From assembly GCA_045837725.1 (NCBI GenBank), contig JBEWZL010000145.1, positions 186,001 to 250,000 of the forward strand: a stretch of DNA of 64,000 nucleotides, given 5' to 3'. Below, one piece after another: positions 1 through 64,000 of the stretch. A program made the position numbers and the translations under genes. This stretch comes from Vermamoeba vermiformis (lineage: Eukaryota). The notes beneath the pieces are model-generated. The model searched no databases. It was given only the letters and a program-made list of their open reading frames with translations, and was not told the origin of the DNA. Position 1 is the first letter of the stretch. Each line of letters starts with the position of its first letter.

Positions 1-410
1 AACAATATTCAAAATATTCGTTGCAACTGACCAATATCAGCGGCAATTTTAGCAGCCTCTTCGGGGGTTGCGGCCACAGCACCGCGAGGTACATTGATGC
101 CAAAGCTGCGCATTAAATTTTGAGCTTGATATTCGTGGACGTTCAAGCGACGGATTTGTATCCTGTTGTCAAAGGGGCTTTTTGTCTAAAAATCAAAATA
201 ATTAGCATTAAAATTAATTATTAACATGTAGCATGCCTTATTCATCAACAAGCTTGGACGAGCAGAGAAGATATTGTTAGAAACGCTGGTCAACTTTTGC
301 GATGTGGTATTTTCAGATCGAGGTTTGCGAGCCACCAAAGAGGTAAAGCTTCTCTTAGGGACGGCATTGACCACTTTGCAAGCCTTGGATAAGAGTGTTC
401 GAGCAAGCAT
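1..410 (-). CDS. Succinyl-CoA ligase beta subunit, mitochondrial (5' part; runs off window)
   Basis: ATG at 410, presequence-like exon 1, intron 236-186 (GC-AG), exon 2 reads RRLNVHEYQAQNLMRSFGINVPRGAVAATPEEA, the SCS-beta N-terminus; ADP vs GDP specificity not resolvable. Confidence 0.9.
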
Positions 411-767
411 GGTGGAGTACTGTGAGATAGTTGAAAACAAAATAAAAAAATGTCCGTTCGAAAATCAATCAAGATTGAGCCTCAACGTGCGGTGAAGTCG
501 CTTATGAATGCACTAATAACAACGAGCATGATATTAATTTACGTTGCTAAAATAATGCGACGCTAAGCAGCGAACAGAAAGCGGCACTTAGAAGCCAATT
601 GCGTCTAGACGACCGTTTCCGAAAGAACCCCTTCTCTACAATAGTATAGATACCTCTGTTAACTATTTATTGTTTAGAAATGTCATAGGTATTTTCTGTT
701 GTGTAATTCTGCGTGTGCAAAAAAAGAAAGTTGAGAGTTGTCCGGTGCATTTTTATGCGAACAGACG

Positions 768-3558
768 ATGGAAAAGCCAGAGAAGGGCACGAATAATAAT
801 AATTCGTCCTCTTCACGAATTAAATTTAACGACGAGAATGATGCGGATCTGTCTTCCCCGTACAAAAAGGCGCAAATGAGTTTGAATACTCATCTGTCCT
901 TTCATTTAGAGCCCAAGCCAAGTCCATTATTATTTACATCGTCGTATAAACAAGTATATTTGGACGAAGCTAACAAAGAGCTCGTGATTATCAAGGATGA
1001 TAATACCATACTTCGACAGCCAACAGATCAACCAGACAAAAAGCCAGAAAATTATGGGTAGGTTATTCACATCGTATAATATAATATTCGTCATTATTTG
1101 ATATTGGCTGTATTGCAATAATTTTTTAAAGTGAAGAAATTAAATTTGACTGTTTTTTCAATAATATTGTGTACATACGATTACTGATTTTATTATTAGC
1201 ATCAATACTATAGGAATCAGGTCTGCAAAATTCTCGCCAGACCACAAGTATTTATCAATCCAAAAGAATGACACCGAGATCGTATCCAAATAACTCTATT
1301 TTATCAATGTCTATGCTTTGTACATTTGCGATTTTGTTCCTTAACCTAACGATAATAGGAATTCATTAATTTGAAGCACATGTCAACGATAAAACAAAGC
1401 TGCAAGACCTCAACGCGATCACCAAACAAGATCTTAGATTTTTATTGGGCTAATGCTTCAAACTTCTTTTATGTGACTCAACAAGGCGTAGAATTATATA
1501 AGGTACGAGATCATATCACTATCATACCTTACTAATACTCTCGCAGTTTTACCCATTGAAATTGATTAAAGAGTTCAAACACGCAGTCAATTGGTTTGTC
1601 TATTCAGTAAGGCCATCAATCGCATATAATGAATCCATACTAATCTATTTATAGCCTCATTTGCGAATATTGCTCACGACCTCGGGACCAAAATCGAGTC
1701 TGTTGCAAGGGTATCATTTCACTTTGCGACCGAACAATGTCATCAAACTGCCGCAGTTTTTCATTGACCTCGCTCCCAATGATGGTGGTGCCGTTAAGCC
1801 ACACGAGATAGCTATAGCACAATTGTGAGTTCGACAGAAATGCTTCTTTGACGCGTGACACTGACATGCATTTACACAGGTACTCACGCGTGTACTGCAT
1901 TCACATCTACAACAAGAAGCAAGAGCTCGTGTTGTATCACTTGACCAAGGACAATGTCATCAAAAAGCTGGGCATTGATTTGCACACCAATGGCACTGTG
2001 TTCGTGCATGTGATTGATAATTTGCTGATCACGCACAATGTGGAACAAAAGGTATGTCTTTTATTCATTAATTGAGGTCATTTATTGAGCATTTCAATAG
2101 GTCTCGATGCTGTTCGATATCAAAGCCAAGAATGCACAAGAAGAATTCATCGCCTTTCCCCTCGCTGCCCCGTTGCCTCTGAGTCCATTCCCGAACTTGA
2201 CAGGCGAGGTTAAGGGCAATAACAGCAGTAGTTCTAGCTACGATGGCACTGCTGACCTTTGTAAGTGATTTGCCAATGCGTAGTTCACAAGCTAACATTG
2301 TTTAGATCCGCGAGAATGGAGTTATCACATTCCTTCGCTGATACTAGATCGACGATCACACTGTCTGTGGCAGTTAGATGTCAATTATCCCGCACTGTGC
2401 GTCAGTGTTGGCAACAGAATTAAACTGGTCACGTTCTTGTTGCGCCGATCAAACACGAAACAACTGCTCCTCAATGTCATTCAGGCCGCACTCGAGGTAC
2501 GTGTTACTACATTTGTAGTGGCTGTGCTAATTATTACAACAGGAACGAGAAGCTCTTCACATCCTCTCATCAGTGTTTGACATGCTCAATTCAGTACTCG
2601 CAGCTTATGCGCAAGAGTCAAAAACTAACACTAACGTACCCAACGGAACTGCACCACCGAGCCTGCCAAAACAAGGCTCTGACACGCCAAATTTAGAAAA
2701 ATCTCCCGCCGTGGACAAGCGATCGTTGCAAGGGTCAGGAGGCCATCTGGTTTTAGAAAGTAATAGCGACTTGACGTCTAAACGCACGGAGAGATTTTGG
2801 AACAAATTTGTGAGCAGCATTGGAGTGCTCAACAACAATAACAGCAATAGCGACAGTAACAACTTGATTTCACCCCGAAGTGACGAACAAAATGGCCACG
2901 CTGATCACAACGCCCCAGCGAGGACATGGGACGGATATTTGGTGATTGATCAAGAAGACATTTATACGCAAGTGTTTGTGCCTGTCGAAGAGAAGGGAGT
3001 AAGTGCTACTTTTGTATTTGTTGGGCCGTATTAACGTGCTCTTAGGTCCTCGATTTCAAATTCCTCGTTGCAGTCGTGGTCGAATACATTCGCAGCCTCA
3101 ACTTCCATCAGCTCTCAGTGCACTCGTATCTCTACGAGCTCGTCATCAACCTGCTCATCCGCAACAATCGCTACTATCAACTGCATCAGTTCTTGCAGTA
3201 CCACGTCGTCACTGACTCGATGCACGTCGCATGTCAGTTGCTGTCTCTTGAAACTATCTACCCGCCAGCCCATCAACTCGCCCTGGACATGTTGAAGCGA
3301 TTGAAAGCACACGATCAAATTCTCGAAGTGTTTTTGACCCAAGGCAACATCTTCCAAGCACTCAAATTCCTCAAAAGTCACGGCAACATCAAGGTGTCAC
3401 CGTTGCGGTTCTTAGAGCTCGCTGAAAAACTGAAAGACGACAGTACATTCTACACAGTCTATCAGTTCTTTGACGAGCGAAACATGATTGATTTGAAGAC
3501 CTGCGACAAATACGTGCGACTGTTCAAATCAAAATTCCCTGGCGAAGTTAAATTGTAA
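768..3558 (+). CDS. RMC1: Regulator of MON1-CCZ1 complex (RMC1/C18orf8/Mic1), multi-exon
   Basis: N-terminal VYLDEANKELV; C-terminal Mic1-like YYQLHQFLQYHVVTDSMHVACQLLSLETIYPPAHQLALDMLKRL. Confidence 0.85.
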
Positions 3559-3609
3559 ACACTCCAAACCAATGTAAATAAATCAAATGCGTGTTGTGTT
3601 TATTTCACC

Positions 3610-4876
3610 TCATGACTCGCTGCCACTTTGTTCTGAAACCTCTTCGCTCACACTTTCTTCGCTGTGCTGTGTTCCGTTGCTCATTGTAACAGTAGTCTTT
3701 TTAGTGGTCTTCTTCTTAGCCGTACGGGAGTTGTATTTACGCTTCATCTTTGCAGCAATGTCTTTCTCCCAGGCCTTCTTCAAGTGTTTGTACAACAATA
3801 GTGCAGCACGTGCGTCTTCATCAGGCTCGTGCTCGCCAGATTGAATTTCAATGCCCAAAATAGTCTTCATGAGATATCTTAGCGCGTGAGGCTTGCCTTT
3901 AGTTCGTTGCAAAGGTCTGTATTTAGCAGTGTCGCGACACAAGTGCCACGGGTGACTCAGCATCAATGCTCTAAAGTCGTTCAACAGTGAATGTCCGACC
4001 ACAATCTTTCCGTCAATAATTGCTGAAACTTCTTTCTGTACAACTTCGAATGGGAAGGCTGCAGCGACAACGGTGAGAAATAAATCATAAACTAGCACTC
4101 GAGTCAAACGTACCATTCGGGCCCCTCAAGTCAGCAGGTCGCACACCAGACCACTTCGTTCTATAGTCCACAACAGGGTCCTTAGGATTGGGTCGCACAA
4201 ATTTGTCGTAAATGACATTGCCGTAACTGTTCACGATACACACACGCGCCAGAGCACTTTCTTGTCCGTTAATTCCAACACCAACCATTTCACAATCGAG
4301 TGCCAAGTATTTAGTAACACTACGAATATTATTAGGTCCTATTCAAAAGCCGGATCTGTTGCATCATTAACTTACTCGGTGCTCGCGTTGACAGGTCCGG
4401 GCATTTTCTTTATTTCAAACTTCTTTTGTTGAGCTAATTGTTCTTTCTCTTCCTTTTCATACTCAGATATCTTAATAACTTCGAATTTTTCGCTGGAAGG
4501 TTGGTATTTTTGGACTTTTTTCTTCTTCGACTTGGGGATCTGATCCTGAATCCCGAACGAAAATCAGATTTTTTGTTCCCAAGCAAGCGTATAAATATAT
4601 TAATATTTTTCGCATTGGTTTTACCTTTAATTTATCCCAATTTGAATTTGGAAGAACGATCTTGGTTTTTTTGGTGGATTCGGTTGTTTTCTTTTCAGTT
4701 TCGGTTGCTGCTACCGTCTTAGCTTTTTTAACATTCTTTTTTCCGTCGGTTTCATTCTCTTCGCGTTTGCGCTTTTCTCCTAGATCACGATCTCGATCAG
4801 CTTTCTGAAACATATAATCGGTAAGAGAAAAATACTAACCTGCTTTCGGCATTTTAGGCTTTATGCTCGCAGACAT
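3610..4876 (-). CDS. REXO4: RNA exonuclease 4 (DEDDh)
   Basis: [43 protein letters not shown] motifs; Lys-rich N-terminus with NWDKLK. Confidence 0.9.
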
Positions 4877-5048
4877 GTTGTTGCTCTTTCAAGACGGCCG
4901 TTCAGAATGGCAGATATTTCAATTTTTTTGTTCTTATTCGACGGTGTTGATCCAGAACACACTGACCCTTTGTATAATATAATTTATCTATGTTGTATTT
5001 ATTTATCTAGCAAGTAGTGCCATAATACAATTGATATCGCAATAGGCG

Positions 5049-8000
5049 ATGCTATCACAACTACCACCTTCGAGGAGGCCAGTCTATGCTGACAATGGTT
5101 CAAATCAACCCTCAATATTGCAATTAATATCGAGACTAGCAATTAAATTGGGTAGTCAACGATTAGAGACAGATCCAAAGCACAATAATGAAAAAATTCA
5201 AATAATTTATCAAAAATTACTCGATAAAAGGGTAAGCGTAAAATCACTCGAGTATATTGATGGAGAGTTCGGTTCCATTATTTCCATCAGAAAATATTAT
5301 TTAAATAAATGGCGCCATTTTCAAATTTCTTTTTTCCAGAGCAAGCCACGGTCCTCTGAGGCAGTAAAAGCAGATAATATGCGCACTAGACTTGCCCTAG
5401 AATTTGATTTTCGATCCAATGGCCTCTATGACCATTCCAATGCCCTCAGTTTGCTTTTGGATCACTTCAAGAGGTATGCACGATAGTGCTATCGGTCACG
5501 TGTTAACAGTAGCTCAGATGTAAATATATTCCATCGACATACAATAGACGAGTCAATGCACCATTAAGCGAACACGATGCTATTATAACATGTCTCCTCT
5601 CTCTGCGACAAGTAGATCTGTCAGCACATGTTCCACAGCTCTCAGAGTACGTACAAATGTATTTATTTGTATTTCTAACACGCGTTGTAGTTATTCGATA
5701 AGTCTGCTGAAGAAAACAGCGCAATATAATCGTGAGCTGTTGAGCTATCCAAAGGACGTGTATTTGTTCGGCGAGACTAAGATCGACAAGTACTTGCCAC
5801 TCAGCGAGTCAAACATCACGATATTTCACGATGATGTGTTTGAGCTCGATAGCGACACCGAGGATGACATGCAACAACCAACAGCAACAGATGAACGCGA
5901 GAAAGATTTGATGAATATGCTCACTCAGTTTGATCAAACACCGCGTAAGTTCTTCTGACCACCGAATATAATATGGAACTAATGAACGTAGTCATTGACG
6001 AAACACTGTTAATGGAACACGATCCAATAGTGCAACAACGATTGCTGGAGACTGAAACAAGTCTCTATGGCTCGCTTGTCAACCCTCGAGGTATTTCTCA
6101 TGTGTTACGTGTCTTAGCTTGTATTAACATGACATAGCCCCCATGCACACAATCGAAGTTAAGCTGTCCATCCCTGAACTCCCAGAGCTCCCCGATGACA
6201 TGAGCAAGTTCTCGCTATTCACGCGTGAAGTTGAGCTCGCGTCAGAATTCACTTCGTTAGCGAACATGCACAAAGAACTGGATTTGAGCAAATTTATGAC
6301 AAATGAACCTGACACTAGACCTGCCTCTGATGACGCGTTGGAGACATTTGATGCCGATCATGACACATTGCACGACCTCTGGCTGCAGTCACTGAACAGA
6401 GAAAGCACGAAGGTACGTCGAACAATTGCAAAGAGTTAATATACTGACCGATACAGCTTGCCGCGAGGTCATGGGACGGAAGCTGCACGACAGACAAATC
6501 GGCTTTAAAAAAGAATTTGTTGTCTTTCGATGCCAGTGACATCAAGCTGAAGATACGTGAGGACTGTCTCACTGACCCTGTGCTCAACAGAACCATGGCA
6601 CATTACCAACACAATGTGGAGTATGTTCGACATGAGTATATTAGATTACAAAATTAATCGATTGACAGACACAAAATCAAAGTGTCCAACTTGCCCGTAG
6701 CATTGGATGGACTTCCCTCGCTCGTTGATGACGTATTAAACTCCCTGAAAAAGAAGATTCCAGTAAATGAGCTCACAACAGTGTTACAAAGTGTCACGTG
6801 GTCACTGCTACGCGAAGAGTTGATTCAAATCGATCTACTCGTCAATGTGATCCAACAGTTCATTGACCAGATATTGGGTGGGCCTTTGGAAACGCACAAC
6901 GAAGCGGCTATCTTAGACCTGTCAAAGAGAGACGTGGTGCCTGAAAGTGAGGAGAGTGACATCTCTGATAACGATGCGGGGGACAGCGATGATGACGAAT
7001 TTTACGAGAACTATTATGCTCAGTTGGACGCTGATGAAGAAACAGCAGCGATGAACGAGTTCCCTAAGACACCTGTCAAATCTCACACGTCACGGCAAGA
7101 CCCATACAACTACAGCTTCTTCACGCACATGTCACTCAAAGATCAACTTGGACATTTGATGGAACACGATCGCTCGATGATTGAGCGTGCCTTCGCCGTC
7201 ACACTCGAAGAGATTGTGCAAACAATTCGCGCGACTGTTTTGAACCTGCCTGAGAGTGTTGACTTGACACCATTGTCGCAACACATCCCAGCCACCGAAA
7301 CTAGCCTAGAGCCCTCATTGGATGCACTCAAGCACGTGTGGCAAGACCCTTGGCCTTTGGAGCTTCTACCTCCTGTACATATTGTAAATACTGCCGATAG
7401 ACACACCTCTCCACAAGTGCCACAAGTCCTGCATGCACAACTGATGCAACGTCTTCAGCTCCTCCGCGACCAATCACGTGTCATTGCTAGCCTATGCACC
7501 TCTAGTCCAGTGTACCTCTCGGCTAAGTCTACTAACGACATCGATGCAGCTATTGAAGAGCCAGAGACACCTCGTGCCAGTGAACGAGGACCTCGACTGT
7601 TGAGTTATTTGTACGACCAATCTCAACAAGCTGATGACTACGGCTTCAGTCACCTTATATTCAAAAGAACATTCGGACCGTATTGCAAGATGATTGAAGA
7701 GTGGCTGTGCCACGGCAAATGTTGGTCCGATTACTTCGCGGAGTTTTTCATCGTCAAAGCAAAGCACAAGCCTGCACGCAATGCTGAGTATTGGACCAAA
7801 GCTTTTACGGTATGGCGCATATGTTTTGGGTCCACAATGATTAACAAGCATCAGAAACGAGAGGAACTGCTGCCAGTGTTTATGAAGGACTTTGAAGACT
7901 TGATTTACAAGACTGGCTTGGTAGTGAACATGTTCAAAGACATTCAGAGTCGCAATCACTCTCGCTCTGCTGTCCCTACACTACCCAAACATTTAGACCT

Positions 8001-9233
8001 GGCCAACAAGTTCCTGGTGCTAGATCAGTAAGTGACACTGGTTTATTCTGCGTATACTTTGGCTCATCTCGTTGCAGATTCAACGCGCACTTGACAGGTG
8101 AGTCGGTAATCGCATCTCTCATCGGCACTGAGGCCCCGTCACCTGCACTCGTACCACTAGACATGCTGTTGCGTGAGTCATTTGGCCAAATCATTGCAGA
8201 TCATCACAAACTCGTCAATCGATTGCACTTGGACAGCTTGACAAATGACATGCAAATGCGTCAACACTTCGCGTCACTCAAGTTCTATTATTTCGGCTAC
8301 TTCGTGGAACTGTTCTATCATAATCTCAACTCCGAGATGAACGAAAGAACCATGCGCACGCATGGCAGTATTGAAGCCATTATGACTTCTATTCGTGTCA
8401 TGTTCAAGCGCCGTAAGCTGGAGCAACTATTCAATGTGGCAGTGGACAGATCACTCGGCCAAGCCACTACCAGTGATCCAGATGTGTTGACGAGCCTGAG
8501 TGCCGATCAACTGTGCTTCATGCCGCAAGGAGACTACGCACAACCGACTTCAAATGACATCTTTGGCACGTGTCAGCTGAGTTACATGTGTCCGTGGCCG
8601 TTGAATGTCATCGTCAACCAAGATGCCCTGCACAAGTACCACCGAGTATTTGTGCTATTGTTCAAGTTGAAACGAGCAGCACGTAGTCTGAATGAGATCT
8701 GGTCTGCTTTCCAACACCCCTCGCGAAAGCGCAAAGCAATGTCACAACACTCGTTGTCCATTGAACTCATGCGTCAAGAGATGTACCACTTTGTCGTCAC
8801 GCTGCAGAACTACTTGACCAATCAGATCAGCGATGTGAGCTGGAACGAGTTTCAACAAAATCTGCAAAGAGTGGAGTCCTTCGAAGACGTGATTGAGGTG
8901 CACACCAAGTACATCGATGCTGTCATCACACGGTGCATGTTGAATGACCCCGCCAAGCCCATTCAAGTCACATTGGATCGTATCCTAGCAGCCATTCACT
9001 TATTCTACGAACAAGTCGATCAGTACCTCAAAACTGAAGTGCAGTCCAAGCAAGATCCAAACACTAACCTGCTCGTCAGCATTCAATCCACTAAGCTCGA
9101 GTTTCGTCAGTGTGCCAAGTTCTTGTTCACTATTGTCAGTGCCCTGTCGAGCAAGGGCTACAAATACGACTTGACAGATCTGCTCGTCAATTTGAATTAC
9201 AACTTGCACTACGATAAACTGACAATAAAATAA
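5049..9233 (+). CDS. Gamma-tubulin complex component (Spc97/98 family, GCP6-like), multi-exon
   Basis: GRIP2-type C-terminus: LSYMCPWPLNVIV..KYHRVF, EMYHFVVTLQNYLTNQI, DLLVNLNYNLHY; GCP6 vs GCP5 is my judgement. Confidence 0.8.
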
Positions 9234-9301
9234 CTGTAATTATCATCGTAAATAAGCACTCGCGCATCTACAAAAACAACTTTTTACATGGGGATCTGAG
9301 A

Positions 9302-10685
9302 CTACTCAGTATCAACTTCTTTTTTACAAACCGGACAGACGTGGTTCATGGCCAGCCATTTGTCCACACACGCTGCGTGAAAAGCGTGGAAACAGGGCAG
9401 AGTCTTGACTTTGTCTCCCGTCTCAAAATCATCAAGACAGATACTGCACTGTGATTGTGCACTGTTCTTGACATTCTCTTTGTTATATACAGATACGGGC
9501 AGCAAATGGATGTTTTTTGCTGCGACTTTGACGGGCTCGAGATTGACCAACGACTGAACACGAAGTTAGTTTGGTGCAAAGGAGCTAATAAAGCACGTAC
9601 CTCATAACTCATGTGTCCGACAGGTGAGTGGTGGTGATGACGGTGCCCGTGGTGATGGTGCAGTCCTCGGCGACCAAATGAAATTGAAGGTGAATGTGAA
9701 TTGAGATTTAAAAAGCTGTAGTCGTCGTGCACTGGTGACACGAATCGCGGTGCATTTAACAGTCGTCGTGAATGTGTTGAGTAGCCAGACATGTCATTGT
9801 GCACCATTTGATCCTCTTGCTCTTGCAACATGCGTGCAAATTCTTCGTCAGTCATTTCAGTGCCTGGCTGCGGACTAGACCTAGGTTGTGGTTGTGGTGC
9901 TCTGACAAAGTGGTCGTTCAGCTCCAGGTCTTGCTCCAGCAGTCGCCGTGCTAATTGTTCACTTTTGCGCTCATCTTCTTCTCGTTTGCGCTGTACCTTT
10001 TCCTCTTCGCTGAGCAGTGCGTGTGCTGCACGAGCAGAGCGCGGACTAAACAACGAGAGCGGCTCTTCATCGTCTATGTGAATCAGCTCGTCGTTCACGG
10101 TGCGGGGCAACAAGAAGTGTCGCTCTCCATTGTTGTTCAGTCCGATCCGTCGAGGGCGCGGTCTAGTGGCTGCAATGCGCGGGTCAGGTGAGGGCAGATC
10201 TGGATCTTCAACCAAATCTACCACTGTGGGCTCGTTGTCTGGGTCATCACTCTCCTCATCATATGATCCACCTCTGCGCGTAGATTCGCTGCGTGACTCT
10301 TCATCAGGGTAATCAGGCTCCGAGTTGTAGCTCTTCTCTTCTGACACACGCGACAGATCGTAGTCCGAACTGCTCTCGTCCTCATCATAATGGAACGTAT
10401 TAATACGTCCACTGCGTCCATTGTGATGCGAGTAGTCATTGGTCCGTCTACGCTTCGGCGCGTGATCTGAAGCGAAGATCGAAATTAATAATTAATTTTC
10501 AATATGTTTTGTTATTATTGGCCTAAATATTGTGATGCTTGCTTGAATTAATATGGATTAAATAACCATCAAAAGAAATTTTTCAATTTTCTTGCCAACA
10601 AGAATATTTTGTCAGCAGGTGATGACAAACACTTACTCTCCTCGGAGGACTCCTCTACGCTAATATGTCTTCGTTTAGGAGGCAT
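9302..10685 (-). CDS. RING-H2 E3 ubiquitin ligase with UIM-like helices and His-rich tract
   Basis: CSICLDDF..LPCFHAFHAACVDKWL..CPVC; TDEEFARMLQEQE and SEQLARRLLEQD; ATG 10685 then gtaagt intron. Confidence 0.85.
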
Positions 10686-11192
10686 TGATCAAGCAACAAT
10701 TTATCAAATATTATAGAACGAGCCGTGGGGCCTGATGCAGTACTAGAAAGGCAATTTCGTCAATCACACGGTCTCTATCACTAAGATAGTGTTCTATGTG
10801 TTTGTGTTACGAAGTGATTTTGAATGTTAAGCAACGTTCAAAACCAAACGCGGGAATTTAGCTTTGCATCTGGCCACGTGCCAATTATTTTGCGCGCACT
10901 TACCGAATGACACGACTATAGGAGAAGAGAAGAGAGCTGCACAAACAAGCTCATCACTTATCATTTAATTGAGTTGCCTATATAAAGGTAGAGCTTGTTT
11001 ACGCTGAAGCTTCGAATAAAGTTCAGATCCGATCCGAAAAACTGGACAGAAAAAATACAAAATTTATTTGTTGAATGTAGCTAGCTTAAAACAGTTATTT
11101 GCTCTTTTAGTTTAATTTTTATAATTATTTATTACTCGCTTTTCGGAATTAAAAGCTAAATACCGAAAAATGCTCACGTATTATTTCAGATA

Positions 11193-12644
11193 ATGGACGC
11201 ACAAACACAGCCAAGTGTAGATGTAAAGCCAACAGAATCAAAAACACTAATATTAGACAACGGCAGTCATCAACTGCGCGTAGGATTCAAAGACAGCGCT
11301 GCACCGTTGCGCATTGCACCGAACTGTGCAGTTAAAACCAAGAACAATAAGCACCGCCTCATTGGTGAGGAGATCGAACAGTTTGTCGGAGATCTGTCCG
11401 GCCTCGTGTATCGCAGGCCATTTGACAAGGGCTATTTGATCAACTGGGACTTGCAAAAAGAGATCTGGGACTTTGAACACGCGCAGAAACGCATCAATGA
11501 GAAGATAGAACCGAGCAGCACCAAACTGTTGATGACAGAGCCGCTGTTCACTCCTGACATTCTCGCCAAGATCAGCGATCAAGTGCTGTTCGAGGAGTAC
11601 GGCTTTGAGTCCGTGTTGACAGCGTCAGCCCCTGGACTCAGTTGGCTGCACCATCAATCCACGCAGAAATCACCCAGTCCGTGTGGCTTGGTAGTAGATG
11701 TCGGTTACTCATTCACACATGTCGTGCCGTTCTATGACAACCACTTGATCAATTATGGTGTCAAACGCATCAACGTTGGAGGCAAATTACTGACCAATTA
11801 CTTGAAAGAAATCATTTCTTATCGGTACTGTTCACCTGCATATCATACTAATTACCACTAACACTCGTGCTAGATACTACAATATGATGGAAGAAACATT
11901 TTTGATCAATATCATCAAAGAGAAGCTGTGTTATGTGTCGCAAAACTTTTTGCAAGACTTGGCATCAACAAAAAGGCAAGCGGATCCGCTTTCAACAAAC
12001 TGTGAGCGTAATATCTAATCCATCGCATAGGAGAGACAACAAAATTAGACGCGAGTACGTGCTGCCAGACTACGCACTGAACAAATACGGCTATATTAAA
12101 GGCGAAGAATCACCACCTGCTGGCTATGATCCGAAAGACGAACAAGTACGTTATTAATCACGCGTAGTTGCGCTGAGACTAACGGTCCGCAACAGATATT
12201 GGTGATGAACAACGAACGTATCACAGTCCCTGAAATATTGTTTAATCCAAGTGACATTGGCATTTATCAAGCTGGTGTGCCTGAGACCATTGTGCAGTCA
12301 GTCGAAAGTCTGCACCGAGACATGCACCCAGCCATGTACAGTAACATTGTGCTCATGGGTGGTTGCACGCAGTTCAAAGGCTTTAAAGAACGCCTTGAAA
12401 AAGAGTTGCGCGCACTCGTCCCTGCTGAGTACCCGATTAACATCACAATGCCTGACAAGTAAGACAACTTTTAATACCATAACAATGTATTAGTTATTAA
12501 CTTCGTTTCAGTCCTACACTCGCTGCATGGGAAGGAGGCAAACTGTTGGCTAATCAACCAGATTTTGACAAACGAGCAGTGACCAAAGCTGAGTACTCCG
12601 AATATGGTCACGTAATTTGCAAGCGAAAGTTTGGTTTGCTTTAA
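11193..12644 (+). CDS. ARP6: Actin-related protein 6 (SWR1 complex)
   Basis: [68 protein letters not shown]; an upstream exon is possible. Confidence 0.92.
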
Positions 12645-12772
12645 TTGTAATAATAAATCAAGAATTGATGCGAACAGAGAGTTCTGGTTTATTTGTACAT
12701 GAATTGAGTCGCGGAGACGAAATTCGGAAAAACTAATTTTACATGGAAGTGTGTTGTTGGTGAAACACCTTA

Positions 12773-15700
12773 TTATTGTGGAGCAACCTTCTCGTCCTCT
12801 TTTTCTTGAGAGGTCGATGTGCCCGAGCCTCGTCCTTCGAAGAATCTCTTACGTTCCAAGAAGGCCTTGGAGGGCTGGCGAGTCATGTTGCCGCGCTTCT
12901 TTGAGGTGTCTTCGCTGGGCTGCACCTCAGGTGTTGTGCTCGGTGTAGTCTCTTCACTCGAGTTACCCGAGGCCTGAGTGTCAGCAACAGGAGACTGGTG
13001 CACAGTCGCCTTGGGTGGCACAACAGGTCGTTCAGGTGGATTGGTTGGTGTTCTGGTTGGTCGTTTGGGAATGGATGGCTTGGACGATTCTAATTCAGCC
13101 ACTCGCTTCTTCAGGGCTTCGATCTCCAGCTCGAACTTGCTAATGCTTGAGGGCTCAACTTCAACGCTCTTTCTGTTGCCGTGAACTTGAGTCTCCAACT
13201 CGGCCACGCGCTTGGTCAAATAGGATATTCTCTCGTCTTTTTCTTTCAAATCAGCCTCGTATTTCTTCACAGTCTGTTGCAATTCAGAGACTTGCGTGTC
13301 TCCTTCGCGCGGTGTAGCAGCATATTTCAGCTTGCTTTCGAGTTCCTGCACACGCTTATTCTCCACCTTCAATTGCTGCTCTAGTTCGCGCACACGTTGA
13401 TCGCTATCAGCTGTGCTAGGGCCCTTGTCGAACATGGCGGTGTATTCTTTCAATTGCGACTCCAATCGTTTGTTCTGAGGACTCGATTAGTTACATGATA
13501 TTGAACAGGAAGTGATGACATACCTGAGTCTCGAGCTGCTTCAATCGGTCCAACAACACATCCGAAGCAGATGAATCGGCGCTAGTAGATTCGACCAAAG
13601 CAACTTCTCGTCGCGGTGTCGGAGCATTAGCAGAGCCGGTCGATGATGGTGAATTCTCCAAGGCACTGCCACTGCGCTTCATCTTCCTCTTCTCTCTGTC
13701 GCTAGAGCTCGATGTTTTCAACTTCTTTTTCTCTTTCTTTTCTTTCTCTTTCTCCTTTTCTTTCTCTTTCTCCTTCTCTTTTTCAAGCTCTTTGAACTCC
13801 TCTTCAAAATCTACCAACGTTGGTCGTTCTTTCTTCTTGCCAAACAGACCACGAAGACTCATCGCTTTGGTCTTCTGTTTTTCTTTCTTCTCGCGCAAAG
13901 TAGCACTTTGACCGACATTGCTTGGTCCCGGTCTGGCACGCTTGGCTGGGTCTGAATTTTTGCGTTGAACAACATCAGATTTGGCCTCGGTTTTATGTTC
14001 ATTAATTGTTGGCTGCGGTGTGACGCGAGAGGAAGGTGACTCGTGATGTGACGAATTGGAGTCGCGTGAAATACGCTTTGACCGATCACGGGGACTCTTG
14101 CCGGCAGCTGTGCTAATCATTTGCACGTAAGCACGTGGGAAGAAGCCAGTAGTCGACAAACTATCATCAAGCGCGCCTTCCCACCACTCCTCTTCGCTGT
14201 CATCATCGACAACATAGACTGTTTGACCAACACGCAACGAGAGCTCGTTCTGGCCCTCAGCCTTGTAGTCAAACAACACGCGGCCAAGTTTCTTGTGTGA
14301 AGTTGCCACGCCATTAGTCCAGGTGTTGCTGTCGGGCAGGGGCACCACATAAGACTTGGGGAAGAAGCCCACTTTGCCATTGCTCTCGCCCTCCCACCAC
14401 TCTTCATTGGGTGCGTCGTCCATCAAAGTAATGAAGTCACCCTTGTTGATGGTCAGCTCGTTCTCGCCCTCAGCAGCGTAACTGAACTTCACCAATGCGC
14501 GCTTGTGTCTAGGTGCGGCAATGTGCTCGCCAGTAGCTTGTTTGTCGTGTGCCGCAATCTCCTCGCTCTTCATTGAGTGATACTCTTCGTCACTCAATAC
14601 GCGAACGCTTGACTTGGGGAATGTGCCAATGACGCCGTCCAAGATGCCAGTCCATTGTTCTTTGTTAGCATCATTGTCTACCACGGCAATCAATCGTCCC
14701 ACGCCGAAGCTGATCGTGCCCTCGTCAAGTGAAGTGACTTCATAGAGCGCTACCGCATGACAGACAACAGGTTTCGCTGCAGGTGGATGTTGGCCGTGCT
14801 CCACAGCCTCAGAGACAGCCGGCAATGAATCAGACTTGATTAGTGCCTCACTGCTGACCGCATGGCTTACGAGGACTTCTTGAGACCTGCGCGCTGATTT
14901 GACTCGGGGCGACGCATCATCGTCATCAATCGTAGAAGTGGTATTCAATACAGTCACGTAAGTCGCAGGGAAGTAGCCAGAAGTGCCGTTGAGTTCTCCG
15001 TACCACCACTGCTCGTCACTGTTGTCCAATAAATTGATGATGTCACCAGGCTTGATTGTCAATTCAGAGTCCTCTTGTTTGATGTACTCGAAGTCCGCTC
15101 GGGCCAACAAACTGACAAGTGCCGGCAATCCAATGCGACTTTCACGCTCGGGCTTGATTGTGCGACGAATCATCTTGCGTTCAATGACTTGTTGCAATTT
15201 CCTCTCCCAACGCTCTTTCTTTTCGGTCAAAGATTGTATTTCCTGAATTAATACAATGTCATGAATATTTTGCTTGAAGATATCCTAGTATGGTTAATAT
15301 TCCGCTTACCTGTTCTTTTTCAGCAATTTGAGGACCGAGAATCTTTGCGCTCTTGTCGTCTGCAGACTTTTCGTAGCTGCGCATCATGACTACAAGGCCT
15401 TCTTTCACCTTTAGCACGGCTTGGAGTTGAGTATTGCATTGTTTTAATGCCGTTTCGAGCTCGGTTTGAGTGGATGGCTCTGTTTGGCGTGGCAAATTAG
15501 TATTTGCTGTGATTAGAATCAAATGTGGTGCGCCTACGGCAAGTTATTCGATATATAATAAAAATTAAAAAGGCTGGTAAATGCACCAAGCGGTATCTTG
15601 GCCGGGAGATTGCAAGAAATAAATTCAAAGTTACGAACCTCGAACGGATGTTTGACCTGGAGGGTTCAGAATAAAATCCACGAGAAAATTGTTGCCCTCT

Positions 15701-16026
15701 CGTTTTTGAACGTCCACTGAAATTGAGCTGGGGACCTTGTGAGCAAATTTAGGGTTGCCAACAAAGGGATTGGACCAATCCAATGTCAGAGTATTTTTCG
15801 TTCCTTTTAAAACGTAAATTACGGACGCATCAGTTCCTGAAAGTCCAGCTTTGGCTTCAGAACGAAATACGACTTCTTCTTTTGGATTTATCTTGGGTGG
15901 AGGATCATTCTTCCAAACTCCTTCAAGACATTTTTTGGAATCTCTGATCAATTCAAAATCTGTATTATTTTTGAATGTCACTACGACACTTCTAGAACTA
16001 GTGCCAGAAGAGGACGAGGGCTTCAT
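12773..16026 (-). CDS. Multidomain adaptor: Cry34/aegerolysin-like beta domain + HR1-like coiled coil + 4 SH3 + coiled coil/Pro-rich tail
   Basis: Four SH3 consensus blocks in 15230-14110; HR1-like VKEGLVVMMRSYEK; N-terminal RSVVVTFKNNT..GVW..PP.KI..GT...V.Y..WSNPFVG; exon join inferred from phase-1 GT/AG sites. Confidence 0.7.
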
Positions 16027-16326
16027 CTGGTCCCACGCAAAGCAAACAGTTAGCATCCTATCGTTACAGAATAGAGTTATGTGGCTCGTCATGTATTTAC
16101 CTTCTACAATATAAGTGTTGTCTGTGACTTTCGTAAAGTAATAAACGACCGAGATATGCCGAAAATCGAAACAAAATCATGGTTGTGTACAAAAAAGTCA
16201 AGTCTGGTCAACCGGAATAAATTTAATTCAGGCGTGTGACCCTATTCAGGTTATTAACACGAAACTGTGTGCTATTCAAGCCAATAATTTCATACAGCGA
16301 GCTTAAATTTCAGCATTTTAAACTAA

Positions 16327-16941
16327 ATGACAGACCAGCTAACCAATATGGAAGTGGAAGATACAAACAATCTCGCAGAAACCTCCAACAACGATCAAAA
16401 AAATGATAATAATAAAACGTAAGCGCAAAACTTATTAAATTGATTGATTGGAACTAAAATGAAATCGATCGGGTTTAGAATATTTTTATTTTATTCTTAT
16501 CGAGTGTTTTGCATAAAATTATCTTTTCTATAACATAAGTCATGTACTTTATTGATATATTTTCTGTTACTAGTTAAAATTTTGCTTATTCAAAACTTTT
16601 TCGACAGGCCGCAGTTGAAATTCAGAAATTACGTACCAAGAGACCCAGAGTTGAAGAAAGGAGTCATTAAAATCGAAGAAGATATAGTTAAAGACGTAAA
16701 GGCTCAATTTGCAAAGTACGGATCTGTCCAAGAAGATGAGGTAAGCGGCATGCGGATCCCGTAATCACCGCTCACTCTAATGATGTGTTTACTATAGACT
16801 TTACTACTCAATGTAGCACCTAAAAAGGCTAATTGGGACTTGCAACGAGACATAGAGAAAAAGATGGATCGACTTGAAAAACAAACCCTTCGGGCGATCG
16901 CGGACATAGTGCGAGAGAAGCTAAAAGATCAAAACAATTAA
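16327..16941 (+). CDS. CCDC12: Cwf18/CCDC12 splicing factor
   Basis: LKFRNYVPRD and APKKANWDLQRDIEKKMDRLEKQTLRAIADIVRE across 3 exons. Confidence 0.9.
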
Positions 16942-17319
16942 AAATGATCCCCCAATGTTTTTGAAGTTAAATTTGTAAATAAAAATCAACATTGTGTGTC
17001 ATGATCCAGATCAAATCTTCAAGGATCTTGATCAATCCAAGTTTTTTCTGCGACCCTTGGCTAAAATCAATCGAATTTAAAGCGAGTATCCACAAAAATT
17101 GGTTATTTTCAGTGTGGGCTATTTTTTTGATGGTTAGAAGGTCGTGCGACTATTGGTGGAAACCGAAAACCTTCCATTTTGGCTGAAAAAAACGCCCAAA
17201 ATGTTGGTCGACTAAAATCTAGTGTGTTTCTCATTCATTCACTGCCTAGTTCCCTTGCAGAGAAACACAACTCGGATTGTCTTTTTAAAAACAACCCTTT
17301 AGTAGAACAGCAATCGAAA

Positions 17320-20232
17320 ATGGTATGCGATCCGTTTTGCCTCAAGGCCGACAAAGTTTTTCAGACCCTTGGCCCCCTGATTCGGAGGTCTAAATCCACT
17401 TTAAAACAACTAGCTACCCTTGTTTTGATCTTCATCATGATCGCTTTACTAAAATCGGTTTACTTCTAGGTCAACTTTACAGTCGCCCAACTTCGAGAGA
17501 TTATGAACTTTCGAAACAACATCCGTAACATGTCGGTCATTGCCCAGTATCCTTCTTAACAATACTTGATACAATCTCTTTTCAGGGCTTGAAGGAGATT
17601 GATTGCTCCTTCAAAAAAACCTTGATCGACGAATCTCAAATCTTTTTTTTATTTTTTTATTTTCCCTTAACCTTACAACCTCAGCGTCGACCACGGCAAG
17701 ACCACATTGACGGACTCTCTCATCTCTGCCGCCGGTATTATTGCCGCCGCCAACGCCGGAGAAATGAGATACATGTCTGCTCGTGAAGATGAGCAAATGA
17801 GAGGTATTACCATCAAGTCCTCTGGTGTGTCCCTCTACTACGAGTTGCCCGAGAAGCACTTGCCCCCTGACCACGAGCCTGGCAAGACCCACTTCTTGAT
17901 CAACTTGATCGACTCTCCGGGACACGTCGACTTTTCTTCTGAAGTCACTGCTGCCCTTCGTGTTACTGACGGTGCTCTCGTCGTCATTGATTGCGTCGAA
18001 GGTGTTTGCGTCCAAACCGAAACTGTGCTTCGTCAAGCCATTACTGAAAGAGTCAGACCCGTTTTGTTCGTCAACAAGGTCGATCGTGTCTTGTTGGAGC
18101 TTCAATTGCCCCAAGAAGATGCCTACATCGTAAGTAGATGAATCTAAATATGATTGCTATATTTGGCAAATTGTTTTTTTGGCAAAACACAAACCGAATC
18201 TAAATCTGATCCTAATTTATTTTTCCGTTTCTAGTCTTTCCAAAAGGCCGTTGAGAACGTCAACGTCGTCATTGCCACCTACAAGGACGAGAAGATGGGT
18301 GACCTCCAAGTCTACCCCGAAAAGGGTACCGTCGCCTTCGGTTCTGGTCTCCACGGATGGGCTTTCACTTTGGCCAAGTTTGCCGATATGTACTCTGCCA
18401 AGTTCGGTCTCGACCGCGCCAGACTGATGCAAAAGCTTTGGGGTGAGAACTACTTCGACGCTGAAGGCAAGAAGTGGGTCACCAAGCCTCAATCTGCCTC
18501 CGGCAAGGCTTTGCCCCGCGCTTTCTGCCAATTCATTTTGGACCCCATCTACAAGCTCGTCGAAGCCATCATGAACGGAGCTAAGGACAAGTGGGAAAAG
18601 ATGTTGAAGGCTCTCAACATTGCCCTCAAGACCGAAGAGAAGGAACTCGAAGGAAAGGCTCTCTTGAAGGCCGTCATGCGCAAGTTCTTGCCCGCCACTG
18701 ACGCTTTGCTTGAAATGATTGTGCTTCACTTGCCTTCCCCCGTCGTTGCCCAAAAGTACCGTGTCGAGACTTTGTACGAAGGTCCTCAAGACGACGAAGG
18801 TGCCATGGCTATCCGCAACTGCGATGCTGAAGGTCCCTTGATGTTGTACGTCTCCAAGATGGTCCCCACTTCCGACAAGGGTCGCTTCTACGCTTTCGGT
18901 CGTGTCTTCTCTGGTACCGTCCGTGGTGGTCAAAAGGTCCGCATTATGGGTGCCAACTACATCCACGGCAAGAAGGATGACTTGTACATGAAGTCCATCC
19001 AACGTACCGTTCTGATGATGGGTCGTTATGTCGAACACATTGAAGACGTCCCCGCCGGTAACACCGTCGGTCTCGTCGGTGTCGATCAATACGTCATCAA
19101 GACTGGTACCATCACCACTTGCGACTCTGCTTACCCCATTCGCCCCTTGAAGTTCTCCGTCTCCCCTGTCGTCCGTGTTGCCGTTGAACCCAAGAACCCC
19201 GCTGACTTGCCCAAGCTCGTCGAAGGCATGAAGCGTCTCTCCAAGTCTGACCCCATCGTCGTCTGTACCATCGAAGAAGCCACTGGTGAACACATCGTCG
19301 CTGGTGCCGGTGAATTGCACTTGGAAATTTGCTTGAAGGATTTGGGAGAACTTGCTGGTATTGAACTCAAGATCAACGACCCTGTCGTCTCATTCAGAGA
19401 AACTGTCACTGCTAAATCCGAGGTCGTCTTGTCCAAGTCCCCCAACAAGCACAACCGTTTGTTCCTCTACGCCGAGCCTTTGCCCGAAGGTTTCTCTGAG
19501 GACGTTGAAAGCGGTTTCATCAACCCTCGTGACGATCCCAAGATCAGAGCCAAGGCCCTCGCCGACAAGTACGGTTGGGATCCCCAAGAAGCCAGAAAGA
19601 TCTGGTCTTTCGGTCCTCTCGACGTCGGACCAAACATTTTGGTTGACGTCACCAAGGCCGTCCAATACTTGAACGAAATCAAGGACTCTTTCAACAGCGG
19701 TTTCCAAGCTGCCGTCAAGGAAGGTGTTCTCTGTGACGAACAAGTCCGCGGTGTCCGCTTCAACGTTACCGACGTTACTCTCCACACTGATACCATCCAT
19801 CGTGGTGGAGGTCAAATCATCCCCACTGCCCGTCGTGTCTGCCACGGTGCCATGTTGGTTGCTGAGCCTCGTTTGATGGAACCCATCTTCTTGGTCGAAA
19901 TTCAATGCCCTGAGAGCGCCATCGGTGGTGTCTACTCCGTGTTGAACAGACGCAGAGGTCACGTCATCTCTGAAGAGAACCGTCCCGGTACTCCTCTCTA
20001 CAACGTCAAGGCCTACTTGCCCGTGCTCGAGTCTTTCGGTTTCACCGCCGATTTGCGCTCCAACACCTCTGGTCAAGCCTTCCCTCAATGCGTCTTCGAT
20101 CACTGGCAGATCGTCACTGGTGATCCTCTCGCCGCTGGTACCAAGGCCAAGGAAATTGTTAACAACGCCAGAAAGCGAAAGGGTCTCAAGGACGAAATTC
20201 CTCCCATTGACTACTTCCTCGACAAACTCTAA
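17320..20232 (+). CDS. EEF2: Eukaryotic elongation factor 2
   Basis: ATG|intron|[40 protein letters not shown], diphthamide loop IHRGGGQ, C-terminal FLDKL; strong codon bias. Confidence 0.99.
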
Positions 20233-20393
20233 AGCACCTGTTTTGTCGCGTTAAATTTTGCGAATCCGAATAAAAATAATTAAAAATTTATGTCGTGTTG
20301 TTCCTGCATTTTCTGCTATCATCTTCCATTTCGTGTCCCAGTTAAGCACCACAACCTCAAGTACTGTGCTTTATTTATTTTCTGTAGTGGGAA

Positions 20394-21000
20394 ATGTCGT
20401 TCTTGGCTGATCTTCCTTGCGTCACTGCATCAAGCCAAGTTGTAATCGAGCAAAAGAAAATAACCCGAAGCGGCTCACCAATAAAAGTAGTGAAGCTAAA
20501 AAAAGTAACTTACATTGCCCAACACGAAACAAACCCACCCCAACATCAAGGTAAAAATCTTGAGATCCAGATCCGTAATTTTTCATTTTAAAATATTGAT
20601 TTTTACGAAATCCCGTATATACCCTATTTCGCTCCGAATTTAAATTAATTGTAGTATTATTCTCAATTAATTTTCATTCCTTTAGTTATTTCTACCGATA
20701 AAACCAATCTGCTGCTTCGCTTTTTATACAAACAAGAAAAGGTACCCACACCCATTAATATAAATGCGACCAATCATGTTAAATGTAAATATTCAGGCAA
20801 GAAAGAACAAGCGATCGCTGACGAACGAAGAGATCGACGAATCCACACCCAAAATCAAGCGTTTCAAATCCGAGCACAATCGTAACTCACTCGGTTCGCC
20901 ATCTTTGAATCGCAATCTGCCTGGAACGAATAATAACACTGCGGAGGAGGAAGTTCGCACCCCTACACGACCGCGACCGAAGAACAAACAACAACAGTGA
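20394..21000 (+). CDS. DDA1: DET1- and DDB1-associated protein 1-like
   Basis: MSFLADLP..; spliced YIAQHETNPPQHQ|VISTDKTNLLLRFLYKQ matches the DDA1 signature; 3 exons. Confidence 0.75.
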
Positions 21001-21153
21001 AGTCCAGGTAGAGCAACAAGAAAGTTCAAACATATGTTAATAATGTAAATAAATAACCGTTTAAAAAGAAAACATTGTGTCTGGATCGGCAGGGAACTTC
21101 ATCGCGCTTGCTTCAATAATATTACATTTATTTACAGTTCAATCTATTGAGCA

Positions 21154-21593
21154 TTATATGGTTGCAAATTCGTTCAAAGTGTTCGTAGCAAGCAGCAAGA
21201 AGTCGTAAAACGAACTGACAACTGTCCGCAGCATTTTGAGATCAGTGCTTGTGAATACCCTATAAAATAATTATTTTAATAAAACTCCATTAAATACTAT
21301 TGTCGGGAGACAACAAATTGAAGGGTGTCCCAATAAGATGAGCCCAAAAAAATTAATTAGACCCTAAAAGTATTCACTTACACGTTTAATGTGTTGCCAT
21401 TAGCTTGGATTTTTTTGGATATAATTTTTGGTTTTAATTCTTTGTCGACGGAGAGTGTATTGGCAACGTATTGAGCCCACTCGGATTTTGGGTAGTCGAT
21501 CGACAATTCGCTACAAAGCAAGCGTTAGAAGGAGACAATAGTAATAAAGGAACATGTTTCGTTGTCATACTATTTATACGGATGATCAGACAT
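21154..21593 (-). CDS. PCC1: KEOPS/EKC complex subunit Pcc1/LAGE3 (absent from ORF track)
   Basis: 3 exons with GT-AG introns give MSDHPYKYELSIDYPKSEWAQYVANTLSVDKELKPKIISKKIQANGNTLNVVFTSTDLKMLRTVVSSFYDFLLLATNTLNEFATI*. Confidence 0.88.
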
Positions 21594-21739
21594 GTTTCAC
21601 TTACGTAGCTGAAAACTAAAGTGGGACGGTTTGGATCTCTTGTAAAAGTTTGCTGGGGTAAAGAAACACGCAATGCTTTTGCCTACTTTAATTTATTTAC
21701 TCCGGGGCAAAGAGATTATCTTTTTTTGTTTTATATTAT

Positions 21740-22832
21740 TTAAGCCTTGACACCAGTGTCTTCAGCGACAGCGGCAGCACCACCGTGAAGTTCCATGAGC
21801 TTGAAAGTGTCGACCTTGGGTCTCTTCAAAATCTTCACTCTGCGGATAAAAACGTTTTGCAAGGGGTAGATGCCTTGGCATTCCTTTTCGATTTGCTTGC
21901 CGATGGTACCAATGCTATCGGGGAGGATCTTCTCGAAAAGTTGCTTAAGATCGCAGTTGTTGGACTCACGAGTCATAATTTCGAACATTTTTCTTCGGAT
22001 CTTGCGAACTTGAGCGGTTTGAGCGTAAGAGGTCTTGGTGACTTGGTTTTGTCTCTTCTTGGTGAAGCCAATGCAGAAAAGACGAACAGTGAAGCCGTCG
22101 GTGGTCTTAACGTCAACAAAGGCTTCAATGAGGGATTGCCATTTGCGGACCAAGGACTTGAGCTTGTCAGAAGTGAAGCTCATGCCGTGCAAGTTGGTGA
22201 GGCACTTTTGACCTTGCACATCTTCAACAAGCAAGTGAACAGTCTTGTAGTTGAGCTCTTCGTTGTTGTTCAAGTCAGCCAAAGAGACCTTGAAGACACG
22301 ACCCTTCAATCCTTCAGAGGCGTACTCTATTGGAGGAAACGGATTAGATTAGGATCGAACGAACGCAAGTTAGGGTAATTATTAGTCCTCGCATTGATAT
22401 ATATTATACTGATTTATCATGGCGTTTCACTAATCCCATTGATCAATACAAAAAAAAAACAGAGCCAATAATAAATCTATGTAAACTTACTAGTTCCGAC
22501 AGTCTTGTTAACAACAGTCTTGCCGATGGTGCGAGACTCGAACATAGTAGGAGCGTAGACATCGTACCATTCCTTTCTGGCAAAAGGATCGATACTAATA
22601 ACGAAATAATAATTAGAATAATTGTTGAGTTATCTATTTCTCGTCTAATCTTACATCTTTTTCTTGGCGCCCTTCTTTGGCTTTCTCTTGTTCTTACTAT
22701 AAATTTATTTTGATTAATAAAATTATTTTTAACTACTAGAGATCTTTCAACGAGCAGATCAGACAATAATCGCGTATGAGTGTAAATAATAGTGAATATA
22801 TATCTGCCAAACGATAATTACCCAATGGCCAT
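21740..22832 (-). CDS. RPS3A: 40S ribosomal protein eS1/S3a
   Basis: [52 protein letters not shown]. Confidence 0.98.
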
Positions 22833-23038
22833 TGTAAATTAGTAGGCAAAGCTTTGTGGTTTACAAAAGCGATAACGGAGGAATGGACACGATAGAAAAA
22901 AAAGGCAATGGCCGAAGAGGGCAGATAAAATTGATAAAATATTTGGCTTGTTTTTTCTCCGACAAAAAAATTGGGCCATATTTTTCGAACCCCACAATCT
23001 CACGTAAAGTTCTTTCTGCTGCAACGTAAAGTCCAAAC

Positions 23039-24379
23039 ATGTTCAAGAATATTGTTTCCAAAAGCGTTCAGGTACGCACAAATCAAAACAGATATCGAAG
23101 ATCCGCTGTGACTTTTTGTTGATCAATTGAAATTAATTTGATATCAGTCATAATTAATGTGTAACAATATGTTTAATATTTTATATGATTATTAATTGCC
23201 TAAACTTAATTATTGCAACAGATTTCAAAAAATGGTGGCTTCAAAGTTTTCTCTTCGGGAAGCGCACGCAACTTGAGTGGTACAGCCAACAAAGTGCTGG
23301 TCATTGCCGAGCAAAACAAAGGAAAGCTTCAAAATAGTACGTTATCCAGCATCGGTGCTGGTCTCGCGCTCAAGGCTGGCGATGTCGACGTGCTAGTTAT
23401 TGGTGGTGGAGAAGGCGAAGAGGTGCTTAGCGTTGACATACGATTGGAAAGCAATTATTAATTTGTTAATAGGCCGTTACTAAGCAAGTAGCACAATTAG
23501 AAGGCGTTGGTCAAGTCATGTCGAAGTGGCACGACAATTTTAAAAGTGGCCTCGCAGAACGTGTTGCCAAGTTAGTGGAAGGAGTGCACAAAAAGAAGAA
23601 TAGCGCTTATCAATATATTATTGCACCTTCTTCGACCTTTGGAAAGAATTTTGTTCCTCGTCTCGCTGCTTCGTTGGATGTACAGCCCATCAGCGACGTT
23701 ACTCAAATCATTTCCAATGACACATTCAAGCGACCTATTTATGCTGGCAACGCCATTGCAACAGTGAAGAGCAATGACAAAGTGAAAGTGATGACAGTTC
23801 GTCCCACCAGCTTCAACAAGGTTGGTGAGCGAAAGGACGGCAAGCAAGCCACAATTGAAAAGGTTGAAGACGCAGATGTAAAGCTTGACGACAATGTGTT
23901 GAATCAGTCACAATGGGTCTCAGAGGACGTGCAAGTGTCCACTCGTCCTGAACTGACCAGCGCTCGTATTGTTGTGTCTGGTGGCAGAGGTTTGAAGAGC
24001 GGTGAAAACTTCAAGATTTTGTACGACCTTGCCGACACACTCGGTGCTGCAGGTACGTGTGTTGATTGATAGTGTGAAATATTGTCTTTAACACGCGCAT
24101 TTAGTTGGAGCTTCACGTGCTGCAGTCGATGCAGGTTACGTGCCTAATGACATGCAAGTCGGTCAGACTGGCAAAATCGTTGCCCCTGAAGTGTACATTG
24201 CAGTTGGTATCTCAGGCGCAATTCAACACTTGGCTGGCATGAAGGACAGCAAGGTGATTGTGGCCATCAACAAGGACGAAGAGGCGCCCATTTATCAAGT
24301 GGCTGACTTGGGCTTGGTTGGCGACTTGTTCAAGATTGTACCTGAATTGACTGAAGAAATCAAGAAGTCCAAGGGCTAA
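23039..24379 (+). CDS. ETFA: Electron transfer flavoprotein alpha subunit
   Basis: [56 protein letters not shown]. Confidence 0.97.
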
Positions 24380-24707
24380 ATACTTAGAGGCTCAACATGT
24401 GTTATATATTGATCGCATATTTTTGACACCGAACTAGTTTGTCGGCTATTCATTGTAAATTTAATTCGTAAAGAACACCGAACAGGTAAATAAAATATTC
24501 ATTTACCGCACACAACAATCAAATAGAGTTCCGAAAGCTTAACCGTTTTGGATCCGATCGAGATCTGTTGATTAAGTTTACATGATTGGGTCCAATAATG
24601 CTCAATTAGATGCCATAATTATTTAAAAACGAAATTCAGCATGTCATCGTACAGAATATGAATTTTAATTTGTATACAAGGTTAATTCTAATAATGATTT
24701 TTTCTAG

Positions 24708-26033
24708 ATGGCACCAAAAGGCAAGAAAAAGAACCAACAAAAGAAGCCTGCCGGCGGAAGAAATGATGATAAAAAATTTGTTATTGATACAACGCGAGAT
24801 CCACAAGAATTACTGGCCGAGTTTGTTGCTAAAGAAACAGGGACAGACTCGCGCGGTGTTAAATATTCCAGTCTCAAAGGACTATGGGAGGACGTATTAT
24901 CTAAAACACAGCAACAAGATGTAAATACAAACAACACGAACAACACCAACCAAGAGAGCTTGACAGTGGTGCATCACGGCCCTAACAACAACACTGCCCA
25001 ATTTATTCCCGGTGAAGAGTTCTTGAAGCGAATTCAAGCCAAGGGCAATGAGTCGCGAGACATTGTCATGGACGAGCTTGAGCACGCACAGCCTGAAGTC
25101 AAACTGTCCGCGGTGCCTGTCAAACACGATGACGATGATGAGGACCACGCAAAGAGCGAGAATAAGGTCAATAATAATAAAGAGACGCCTAAGGAGAGTG
25201 CGGCAAAGACGAGCAATCAGAATCAGATCACATTTCAGTCGTGGTACCGCACCTCCACGGAGTACTGGAAGGACATTGACGCGTCCAACAATGGCATGCT
25301 CGGTGGATTTGCACACATTTCAGATGTTGTAAGTCGCTATAGCCGTTACTAATGACCTGTTCTAGCCCCTCATTAACTGCGCTGTTCAGGACATCTTGGG
25401 CTCGTACAGATTCTTAATTGACTTCTTAGAGGCGAAACAAAACCCTACACAGCGACGAAGCGCGATAGGTAACATAATATGGTATGTTTAATAGCAGGTG
25501 GTAACCCTTTTGTCTAGATTTCGGTGCGGGTATTGGTCGCATATCAAAATTACTGCTGGCCAAGCTGTTCAAACAAGTTGATCTGGTCGAACAAAACGAC
25601 AAGTTCTTGGCCCGAGCACGTACTGAACTCGAGGGCAGTGGCGCTACACATCGCTATTTGACATCGTCGCTGCAAGGCTTCACATTTGATGCCAAGTACG
25701 ACGTGATTTGGGTGCAGTGGGTGCTGCTGTATTTGACTGACAAGGACCTGATTGAGTTCTTGAAGCGATGCAAAGCAGCCCTGGCAGAGAACGGCGTGAT
25801 TGTGGTGAAAGAGAACTGCACTGACAAGGGCTTTGTGCTCGACACCTCTGACTGCAGCATCACACGGTAAGTACTGCAAGTGCAATATCCTATATTAACT
25901 GACACCATGCCACAGCTCGGTCGATCACTTGCGACTGATATTCCACGCTGCTGGCCTGACACTAGTGCGCGAGGACGTGCAAACAGACTTCCCCAAGAAA
26001 TTACTGCCCGTGCGCATGTTCGCGCTGAAATAA
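24708..26033 (+). CDS. NTMT1: Alpha-N-terminal protein methyltransferase
   Basis: YWK..ASNNGMLGGF, DFGAGIGRISK, YDVIWVQW, VVKEN, DCSITR, FPKKLLPVRMFAL. Confidence 0.92.
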
Positions 26034-26064
26034 ACCCGCGTTGCATCGAATACTATTTACATTG

Positions 26065-26944
26065 CTACAGGCGGAAGTAATACACGAGCACACCGAACAC
26101 AATCAGCGTGACGACCATGCCCGCGTACACGAGCAAGCGATCAGTGCGCAGTCGTCGTTCAATGTGTCGAATCACCGCGTGACTGAGCCCCAGTGTCGTG
26201 CCAATGTCCACCATCTTGCGCCGCACGTTCTCCATGGTCATGCCTTGTCGTCGCAGCACATCGAGCACATCAGTGCCCATCTCCATCAGTTCGTCTGCCA
26301 CGCCGTGCACGCGCCGCAGTGACTCGCCCTCAGCGCGCAGTTGTTGCACGGCTGTTTGGTTCTCACCGTGCGCTCGACGCCGTTCAGTCAGTTGTGCTCG
26401 TTCATCTGCTTGACGCGCTGCTAGCCATGACTCAAGTGCCTCGCGCAGTGTTCGTTGTTCGGCTGACAATTGCTGAATTTTACTTGAAAAATACCACGTC
26501 AGATCTAACTAGTTAACAGGACTGAGATTGAGTTGAATATTGTTATTGATATCGTCAGGTGTGTACTCAATGTAAACACGTTTAATAACAAGACCGTAGT
26601 CGTATGTTATTAAATTTATTAGCCGAGAGAACTGCTCATCATCCGAATTATTATTTAAAAATACCGCAAAAATTACTAATATTAATAACATACTATTTGG
26701 GGCCCTAATCTATGAGTACTTACATTCGCCAAATTTCTCTCGGGTTGGCAGCAATTAACTGAGTCTGCAATGTCTGCAGTGACTGTGTAAGGCGCGACAA
26801 GGCGTTGATATTGGTGGCAATGCGTCCTTGAAGAAATATTGACGTGTCTTTGCCTGTCTCGAGCTCTTCCAGTTGACTGCGCAGTGTCAGCAACAACTTC
26901 TTGGACTCTTTGTACTTGGTCTCTATTTCTGCTTCTGCATTCAT
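26065..26944 (-). CDS. GOSR2: Golgi Qb-SNARE membrin/Bos1
   Basis: Habc exon plus SNARE motif LRRQGMTMENVRRKMVDIGTTLGLSHAVIRHIERR and C-terminal TM; intron about 26723-26483. Confidence 0.9.
26552..26646 (-). ncRNA. Candidate intronic box C/D snoRNA
   Basis: Sense to host gene: TCG-G-ATGATGA (box C, 26642-26636) ... CTGA (box D, 26558-26555)-CGA terminal stem; internal hairpin TTTAATAACA/TGTTATTAAA. Confidence 0.55.
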
Positions 26945-27109
26945 GGTGCTGTTATATTATTGAGTGCTTATTGGTTCATCTTCGATTGAAAATATTTTAA
27001 TAAAAACTTTTAAGTTTGACAACGTAAGGGAAAAAATCACGTGCGGGAGTACTTGCTGATCTGACGAGCTCTGCAACACATCACAAGGTCGAAGTAGTTG
27101 CCAGTTAAA

Positions 27110-29321
27110 ATGGAGAAGGTACTAATCATACAAGTCATTTCAAGCACTATCGAATCTACCGGTGGATCGCAGATCTACGATCGGGATCAATTAATAATTT
27201 TAATTTATCGATTATCTTATTCTTCGTATTTATGATCATCAGTCAATGGCAATTTGATTTGATCGTTAATAATTAATTATTTCGGATCCAGATCGCAAAA
27301 AGAAATAATCAGAGAGAAGCACCAGCGCAGCACGTGGAGAGCGCGCATGATTTCCCGTAATAATATGATATATTTAGATTATTTAATGCTAACATCCTGT
27401 GCAGGCAAGCAACCAACTTCGATTTTGACTCGGATCGTGTGATGCTCGTTGACGATACTCGTGTATTATTTTTACATAACAAAGAGGTACGCGAATTGTG
27501 CTTTGTTAATTCGGTTAGCTAATGTCACACAGCGGATCTGCTTTCAAGGTCGACTGCAAATGCGTGTGCTGCACGGCCAAGTGACAGTGCAGGGTTACAT
27601 CGCCCAGCCCTCATCAGAATATATGGACCTCTATGCCCCGTACAACCATCAAGCGATTGTCATTGACACACTCGATCCACTGCACAATGAACTCGCGTAT
27701 GTCAAGCGACAAGTGCCCGCACAGTCCGAGGACGAAGAAGACGAGCTCAAAAGTCTAATTATGACACACGTCACCAAGAAGCACGCAGCGGTGATTGCAC
27801 TGCGCACGATGGACGAGAGCAGCGACAAGTACCAGTCCACCGCGCTGTTCCGACACCTGTTCGAGTACCCTGCACGCCGCGTCACCAACACTGAGGACGC
27901 GGACAGCGATGCAAATAGTGAACTGGACTCGGCGTATGATCCACTCGAGCTAGGTGACATGCACGTGGTAAGTCAGTCGGTGACAGGTGTCAAAACATTG
28001 TACTGAACAGAGGCGCAGGTGACGCACGACAACGGTGCCCAACAGCTCCTGACACTGCCGCACGAGTGGCTGACACTGCGCAAACAGCTCTTGACAGCCA
28101 ACACCGCGCCAGTGCTGTTCATTTGCGGCAGAAAGGGCAGTGGCAAGTCTACTCTTGCGCGCTGGCTGACCAACTCACTGCTCTACAAGTACGTGCAGTG
28201 GCAGTAGTATTCGTCGTGCTAATGCAGTATATTCACAGATATCCACGCGTGCTGTACATGGACTTGGATCCGGGTCAAACAGAATTCACTCCCCCAGGTC
28301 TGATTTCACTGAATGAGGTCACTGCACCACTCCTCGGTCCCCCCAGCACTCACATGCACGACCCTATTCTCGCTCACTTTATTGGTGACATTACACCGCA
28401 GACTGACGTCGATCACTTTGACCAATCAGCGATCGCACTGTTCACCGCCTATTCAGAGCTACATAATACTGCCAAGTGTCCGCTGATCATCAACAGTCAT
28501 GGCTGGATGCAGAGCCGCGGCTACACGAGTCAGATCCGACTGATCAATCACTTCCGACCCCAGCGCATCGTACAGCTCGCGGAAGATCAGAGCAAAGCAC
28601 CGCTGCACATCGCAGACCTCAAGGCGAGTCAGCACGGCACTGACTGGGTGCCGCTCATTCACACCTTGCCCACCGCTGAGAGTGCGGCACCACGCATCAG
28701 ACACACGGCTGCTGATTATCGTAGTCACGCCTATCGCTGTTACTTTGAAGACGCGCGCTGTCGCACATTGCGTGTGTCGTGGCGTCACTTGGCCATCGCA
28801 TTCATGGACGAACTGCCGCCCAGCCAGGCACTGTACGCCCTCAACGGCACAGTGGTCGCACTCACTGTCGACACGCGGCCGCGCAGACTGCTGAATGAGG
28901 TGAGTAGCTGTCAGTCTACAGTCCTTGACGGTGTTTGACACGTGTCATTCAGGGACTCGATCACAGTGCCGAACAGTTGCCCAAGTACTTGATGCACCAC
29001 GCTGTCGGTGTCACCTCGTGCGCAGGACTCGGCATCATCAAGGCCATTGACGTCAAGCAGAAGTGTTATTTGATCAGCACGCCACTCGACCTCTCGCACC
29101 TCGCCGCTGTCAACACCATCGTGCGCGGCAGATTGCACTTGCCCAACGAACTGTTGTTAGAGGTACGTATCGTTTGTATTGCATTGATCAGCACTGACAA
29201 TGCACAGAGCCCGTCAATCAACTCGCCGTACATCACCACGGACTCGATCTCAGGTGTGGGCACTGGTGCCACTGAACTCAAGAGCCGCGCTCTGCTGCGT
29301 CACCGATTTGACAAACAGTAA
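27110..29321 (+). CDS. NOL9: Polynucleotide 5'-hydroxyl kinase NOL9/Grc3
   Basis: P-loop CGRKGSGKST, DLDPGQTEFTPPG, IINSHGW, LYALNGTVVAL, GLGIIKAID. Confidence 0.88.
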
Positions 29322-29471
29322 TAGCTTTGCGATGTACATAGTGTATTAAATGCGAGGATTCGAGCTGTTGTGCGGTTCGGAGAAAGTTGATTCGAATAAA
29401 GGCACGTGCCTCCTCTATGAAATTCAAAAAATGCGAATTGGAGAGATTAATTTTTAAATTCGCCTGCAACA

Positions 29472-32161
29472 ATGAACAGAACTCAGACTGCGCAAGGACC
29501 TCGCCAAGTATACGGCAATGAGGGCTCTGTGCACTCGTACAGTCTCGAAGAGCGTCGATCGTTTGCTGAGTACATTAACCAGCTGCTCAAAGACGATCCC
29601 GATCTTCGCGATGTTTTGCCCCTGAACCCAAACTCAGATGATCTGTTTACTGTGTGCAGTCAAGGATTATTATTGGTGTATGTAACATAGTCATTACATT
29701 TCTACAAAGCGTAATTTCTGTGGTAAATCCGAAAAGATTTTTTTCTTATTTTTAAGTTTGGAATTCTAATTTCTAAACATTAGCGAGACTGTAAATTAAT
29801 AATATTTACGTATCAGGAAGCTCATCAATGCCACCCGTAAGGGAATTATTAATGAAAATAAAGTTGTCAAAAAGAAGAACCCCAATCCCTTCGAACGAAC
29901 TGCCAATCACAATTTAGCTATTGCTGGTGCTCGTGAGCTTGGATGCAATATTGTCAATATTTCTGCGGAGGATTTGAATCAAGGCAAGGTATGTAAAGCA
30001 CTTTAGGTCGACGGAAACTCTTTCGATACTTTAATATATAATTCTGACTTATTTAACTCGCAATTAGCCGCATTTGATGCTCGGTCTCGTGTGGCAAGTG
30101 GTCAAGGTAAATACAATTACTAAGCGAATCTTTTGTCAGCTCGCTAATCACAGGCAGGCTGGTCTCTTGTCGCAAGTGTCGCTCGAACACCATCCAGAGC
30201 TCGTGACAATCCTCAATCCCAATGAAGATTTGCAGCTCTTCATGCGTGTCGCACCTGAGGTCAATCTCTTGCGCTGGTTCAATTATCACCTCAAACGCGC
30301 GCAACACCCGCGTTCAGTGAACAATTTTTCACGTGATGTGATGGACGGCGAGAACTACCTCGTGCTCTTGAATCAAATTGCGCCCAATGTCGTGCCGCGC
30401 GATGCTCATCGTGAGCCTGACCCTCGCAAGCGTGCTGAGATGGTGTGCCAATACGCGCAGAAACTCGACTGCTTGAAGTTTGTGACCCCACAAGATATCT
30501 TAGACGTGAGTAGTCGTATTGTGCTTGTGTTTAATGAGTGGTATTGACGACCTTGTGCAGGGCAATGAGAAGCTCAACTTGGCCTTCACTGCCTATCTCT
30601 TCAACAAGCACCCTGGCCTCGAAGTTCTCGACAACGATGCCAATCAACAACGTGCCCTCGCTGAGGCCGAGAAGTTGATGAAAGAGACCTTTGAACGCGA
30701 AGAGATTGAGCGCAAGAAGCGATGGGACCTCGAAGAACAAATGCGCCGTCAACAGTGGGCTGAAGAAGAAGAGCGCCGCAAGAAAGAACTCGAGGCTTGG
30801 GAAGCTGAAAAGCGTCGCAAACTCGAAGAAGAAGAGCGTGCTCTGCGCAACAAAATGGCTGAAGAAGAAGTCAGACGCAAGCTCGAAGAAGAGCGTGAAG
30901 CTATGGAACGAGAGCGCAAGAGACAGCTGGAAGAAGAAGAGCGTCGCCGTGCTGAAGAAGAGCGACGACGAGAAGAGGCGCGCAAGGAACAAGAACGCTT
31001 GGCTGAAGAACAGCGTCGCAGAGCTTGGGAGGCTGAACAACATCGTCGCGAAATGATGTTGCGCGAAGAAGAGGCCCGACGACGCGAAGAGGAAGAAAGA
31101 CGTCGCGAAGAAGAACGTCGTCGTCGCTGGGAAGAGGACCAGCGTCGCATGGAAGAAGAGCAACGTCGTCGCATGGAAGAGGAACAGCGACGTCGTGTGG
31201 AGGAACAACAGCGCATTGCCATGGAGCAAGAAATGGCTCGCCGTCGTCAAATGGAAGAGCTGGCCAGACAACGCGCCCTCGAAGAACAGCGTCGTATGGA
31301 AGAGCAGCGTCGTATGGAAGAGCAACAGCGCATTGCCATGGAACAAGAAATGGCTCGCCGTCAAATGTTGGAGGAACAAGCGCGTCAACAGGCCTGGCAA
31401 CAATATCAAGTGAGTGGCTGAGGGTTGTGTTTGACACGTGTCATTAACTCACCTTTAATTTGCAGAACCAGCAAATGGTCGAACAACAACGTCAACAAGC
31501 CTGGATATTGGGTACGCCCTATAATATGATATTAGCGCAAGAGAGTGACTAGTGACTGACATTTACTGCAGAACAACAACGTCTGGCAGCGCAGCAACAG
31601 TTGCTCATCACCCAACAACAACAAGTGCCCCTCACCACCATGACCACGACCACCACCACTGCGGTGCATCAACGTCGATTCCCCATTCAACGACTCATCG
31701 TCACCGTCGTTGAGGCTCGTCGATTGGTCAAGAAAGATTTGATCGGCAAAGCGGATCCCTACGTAGTGTTGGTATGTAATTTGAGCTACTCGTATAAATC
31801 ATTGCAGCACTAACACTAGAGCAGTTGTGCGGTGGCCAGCGATTTAAGACAAACTACATTAAGAACACACAAGATCCGTTCTGGAACCAAGACTTTGAAT
31901 TGTAAGTCTTCGATAACAACATTCAATATTATATACGGTGCTAATTGGTGTTACAGCCGTGGTGTGCTAGAGACAGACTCGATCACTCTGCAGATCTACG
32001 ACAAAGATATCTTGAAGAAGGATGATTTCTTGGGCGAGGTGCGACTGACCAGCACCGAGTTCGTGAACGGCAATGATCGGTGGTACACACTGCAGTCACG
32101 TGATTACAAATCTGATCGCGTGCACGGTGAACTCCACTTGCGCATTCAAACGTACTATTAA
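29472..32161 (+). CDS. Fimbrin-type CH1-CH2 actin-binding domain + ER/K helix + C2 domain protein
   Basis: HSYSLEERRSFAEYIN, LGLVWQVVK, PEVNLLRWFNYHL, GNEKLNLAF..LFNKHPGL; long E/R/K tract; C2 with VVEARRL..KADPYV..YDKD..DDFLGEV. Confidence 0.8.
30690..31400 (+). repeat. Coding low-complexity repeats (EEE/RRR helix; duplicated RMEEQQRIAMEQEMARR-type units)
   Basis: GAAGAA/CGTCGC runs; CAACAGCGCATTGCCATGGARCAAGAAATGGCTCGCCGTC present at about 31207 and 31324. Confidence 0.85.
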
Positions 32162-32326
32162 TAGTGTAATTATGTCGAGTAAATAGTATTCTTCAATGCG
32201 AGTTTATTCTGTCGACATCACTGACATTGCGGTCAGATCTGCACTCGTTCACTGAATCCAATTCACTGAAGGATCTCCTCAGACATCGACAGAAGTGTTG
32301 TGTGCAGCTGTCATTTAAAACACCGT

Positions 32327-33523
32327 TCATTTGCCTAATTTGCCTAGTGAAGTGTCAGTCTTGGGATTAGCAGTCAAGCTCTAAACACATCGTGATTAGT
32401 ACGCCAATAATATGCAGCTGTGACTCCTGACCTGCATGGTGGCAATCAGCTCGTTGATGTGGGTCTGCAAGTGGCGCAAGTCATTCACGTACAACATGCG
32501 CAACACTGTCGCTGCTCGGTCCAGCACCGCGTCTAAAGTGAGATTAGCACGCTATACTTGTCTAAATATGGTAATAGACTTGCCACCAGTCTCAAATCCG
32601 AGTGGGAAATCATCCAGCGACAGTTGCACGGTGACGTCACGCAATTGTGCCAGTGACTCGCGTGACAGACGACGCGACACAATGTTGTGCACAGCCTGCG
32701 AGGGGTGTTAATAAGAGGTGACAATAGCGGTGGTATAGTTATCAGAGGTGTATATATAGAGATATTATATAATATCATTGTAAGCACGACGTACATTGAG
32801 CAGCACGGCAGGGTCATCGTGTGCAGGGACGTGTAGCACTGCCGCGAGGTCATTGATGGCTTTGAGCACTTGTGGATCTTGCACTAATACGAGGTGTTAC
32901 ATAAGCTGTGGGGGCATAGCGCTGTAGCTTACCATTGAGTCCGCTGTCCACATCCATCGAGCCCTTTGTGTCCAAGTAGTGCGAGGCGTCAGTGTTGTAT
33001 TGCGCTGCATTGTCTTGATATTCGAGATTAATAGCGTGATTTAATAGCCAATCGAGTGCTTCTTTCAAGCTCTCTGCACTCAAAGTCACCGTGGATTTGT
33101 AGCCCAGATCTGTTAAGTACTGCAACGAGAAAAATATCAGAACACTGGTACTATGATGCCAATACACTCGCAGATGCATATTAAGATCTATACGAGCACT
33201 AATTAGCCCTTGCCTGTTGATAACTCGCTAGCCAAGTGTCACTCGCAATTTCATTCAGGCCAGCTCGATCTTCAATTTTGTAAAATCGAATTACAACACC
33301 TTCTAGCCAGCCAATCACCTTGCGATATTGTGCGGTGTCTAGTATATTATTAGAAATTAATTCGAGGTGGCAAAGTACATCCACAAAAAACAGAGAAATT
33401 TTGAGAAACAATCTTGACTAAGCACCATAGCACATTATACATGCTGCACATACCATTGATGTCAAAGGAGGACCAAGTTGGGTATTGCAGGGCCTTAAGT
33501 CGGATCTGTTGTCTTGTGGTCAT
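32327..33523 (-). CDS. RTRAF: RNA transcription, translation and transport factor (C14orf166/CLE; tRNA ligase complex)
   Basis: LKALQYP, WLEGVVIRFYKIEDRAGL, LDWLLNHAINLEYQD, LRMLYVNDLRHLQTHINELIATMQ, TANPKTDTSLGK. Confidence 0.93.
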
Positions 33524-33578
33524 TTTATTGCGTTTGTTTAGAATAACACCAAGCAACACTTTACATTATTATATATAG

Positions 33579-34015
33579 ATGGGTCTCTATTCGCTATTCA
33601 AAGTGATTGTGCTCATCACCAATGCTCTAGCTATATTGCACGAGAAGCGCTTCTTGCCTAAGAGTAAGAAAAATTTTTAAATTAGATCCGAATTATTACG
33701 TCACTATTCCCACTCATTACATGCATCCATAATTATATACACATAAGGTGACCTATTAAAATTAATTATAATTTTTTTCAGTTGGTTTGGCGACAGGCGC
33801 TGACGTGGTGCCCGATCAATTCGGTCAAGTGCAGCAAGGAGGAGTGAAGGACAAAATAGCGACACTACTGCAAGCTGTGCGCATATTGTTACGCAGTACG
33901 TATATATATATAACTAGATATATCGATGCATATTTGTTGTTAATTAACTGCACTCTTAGTCCCGCTGATTGCCGCTAACTTGGTGATCATTACCTTGGAA
34001 ATGTTGATACCGTAG
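33579..34015 (+). CDS. IER3IP1: Yos1/IER3IP1 ER-Golgi transport protein
   Basis: NALAILHEKRFL..IG, LLQAVRILLR.PLIAAN across 3 exons. Confidence 0.92.
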
Positions 34016-34144
34016 TAGTTGTACTATAATATAATATAATATATATATGTGGCTGCATTGTATATTGGTTGAAGCAGCGAATAATAAACCACATCTGTCA
34101 TTACACGAGCTGACGTCACATATGAAACAAGTAGCTGCAGGAGT

Positions 34145-34934
34145 TTACTGACTGAACTTGGGCTTGCCCTTATTCACAAGTGGTATATAGCGGTGCTTGA
34201 TCATGTGCTGCACGCGCTGTTTGAGCGAGACGATCAGCAGCGCAATGAAGTAGATGAGCAGAATGGGCCAGAACACGGGCACATTCAAGAATCCGAGCAG
34301 TGTGCTGCCCAGTGCGAGCAAGCAGGCAGTAGCTGAGTCGTACCTGCATAATAAACGACATTAGGACTGACGGCGGTTGGGTGACGTTGACAGTGTACCA
34401 CATCTGATACAACGCGCACAAATATTATACGTGCACCGCGTAATTATTGGACTATTATCTTACTAATATACGATGGTATATTGGTCGAATAATAATTATT
34501 CCGAATTTTTGAATTATTTTTCGTTTTTTTTTAAAAGCAAATAATTCGTCTCAAATGAGCACCTACCAGAATTTGAATTCAGGCAGCTTTCTAACAAAAG
34601 GTTTGAACTCGTCGTCAGCTGCATTGGTCACTGGCAATGAGCCCACTGAGTCGGCTTCTGGATCTTCGAGCGGACTAATAAAGTCCATGGATCGATTCAA
34701 CAAATAAATAGACAGCGCATATGTGATCATGTAATAGCCTTCCAGTAGCCACACGCGCAGTGCATATAAGAACAACAATACACCTGCGACTGCCCAGCGC
34801 AGGGTCAGATGTGGCACCGACAGATCGAGCAAGTGTTGCAAGCGTCGTCGCGCAGGACTGGTCCACTTGCGCCACTGTCGCAATACAGGCTCGAATACAG
34901 TGTTGTTCGTCTCTTCGCCGAGGTCTCCGAGCAT
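34145..34934 (-). CDS. RER1: Rer1 ER retrieval receptor
   Basis: YYMITYALSIYLLN, DEFKPFVRKLPEFKFW, NVPVFWPILLIYF, HMIKHRYIP. Confidence 0.95.
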
Positions 34935-34995
34935 GGTCTCTCGTCGCTGAAGTAAATAATAATTATCGTTTATTTTCTGGATCCGATTAACACAC

Positions 34996-35373
34996 ATGGC
35001 GTACTTCGGCAAGTTTGGCACTGAAAGTTCAAAGAGCTTGCGCGAGGCTGGCAGCAAAGTGCTCCGCTTGTACAGAAGTGCTTTGCGCGAGGCTCCACAG
35101 CTGATTCGTTCCTATCAATTGGAACTCACCCCCAAGCAGGTCCAGCAGCGCATTAGAGAGGACTTTGTCAAGAACAAGACTATTAGTGATTCACAGATTG
35201 TCGATATGCTTGTATTTAAAGGCGAGCTTGAGTTGGAAGAAGTCAAGATGATGTGGAAAACCAAATCTCACGTATTACGCTATTTCACCCCTAAAAAAGA
35301 TACTACTGAACACCAATCAGAATTTTTGAAGAGTTTCTTAGAGCAAGAACGACTGTTGAAGAGCAGAGAATAA
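34996..35373 (+). CDS. NDUFA6: Complex I LYR subunit B14
   Basis: VLRLYR, IVDMLVFKG, WKTKSHVLRYF, EFLKSFL. Confidence 0.9.
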   Translation: MAYFGKFGTESSKSLREAGSKVLRLYRSALREAPQLIRSYQLELTPKQVQQRIREDFVKNKTISDSQIVDMLVFKGELELEEVKMMWKTKSHVLRYFTPKKDTTEHQSEFLKSFLEQERLLKSRE

Positions 35374-35617
35374 TTTTATGGTGCCATCCAGTAAATATTT
35401 AAATATTATTTTTAATTAATAAATTTCTATTCACTGTACGCATAGACAAATAATGGCATACTAGTACGTACTGACAATAATTATTACACTGATTGCAACA
35501 GATATTTTTCAGCCTAATTACACGTGCAGTCTATTTACAAGTTACGCACGACATTGCATTGCACACAGCACAGTACACGCTGTCCTAGTGCCACACTAGT
35601 ACCAGTACGATGCACCA

Positions 35618-36687
35618 CTATTGCTGCTGCAGTGAGTTGTAGAGCAAGAGCAGCAGCGGACCAATCTGCGGGTCATTCAAGTACTCTTCGAGTGCACTCG
35701 GCTCAGCGAGGATGTGTTGCAGCGCTGCCAGCACACCGGGATCATTCACGCCCTGTCAATCGTAGTGACACGTGTCAATCACTCGCCTCCACACCAGCAC
35801 GGGGACACATTACCTGCAAGAAGTTGGGGTTGCTGAACAGCGTGTTGATCACTTGCTGCGGGTCTAACTGCAGTGCACTCTCGTCACGTGCCTCGTCCTG
35901 TATCTCCTCCTCGAGATCGCTGTCCGTGTCACCCAGCAGATACGACGCCGCTAACATTTCATTGCCTGGCCACAGTGGTCAGTATATGCATACGAGTCCT
36001 AGGTGAGGTACGCACCATTCGCGTGTGTGAGGGCCGCAGTGACTTGTTCGTGCGTGAAGCCCATCTCTTGCAGCCGTGCAATGGAGGCCTCATTCAGCAC
36101 CAGGGGCACTGGCTCTGCGGGGCCTGACAGTCGTGTCAACAGACCGCGGATCTGCCCCTCTAACTGCAGTGTGCATAATAATGTGTATCAGTAGTGTAGT
36201 GGTGAGGTATTGATATTGTGAGCACTGCTATATGTCGCGTGGAAATTTGAATAATAAATAAAAATAATTATTGATAATTCTTCACCACAATATCACCTAA
36301 TTATAGCTGTATACTACAGTCTTATTAATATGGTCATTGAATTACCTCTTGTATCACAGCGGGTTGCACACTATTTGAAGACTGAGTGCTGGTAAAGTGA
36401 TTGGTAGCCTGTGCAATCGCTTCATTGCTCGGTCCTTTGAATGCAGTGCTGTCAGCTGATGTATGGACCTCTTTGGGCCGTATTGGCACGAGTATGTAAG
36501 TGTTGCGGGATGTGGGTGAGGGGATGAGACGATAATGACTCGGTGCGCAGTGCAGCTCTTGTTCTACGACTTCAGCGACACTACGCGATGCATATTCAGG
36601 TCGCAGTACAATCTGGTGTTCAGCGCCATCGAGTGTTTTGATGGTGAGTGCCGTGCTGTTCATGTTTGGCTTGAACTCATTCTGCAT
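35618..36687 (-). CDS. UBL-UBA-STI1 protein (UBAC1/KPC2-like)
   Basis: N-terminal LTIKTLDG (UBL-like), UBA IARLQEMGF, STI1-like NPNFLQ..NDPGVLAALQHILAEP..YLNDPQIGPLL; start uncertain (36687 or 36663). Confidence 0.65.
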
Positions 36688-36773
36688 CCACCACCGCACT
36701 GCAACACCTCACTGCGCGAGTATAGTGCCCCCTTGTATAATCACCTAGTCTGTACATATAACACACTTACACA

Positions 36774-37025
36774 ATGCAAACACCAATGGGCGAAGAAGAG
36801 ATGCGACAGATGCAAGTGCGCGACAGCATGCGCTTCTACAACGAGCTGGTGAGCATGTGCTTCGACACGTGCGTATACAACTTCAAAACACGCAAGATCG
36901 ATGGCAACGAAGAGGAGTGCTTGAACAGATGCACCGACAAATACTTGCGACACATGAGCCGTGTTGGACGCGTGTTTGCTGAACAAAGTCTGCTGAATGC
37001 GGAGAAGAACAACGAAAAGAAATAA
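36774..37025 (+). CDS. TIM9: Small Tim chaperone Tim9
   Basis: Twin CX3C; QVRDSMRFYNELV..RVGRVFAE. Confidence 0.88.
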   Translation: MQTPMGEEEMRQMQVRDSMRFYNELVSMCFDTCVYNFKTRKIDGNEEECLNRCTDKYLRHMSRVGRVFAEQSLLNAEKNNEKK

Positions 37026-37236
37026 ATCAGTCACATTTGTATAAATAACGGTAATAGAGGAATATTTAGTTGAATTATTTTGTAATTTATTTGATTTTTT
37101 TGTTGTAATTATTACATGACGTTATTAGCCCACAGATCGATCAATAATGACTCGATATATACATTGTAATTTTTTTTGAATGTTTATTCTTGAATTACGC
37201 ACATTATGAAACAAAAGTAAGTTCGAGATCGTGGAT

Positions 37237-38055
37237 CTACATCTGAGCAAGAGCCTCTGCTTGACGTTCTAGACGTGCAGCTTTGTTCGCAGCGCGTCTC
37301 TTCTTAGCCTCTAATATATTGTGCAATGTCGTCACACTGATCTTCAAATGCACGGTAGGCTTGTGGCGCATGCCCATCCGACCACGAGCACGGAAATCAG
37401 GCTTGCCAATAGCTTGAAAACGCCCTACCTCCACGCGATATACAATAGGCTCGCTATTGGGACTGAATTTAGCACCGAGAGGCACGCGCGTGTGAATGGA
37501 AAGCTTCTCATCGAACTTCCAGTCGGTGAGGCCCAATCGCCAGGCGTTGTTGCACGCTTGTTTGAGAGTCGCAGCCACAACACTCGCCACTGGTCGCGGA
37601 CACAGCTGCAGTCGCTTCATCGCTTCACTCGCCTTCTGCTTGCGGATCAGCTTGCACACCGTCAACAACTTCTTCATGCTCGTGGATATGCGTCGCTTAA
37701 TGGCCACTGCTTCGAGTTCAGGTGGCACTTGATTGACTGCTACACGCTTGCGCACACTGCTCGTGGCTGTAACGCTGGTGGCTGTGGCTGCATCTTGTTT
37801 GCGCGGCTCAATTTCTTCTGTCTTGCCTACTTCTTCCAACACCTCGCTGAATAAATCTGAGGATGATGTTCGTTTTTTCTCTTGCATAATTAAATTTTTA
37901 TGATATTTTCTATCTTGATTAAAAATTGTTGTTGGATGTGTCGTGATAGATGTCTTGGAGACTTGTGCAAATAAGCCAGAAGAGGCGCATAATGATTTGC
38001 CTGTCCTGTTTACAAGTGCAGCATGCGGCCCTAATATTCTTTTGAGTGCCTGCAT
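37237..38055 (-). CDS. MRPL22: Mitochondrial ribosomal protein uL22m
   Basis: Presequence from ATG 38055; SMKKL..VCKLIR, FRARGRMG..KPTVHLKI. Confidence 0.8.
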   Translation of the reverse strand: MQALKRILGPHAALVNRTGKSLCASSGLFAQVSKTSITTHPTTIFNQDRKYHKNLIMQEKKRTSSSDLFSEVLEEVGKTEEIEPRKQDAATATSVTATSSVRKRVAVNQVPPELEAVAIKRRISTSMKKLLTVCKLIRKQKASEAMKRLQLCPRPVASVVAATLKQACNNAWRLGLTDWKFDEKLSIHTRVPLGAKFSPNSEPIVYRVEVGRFQAIGKPDFRARGRMGMRHKPTVHLKISVTTLHNILEAKKRRAANKAARLERQAEALAQM

Positions 38056-38161
38056 GGTGTTTACTTGAAATAAATATTGAACTAATAATTTTTGATTTTT
38101 TGTTGCCAGTCTGACACGAGAGGGCCACAAGAGCGTTGTTAATAAGAAATTGCTGTATATA

Positions 38162-39831
38162 ATGACGTCGTTACAACTAGTCGCTGCCAGCAATACTGGT
38201 GTGGTGAAAGTGTGCTCGATCGAACTGCAGAAAAATGTTAAACGACTGTTGCATACATGGGGCACGGCAGATCTGCTCAACGAAGTCGATGCCATGTGTT
38301 GGGGCAATGAGGAGAATACGCAGGTATGTATATATCGTTTATTCACTCTTCTCTTAATTTTCGCATCGCGATCCACGTCAATAAATTAAATTAAATATTT
38401 TTAATAACGCTGCGAATAATTCCAATAATTCAATTCACAAGTACTGTATTATATTACAGTGTATAACACTCGACATTAACGTTCCCCCATCCAGCTCGTG
38501 CTCGGCGTCAAGAGTGGTCACGTGCGCGTACTGGACACGAGTGACGGTCACGTGATCGGCACTGACCACCGTTCAGTGAATCGTATCCGTGGCATGTCCG
38601 TGCACGCGCAACAGTTGTGGACGTGCGATGAGAGTGGACAGTTGACAGCCAGTCACGTGCTCACACCGCACGAGCACTCGACCAGGGCAGTGATCACGCA
38701 GACCAATCAGCGCAAAGGAGCGCCAGTCGTGGACAAGTGGCTCGCGAACACGGCCCACAGCCGCGCAGTGGTGATCAGCAAGGGTCACGTGCCGAGTGTG
38801 TGGTCGCTGGACACGGTGGACAGCAGCTACAAGCCCCTCTGGAGCGCGAAGAACGTGAGCAATGATTGGCTGGACGTGAGTGTGGCACTCAACGACAGCG
38901 ATGTCACGTGGGTGGATGACTTGACGCACCAGTTCGTGCTCACCACGCTCACGGGTCAGATCCGCACCTACGACACGCGTGCACAGCGCAGACCAGTCGC
39001 GGATTGGGCACTCGGCGCGTCACGTGCTGATCGCAGTGCAGGCCCGGACTCGACGCGCGATCAGTTCCCGCTGTCCATGGTGCGCTGGTCCGCACATCAC
39101 AGCACACAAGTGGTGGTGGCAGATCCGCTCGGCAATGTGTGGGTGTGTGATCGACGCGAGGGCCGTGAGGAGAGCATTGATCATCGCCGCGGCCTCAGCT
39201 ATCACAAGGGCGGCTGGAAGCGCGGGCCCTGTGCGCCAGTGGTGGCCAGACTCGAGGGCCTGGTCGGTGCAGCACGTGACATTCAGTGGAGTGCGGACGG
39301 TGCACACCTCGCTGCCGTGGGGCTCGATCGCTTTATCCATATTTGGAAGTCAGACAGCTACACCAGTGCGGGCACGATCTACACCAAACTGCGTCTCAAT
39401 CGCGTGCTGTTCATGCACCCCACTGCTGTCGTGCACGAGGAAGAGCCCGCGCAGAACGCTGAACAGACTGAAGGTAAGCACTTGCCTTATTTGGGCACGG
39501 GTATATATAACTGACACCTGACACAGAGACTGAACTGTGGGAGTCCATGGGTGTAGTGGAGGACAGCAAGAAGAGAAAGCGCAAGAGTTCGCAGCGCAAT
39601 GAACAAGTTCCCGCCAAAAAACAACGCGTGGATGTGAAAGAAAAGAGCAAAAACAAACGCAAAGCTGAGGACAGTGATGAAGAGGACGAGTCCTTCATGT
39701 TCAATCAAATGTCGAATAATAACAACAATTCTGATGAAGTCGATGACGATGAAGAGGATCAGCCGGTACAACAGTTGAAAAAGAAGACAAAGAGCTTTAA
39801 GAAGTTTGTACCGATCAGGAAGAGTAAATAA
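38162..39831 (+). CDS. WDR74: WD40 ribosome biogenesis factor Nsa1/WDR74
   Basis: WSAKNVSNDWLD, IRTYDTRAQRRPV, AVGLDRFIHIW, IYTKLRL; charged tail. Confidence 0.9.
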
Positions 39832-39994
39832 ACCTTGTATATAACAACAATATGATCCTGTATATGCCGTGCATCATAACAGATGTTTTGGTTCACTGAA
39901 CGGTGTCACGTGCTGAATTTGACACCGGTGCGTGCTTGGGAGATTGTCATTGTTATTATCATTTTAAGTGAGGCACTACTATAGTCTTAACGCA

Positions 39995-41115
39995 ATGCAA
40001 TCAAAGGGCTTGATTTTCCGTCAATTGATCCAAGAGGCACTCAAAACTAAGAAGCCACTGCAGATCGTGGGAGCAGTCAATGCTTATTGCGGCATGCTCG
40101 CTAAAAAGACGGGTAATTATTGTGCATGTTATAATATTGATGGTGCCCTTCAGCGTGGTAGCCAGATCAAGATATATTTTTCAAACTCGTGAATTCATTA
40201 GCCACAGATTGTGACAAATAAGGAATTAATTCATGCATATTATTAATGTATTGTTTTAACTATTATTCTTAGGTTTCCAAATGCTCTATTTGTCCGGCAG
40301 TGGCGTTGCGACTGCCAGTCACGGGTGCGTACAAACAGCGCTGCACTTGTTGCCATATTCTTCATTAACACTGTTGCAGATTGCCTGATTTGGGCATCAC
40401 AGATCTGCACGATGTCGTCGAGGATGCCAAGCGCATCATTCACGCCACGGATGCACCGCTGCTCGTCGACATCGACACGGGTCTCGGAGCCACAGGTCTC
40501 AACATTGCGCGCACCATTCGCGAGCTCGAAGCAGTCGGTGTGGCAGGTGTGCACATTGAAGATCAAGTCGCCGCCAAGCGTTGTGGCCACAGACCGGGCA
40601 AAGCGATCGTGCCCACGAGTGAGATGGTGGATCGCATCAAAGCGGCAGTGGCTGCTCGTCGCGATCCCAACTTTGTCATCATGGCGCGCACTGACGCCCT
40701 GGCCAATGAGGGACTCGAGGCTGCCATCACTCGCGCGCGTGCCTACATTGCAGCCGGTGCGGACATGTTGTTCCCCGAGGCCCTCAACGACCTCAAGCAG
40801 TACCAGGAGTTCGCGACACAACTGCCCAATGTGCCGCTCTTGGCCAACATCACCGAGTTCGGCAAGACACCGCTGTTCACGGCCCAGGAGCTCGGTGCTG
40901 CGGGTGTGGCGATGGTGCTGTACCCGCTGTCGGCCTTCAGAGCGATGAGCAAGGCCGCGCTCAATGTCTACTCGCACATCTTGAAGGACGGCACGCAGGC
41001 CAATGTGCTGGACACGATGCAGACCCGTCAAGAGCTGTACGACTACCTCGAGTACCACAAGTACGAGCAACAGATGGATCAGCTGTTCGGTCCTGCGAAG
41101 GACGACGATAAATAA
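39995..41115 (+). CDS. prpB: 2-methylisocitrate lyase, bacterial PrpB type, 2 introns
   Basis: [69 protein letters not shown]. Confidence 0.93.
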
Positions 41116-41223
41116 CGAGTAACAACTCACTCGAAATAAAGCTGTTGCACCGCTCAGAGCAATGGGCGCAGTATTAGTATTGATTGCAGATTTAATTATT
41201 TACAAGTTTACAATGAGAAAGTG

Positions 41224-44200
41224 TTACCAGAACGGACACCAGCCAATGTAGCACTGACACAAGTTGTCTTTGGACGTGGCTTGTGCAATGAGCTTGGTGA
41301 CCTGTTCGTTGACCATCAGGGGCTGCTCGTTGTTGAAGTCGCGGCCCGAGAGCTTGTTGCTGACGCGATTGATGACGAACAGCGCGCGCTGATTGAGCAC
41401 ACCGATCTGTGGCTGGGGCATGAAGGCTGTGGGGGCCTCGTTCTGTGCGCGCGAGGCATTTCTGAAGTTGTTGTCGTCGCCGCTGTCCGTGCTGCCCCCG
41501 CGCGGTGCAGTGGTGCGATAATTGTTCTCGTAGAGATCACCTGACGAGGCCGAGTCGTCGTCTGCCGTGTTGGGTCGTTTGAAGCTCTCTGTGGACTCGT
41601 TGAGCACGTCAGTGGAGCGCAGCAGATTGATGTTCATGTTCAGCTTGAAGTTCTGCAGCTCAGCGGGCTGTGGCGGCACTACATCGCGCTGAGGCTTGAA
41701 GTCCGAATCAGGGCCTGACATCTCGTCCAAGTCCTCGGTGCTCTGTGACATCATCAGTGCACTGGTGGCGTTGGTTGGCGCTGGGCCGTTGTTGGTCAAC
41801 AGTCTCCAGTTGATCAGTGGATCGTGCACAAAGGCCTCGAGCACGGCCATCAGCGACTCTTTGTGTTCGCGCAGCACTGTCATCACTGTCTCGCACGTGG
41901 AGCGGAAATTTCCTTCGATGCCACTGACCTCCATAGCATTGGTGAGCATGCGCGTGAGTCTGAAGGGAATTTTCTCGGGATATTTTTCACGCTGCATGGC
42001 GACTTCAAAGCAGTCGCCAAAGTCAATGTGAATGATCTTGCCGGTGTGCCGATCGAGCATCAGATTGCTGGGGTGTCTATCGCCGAGACCGAGAATGTAG
42101 CCCACCATGGACATGACAGCCAATGAGCGCGTGTAGTTGGTGCGTCGTTCGAGCCAGATCTCGCTGTTGGGACTCTTGAGCCACAAGACGCGCTCCAAGT
42201 CCATGCCATTGGTGCTCTCGAGTGCGAATTCAAACACTTCAACCTTCTGAATCAGCGAGAGGTTGTCGTAGTCGGAGGACATTTGCAGCATGAGACGGTG
42301 TTCAATGTTGAGGATGATGTTGCGGGACTGGCGGTAGTCGCGAATCAGTTGATGCACGGTATCGCAGTGCGGCACCCAGCCAATCAGACCACTGTTCGGT
42401 GACAGCGGAATCACTGCGTAGCGCGCAATGCTGAGATTGGAGAGGTTCTTGTTGGTGTCGATCGATGAGCGCGTCTGATCGTGCGAGGTCTTGCGTCCTC
42501 CCTTGAGCAGCGTGTTCACGAGTCCAAACAGCTGCATCACGCGCTCGTCCTGGCGCAGATCTTCGTGTCCCTTCAGCAAGAAGTAGTACTGCACGCCATC
42601 GCTGCCCACCACCGCCAACTTGCGCGGCCGTTGTTTGCTCGTGATCACTTGCAGCACGGGCTGGAAGTAGGCAATGCGCACCACGGCACGCTGGGGCTTG
42701 TAGGTGCCTGGCACTGCGAGCTCCATGTCACGTGCCTCCAAGAGCTTGGGCGAGACGTGTTTGAGCTCGAGTGTAGTCATGCCTGGCAACTGCTTGTTGA
42801 TGCGACGGAAGGCGTGGTAGTACAGATCCCACGCGTGATTCAGATCTGCGACCTTGCCTGATCGGGAGTATTTCTGTGCGGTATATCAGTCACGTGACTC
42901 AAAAAGAATACCGCTAAAAATAGATGACACGTACCTTGCACCACTCCAAGGCCTCAGCGAGTTCTCTGCCATATGCCTGTTGAAATGAGGCCTCGCGCGA
43001 GGTCTCAGGCCCGACATCCAACAAGCGGTGCAGTGGTCCGAGCACTTCAAACATGCCGTCCACATTGTGCTCGCCAAAGTACAGGCGCGAGGCATCTTCC
43101 AAGCCCTCGTGCCACAACTCGTGCCACAGAATTGCAACGCGAATCAGCTCCTTGCTGACCATGAGTGCCTGATCGACCAGGGCTGCGCTGTGTGTGCGCA
43201 TCTTGTCCATGATCTGACGGGCTGCAGCGAGTCGTTGGTGACTGGGTGACTTGCTCGCCACGGTCAGCGGGTACACGAGTGCTTGCGGATGTTCTTTGCC
43301 AATGCGCACCAGCAGTCCGTGCAGCAGTCGTCGCACCGCACTCACTGGCGAGTGCACGCGCGCAATGATCTGCGGAATAACTTGCAGCCACGTGTCAATG
43401 GAGAGCGTGTTGAAGCCATCGATCAGCGCCATTTCCACTTGCTTGTCCGCACCGTACTTGAACCACAGTGTCAGCAGACGCAGCGTGTCTTGCAGATTGT
43501 GGCCCTGACTCAGTGCAATGGAGCGGAAGAAGCCGTGAATGGCGGGCACTAAATGCGCGCGAATGCGTTCTGCCACCAGCTTGGAGTCCTTGCTCTTGGA
43601 CGAGGCCGCTTGTTTCTCGTAGAATGCAATCACGTCAAAGTTGAGCATGGCCCACGCGTGCCAGGCGCGGTAGTACTGCGGATCGAGCTGCGTGGCGGCT
43701 TTGAGTGCGCGCAGTACGGTGGGGATGTTGTCCTCGCGCAGTCCCTCTTGCAACACGAGCTGCCACTGGCCGAGCTTGAGTGACACGCGCGCTTGCAGCT
43801 CATTGTCGTTCTTGAGCTGCGTGGCGAACTGTTGCAGATAGTGATAGGCCATCTGCTTGGGACTCTCGGCCCACAGCTGCTTGATGAAGGCGAAGGTGAT
43901 GCGCGGTGCGTGCACGGGCAGGGGAGTGCGCGGATCGAGGGACGGATCGCAGCCCAGCAGCGAGGTGAGGGTGGTGTGGGCCAGGCGGTGACGATCGCTC
44001 TTGCGACACAGCGCGGCAAATTTGAGCCACACTTCCGTGTCCTGGCCTGCACCTATCACCAGCGAGCGCACTGCCACGGAGTTAGTAACGACACGATACA
44101 CTGCACAGCTACGGTACTGTACCTGAGAGCAGTCGCTGCCAGACATCGGGATCGCGCTCACAGCCCTTGAGCCGTTCAGTCCAGTTGTGCACCAGGGCCA

Positions 44201-47200
44201 CACGGCGCTCAGGATAGGCCTCGCTCTTCTTGTACTCGATGATCTCTTCCATCTCCGCCAATTGTTGCAGACGCACCAGCACATCGTAGGCACGCTGATA
44301 GCTCTCACCGACCAGGGCCGTCAACTCCGTGTCCAAGAGGTGTCGCGTGATGTCAATGTAGTGGTGTGCCTTGACGAAGTTGTTGCGGTGTATGTACATG
44401 ACTGCGCGGTAGAAGGCACCCTCCAGATCATTCGTGGGCAGCACGCGCACGTACTCGCGCATCTTGTCCCAGTCTTGCAGCGTCCAAGCAGCTGCTGCAG
44501 CCATGGGGGCAATGATCTTCTGCGCGGGCAGTTCAGCTTTGGTCCACTCCTCTTGCGTCACCTTGGCGAGCTGTGCCCACTCCCCGAGTGCTTTGAGACA
44601 GCGCATGCGTCCCAGCTTGATCTCGAGGGTGCTGTGCTGCTGCTGATCTTTGGCCTCGTACTGCTCCAGCGCCTTCTCCCAGCGACCCAACTTCTCGTAC
44701 CAGGACTCCTTGAGCTCGACTTGATGCGTCTGTTGCGCGTACTTGAGAATGCCGACTGCCGCTTCAGGCAGCGCGAGTTGATTGTTGATGCTGATCAGCG
44801 CTTCGATCGTGTCAATGTTGCTCGGACACTCTTTGAACTCCAGCTCCAAGTAGTGCAGCGCCTTGGCATAGGCACGACACTTCTCGGACAGCTGTCCTAG
44901 TGTGTGTATGTCTATTGGCAGTGGCTTGTCGTCGTGTTCCATGAACTCGGCCAGATCCAACAAGTTCTGCAAGATCTCGTTCGGAATGTTGCTCGACAAG
45001 AGTGCTGCTTCGAGATTGCGCACCAATTCGTCTTGATAGGCCTCGGGCAATTCATTCCAACACGACACAAAGCCCACATTGAACAGCTCGCGCACGAGGG
45101 GATAAAAGTCCGCCACCGCGAGACAGGAGCGCAGTGCTGGCGAGGGACTCTCGCGCAACAGTTCAATGCTGAAGCGACGGATCCAGTCGGCCCAGTCCTC
45201 GCGGGTCAGGCGCGCTGTGGTCTCCCAGGCCTTGCGCAACAACTGCTCGTTGAGCTTGAGTTTCTGCATGGGCGCAGTCTCAATGGTGTTGCTGCTGTGT
45301 GCCTCGTTGGACTCGTCGTTCTCAATCATCATCTGACCGTGCACGCCCAGCACATCGGTCTCCTCGGTGTACTCGTCGTCGTACTCGCTCTCGTGCGTGG
45401 CAGGACTGGGCCCCGTCATCTTGAGCAAGTGTCCCTCGAGCTTGTCGTACTCAATGTGCACAATGTTCTTCTGATCCAACACCTTGCGCACCATGGGCAC
45501 GAAGATGAGATAGTCCTCGCGCAGCTGAATCAGCAAGTAGCACAGTGTCTGCATGCATACATCGCGCAGTTCAATGCGCAGGGAGAGGGCGCGCACGAGG
45601 GGCTGAATGATGCGCGCAGCATAGGCCGAGACATTGAGTCGTCGCGCCAGTCTGCCAATGGTGACTATCGCTTGACGTGTGAGCACGTGATCGGTGTCTG
45701 TGTCCTCGAACAGCTTGACCACTGCAGGCACAACGAGGTGCAAGTAGTCGTCGAGCAGCGTGTTCAACACTTCGAGGGTGCGCAGTGCCTTGGTGGTGGC
45801 GAGTTTGTGCGTGGAGTGGTCGTTGTGCAGAATGGCTAGCAGCAGCGGCATGATCTGCGGCAAGTAGGGTCTGAACTCGTCGTTGAGTGCCTTGGACACC
45901 TCTTCAATCAGCAGCAGCACTTGTGTCACGTGTTGCGTGGACCAGTACTCGCGAATCAGCTGATTGATCTCGCTCAGAAAGTCGCGCACGTGTTGCTTGA
46001 CAATAGAGACGAGCACCACGAACTGTTGCAGCAAGAATTCTCGGAAACCTGGCTCACCTGTGTGACTCGTGATTAGCGTTCAGTGAACGAGAGCTATTTA
46101 TAGCATCGAGATACGTACTGTTGCGCATGAGATTCATGAATGCGGGCATGATCTGCGGCAAGAAGGTGGTGCACTTGAGACCAAGACTGTTGTTCATGAA
46201 CATGATGGCCTGCACTGCCTGACGATGATGCGTGCTCAGCGAGGGGTCTTTGATGATCTTCAACAGCGCTTCAACTGCCGCATTCGGGTAGTAGTCCTCG
46301 GAGCCCAGCTGCGCATCTGCACTCTTCTCATCACCGAGCAGTGAGGCTGAGGGGGCGAGCGAGGCCAAGTTACTCTTCTTCTGCGTCTTGAGCTGGATCT
46401 GGCGATGTCGATGCGGATCCAATGCCCCGAGTATGCCGAGCACTTTAATCACCTCGTGTCGCACCGCTGGCAACTGATCGGTCTTGATGATGGTGAACAG
46501 CACGTCCAACAGCTTGGGATAGTGCAGCAGTGGCTTGATCACATAGCCCGTGGACTGCGTGACGATGCCCAAGCACTTGAGCGCCACCAATCGCTTCAGT
46601 GCACTGCTGTAGTCTTGCAGCGTGTCCACGATCAGCGGAATCAGCTCCTCCACGTGCTGCGCCATCAGCTCTTGCGGGGCTTGACGTGCCAGCGAGCCAA
46701 TCGCGCGCAGGGCACACGACGCCACACGCGGATCACTGTCCTTGACGCGCGGAATGAGCACTTTGAGCACGGCACTCACATAGGGCTCCACCAGTCTGCT
46801 GTGAATGGGGCTGTAGAAGCTGCCCTCGCTCACTGAACTCTGCGCTGCGGTGCTGGCACTGTTGGGCGGGGCGGTGCTGGCACTCGGCTCGTTCTGCACA
46901 GAGGGCAGTGCACCGGTGCTGTCGAGATTGTGCAGATTGTTGATGTAGTAGTCGGGGCCACCAATCAGACCGGCCAACAAGCGCGCACTCTGTTCGCGGA
47001 GCAGACTGTCCGTGCTGTACTCGAGCTCGCTGAGCAGTTCTATCATTTTCTTGCGCAGACCGGGCAGCACGTAGGCGGGATTGCGAATGGCGCAGCGACC
47101 AATCACCCCCATGACGAGCTCGCGTATCTCAAACACCTCGTCGTTGAGTGCGAGGAACAGCAGGCGCAGATTGTCCTGTTGCGCCAAGAAGGGATCGAAG

Positions 47201-49195
47201 TACGGATCGAGATTGGAGATGACCGTGCGACGAATGCTCTGATCGGGGTCACTGATGCCCGTCTCCAACAGCTTCAGCAGCACCTTGCTCATCACTTGCG
47301 CACTGTACCCGCGCACATTGTTCAGCGAGGCACCGTCCATGCGCGGCACCATCAACTTGCAGCACGTGAGACAGGCCTCTTTGCGGATCTGCACCGTGTC
47401 GTGCGAGAGGTAATTCATCACACCATCGCGCAAGAACTCGGTGAGCAAGTAGCGATCAAAGTCGAATGTGCCGAGTGTGCGCAGTGCGAGGATGACCAGC
47501 GCTGGATCGTGCTCCACACCTGGGGCCAGCAGCTGGGACTGCACTTTGCGGCGCGGCGGTGCTCCCGGATAGGTGAATTCTTTTTGCACGAGCACCTGCG
47601 AGAGGAGATCGAGCAGCTTGAACTGAATGTCAAACGAGAGGTCAGGGATGTTCTGCACCAGCGAGGTGAGTGCCTCCACGAGTGTGTGCGTCAGTCCCCC
47701 TGCAAACATGTGCTGCAACAGCTCTTTGCTGTAGGGCTGCAGTGTCGAGCCCACGGCCTTGGCGAGCATGGACACGCAGATGAGTGCCTCGTTGGAGAAT
47801 GCGCGGCCCTTGGTGGTCATCGTGGCGCGCACCACCGCGAGAATGGGCTCGAGGTAGTCGGTGATGTTCTCGCGCACTGAGAGCGCTATCTTGCCGATGG
47901 CGATGAAGGCGTGAGGTCGCTCGTTGTCTCGTCGCAGTGCTTGCAACAACTGCGCCATGATGGTGGGCAAGTAGGACTGCGAGAACTCGTACGGCGAGAA
48001 CTTGGCCAGCACGGGCAACAGCGAGATGATGGCTTTCTTGATGAGTCGATTGTTGGAGCCCCAGAACTTCATGGCCGAGTCACACACGGGCTTGTACTTG
48101 TCGTTCATGAACTGGCCCGTGTTGCGCACCAGTTCCCCGAGGGCGAGGAGGGAGCCGTGAATGACCTCTGCGGCAGGATTGCTGTGTTTGAGTCCCTTGA
48201 CGGCCTGGTCGTATATCTTCTGATACCACTGTTGGTGCAGTGGGGAGTGCACATCACGCTCCGCCAACAGATGCAAGCAGGCACGCAGCGCATCCTTGGC
48301 AGCCAAGCGAATGTTCAGATCCTTGTCTTGCAGTGCACCACTCACGATCAGATCCAAGAACTGTTGCACGTGTATGTAGAAGGAGCTCGGGGCATTGCTC
48401 GCCATCTGCGACAAGATGAGCACCGCTGCCAGCACGTGACCTGCTTGTCGATCACCCAGCCACTCCAGTGCGCGCGCCACTTCTGCTTCGACGAGATCAC
48501 CGACCACGAGTCCAGAGCCCATGGTGCTTGTGGTCGCTTGCATTTGACCTGCTTTGACGCGCGCGAGTTTGCCGAGAGCTTTGCTGGCCAATAGCAGCAC
48601 GCGCTCATCACGTGATGCGAGTCCGAGTCGGAGCAAGTAGACCATGCGCGTGACTTGACTGGCATTCTCTTCCGTGTCTACATCAATCAGGGCATCGATG
48701 GCCATCACACCGCCAATCTTCTCGTTCACTGCACTGCTGTTGATCAGCTCGCCCACCACCTTGTACACATCTGTCATGAATTGGGTGAAGCTTTCGGTGG
48801 ACAGCTCTCGCGATTGAATCACCGTCTATGCAATCGTACGATTGTTAATATATGACTGCGTACTAACAACAAGCAATAGAGATACGGCTTGATCTAGATC
48901 CACCTGCAGTCACGGCGGTTGTAATGAGAGAGTATTACTTACATAATTTGCCAGTGCCTTCGATGCTCTATATCGATCTTCTTCATCCCTATGTGCAGAG
49001 CGTCAACAAAGCTCCATGAATTGACAACAAGGAAATTACAAAAAAAAAATCAAAAATTAATTTAATAATGAAAGTATTTAATAATAAACAGATGCGATTA
49101 TAATTGACGATTAATTACCTGCTCTTTAATTTTAATTGTATTTTCACAAGAGTCTCGTCAGGGTGAGACTTTGAATCCAGAACTGTTGACTGCAT
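41224..49195 (-). CDS. TOR: Target of rapamycin kinase
   Basis: HEAT repeats, [16 protein letters not shown] ([21 protein letters not shown] Ser retained), kinase [13 protein letters not shown] and [24 protein letters not shown]. Confidence 0.99.
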
Positions 49196-49566
49196 GACTA
49201 TTCTAATGATAGTGTATAGTTGCCGGGCATATTAGTATATATAAATAGGATGCTAATGAATTGATTGCTGGAATTGAGTCTCGCTGATATTGCTCGTCTT
49301 CTTTCAACCTGCCCTTACTAATTGATGCTAGAATAACAATACTAACAAGCCACACTTGAGTTCAAATGGCTCGTTGAATATACGATGCAGGTTATTATAT
49401 AACAAATATGTACAACAACAACTATCAAACAAAATAACTATGCTCAAATTTTCAGACCAATTTGACCCCCTGCCAGCCGTGAAAAAATTAGTTTTCCTGC
49501 GCACTTTGAGCGGTGCACTAGTATTCACTACACTTTGTCACTTGCTTTACATATAAACTCCAAGCA

Positions 49567-51173
49567 ATGTCAGATCCTGCTTGCTGTCAACAGACTGAAG
49601 GGTGCACGAGTTGCGCACCAGTAGTCAAGCCTAAGAAGAAATTTGTTGGCAAGCGCAAAACCAAAACTGAAGCTACGGTCACTGGTGAGTGTTATTTTCA
49701 GTGCTTGATCTGAGTCTGGATCGTGATCAGATCCGGAAAAAATTAGTTAGTTAGCGACTTTATTAATTTAATTAATAATATTAGATGGTATTAAAAAATT
49801 CAAGGCTATTCAAATCGGTTCCCAGATCCCCGATGAAATACTGAATAACGAAGAACTGAAAAGAGAAGTTCAAACGCTCTTGCCGCGCAACTACAACTTT
49901 GAAATATACAAGACACTGTCGCGCATTCATCAACTGCGTGCGCAGCGTGTAGCTCTGCAATTACCAGAGGGACTGCTCATGTACGCGACGACGATTGCAG
50001 ATCTGCTGACGGTGTGGAGTCGTCGCATTGCCCATCAACTGCGCGAGGACGACCCTAGTGCAGCGTGGCAAGGTGTGGAAGATGTGATCATCATGGGCGA
50101 TGTGACCTATGGCGCGTGTTGCATCGACGACTACAGCTGTCACGCGCTGGACTGTGCGCTGCTCGTGCACTACGGCCACTCGTGTCTGGTGCCCACCACA
50201 CACACCACCCTGCCCGTGCTGTACGTGTTCGTGGACATACTCATCGATCTCGAGCACTTCATTCAGACCGTGCTGCTCAACTTCGCGCCCGAGACACGAC
50301 TGCTGTTGATCAGCACCATTCAGTTCTCGCAAGCGCTGCATCAGTCGCACCAACAGCTCAAGTCGCACTATCCGCACCTGCACGTGCCGCAAGCCAAGCC
50401 ACTCTCGGGCGGCGAGATACTCGGCTGCACTTCACCTGCTGTTGCGAGCAGTGACTACGACGCCCTCATGTAAGTACACGCACTGCTCTCGTGTGCGCGG
50501 TGCTGATCGGTCACGTGACAGTTACTTGGGTGACGGGAGATTTCATCTCGAGTCCATCATGATCGCCAATCCCACACTGACGGCCTATCGCTACGATCCC
50601 TACAGCAAGATGTTCACCGTTGAGAAGTATGATTTCCCGCTCATGAAGAAAATTCGCAGGTATATTTGCAGTATTTCTTAATTAGGCAAGAGTATATTAA
50701 CACCGCAGACAGGACGGCGATAGACCAAGCCAGACGCGCAAAGAAAGTGGGTCTAATTCTCGGAACACTCGGACGTCAAGGCTCTCCTAGTGTACTCACC
50801 GTATGTCACATCTGCATCGGTCACGTGACTGTTCGTACTGACCTGTCATTGCTAAAAATAGAAACTCGAAGAGTCACTCAAACAGCGCAACATCGACTAC
50901 ATCGTGCTGCTGCTCTCAGAGATATTCCCCTCCAAGCTCGCACTCTTCGCCGATGTTGATGCGTGGATCCAAGTCGCATGTCCGCGCCTCTCCATCGATT
51001 GGGGCTACGCATTCAACACGCCACTGCTCTCCCCGTACGAGGCTGAAGTAGCGTTCAACGATGCGGAGTGGAGTGACAGCACCTATCCCATGGACTACTA
51101 CGCTAATTCAGGCGGGGCTTGGAGTGTTTACAATGCCACCAAGCAGCATCCGTTCACTTCCGCGAGTAAATAG
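49567..51173 (+). CDS. DPH1: Diphthamide biosynthesis protein 1
   Basis: [57 protein letters not shown]. Confidence 0.97.
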
Positions 51174-51241
51174 CGCTGTATATAGTCGTAACACTCTCTA
51201 CTCGCATGTAAATAATATCACTTTAACTATGCCATCACCGT

Positions 51242-52318
51242 TTATTCCTCATCGCTTTCAAATACAACGTGTTCTTTAGCATTGCCAAGCACGACGCGCT
51301 GCGACTCCTTGGCCTTCTTGATGGCACTCCAACTCGGATGGAGATGTTCTTCTTGCGTTGATTGTGTTTTGTGGTCCTTATGGTCCTTTGCGCGAGACTC
51401 GTCCTGCTCAATTTTGCGTCGCTTGACAGGCTTGGTACCTGCATCCGGCTCTACCTCCGCGAATGCTCGCTTGTGTGAAGTAGGTGCAGGTCCTAGCACT
51501 CCCTTGCGGCGCATCTCCTCTGCTAAACGCCTACGAGTGCGTTGTCCGGGTCTGTTTTTCTTTTTGGTGACTTCTACTTGCTCGATCGGTTCTGAATCCG
51601 AGTCGTTGCCCAACGAATTAGTGAAAAACGACTCTGCTCTAGTATTTTGACTGCTGTCTCCCCCAAGCGAATGCATAAAATATGATTCAGCGCGCTGAGG
51701 GCCCTTCTTATTGCTGTGTTTGTTGCGCGGCTCTTCAACGCTCCTATTGTCCTCGCTCGGCTCATCTTGCTCTGAATTCGCGCTCTTTTTATCGTGCAAT
51801 TTACCAGCACGAATGAGCACGGCGTGTTTGACATCGGTAGTGGCTAATGTGGATCGACTTGGCCACGCTTGAAGCAGATCTTCTATAGATAGGGCCTAAT
51901 GGGCTCACGTTAGTCGGCAAAATCACACAAATATTGCTCACCTTTAACTCAAGTAAATTCTGCTCAGTACTCTTGACAAGTCCTGGATCTGTATTTGGAT
52001 CGGCTTCTAATTTTTTTAATCTCGAAATAACGTGTCGTATTTGATCTGTTTTAGACTTTTTTAATATGCGCCTAATTTCTTTGGTTTCTTTCTCTTGTTT
52101 GAACTGGCGCTGTTGGTCGACGAGTTGTTGGATCTGTCGCTGAATTTGAGCACGTAGCTCTTTATTATTGACGTCTATAGTCTTCAATTTACTTTTCAAC
52201 TTGTTCAACTCGCTGCTCGTATTCACTTTCTTCCACTTGGGCTGTTTTTTGATCGGGATCTGGATCACTTGTCAGCCAGACAACGACGAGTAGCACGACT
52301 TACCACTGTCTCAGCCAT
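51242..52318 (-). CDS. BUD22: Bud22/SRFBP1-family ribosome biogenesis protein
   Basis: KKNRPGQRTRR, LHPSWSAIKKAKE, C-terminal HVVFE. Confidence 0.85.
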
Positions 52319-52483
52319 GCGTTACAATAGTGCTTAATATTAGGTATGCTTCGCTCTTGTGCCTCAGCTCTGAGAAATTACGCCGAATGCTGGCTGATAG
52401 GTTGACAGTGAAACTTTTAATTGTTTTTTTTTGTTCAACAGGCAGTGACTACAGCAGCTAATACTAGTTATATTACTTAATCA

Positions 52484-54630
52484 ATGCCCGTTATTACTGT
52501 AGCTAAAACAGAGTTGTTCCGTGTGCTCGGTGAAGAGTTCAGTAAGTTCAGACTCGATCCATTGCAGACGCTACTACTAGTTGTTGACTAACTGCTCTCA
52601 GCTGACGATGAATTCAGTGACCTGTGCTTCAAGTTCGGTATTGAGCTCGATGATATTGTGAGTAGTGTATTATATTATTGATTGTTGGCTCACTTCCATT
52701 TAGCACGCCGAGGATGGATCAAAAGATATTACTAACGTACCTGCTCACAAAATTATGTATAAAATTGAGATACCAGCTAATAGGTACTACATAATTAGCC
52801 AAGACATAATTTTATTATTGAAAACAAGAAATTAAACCGTTCAACAGATACGATCTGCTCTGCCTTGAGGGTCTATCAAGAGCGCTTAGAATATTCCGTG
52901 GCAGAGAAAGCTTGCCCAACTATCGCGTGTCTCAACCAGCGCAGATGCAGCGCATGGTCATCAAAGAGTCCGTGACTGCTATTCGCGGTGTGGTGGTCTG
53001 TGCCGTGCTGCGCAACATGCACTTCACGCAAGCAGCGTACGACAGCTTCATTGACCTGCAAGAGAAGTTGCACGAGAACATCTGTCGCAAGCGCACATTG
53101 GTCAGCATTGGCACGCACGATCTCGACACGATCCAAGGCCCCTTCAGCTACGAGGCCCTGCCCCCGCAAGACATTGTGTTTGCACCGCTGAACAAGACGA
53201 CGGCTGTGACTGGCGCGCAGCTGATGATTGATCTCGCGGCTGACAATCACCTCAAGAAGTACTTGCACATCATTCAACACCTGCCCACCTACCCCGTCAT
53301 ATTCGATGCGCAGCGCCGCGTGCTCTCCTTGCCCCCGATCATCAACGGCAATCACTCCAAGATCACGCTCAACACGCGCAATGTGCTGATTGAGATCACC
53401 GCCACGGACCTCACCAAGGCCCTCACCGTGCTCGACACGATGGTCGCCATGTTCGCGCAGTACTGTGCCGTGCCCTTCGAAGTCGAGCCCGTGGAGATTG
53501 TGCACGAGAAGAGCAATCAAGTGCACGTCTATCCGCAGTGGGGTCAGTGGCCGACTGTCACCGCTGATGCTGCAAAGATCTGCAAACAAGTCGGCATTGA
53601 ACAGCAGCCCGTCGCCGATCTGATCGCCATGCTGCGTCGCATGAGTCTGCCAGCACGTGCCAGTGCCACGTCAGCCACTGAACTCGTGGTCGATGTGCCA
53701 CCCACGCGCAGCGATGTGATTGCCGCGTGCGATGTGATGGAGGACGTGGCGATTGGCTACGGCTTTGAACGCTTGATTGCGCGCAAGACCATCCCGCACA
53801 CCTTGACGAGTGGTCGCCAACAGCCGCTCAACAAGCTCACCGATCAGCTGCGTCACGTGCTCGCTTGCGCTAGCTACGATGAGGTCTTGACATTCGGATT
53901 GGTAAGTGTTGCGGCGTGACATTCGTGACGTTCTAAAAATAGCTCATTGCCCCGTGCAGGTCTCGCGCAAAGAGAACTTCACTTCACTGAACAAGCCAGA
54001 CGACAACTCTGCAGCAGTGATCGCCAATCCCAAGACGCAAGACTTCCAAATCGCACGCACCACGCTGCTGCCTGGTCTGCTCAAGACACTGCAGAGCAAC
54101 AAGAGCTTGCCGCTGCCACTGCGCGTGTTCGAGATCTCCGACGTCGTGCTCAAGGACAGCACGGTGGACGTCGGTGCTGCCAACAAGCGCATGTTGTGCG
54201 CTGTCTACGCCGACACCAGCTCTGGATTCGAGGTGAGTAATTCCGCTCAGTGCTTGACACTTGCTGACACGTGGCACAGAACATTCACGGTCTGTTGGAC
54301 ACGATCATGACTGCCCTCGAAGTGCCTTGGAAACACCGCGATGACAGCAAGAAGAGCCGCGTCAAGACACACGAGGCACATCAAGGTCCCGCACTCAGCT
54401 ACGAAGTGTTGCCTTCTGAAGGTGAGTACTGCACTTAACTACTGACTGGAGCTGTACTAACAACGACATTAGACACCACTTATTTCCCTGGAAAGAGAGG
54501 AGATGTGTATTTGAATGACAAGAAGATCGGTGTCTTTGGTATCTTGCACCCTGAGGTCTTGAAGCACTTTGGTCTTACTGCCCCGTGCTCTGCCCTGCAA
54601 ATTGAGATTGAACACTTTGTTGATTACTAA
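52484..54630 (+). CDS. FARSB: Phenylalanyl-tRNA synthetase beta subunit
   Basis: [77 protein letters not shown]. Confidence 0.97.
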
Positions 54631-54701
54631 ATAAACATTTGGCATTGTCCATCCAGTTTTGGAGCATATCCGTTGATGGTGGTAGCTAGAAAGTTACTAA
54701 G

Positions 54702-55227
54702 TTAGAAAGTTGCACACGAGTAGAGATACCAGAGGAACCTCATTCTATCAAGATCCAATGCAAAGCTTACACCCACTTCAACCAGTTTGCTATCTGCCAG
54801 TAATAGGTGTCTTAAAGCCTTGTATGGCCTGGAATCCGAAAGTAAGTGGACAACTCTTTTGCTCAACATATGAACTGAATGGTCACTGTAGTGTCCACCA
54901 CAGGGAGGCTGTACTGCACATGTGAGCAGCGTGCCCATCCGCAGTTAGAGGGTCCAATTGTGGTTTGAGAGTTTGCCAGTTTGGAAGCAGAGAGTCAGAG
55001 AAGCATCGTCAGATTCATTTCAGGCCCTGCTACTTTGATTCTGAATCCCTTCTTCCTAGAAGTTGCCAACCTCTGCCTTTAGCACCAGCGGACCCAAGGT
55101 ACAATGTTGCATTGGACGCTTTAGGCTAAGTCTGCTGGAGGCTGAAAATGGCATTGTTCTGCAGAACTTAAGTACTAGAACATTGTTCTATATGCTTCAA
55201 TACCATTTAAACTTTGGAAATACCTAG
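54702..55227 (+). pseudogene. Decayed paralog of orphan ORF 56481-57020
   Basis: Colinear blocks LESC, SFYQDP, QPLPLAPADPR, ENGIVLQNLSTRTLFYM; needs two frameshifts and has an in-frame TGA at 54923. Confidence 0.6.
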
Positions 55228-55256
55228 AACTATCACTATGTAACAAGAAAATATAA

Positions 55257-56064
55257 GGAGGTCGGCTTGCATACTGTGAGCTGGACGTCCACCATGGGCA
55301 GGGCGTCCGCTGACCTTAGGTTTTCTCTGACAGTTGCAGCAATTGCTTAGATTATTGTATTATTGATATGTTTCTGCTATATCCAGTGCATCTGATGGTC
55401 TTGGACAATTTCTAAAGGAGCTGGAAAAATTACACTCATCAACAGAACTAATCTTCTGCATACCTCACTTGGCTCCAAATGTTTACAGTTTCAATAGCTA
55501 TTGTAAGCAGCTTGCAAATCTATGCGTGCACTCAAATCAAAGCTGATACAAAAAAGTTGACATGCACACCCTTTCAGCAACATAAAATTTGTAGAGAATT
55601 GAAAATACACCAAGTTCTATACAGAACTATTGATGCATCAATGAGGTTGGTCTGTATAAGTCTTTTTTTTTGCAACCAACTTCAATGGGAGTTCTTCATA
55701 TGTAAGCAACAAAATAGCCAGAAAATTCATAATCAATCTTTATATGGGTGGTTAAGCTCTGTGCTAGTACTTAAATGGGGTTTGCTGAAATCACCAATGT
55801 ATGGCAACTTCATCCCCTCCTAATCTCTGTTCTACAGCACTCCTCAGCAGCCAGAAAGCAAAGTCCACCCATATTATATTCATGTTCTACATGCTGAAAC
55901 AAGGTGCATTTGAATTGGTCAATTACTAAGGTCGGTGGACGCCCCGTCCACGGTGGACACCCTGTCCATGGACGGACACCCTGACCATGGGCGGACGCCC
56001 CGACCACGGACGGACACCCTGACCATGGACGGACACCTTGCTCACCATGTGCAGGACGACCTCC
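55257..56064. mobile_element. Non-autonomous TIR element (PIF/Harbinger-like or foldback-like), TAA flanks
   Basis: Left arm 55257-55319 matches reverse complement of 55926-56064 (GGAGGTCG..TGCA..GTGAGC..GTCC..GACCTTAG); TAA at 55254-56 and 56065-67. Confidence 0.65.
55937..56040 (+). repeat. Tandem 18-19 bp repeat, about 5.5 units, consensus GGACRCCCYGWCCAYGGAC
   Basis: Units start at 55937, 55955, 55974, 55993, 56012, 56031. Confidence 0.95.
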
Positions 56065-56356
56065 TAAGTAATCACAAAGATATTATTGTGACAGCAATTT
56101 GTAAATTAGTAGCATTAAGTATGAACCCATCCATCAGCACATACTTTGTACAACATCACTACACGTATTTTATGCACCACTGAACTTTAGCTACAATTCA
56201 TTGTCACCTAACTGTCCAAAAATTTTTGTATCGTTCATACTTTTTTATGTTGTAACTTTGTCCAGCATGGTGGCAAATCTGTTTATATGGGAATATGCTT
56301 AACCACATACATGGCATATAGAAATCTTGTTAAAATCTTCTTACTTTATGATGTAT

Positions 56357-56420
56357 GGTCGGCGGACACGCAGTCCGTGGCGGACGTCCAATTTTTGCCG
56401 GACAGGACGTCTGCCGTGGC
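56357..56420 (+). repeat. Third, partial copy of the GGTCGG/GGAC repeat family
   Basis: GGTCGGCGGACACGCAGTCCGTGGCGGACGTCC aligns with reverse complement of 55283-55315. Confidence 0.85.
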
Positions 56421-56480
56421 AAACAGTTTTAAAATTGTTGGATATGCTTAATCATATCAGAAAAAAACGACACTATGGCA

Positions 56481-57020
56481 TCAGCTCAGAAAGAACAAAG
56501 TTTGGTGCGAGAGTTCTTTGCAGAACATGCCATTTTCGTATGCAACTCTTTGCGCCTCCGTGCCACTAGTAGTACTTCTTGAGTCCAGTGGTGCTAACGG
56601 CAAAGTTTGGATAAGTTGGCTTACCAACCTCAGTGGCCAGCAACCATGGATTGATGCATTGTCCACACAGATGAGACGTCCACCCCTTAACTTTGGTGCA
56701 GCACTATGGGATGGCATAACTCGCCAGAGGATGGACATCCTCTCAGGGGCTAGCTGAGCATAAGCAATTATGAACCTATTGAAGGTTGGCCAATCCAGTG
56801 TAGAGGACGTAGCCAGCCAGGGTGAGATGTACAGCCTGGCTAAGTTATCTGGCCCAGACAGTTGTATGTCCTGGACAAGTAAAAACTTCCATATGTAGGG
56901 TTTGCAAACCTTTTTGTGTTCGGTAACCATGGTGTGATGAAATTCCCGTCCAAGGAGGCTGGGTCTCTCATAAAAACTCAGATCATGTCCCAGTTCAGAG
57001 ACACAACTTTCAATTCCCAA
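56481..57020 (-). CDS. Orphan ORF of unknown function (start not defined)
   Basis: 179-codon open frame; frame supported by residues shared with paralog at 54702-55227 through different codons (Leu CTC/TTA, Ser TCG/AGT, Thr ACT/ACA). Confidence 0.45.
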   Translation of the reverse strand: MGIESCVSELGHDLSFYERPSLLGREFHHTMVTEHKKVCKPYIWKFLLVQDIQLSGPDNLARLYISPWLATSSTLDWPTFNRFIIAYAQLAPERMSILWRVMPSHSAAPKLRGGRLICVDNASIHGCWPLRLVSQLIQTLPLAPLDSRSTTSGTEAQRVAYENGMFCKELSHQTLFFLS

Positions 57021-57458
57021 AAAAACCGAGGTTCTACTCAGAACATAGATTCATTCTTTTCTGCATGTCACTGTTCTCAAGCCCAGATCATATAATAACA
57101 AATACGAGATTTCTTTGTCTGTTACTAAAGCTGGACACCCCATCCAACCAGCCTCTAGCCTCTGGGCTACTCAAATTCAGGATACATACCATGAACCACT
57201 GGACATCTTTGAAGAGTTACATTTGGGCCTATTCCTCCAAGCACCTGTTTTAAGCAGGAAATCCATTTTAGAATTGCAACTTGGGCAGGTGTCCACGTGA
57301 AATGCTTGTAGACTTTGTACTGTTCATTTTTTTTTGGTGCCTGCCAAAATAACCAGTCCCTAAGGTCGGCCAAGCGAAGGCTAACATTTTTATCTCTGAC
57401 TTTCGTTTTTAATGTTCTCTATGCATAAAATCGTTTATTATGAAGAGGATGGAAGAAA

Positions 57459-58916
57459 TTATTTCTTGGGGTTGTAGCTGTTGGCGAGTTCAGTGCCGCG
57501 AATGAATGTGGGCTCGACATACACATCGTGGTACAATTCTTCAGGCGCGGGTTCAGGGCTTTCACGCGCGAATTTGACGGCCTCATCGACCTCAGCCTTG
57601 AGCTCGTCGCTGATCTTCTTCAACTCCTCGTCGGTGGCGAGCTTGTTGTCCAACAAGTACTGTTGCACCTTCAAGATTGGATCGTGCATGTCGCGCATCT
57701 GTTGCACTTCTTCGCGCGTGCGGTAAGTGGTGCCCGGATCGGACATGGAGTGGCCTTGGAAGCGATAGGTCTTGGCCTCCAAGAAGATCGGGCCCTTGGT
57801 CAGCGCGTGTTCCTTGGCGTACTTGCCGACCTCGCGCGAGACGAGCACGTCCATGCCATCGAACTGCAGGCCTGGCAAGTAGTCACCGCGCGTGTAGAAC
57901 TCTTTGGTGGCACTGGCACGCTCAATGCTGCAAGGGGTGTGAGTATGGACTGTACAGCGCGGCCACATCCGTTACCTGGTACCCATGGCGTAGAGGTTGT
58001 TCTCGACCACGTAGATGACAGGCAGCTTCCAGAGCTGTGCCATGTTGAAGGACTCGTAGACCTGGCCCTGATTGGCGGCACCATCGCCAAAATAGGCAAC
58101 TGTCACTGTGCCAGTCTTGTTGTACTTCTGCGCGAAGGCAATGCCCGTGCCGAGCGGTACTTGTGCGCCGACAATGCCGTTGCCGCCGTAGAAGTTAGTA
58201 GCGCGCTTGTACATGTGCATCGAGCCACCCTTGCCCTTGCTGCAGCCAGTGGATCTGCCCGCGAGTTCAGCGAGCACTTCTTTGGCTGTACCACCGCAGC
58301 GACGCGTGACTAAGAAGCCGTGATCACGATAGGCAGTGATGACGTGATCTTGCGGGGTGAGCGCTGATTCGAGACCACTCGCGACTGCTTCCTAGGAGCA
58401 CATTCAGAACACGAGTTAGCAAATCTGCGAGGAGTGCACTGTGCGAGTGCTGCACATCACCTACCTGACCGTTGTACAAGTGCAAGAAGCCACGAATCAA
58501 TCGGTCCTTGCCAGTGTACAGTGTGTTCGCTGCAACTTCCATTTTGCGGATTAAACTCATCTCGCGATAGTAACCCAAGAGCTCTTCACGCGTGGTGTAA
58601 GTGAACATGGGGGGTGCATCGACGTTGTGTGTTTTATATTGTGACTACACGCAGCATTAGCTCCTTGTTTGTTGGCCATAGAAAATATTTTCACTATTAT
58701 TTGATAATATTGTCAATTATTATTATATTAATTACCTTGAATTCAATCTTCACTGAACCTGCAGGCTGATCAGTCTTCTTAGCTGCATAGCTACGAGTGA
58801 ATATTTGGACCTGCTAATAATAGAGTCAACAAAAGGCTTTGGATCAGCTGCTCCATCTGACTCACGTCCTTGCGCGCAAGTTTCTTGAAAGTCTGCTTGA
58901 CAACTGCCCCCAACAT
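57459..58916 (-). CDS. PDHA1: Pyruvate dehydrogenase E1 alpha
   Basis: [43 protein letters not shown]. Confidence 0.98.
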
Positions 58917-59076
58917 GGTGTATGAACTGAGACTAGAGCTAGCACTACTGCTTCAAATGTCTCCAAGGCATTTTCTGACCGTTGAAGTGAGATCTCAAAG
59001 CACGTGGTGCAGATCTGGCTTGAATCACCGTGTTGTCTGCTAGTAGAGCAACCACAGCACTACAGTACCACACGCC

Positions 59077-59715
59077 ATGGAGAACATTAATTGGCACTTA
59101 TTGCCAGCAGAAGAGCTCGACAAGAAGGTGGATGAGTACCTCGCCGGCACTGGCGACATTAGCGATGAAGTGGCGCAGCAGATCTTGCTCCGTCACGCAG
59201 AACTCGTCAAGCGCGGTGCTATTAGTCCTACTGAGGGGTATCTGGCCAGGTACGCAGATCGACAATTGAATGATAATTATTATTATTTTAATTGCCTAAT
59301 AATAAATTGCAGAAAAAAAGCAGCGCAGCGCGTGATGGTGCCCAACACCAACTTCTTGAAGCAGGTCTTGAAGCAGACAGTCGGCACTGCGGCCAGTGAG
59401 CGCAGATCGGACAAGAAACGTGCGCGCAGTGACAGCGAGAGCGACGAAGAGCGCGCAGTCAAGCGAGCGAGGCACGAGACTAGGACTGAGGACCATAAGG
59501 ACGATGCGCAGCGCATTGGTCCGCAACCAGTACGTGTGATGCGTGGTCGTGGCAGCAGCGGCGCGAGTGTGTTGGATGCGGTGTTTGGCAGCGAGGAGCG
59601 CCACACGACTGACCAGCCTAAGGACAAGAAACACAAGCATAAGAAACATAAAGACAAGAAGCACAAGGACAAGAAGCAAAAGAAGCACAAAAAAGACAAG
59701 CGCAAAGACAAGTAG
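59077..59715 (+). CDS. Uncharacterised Lys-rich, probably nuclear protein
   Basis: PNTNFLKQVLKQT and RGRG..G.S.LD..F blocks, KKHK tail; probable in-frame intron about 59250-59312. Confidence 0.7.
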   Translation: MENINWHLLPAEELDKKVDEYLAGTGDISDEVAQQILLRHAELVKRGAISPTEGYLARYADRQLNDNYYYFNCLIINCRKKAAQRVMVPNTNFLKQVLKQTVGTAASERRSDKKRARSDSESDEERAVKRARHETRTEDHKDDAQRIGPQPVRVMRGRGSSGASVLDAVFGSEERHTTDQPKDKKHKHKKHKDKKHKDKKQKKHKKDKRKDK

Positions 59716-59777
59716 TGCTATTTATAGACCAGCGATTGCCATATATGTACATTGCGTGCCACTCACTGTCACGTGCC

Positions 59778-61520
59778 TCAATCGTCATCGTCGTGCGTGA
59801 TCTGTTTGAAGAACTGCGTGTAGAGCTCTGAATGACAGGTGTCAACCGGCGATCACCACGAATATTGATGCTTACCTTTTTTGGCAATCAACACTTCAGC
59901 AATGCGTGTTTGCATGTCTTTCAACTGCGAAATTTCAGCTTTAGAGCGCGTGACTTGTCTGCCGCGCCAGCTCAACTTGGCCACAGCCACCGCGAGCAGT
60001 GTCAGCACCAGCGCTGCGAGGGCGAGGTAGAAGCGCGTCGATCGATCTGTCACGTGTCAGTGCTCAGCCGTTCACTGAATCGCGACACTTACCGAGCTGC
60101 ATGAAGAAGGCGGAGATGTGAAGCGGATCATCCACCAGGGCTCGATTGACCAGGGCGTGCACGAATGCGAGGCCCGCGAGGAGTGGAAAGAGCGCGAATC
60201 CGAGCACGGAGCACAGCACCGCTCTGTTGCGTCGTGTGGCATTGTGCCGCTGCTTGGTCTCTTCCTCGCGCAGCACGTGACTGACGCGCGTGGTGATGGC
60301 CGCGCAGTCCTGTTCGAGCACGGTGAGCGCGCGCTGCACGTTCTGATTGATCGTCTTCTCTAGCTCACTGCACAGCTCACCGATTGCATTGGGCACTTTG
60401 CTGTGCTCGCGACCTGGGCACGTGGGGGGGTCAGTCACGTGATTGACAGGTGTCACGTACCTTCGACGGGCAGATAGATGGTGGGCAGATCAAAGTTGAC
60501 ATTGCGCAGCGTGGAGGTGAGATTCTGCGTGATTTGAATGATCACTTTCTGACGGTCGTGCGGATTGCTCAGCTGTCAACAGGCGCGTGTTAAATACTAA
60601 TAATCATCATGTTATGAATAGGGGATGCACCGCACCTCATCGGCCTTGGAGAGATAGAACTTGATCTTGTCCGCGCACTGCTTGTTCAAGTTCTCGACGC
60701 AGTTCATGGTGCGCTTGCAGAGAGCTTGGCCCATGGGATCGAAGAAGACGAGCACCAGATCCGCTTGTGCCGCCAAGAAGTAGATCATCTAGCACGCCGT
60801 CAGTGAGGACTCGAGTACAGTCGCGCAACTACCAGACCTCTTCCACGGGGTAGGGATAGGACAGATTGCCATCGACGAGGCCCGGTGTGTCAATGAGCAC
60901 GATCTGTCGCAAGTGGTGCTCGGTGCTCGTGCTTATCTCCGTGCTCAAATAGTCCACGCACGGCTGCAGATCTGCGCGCGACTGCAACTCACTCAGCAGC
61001 GGCCAGTAGTACAGCGAGGCTGCTCCTTTGAGGGTCTCGCGCTTCTTGCCGCTGCTGATGAGTGTGAAGCCAGTAGTCTCCATCGCAACACTCGTCTTTC
61101 TGCGCGGCGTGAGGACTGGATGTGCTGCACACATGCTACGACTACTTACTGAATGGTCTCGCCCACGTACCAGTTAATAAAGCTGCTTTTTCCAGAGCTG
61201 TGATTGCCTATTCGCACGTATTAATACGAGTCCTATCGCACAGCTTGCCACTTGCCCATGATCAGCACGGTGATCTTTTTCCGAGGAGCGATAACTTCTT
61301 TCAATGAGAGCACCTTAGCCATCTCCTCCAAGCCTAATAGTGCTTAGAATAATATTCGGCGCTAATATTTTGTACCATGCTCCTTGTTAGTGTACAACTC
61401 GTGTACAGATTTCAAAATCCGTTCGTTCACGGACAAGGTGCTAGTCTCCAAGGAGTTAGCAGTGTCTCGCTTGAGATTGGAGTCGCTAGTAGAATTGCCG
61501 ACTTGTTTTCTCTTGGGCAT
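59778..61520 (-). CDS. Dynamin/EHD-like P-loop GTPase with two C-terminal hydrophobic helices
   Basis: MGNHSSGKSSFINWY, ETTGFT, LIDTPGLVDG, FFDPMGQALCKRT, FYLSKAD; spliced end HDDDD*. Confidence 0.8.
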
Positions 61521-61626
61521 TGTGGTTGTGTACTGCCTGGCCTGCAATTAATTGGCCTGGATGGACTGTTTTGCCAATCACTCCATTCGAACACCACTGC
61601 TTCGAGTTTGTATATTAATATCACAT

Positions 61627-62246
61627 ATGTCGTGGCGTGCACGTATATCCACCAATTTGAAAGAGCTTGTTATTACTCACAATGCCAAGGCTGAATCCGC
61701 GGGAGTCAGGCACGACTAATTTGATTTAATAACAAAAATAATAATAACACGAGAAATATTACTCATGCGATAAGAAAGCAATAATCACTATTTATTGCTG
61801 CGAGTAAATATTTGATATTCATTTTTTTGCGCAATTCAAGCCAAAGCCATTCAGTTGAAGACGAAACAATAGCTAATAATAATTATTATTCTAGGAATTA
61901 TTTCCAGAAGAATTACGGCAATTTGAAGCATTTGAACCCTGGCTTCCCTTTCTTGGTTCGAACTGGCGAGGCACATCCAGCCAAATTTGTCGCTACTTAT
62001 GGTAATTGGAATTGAATGCAGGATATTAGGAGTGCATATATATTTACGTATGAAATATCTACAGATTTTGGCGGTACTACAGAACGAGATCTGACAAATT
62101 TGAGCGAGAAGGACGTGGAACAGACACTGAAAGAGCTGGTACAAATAGGACAAGTAGCACTCAAAGCAGACATGTATCACTTCCAAGAATCAGCTCCTTC
62201 TGACCTCGACGTGGTTGACTTTGCTGAGATCAAGCGACGTCACTAA
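61627..62246 (+). CDS. NDUFA2: Complex I subunit B8 (L51/S25/CI-B8 family)
   Basis: MSWR..LKEL..SAGVR|NYFQKNYGNLKHLNPGFPFLVR..Y|DFG; intron 1 is GC-AG. Confidence 0.88.
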
Positions 62247-62345
62247 ATCTGTCTCTCAGGTGCGCAAAATAAATATTCAAAGCTACCAATGCACGATACA
62301 ATACACCTAGTGCACATACAACCAGTTGAACAAGATCTATTTACA

Positions 62346-63322
62346 TCAGCGAGACTCGTACAGTGTCTTGTCCCGCAGCGTGTTGCGGATAAATTGTTGC
62401 AATTCTTGACCACGTGACACAGCTGCGTGTCGTGCGGCAGTCAACACGTGCTCGGGCAGAGCGAACTGTGTGCCGTGCTCGCTGTCACTGAGCGCACTCC
62501 ACTCAGCCACGACTTGGCCCGCACGATTGAGCACAAAGTGACACTGCGCGTGACAGTGCGCGCTGAATGCCTCGCTGGCACTGGGCTCCACAGTGACGGT
62601 GTAGGCCTGTGTGGCACTGCTGTCGCGCATCACCGCGCAGTGCACGGCAGTGAGAGGTGTCGTCAGCGGTATACCTGCATCGAGCAGCGCGACTGTGGTG
62701 GCATTGATGCACGTCGGCAACAGCTAGCAAGTCAATTAGCCCTGTGTATTTACCGCTGCTGATATATACGTACTGATGCACCACCGTCTTTCAAGATCTG
62801 AATGACAATGTTGATTTGAGTGCGTGGATGGAGGGCCAACAATATTTGACTTTTGAAAGCATTGAGAATGAACTGTTGTAAAAACTGCAAATAAGGACCA
62901 CGATTGCAGTTCGTATTTGTGTAAGTATAGTGTGTATTGTGTGTTGGGGGTAGAATTGTAACTTCTGGATCGCTGCGATCGAGAAATTCACGAAATCTAT
63001 TTGCTGGTTGTCCAGGACCATATACAGCTACCAATACTGAACTTGTGTCGTCATCTTTCTGATCTTCTTCTCCTTCGGGCTTTTTCCTCGAGTCAATCCA
63101 TGCAGATCCGTCTATTAAAAATATTTGAAATATTAAATATGTGCCATAATAATTGCCCTTTTGCTTTTTACGTTCTAAGGTTAATCAAGTAAATTGTAAA
63201 ATAAAAACGAGTATTCTTTTTAACAAAATATTATCAGATCGCATTTTACCTGCTCGGGATAGAACTGAAGCTCGACAACTTAACAGTCGATATCTCTCAA
63301 CAATACGATTATCAAGTTCCAT
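62346..63322 (-). CDS. EXOSC5: Exosome RNase PH subunit Rrp46
   Basis: LSRA|DGSA, LVAVYGP, LHPRTQINIVIQI, CINATTVALLDAGIPL. Confidence 0.88.
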
Positions 63323-63406
63323 TTATGTACGGCTAAATAAACAGCAACAACAAACAAACATAGCTACGGTTGCGAAAATTGTTCGGGCCTGTCGGCACGT
63401 GATAGT

Positions 63407-64000
63407 CTAGCCGTGGAATGCAAACACATCGTCGAACAGATCGAGCGTCTTCTTAGACTTCTTCTTCGTCTTGTTGGTGCGCTGATTGGCTTGTGGCTGT
63501 GCTACATTCTATACAACAATATTGTTAAAAGGCAGATTTCCCAACTTGACTCCGCTCTAGATCCGCCTTTACCTTCTTGTGGCTGGGCTGATTAGGAGTA
63601 AAGCGCTTCACACTCGACTCGCTGAGTTGGGACCTGTTCACCAACTGCGTACGATTAGTTGATGGACGTGCGATGGAAGTGTGCTTACCTTCTTTTGCTT
63701 GTGGTTAGCTGGCGGAGAGACTTTCTTTGATGAGAAAGTTTCGCGTACCATTCGAGATGGTTGAGCGGGCAGTTCCTTGCGTGCCTTATCGTCGCGCGAT
63801 CCAGAGAGCACCTCGTCTGATTCATCTTCGTCCAGCAACTCAAGAGGATTAGCCTCTTTGACTGCAACAGCAGCGTTGTGAGACTCTTTGAGTTGCTCTA
63901 CGGCCCGCGCGCTATCTTGAAGTTGCTCATGGAGTTGATCGATTTGACTCTGATACAACTCTTTTTGCTTTTGAATCTCGTTTGCGAGGGCCACAGAGAA
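63407..64000 (-). CDS. 3' end of an unidentified coiled-coil protein (enters from window edge)
   Basis: Coiled-coil ORF 63994-63690, GT-AG introns, last exon ..LDLFDDVFAFHG*. Confidence 0.6.

Follow-up and report, generated by a model that had tools for sequence, protein, structure and literature searches.

The window, a 64-kb stretch of Vermamoeba vermiformis DNA, contains the convergent genes FARSB (+ strand) and PDHA (- strand), whose stop codons are 2,828 nt apart, in agreement with the ~2.8-kb gap described in the first-pass annotation of this DNA. Between them (hereafter the island) lie a single-copy spacer, a high-copy outer repeat interrupted by an 808-nt element, termed Y, and a second, mostly single-copy spacer (Table 1). 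The gap is the only such stretch in the 64 kb, the rest of the window being almost wall-to-wall genes. That other convergent gaps in the window are short was spot-checked on the ORF map (e.g., 3558/3610 and 9233/9346).

Table 1. Features at the FARSB-PDHA locus, in window coordinates
Feature	Position	Strand	Evidence or remark
Last FARSB intron	54420..54470	+	X11 RNA contig, spliced from 54419 to 54471
Last FARSB exon	54471..54630	+	Pfam PF17759, E = 4.6e-11; stop 54628-54630
Left CpG-poor single-copy spacer	54636..55046		o/e 0.29; depth 96 in DNA run X1
Outer high-copy repeat, left part	55047..55253		~60-70x single-copy; X1 depth 6180-6989; boundary approximate
TAA target-site duplication, left copy	55254..55256		Sequence; empty-site contigs
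Element Y, non-coding, with TIR, inside outer repeat	55257..56064		Termini GGAGGTCG...CGACCTCC
AT-rich core of Y	55321..55925		1 CG in 605 nt, o/e 0.05; TpG/CpA o/e 1.51
Right subterminal region of Y	55926..56064		Holds 12 of the island's CGs
19-nt tandem array, partly palindromic unit, 5.6 copies	55933-56037		TRF; repeat family D1/D2
TAA target-site duplication, right copy	56065..56067		Sequence; empty-site contigs
Outer high-copy repeat, right part	56068..56440		Up to ~160x; X1 depth 15071-15420; boundary approximate
GC-rich palindromic block, kin to Y subterminal motif	56354-56420		In right part of outer repeat
Right, mostly single-copy CpG-poor spacer	56441..57458		o/e 0.37; X1 depth 67-94, minor variants depth 27
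ORF-B, 189 codons	56481..57050	-	Open frame without gene support
Diverged inverted copy of left repeat arm	56492-56610		In right spacer; inverted-match search
Solo CCTAAGGTCGGC	57359-57370		In right spacer; repeat search
Last PDHA exon	57459..57971	-	Pfam PF00676, E = 4e-39; stop 57459-57461

CpG depletion across the gap

The observed/expected (o/e) CpG ratio was 0.42 in the island (about 2,810-2,828 nt) as against 1.03 in the remainder of the window. In 500-nt bins, the six covering 54501-57500 gave 0.28, 0.32, 0.37, 0.85, 0.35, and 0.48, while the remaining 122 of 128 ranged from 0.67 to 1.62, which bears out the CpG-poor island of the first-pass annotation. Its two spot counts also stood: the sole CG in 55321-55920 is at 55525, and direct reading of the sequence gave seven in 53401-53460. 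The three longest CpG-free runs in the window (408, 217, and 191 nt) are all in the island, the longest elsewhere being 163 nt, and among GC-matched 200-nt bins the 15 from the island were CpG-depleted relative to the 194 from outside (Mann-Whitney p = 1e-8). The domain had been taken to start at 54640; it is real but begins earlier, at ~54403, and takes in the last FARSB intron and exon. The final dense CG is at 54402, shortly before the last intron. The exon that follows is CpG-poor though functional (2 CG, o/e 0.26), has a GC3 of 0.50 versus 0.66-0.78 in the upstream exons, and is present in an X11 RNA contig that ends at 54636. Judged by CG positions, normal density returns at the last PDHA exon.

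The loss of CG is accompanied by a gain in CA/TG. The relative abundance (rho) of CG was 0.42 in the island versus 1.08 outside, that of CA/TG 1.34 versus 1.13, and that of TA 0.76 versus 0.79; with TA near its outside value and CA/TG raised, the profile is not the RIP-type one (TpA excess, CpA deficit). Such CpG loss with TpG/CpA gain would fit methylation-driven decay, and the island shows, against GC-matched host DNA, the deficit that would mark a 5mC island. By analogy with Acanthamoeba, decay of methylated CpG to TpG appears the likeliest cause. Leaving out CG, CA, and TG, the island was still a mild outlier (delta* 113; outside mean 60, 95th percentile 101, maximum 137), so that its divergence may exceed what deamination alone would produce.

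A different explanation for the deficit, unrelated to methylation, is that the spacer and repeats are unconstrained, AT-drifting DNA, and that genes retain CpG under the constraints of coding, codon usage, and regulation. The spacers here and in the relative described below are both AT-rich (GC 0.29-0.44), the genes nearly fill the window, and GpC and CC/GG in the island are also somewhat off from control values. Nevertheless, nine ORF-poor, AT-rich control stretches (538-1335 nt, GC 0.34-0.40), whose GC is the same or lower, retained o/e values of 0.83-1.21, and the island therefore differs from AT-matched host DNA; equality would have undercut the original description. Moreover, the loss is CpG-specific and balanced by an excess of TpG/CpA, and it extends into a functional FARSB exon. 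AT drift thus seems an unlikely explanation.

A MITE-like element nested in a high-copy repeat

Dispersed repeats make up the central ~1.4 kb of the gap (about 55047-56440), whose depth in DNA run X1 is some 8-160 times that of single-copy DNA. Copy number was estimated from summed contig depth in this run, which was 788-15420 across 55050-56400 versus a baseline of ~96 in the flanks; 942 X1 contig pieces were matched to the window, 316 of them at least 99% alike. The whole 2.8 kb had been proposed to be one insert, which it is not, since about half is single-copy. Within the 64-kb window the island's repeats have no second copies. The right part of the outer repeat shares an inverted match with Y (55282-55318/56354-56390, 78%; fold z = -2.3), and near the outer repeat several X1 contig joints skip ~1,000 nt, with sides of only 23-30 nt.

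Element Y is bounded by the terminus GGAGGTCG, whose two copies are identical. Exactly two matches to a 25-nt TIR pattern occur in the 64 kb, in inverted orientation at 55257-55281 (+) and 56040-56064 (-), where 0.02 would be expected, and the inverted arms extend over 35-55 nt at 74-76%. The right subterminal region, home of the 19-nt array, had a DNA fold z of -2.5. The inverted repeats and 19-nt tandem array inside the island are both real by repeat search, TRF, and TIR pattern, as is the CCTAAGGTCGGC that the first-pass annotation saw near 57360. By depth, Y is present in about 8-27 copies (X1 summed depth 788-2593 versus ~96 for single-copy DNA). Its frames had no Pfam matches; the longest, of 123 codons, is in the AT-rich core.

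Insertion of Y into the outer repeat can be followed in X1 contigs, in which a loose end at 55257 continues as 56069 onward and another joint runs from 55254 to 56076. Two kinds of X1 contig without Y, each with one TAA-type site, come from outer-repeat copies elsewhere that lack Y, and therefore put the empty site on view, on the basis of a single insertion. TAA is the best fit to the target duplication and is preferred because the termini then come out symmetric, but with one insertion to go on 2 bp (AA) or 4 bp (TAAG) is almost as good. Assignment to Tc1/mariner, as a Stowaway-like MITE, was rejected because the flanks (TAA/GGAGG ... CCTCC/TAA) do not give symmetric ends if a TA duplication is assumed.

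Y is thus a MITE-like element, having TIRs, a target-site duplication with an empty site, dispersed copies, and no coding capacity. Its termini, subterminal repeats, and TAA behavior suggest, by analogy, a tentative placement in the PIF/Harbinger superfamily. The suggestion that the locus harbors an undescribed mobile family is therefore upheld for the core, which is multi-copy by depth and has TIRs, a target-site duplication, and empty-site contigs; no description of the family was found in the searchable literature on Vermamoeba. The Y family was probably active recently, and should be useful for genome annotation and as a source of strain markers.

Junctions, transcription, and the search for genes

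The first-pass annotation had allowed for an assembly chimera. In such a chimera, or in contamination, a piece of a CpG-poor genome would have been mis-joined between two amoeba genes, and the low CpG and high TpG/CpA of the island do resemble the profile of methylated genomes. However, short contigs of X1, which is perhaps the source sample, run through the junction of the island with either gene and show no differences there: one of 3376 nt spans 53700-55046, from FARSB into the island, with 0 differences at depth 96, and the PDHA end is bridged by contigs at 57329-57483 and 57454-58199. Run X4, an independent water metagenome, also yielded the end of FARSB along with single-copy pieces of the island, and in the relative L001 the two genes likewise lie on either side of a CpG-poor spacer. 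A chimera is hardly credible in the light of these data.

Spliced RNA contigs from run X11 covered both genes, each piece having 0-2 differences, and none lay in 54750-57450, these being assembled contigs from one run, which show presence rather than absence. Raw RNA reads from run X21 were likewise lacking in 54750-57450, but only 22 of 1167 were at least 99% alike, the strain being 5-10% divergent, and they therefore have no bearing on island expression. The runs drawn on were X1, X4, X11, and X21; X7, X9, X10, and X12-X14, whose shares were 0.17-0.18, contributed no evidence. The island is presumably silent in all conditions.

The open frames of the first-pass annotation, ORF-A (+) and ORF-B (-), exist as frames, but gained no support as genes from Pfam, homologue searches, or predicted structure. 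Pfam gave no matches for the 15 of 50 listed island frames that were searched (E ≤ 1), and neither Rfam (E ≤ 1) nor a tRNA scan of the island gave any. ORF-B is longer than chance would predict, a length of 189 codons being reached in 2 of 1000 dinucleotide shuffles. It had no homologues by word-based search or by phmmer among 1.84 billion representatives, and its single-sequence AlphaFold2 model had a mean pLDDT of 38. X1 contigs with indels lie over ORF-B; some are at a depth above single copy, and so may be paralogous copies. A resemblance of ORF-B to the MTR4/Ski2 stalk (ESM Atlas clusters, 0.91-0.93) was put down to chance, recognition being 1555 (<2300) and shared features 159 (<170), with no Pfam match.

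Vermamoeba is a workhorse host for giant viruses, and the island had been considered virus-derived or foreign. Foreign DNA that was already CpG-poor on arrival, be it a fragment of a giant virus, a virophage, or another organism, would agree with a composition distinct from that of the flanks, and viral integrations in the Vermamoeba genome are reported (10.64898/2026.05.21.726589). The searches point the other way. No capsid, integrase, polymerase, or packaging ATPase was encountered among the 15 frames run against Pfam at E ≤ 1, the longest frame had no homologue among the 1.84 billion representatives, and one scan of prokaryote genomes gave no matches. Four repeat motifs scanned against viral contigs gave no real matches: three scans were empty, and the sole match, to contig L081, was rejected as chance in that the contig is GC-rich and shares just a 19-mer, with no further similarity. 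In addition, the core of the island is a high-copy host repeat, and the CpG-poor spacer of the relative occupies the same site without any island sequence. A foreign origin is accordingly very improbable; the CpG-poor transposon nest is of a type well known from genomes, not a virus, and a false lead is removed in that the island gives no pointer to virus or to horizontally acquired genes.

An older CpG-poor spacer and its known counterparts

In the relative L001, one contig carries PDHA, a 1,043-nt spacer, and FARSB. The genes share 82-84% nucleotide identity with those of the window, and the distance at fourfold sites is 0.73 substitutions per site. The L001 spacer is repeat-free and even more CpG-poor (o/e about 0.1, 3 CG, CG rho 0.10, GC 0.29-0.35), and the final FARSB exon is CpG-poor in both L001 and V. 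vermiformis. No homology between the island and this spacer was found past the gene ends by blastn, shuffle-tested local alignment, tblastn, or tblastx; the best local alignment had z = 2.4, under the best shuffle, and that of the left spacer z = 1.4. CpG poverty had been taken as a property of the insert, a view not supported by L001, whose spacer in this position is CpG-poor but free of the repeats. The erasure therefore belongs to the locus and is older than the repeats. On this comparison CpG erasure is long-standing here, and the transposon nest was added later and in one lineage.

Persistence of the gap in two lineages at a neutral distance of 0.73, without sequence conservation, could also reflect function: the spacer might be a chromosomal element, for example an origin/termination zone or a regional centromere of small size, or might hide a fast-evolving, lineage-specific gene (ORF-B), the transposons being bystanders. 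The gap is unique in the 64 kb, and ORF-B beats 998 of 1000 shuffles. On the other side, for ORF-B neither a homologue nor a confidently predicted fold nor an L001 counterpart was found, the indel-bearing X1 contigs over it are possibly paralogous, and one window cannot show one element per chromosome. Taken together, these points make a functional element or hidden gene distinctly improbable.

The reading that we prefer, with a probability of roughly 0.6, combines an old, silent, non-coding spacer with nested non-autonomous DNA transposons and methylation-driven CpG erasure. The 3' ends of FARSB and PDHA, both housekeeping genes, would long have been separated by a transcriptionally silent spacer without coding function, enlarged in the V. 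vermiformis lineage by nested insertions. The outer repeat (about 55047-56440) would have been present first, and Y (55257-56064) would have inserted into it in a PIF/Harbinger-like manner, as its GGAGGTCG termini, subterminal 19-nt repeats, and TAA target duplication suggest. In both the V. vermiformis and L001 lineages the silent domain would have been cytosine-methylated and then have undergone 5mC deamination (CpG to TpG/CpA), erasing CpG alike from the repeats, from the single-copy sequence around them, and from the last exon of FARSB. The length of ORF-B may, in this model, be a relic or chance.

A bolder proposal, which we consider possible but doubtful, is that methylation of the spacer is heritable and tied to the locus, which would have stayed CpG-erased in two or more Vermamoeba lineages despite full sequence turnover (neutral distance about 0.7), and that the spacer is a landing pad, tolerated by the host, for an undescribed TIR family with recent activity. 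If true, this would be the first evidence of Acanthamoeba-like repressive 5mC in a tubulinean amoeba that is a major giant-virus host, combined with a persistence at single loci like that in Cryptococcus and with spread into the last exon of a gene that is essential. The locus is a small, clean test of whether Vermamoeba methylates cytosines to silence selfish DNA, and of whether a methylated state stays bound to one locus over long evolution.

Several known systems resemble parts of this locus. Tourist-like MITEs are moved by PIF/Harbinger transposases and make a 3-bp TWA target duplication. Like them, Y is non-coding and multi-copy, has TIRs and subterminal short repeats, shows a probable TAA duplication with a demonstrable empty site, and is nested in another repeat. 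Unlike them, it has no autonomous partner or transposase in the 64-kb window; its 808 nt is at the upper end of MITE size, and its GGAGGTCG termini and 19-nt palindromic array were matched to no described family. With endogenous giant-virus and virophage fragments in amoebae the island shares a deviant composition, presumable silence, and a giant-virus host, but it has high-copy TIR repeats, and neither the 15 frames searched nor the four motifs scanned gave a viral gene or a real viral-contig match.

Acanthamoeba castellanii, according to PMC12344493, has DNMT1/DNMT3-dependent 5mC on young transposable elements and silent genes, without gene-body methylation. In the searchable literature no paper tied Vermamoeba to DNMT1 or to a methylome, though the supplementary DNMT tables of PMC12344493 may list the genus. 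Both hosts are amoebozoan. Genes in the window keep a CpG o/e near 1, and the island is a repeat-bearing, presumably silent region with CpG depletion and TpG/CpA excess. The differences are that Vermamoeba is tubulinean, that its methylation would be read from a mutational footprint alone, and that this footprint extends over single-copy DNA and a coding exon.

A parallel to a locus-bound state is Cryptococcus DNMT5, by which methylation at particular loci reportedly persists over the long term through maintenance alone. The Vermamoeba island differs in being known from its CpG footprint, with only two lineages compared; the likeness is that one and the same locus is CpG-poor in two lineages that have seen most of their neutral sites replaced.

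CpG depletion of the FARSB–PDHA gap

The stop codons of the convergent genes FARSB and PDHA lie 2,828 nt apart, and the gap between them is CpG-erased, as the first-pass annotation had claimed from the sequence alone. The interval 54631-57440 holds 54 CG (observed/expected ratio, o/e, 0.42), with one only in 55321-55925, whereas the rest of the window holds 3,566 (o/e 1.03). In the six 500-nt bins of 54501-57500 the CpG o/e was 0.28-0.48, except for one bin at 0.85 that is the location of CpG-bearing repeat motifs; the remaining 122 of 128 bins gave 0.67-1.62. The three longest CpG-free runs in the window all fall inside this CpG-poor stretch (hereafter the island). Base composition does not account for the contrast: when 15 island and 194 outside bins of 200 nt were matched for GC, island medians were 0.26-0.40 in three GC classes (3-6 island bins each) against outside medians of 0.97-1.19 (p = 1e-8), and two further classes with a single island bin each gave 0.00 and 0.54. 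Nor did the island match AT-rich host DNA: nine control stretches that lack long open frames (length 538-1335 nt, GC 0.34-0.40) have an o/e of 0.83-1.21. The CpG depletion is real and well beyond chance. It sets in at ~54403, upstream of the FARSB stop codon, and so includes the last FARSB intron and exon, the latter with 2 CG, an o/e of 0.26 and a GC3 of 0.50 vs. 0.66-0.78 in upstream exons; it stops at the PDHA stop codon.

Features of the FARSB–PDHA region, with summed contig depth in the DNA run X1 (same organism)
Feature	Position	Strand	Description	X1 depth
FARSB	frame end 54630	+	Phe-tRNA synthetase beta domains B1, B3/4, B5, C-terminal	
Outer repeat	~55047-56440		high-copy DNA around element Y	
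Element Y	55257-56064		perfect termini GGAGGTCG / CGACCTCC	
ORF-B	56481-57050	-	open frame	
PDHA	frames 57459-58391	-	E1 dehydrogenase alpha subunit	
Genes and left flank	genes + 54600-55046			flat ~96
Segment	55050-55349			6,180-6,989
Segment	55350-56099			788-2,593
Segment	56100-56399			~15,000
Segment	56400-57449			116-1,213

A nested transposon in a dispersed repeat

Copy number was gauged by placing X1 contigs on 53700-58199 and summing depth per segment; 942 contig pieces were placed, 316 of them at least 99% alike. Because depth there is far above the ~96 baseline, the central ~1.4 kb is dispersed repeat DNA, present in tens to >100 copies, some nearly identical; no further copy of the core repeats occurs elsewhere in the 64-kb window. 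Within it, the 25-nt terminal pattern of element Y has only two matches, inverted, at the ends of Y (0.02 expected), an inner motif, CTAAGGTC(R)G(Y)GGACG, is present at both ends, and the right side carries 5.6 tandem 19-nt units that are partly palindromic. TAA flanks Y left and right. Outer-repeat copies without Y were also found, one X1 contig joining 55254 to 56076 and a second running from 55257 straight into sequence like 56069 onward; these are the empty site with one TAA. Element Y thus has the anatomy of a non-autonomous transposon with terminal inverted repeats (TIRs), sitting inside a different repeat. PIF/Harbinger elements characteristically leave a 3-bp TWA target duplication, and that of Y may be the 3-bp TAA; 2 or 4 bp also fit its single insertion.

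The mobile-element family proposed at first pass is therefore borne out for the core by multi-copy depth, TIRs, TAA flanks and the empty site. The mirror architecture described with it is accounted for by additional inverted matches (55066-55189 vs. 56492-56610; 55282-55318 vs. 56354-56390), best read as pieces of related elements in opposite orientation. The island is not one insert, since another ~1.4 kb of it is single-copy. In the right single-copy flank (56729-57483), X1 contigs come in pairs set apart by substitutions and small indels, one at a depth of ~70 and the other at ~27. The two add up to the single-copy ~96, a pattern pointing to two haplotypes or sub-populations in a ratio of ~3:1. 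The neighboring coding DNA is covered by one X1 contig with zero differences.

An assembly chimera is unlikely, because both gene–island junctions are spanned by short contigs with zero differences and an independent water metagenome contains pieces of the single-copy island parts as well. Neither an Rfam family nor a tRNA was found in the island, and 15 of its 50 listed frames, when tested, had no Pfam match at E <= 1. ORF-B, the longest frame at 189 codons, is longer than those of 998 of 1000 dinucleotide shuffles; it had no homologues in two search types, no confident fold (pLDDT 38) and no counterpart in L001, a relative's metagenome contig. An Atlas lead to an MTR4-type fragment fell under the tool's reliability marks and had no HMM support. 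Scans of the repeat motifs against viral contigs (four) and prokaryote genomes (one) returned a single 19-mer match, judged to be chance. With no Pfam domain in the frames tested, no viral match beyond this in the four scans and a syntenic spacer in L001, the virus-derived or foreign origin suggested earlier is not upheld.

Host neighborhood and the spacer in a relative

Short GT..AG introns (53901-53958, 54231-54277, 54420-54470, 57928-57975) are spliced out in contigs of an assembled RNA run (X11), so the window is eukaryotic; it is gene-dense and of housekeeping character (mTOR, EF-2-like, actin, gamma-tubulin complex, ETF-alpha, diphthamide synthase, CLP1/NOL9 and others). V. vermiformis, or an organism close to it, is taken as the host: among proteins, the PDHA exon is matched best (96%) by a transcriptome entry with Vermamoeba vermiformis in its accession, Arcella being the next named relative (61%). 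GC is uneven, 0.35-0.50 in 1-38000 vs. 0.53-0.62 over the mTOR gene region (40000-48800), with CpG o/e ~1 in both. Three high-CpG bins (20501-21000, 27001-27500, 26001-26500), two AT-rich (o/e 1.62 and 1.58, GC 0.38) and one GC-rich (1.36, GC 0.56), are possibly intergenic promoter regions enriched in CpG. At the FARSB 3' end, AATAAA overlaps the stop codon (TAAATAAA, 54628-54636); an X11 contig and an end cluster of 6 molecules among raw RNA reads (X21) both finish at 54636, so the 3' UTR seems to be only ~6 nt. L001 has a comparable stop/AATAAA layout.

L001 (3,562 nt) carries the same convergent gene pair at 82-84% nucleotide identity and a fourfold-site distance of 0.73. Its spacer is 1,043 nt long, with GC 0.29-0.35, three CG (rho 0.10) and CA/TG at 1.41, and contains no notable repeats or frames; it aligned to no part of the island. 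The 200-nt bin with its final FARSB exon (2201-2400) is also CpG-poor (o/e 0.24). Without the repeat core, the spacer in the window shrinks to ~1.4 kb, comparable to the L001 spacer. This syntenic, repeat-free counterpart indicates that the CpG-poor, AT-rich, putatively silent spacer is old and locus-bound, and that the transposon nest was added later in the window's lineage. Synteny in a relative, which the first pass had listed among the outcomes that would refute its proposal, thus tells against a foreign island without affecting the view of the core as mobile-element DNA. The sole collinear spacer similarity, 57016-57067 with L001 1642-1699 (CCCAAAAAAA..GTTCT.CTCAGAA...; z = 2.4, below the best shuffle), is possibly a last orthology trace or chance. 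Among X21 reads of the same species label, 822 of the 1167 that could be placed were only 90-95% identical to the window (53700-54600 and 57450-58199); together with the identity of L001, this suggests that the label covers deeply diverged lineages.

A putative methylation footprint

Relative to AT-rich host DNA, the island has lowered CpG (0.42 vs. 1.08), raised TpG/CpA (1.34 vs. 1.13) and unchanged TpA, a shift that we infer to be a footprint of 5mC deamination; RIP was rejected as its source on the TpA and TpG/CpA values. A slight oddity persists in the other dinucleotides (delta* 113 vs. a 95th percentile of 101), which counts against a pure deamination account. Surviving island CpGs cluster in the terminal and subterminal transposon motifs, where they would be retained if transposition were limited to copies whose binding sites are intact. 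Insertions into a gap between two 3' ends would hit no promoter.

The significance of the locus lies mainly in a CpG erasure that has stayed bound to it and in what this would imply about cytosine methylation in a host of giant viruses. Searches of article listings turned up no Vermamoeba report on a methylome, on DNMT or on a MITE family. Acanthamoeba, also an amoebozoan, is described as having DNMT1/DNMT3-dependent 5mC on young transposons and silent genes, with gene bodies unmethylated (PMC12344493). By analogy, the island is plausibly methylated, and an Acanthamoeba-like 5mC regime in the host would produce exactly the observed CpG contrast between genes and island.

Follow-up and report, generated by a model that had tools for sequence, protein, structure and literature searches.

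Apparent orphan paralogs in a 2.8-kb spacer as probable remains of non-autonomous DNA transposons

The spacer and its open reading frame

The 64-kb stretch of DNA analysed here (the window) is eukaryotic and dense in genes, and the sequences under study lie within a 2.8-kb spacer that separates the gene for phenylalanyl-tRNA synthetase beta (PheRS-beta, ending at 54630, plus strand), which shares only 52-59% identity with its nearest named relatives, from that for pyruvate dehydrogenase E1 alpha (PDH-E1-alpha, ending at 57459, minus strand). Searches with Rfam (E <= 1) and ARAGORN over 54600-57500 returned nothing, neither a tRNA-derived SINE head nor a known RNA. A preliminary description had placed in this spacer two convergent orphan paralogs, ORF-B on the minus strand and a decayed copy, A, on the plus strand, and had proposed that they define a new protein family. 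The features recognized in the present analysis are collected in Table 1.

Table 1. Features of the spacer and of the adjoining genes (positions in the window)
Feature	Position	Strand	Evidence or remark
PheRS-beta gene, 3' exons; flanks the spacer on the left	53906-54630	+	Pfam B3_4, B5 and tRNA_synthFbeta on upstream exon; relatives found; RNA reads and spliced joints
Degenerate copy of the terminal inverted repeat (TIR), with its outer end leading; putative left end of outer repeat	54904-54974	+	nhmmer; TIR profile
A block, inner part of a non-coding, high-copy repeat; sole part of copy A truly like the ORF-B 3' end	55066-55190	+	Alignment 0/500; nhmmer E 4.2e-6; depth 20,425 in 55072-55205
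TAA target-site duplication, left copy	55254-55256	.	Sequence; in other genomic copies 55254/55257 is linked directly to 56075/56076
Nested MITE-like element, 808 bp	55257-56064	+	TIR alignment; TIR profile E 4.9e-16, 9.6e-11, 6.3e-9; empty-site joints
Left TIR of inner element	55257-55324	+	TIR alignment/profile
Right TIR of inner element	55921-56064	-	Extended by an array of about 5.6 tandem 19-nt units, 55933-56037
TAA target-site duplication, right copy	56065-56067	.	Sequence
3' part of outer high-copy repeat, ending in TIR copy 56347-56415 (outer end 56415)	56068-56415	+	Depth; TIR profile E 8.8e-14
ORF-B, open frame of 179 codons (189 counted between stops), most likely no gene	56481-57020	-	Homology searches; codon usage; model scores
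B block, putative older inverted fragment of the A-block repeat, roughly 80% alike	56492-56610	-	Alignments; last ~40 codons of ORF-B
PDH-E1-alpha gene, last exon; flanks the spacer on the right	57459-57968	-	Pfam E1_dh E 4.2e-39; RNA reads

ORF-B is open over its whole described length, starting with TTG, and its first ATG, at codon 31, would leave a product of 149 aa. No relative was found among 5.8 billion proteins, nor at E <= 0.001 in a full HMMER search of 1.84 billion representatives, and the frame contains no Pfam family. Its GC content is flat across the three codon positions (0.49/0.45/0.49), compared with a GC3 of 0.65-0.76 in nine real exons, and its codon log-odds of -0.36 contrast with values of +0.23 to +0.49 for real exons. 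Recognition by the ESM Atlas was low (1593, whereas 91 of 100 real families attain 2300), and the nearest clusters there (MTR4-stalk/HelY SH3, 0.90) agreed in 146 of 256 features, short of the 170 that true family matches typically show, and were taken as chance. A single-sequence AlphaFold2 model reached a pLDDT of 39.5, which is weak evidence.

Transcription was assessed with two RNA runs carrying the same species label, both of which cover the flanking genes at a depth of about 16-93 in each direction. None of the 907 and 1041 mapped reads fell within 54670-57483; almost all of them are 88-99% alike to the window, with 99% or more reached by 7 and 0 reads, respectively, and at a divergence of ~5-12% in exons the strain sampled neither shows nor excludes expression, such that the lack of reads counts only weakly against a gene.

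Two properties of ORF-B favor its being a real protein gene, whether orphan or transposon-borne, with A as its decayed paralog in a new family. Only 0.2% of 2000 mononucleotide shuffles of the spacer yielded a stop-free run of 189 codons, so that the frame is longer than expected by chance, and the log-odds of frame 0 exceed those of frames 1 and 2 (-0.75 and -0.67), though the latter two hold stops. The lack of homologs, the non-genic codon usage, and the flat GC content speak against such a gene, as do the late first ATG, the low Atlas recognition, and the comparison with A described below, and we regard it as very unlikely. ORF-B is most likely a chance open frame that crosses single-copy spacer DNA before terminating in an old repeat fragment. 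A young, lineage-restricted gene that arose de novo from spacer DNA, with an old transposon fragment as its C-terminus, would account for a frame longer than 99.8% of the shuffles, but it too is highly improbable.

Extent and level of the resemblance between A and B

Local nucleotide alignment of A with the reverse complement of B identified a single stretch of ~125 nt (55066-55190 versus 56610-56492) with a score of 52, which was reached by none of 500 dinucleotide shuffles (mean 20.9, maximum 36). It includes the 33-nt match quoted in the preliminary description (55066-55098 versus 56578-56610, 82% complementary). The motif said to follow each copy, GGACGTCC..GACC, is likewise present at both (55282-55318 versus 56354-56390, 37 nt, 78% alike), and its score of 34 was again matched in 0 of 500 shuffles (mean 12.9). 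The upstream halves (54690-55060 versus 57040-56616), on the other hand, scored only 18, where shuffles averaged 19.2 and 399 of 500 did as well. Of the reported resemblance only the ~125-nt stretch and the 37-nt motif stand above chance, while the upstream pairs IESC/LESC and SFYERP/SFYQDP do not, and A cannot be regarded as a decayed copy of the whole of ORF-B.

Copy A comprises three short ORFs that differ in frame and are separated by stops. When ORF-B was compared with the three frames of A at the protein level by Smith-Waterman alignment, the highest score was 45, within the range obtained with shuffled ORF-B (mean 33.1, sd 5.0, maximum 57). For the ENG.. block tblastn gave an E value of only 0.70. 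This last result, together with the chance level of half of the four protein blocks, is what could be said for an entirely accidental resemblance between A and B, which is refuted by the shuffle results for the ~125-nt block and the motif and by the nhmmer match between the A and B blocks (E 4.2e-6); its probability is vanishingly small.

The similarity is one of nucleotides rather than of protein, given that a gapped DNA alignment of block 2 is better than the in-frame one (41 of 53 versus 28 of 51 columns identical), that blocks 1 and 2 of A are in different frames, and that the seven differences in block 1 are distributed as 4/1/2 over codon positions 1/2/3, with no excess at the third. Indels of 1, 2, and 1 nt break the frame within the shared stretch. 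Searches of the 64-kb window by blastn, tblastn, and nhmmer found no further copies outside the spacer, and a 25-nt IUPAC pattern spanning both copies of block 1 had no match in metagenome_contigs or viral_contigs. A and B do not constitute two or more members with significant protein similarity over most of their length. With only ~125 nt and a 37-nt motif in common, frame-breaking indels, no relatives, and no genic codon signature, the proposal of a paralogous gene pair that founded a new family and was under protein-level selection before decay is not upheld.

Terminal repeats, the inner element, and the outer repeat

The 37-nt motif, previously described as hairpin-like, belongs to a terminal inverted repeat. 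At E < 0.01 the only matches of a TIR profile in the whole window were 54905-54974 (+), 55257-55324 (+), 56063-55921 (-), and 56414-56347 (-), and GTCCRCYGACC occurs exactly three times, always within the spacer. The four copies form what looks like a nested pair. The leftmost is degenerate; its profile E value of 9.9e-11 (54904-54974) comes from a profile that this copy helped to build as one of four, but it was also matched with the inner right TIR as a single query (54905-54978, E 7.5e-4; reciprocal E 4e-4). Although the motif is present after both A and B, the two occurrences are not equivalent appendages, since the one after A is the left TIR of a separate inserted element. The distance from the block to the outer end of the terminal repeat is similar in the two (about 67 nt in A and about 76 nt in B), which counts against the reading preferred here, where it is treated as coincidence. 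Were it more than that, as seems highly improbable, TIRs of this family landing each time ~70 nt beyond one particular segment of the repeat would suggest self-targeted nesting.

Two further places were suspected of holding TIR relics, and both were missed by the TIR profile. One, at 56780-56880, drew attention because depth there is 5-10 times in excess and because contigs that bear a TIR join it in "opposite strand" fashion; its alignments are not above chance (98-312 of 500 shuffles). The other, at 57355-57458, contains a third CTAAGGTCGG, and its match extends over just 10-12 nt (2-3 of 500 shuffles).

The inner element has terminal inverted repeats of ~65 nt that begin GGAGGTCG, followed by GGAC-rich 19-nt subterminal repeats, and when it is folded as DNA its two ends pair with each other (z -8.35). 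Its longest internal ORF is 114 aa and contains no Pfam family at E <= 0.1, so that there is no coding capacity for a transposase. That 55257-56064 is an insertion is indicated by at least 10 contigs of the source organism that link ~55254 straight to ~56076. The seven skip joints listed run from 55163-55254 to 56076-56204, and others were seen at 55245 to 56075, 55247 to 56090, and 55257 to 56075, the last also in a water-metagenome run (X4). Other copies of the outer repeat thus lack the inner element. The TAA duplication was seen at this single insertion.

The copy status of each segment was estimated from 585 contigs of a DNA run of the source organism (X2) aligned to a 4-kb stretch, whose summed depth is a rough sign of tens of copies and not a copy number. 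Depth was about 361-372 over both flanking genes, 20,425-21,255 over 55072-55339, 2,098-3,199 over 55340-55875, and 33,591-55,507 over 56010-56411, then fell to 812 from 56412. The pile-up over 55072-55339 and 56010-56411 is 55- to 150-fold; relative to the flanks the interior of the inner element stands at 6-9x and its terminal repeats at 57-90x, again as summed depth and not as copies. The end of the high-depth block at ~56411 fits the end of the outer right TIR, and a unique contig begins at 56382. A 20-nt word from the part of highest depth occurred at nine metagenome loci, all nine matching merely over the 20-25 nt of the word itself, and these were dismissed as chance.

The outer high-copy, non-coding repeat runs from at least 55066 to 56415 and perhaps from 54904. 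Its left 160 nt (54904-55060) are near single copy in the contigs, and no target-site duplication of the outer element was found (CAG versus GTG at its ends), both of which count against the present reading. The B block, ~80 nt past the right end, would be an older inverted fragment of the same repeat; its depth of 642-812 is near single copy, as would be expected if it is too diverged to gather family contigs at 88% likeness.

An alternative is that the A and B blocks are themselves the terminal inverted repeats of a single foldback-like or long-TIR element of ~1.55 kb (55066-56610), with the nested MITE and a TIR-like motif in its interior. The two blocks are indeed mutually inverted and flank the high-copy region, and the X2 contigs that fit two places of the stretch, only four in number, are neutral in this respect. 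Yet at about 56412, 80 nt short of the right arm, depth goes from 40,320 down to 812, leaving that arm near single copy, and a proper TIR copy ends exactly at the fall. Moreover, the likeness between the arms is only about 80%, whereas many genomic contigs resemble the left arm at 88% or above. A single element of this type is hence unlikely. Instead, the apparent paralogy of A and B probably reflects this pair of repeat fragments together with two TIR copies.

Proposed mechanism and comparison with known systems

The spacer between PheRS-beta and PDH-E1-alpha is thus likely to be a small pile of non-autonomous DNA-transposon remains, that is, an ordinary transposon graveyard, with the boundaries, consensus, and superfamily of the elements based on a single locus and on contig depth and joint tables. 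The inner 808-bp element would have inserted into a second high-copy non-coding repeat that ends in the same kind of TIR. Movement may have been of the cut-and-paste type, with a transposase that is encoded at another place in the genome, acts in trans, and binds the terminal and subterminal repeats; no transposase domain was detected in the 52 window ORFs scanned (of 81 with at least 130 codons). Judging by the 3-bp TAA duplication, this enzyme would be of PIF/Harbinger (Tourist-like) type. The terminal repeats, the duplication, the empty-site forms, and the lack of coding signal are observed directly, and contig depth gives a rough sign of many copies, whereas the superfamily, the transposase, and the order of insertions are inferred. 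PIF/Harbinger elements are described as making a 3-bp target duplication (PMC2213677), and for mPing this is usually TAA (PMC2836001). The suggestion of a mobile family survives in that the pieces common to A and B are parts of interspersed, high-copy repeats that bear terminal inverted repeats, whereas the cargo or accessory gene that was part of it finds no support.

The outcome removes a false orphan gene family, and its significance extends little beyond annotation. An undescribed MITE-like repeat family, with its GGAGGTCG terminus, 19-nt GGAC-rich units, and TAA duplication, would be useful for repeat-masking the genome of this poorly sampled protist, and the presence or absence of the 808-bp insertion could act as a strain marker.

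The closest likeness is to the Tourist-like MITEs of the PIF/Harbinger group, such as mPing of rice, which are also short and non-coding, have TIRs and a 3-bp TAA duplication, lie near genes, and can be nested in other repeats; they occur in many copies, as the inner element may do too. The inner element differs in being about twice as long as mPing and in having long TIRs (about 65-140 nt) and tandem 19-nt GGAC-rich subterminal units, and the likeness is a structural one, with no autonomous partner seen in the window. CACTA elements likewise produce 3-bp duplications, and the subterminal repeat arrays of CACTA/EnSpm elements are transposase binding sites. Non-autonomous members of that group resemble the inner element in both respects, but its ends read GGAGGTCG and not CACTA/CACTG. 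Foldback or long-TIR MITEs share with it long TIRs built of short tandem units and a strong hairpin potential, although in the inner element the repeats make up only about a quarter of the length and the 600-nt middle is unique and AT-rich. Finally, ORF-B itself is like other chance ORFs or "orphan genes" that lie over repeat DNA, in that it is long, has no homologs, uses non-genic codons, and overlaps transposon fragments.

Resemblance between the two frames

The preliminary description had taken ORF-B, an open frame on the minus strand, and "copy A" on the plus strand (54702-55227) for convergent orphan paralogs of a possible new protein family, cargo or accessory genes of a mobile family, and this observation proved partly real. 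ORF-B itself was recovered on the minus strand at 56481-57020; it starts at a TTG, spans 179 codons and has no ATG before codon 31. Both of the quoted nucleotide matches were recovered too. Local alignment of A with the reverse complement of B paired 55066-55190 with 56610-56492 at a score of 52, where 500 dinucleotide shuffles averaged 20.9 and never exceeded 36, and the 37-nt motif that follows each block, previously called hairpin-like, scored 34 (shuffle mean 12.9), a value reached by 0/500 shuffles. The two upstream protein blocks that had been counted as shared were at chance level (score 18, reached by 399/500 shuffles), and the stretch from block 2 to the motif had no A/B likeness above chance (454/500). 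Similarity at the protein level was not significant, with a tblastn E of 0.70 and a best Smith-Waterman score of 45 for ORF-B against A (shuffled ORF-B, 33.1 ± 5.0, maximum 57). Because the upstream halves are at chance and the protein scores are not significant, copy A was rejected as a decayed copy of the ORF; A and B have in common only about 125 nt and the terminal motif, and the whole-ORF paralogy, with the meaning originally given to it, does not stand.

The evidence points to a similarity of DNA. Indels interrupt the 125-nt alignment (sizes 2, 1, 1, 1, 5, 2, 1, 1, 2 and 1 nt), and the "ENGIVLQNLSTRTLFYM / ENGMFCKELSHQTLFFL" block is identical at 28/51 bases when kept in frame versus 41/53 columns with gaps of 1, 2 and 1 nt. 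Blocks 1 and 2 of A lie in different reading frames, and the seven A/B differences in block 1 are distributed 4/1/2 over codon positions 1/2/3. Protein-level selection before decay had also been proposed; the indels, the frames and the codon-position split give no sign of purifying selection.

ORF-B and its host locus

No homologs of ORF-B were found in a word-indexed search of 5.8 billion proteins, a full HMMER search of 1.84 billion representatives gave 0 at E ≤ 0.001, and neither ORF-B nor its stop-to-stop form matched a Pfam family at E ≤ 1. Its GC contents at codon positions 1, 2 and 3 are 0.49, 0.45 and 0.49, compared with a GC3 of 0.65-0.76 in eight long exons and the pyruvate dehydrogenase (PDH) exon, and its codon log-odds relative to those exons is −0.36, where the exons give +0.23 to +0.49 in their own frame and −0.4 to −0.96 in the wrong ones. 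ESM-Atlas recognition was 1593 (real families mostly reach 2300), and the nearest clusters there were dismissed as having too few features in common; the single-sequence AlphaFold2 pLDDT of 39.5 is weak evidence. The frame does exceed its expected length: when the spacer was mononucleotide-shuffled 2000 times, a 189-codon stop-free run was reached in just 0.2% of cases, and for this reason a real or transposon-derived gene keeps a small probability. Most probably the ORF-B frame is open by chance, and the lack of homologs, the lack of protein-level likeness and the non-genic codon usage argue against an orphan gene pair or a new protein family.

The window is eukaryotic and gene-dense. Its introns are short (GT..AG), and among its housekeeping genes are those for TOR kinase, EF-2, actin and gamma-tubulin complex proteins; the A/B locus is a 2.8-kb spacer with phenylalanyl-tRNA synthetase beta (PheRS-beta) on the left and PDH E1 alpha on the right. 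The PheRS-beta exon is only 52-59% identical to its best named relatives, which are spread over many eukaryotic groups, and the host is therefore regarded as a poorly sampled protist; two further database entries are 94% and 88% identical. Two RNA raw-read runs under the same species label cover both neighbor genes and confirm splicing, including the short PheRS-beta introns 54233-54280 (loose ends at 54232 continuing with post-intron sequence) and 54422-54476 (joint 54421→54477; four letters differ at this second junction in the RNA strain). No RNA reads fell in 54670-57483, but at the 88% cutoff spacer DNA from a strain this distant would fail to map. Differences of 1-12% from the window were present in nearly all reads, at apparently fixed, mostly synonymous sites. 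Many fixed differences occur in the exons within 54000-54630 and 57484-58000 (at least 39 sites listed in 54010-54528), and 7/907 and 0/1041 reads were at least 99% alike. Judging by this exon divergence, strains or cryptic species that differ by about 5-12% appear to share the label.

Nested terminal repeats

Logan contigs of a DNA run from the source organism (X2; n = 585 on this region) and contigs of one water-metagenome run (X4) were aligned to 54000-58000 at ≥88% likeness. The summed X2 depths (see table) are evidence for tens of similar copies, although such sums do not give copy numbers. Sequence at 55163-55254 is connected to 56076-56204 by seven listed joints, and further joints are 55245→56075, 55247→56090 and 55257→56075, of which X4 shows the third as well; since these skip 55257-56064, other genomic copies run directly from the left of 55257 to the right of 56064. 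The skipped piece, the inner element, is built like a MITE: inverted repeats beginning GGAGGTCG form its ends and pair in the DNA fold (z −8.35), the right one is extended by about 5.6 tandem 19-nt units, TAA stands on either side (55254-55256 and 56065-56067), and the 600-nt, AT-rich interior holds a sole ORF (114 aa) without a Pfam match.

Features of the spacer and its flanks, with summed X2 contig depth
Feature	Coordinates	Strand	Evidence
PheRS-beta, last exon	ends 54630	+	Pfam B3_4 and B5
TIR copy	54905-54974	+	profile E 9.9e-11
TIR copy	55257-55324	+	profile E 4.9e-16
TIR copy	56063-55921	-	profile, two hits, E 6.3e-9 and 9.6e-11
TIR copy	56414-56347	-	profile E 8.8e-14
PDH E1 alpha, last exon	ends 57459	-	E1_dh, E 4.2e-39
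Both flanking genes	also sequence as far as 54803		depth about 361-372
Depth interval	55072-55339		depth 20,425-21,255
Depth interval	55340-55875		depth 2,098-3,199
Depth interval	55876-56009		depth 6,636
Depth interval	56010-56411		depth 33,591-55,507
Depth interval (B block)	56412-56679		depth 812 and 642
Depth interval	56680-56947		depth 1,881-3,515
Depth interval	56948-57215		depth 312

The terminal inverted repeat (TIR) copies, two plus and two minus, form a nested pair. The TIR profile was built from all four copies that it finds, and it detected no fifth copy at E < 0.01 over the 64-kb window; the copy at 54905 has independent single-sequence support (E 4e-4 to 7.5e-4). Where the outer repeat ends on the right (56415), depth falls (~56411) and a unique contig starts (56382). 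Given these copies and the depth boundary, the hairpin-like motif is the TIR of this MITE-like family: the one after A is part of the nested inner element, and the one after B closes the outer repeat on the right. That outer, high-copy repeat contains the A block (55066-55190) as an internal segment; the B block, which lies 77 nt beyond the outer element, is an inverted piece of this segment that has diverged and is close to single-copy. In both A and B the TIR, outer end first, comes ~70 nt after the block, a common spacing that is treated as coincidence. No target duplication is visible for the outer element, which is not high-copy over its first 160 nt.

Over 56680-56947, inside ORF-B, contigs reach 5-10 times the depth of single-copy DNA, and 56845/56851 are connected by "opposite strand" joints to TIR-bearing sequence (55990, 56393). 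The middle of ORF-B may hold a low-copy repeat fragment too; alignments within the window gave no support for a further TIR relic there. A third exact CTAAGGTCGG, the inner end of the TIR, lies at 57360-57369, 90 nt from the PDH-E1-alpha stop, and the window's three matches (0.13 expected) are all in the PheRS-beta/PDH-E1-alpha spacer. It could be what is left of another element; the TIR profile and alignments found no longer similarity around it.

The DNA run also contains two alternative contigs at both 54821-54988 (depths 281 vs 162) and 57312-57483 (302 vs 130), which differ by a few substitutions and small indels and suggest two haplotypes, whether the cells are heterozygous diploids or the culture is mixed. 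X4 contigs are identical or nearly so to 54256-54630, 55060-56065 and 57042-57196, single-copy and repeat parts alike, and the source organism or a very close relative is therefore present in such samples.

Relation to known transposons

This protist spacer holds nested remains of MITE-like transposons, of an ordinary kind. In the best-supported picture, these non-autonomous elements would move by cut-and-paste DNA transposition, with a trans-acting transposase recognizing their terminal and subterminal repeats. CACTA elements make 3-bp duplications and carry subterminal repeat arrays, but their own ends read CACTA, unlike the GGAGGTCG start of the inner element. A 3-bp duplication, usually TAA, is the hallmark of PIF/Harbinger elements and their Tourist-like MITEs (PMC2213677; PMC2836001), and its TAA duplication, observed at one insertion, makes the inner element a candidate member of that superfamily.
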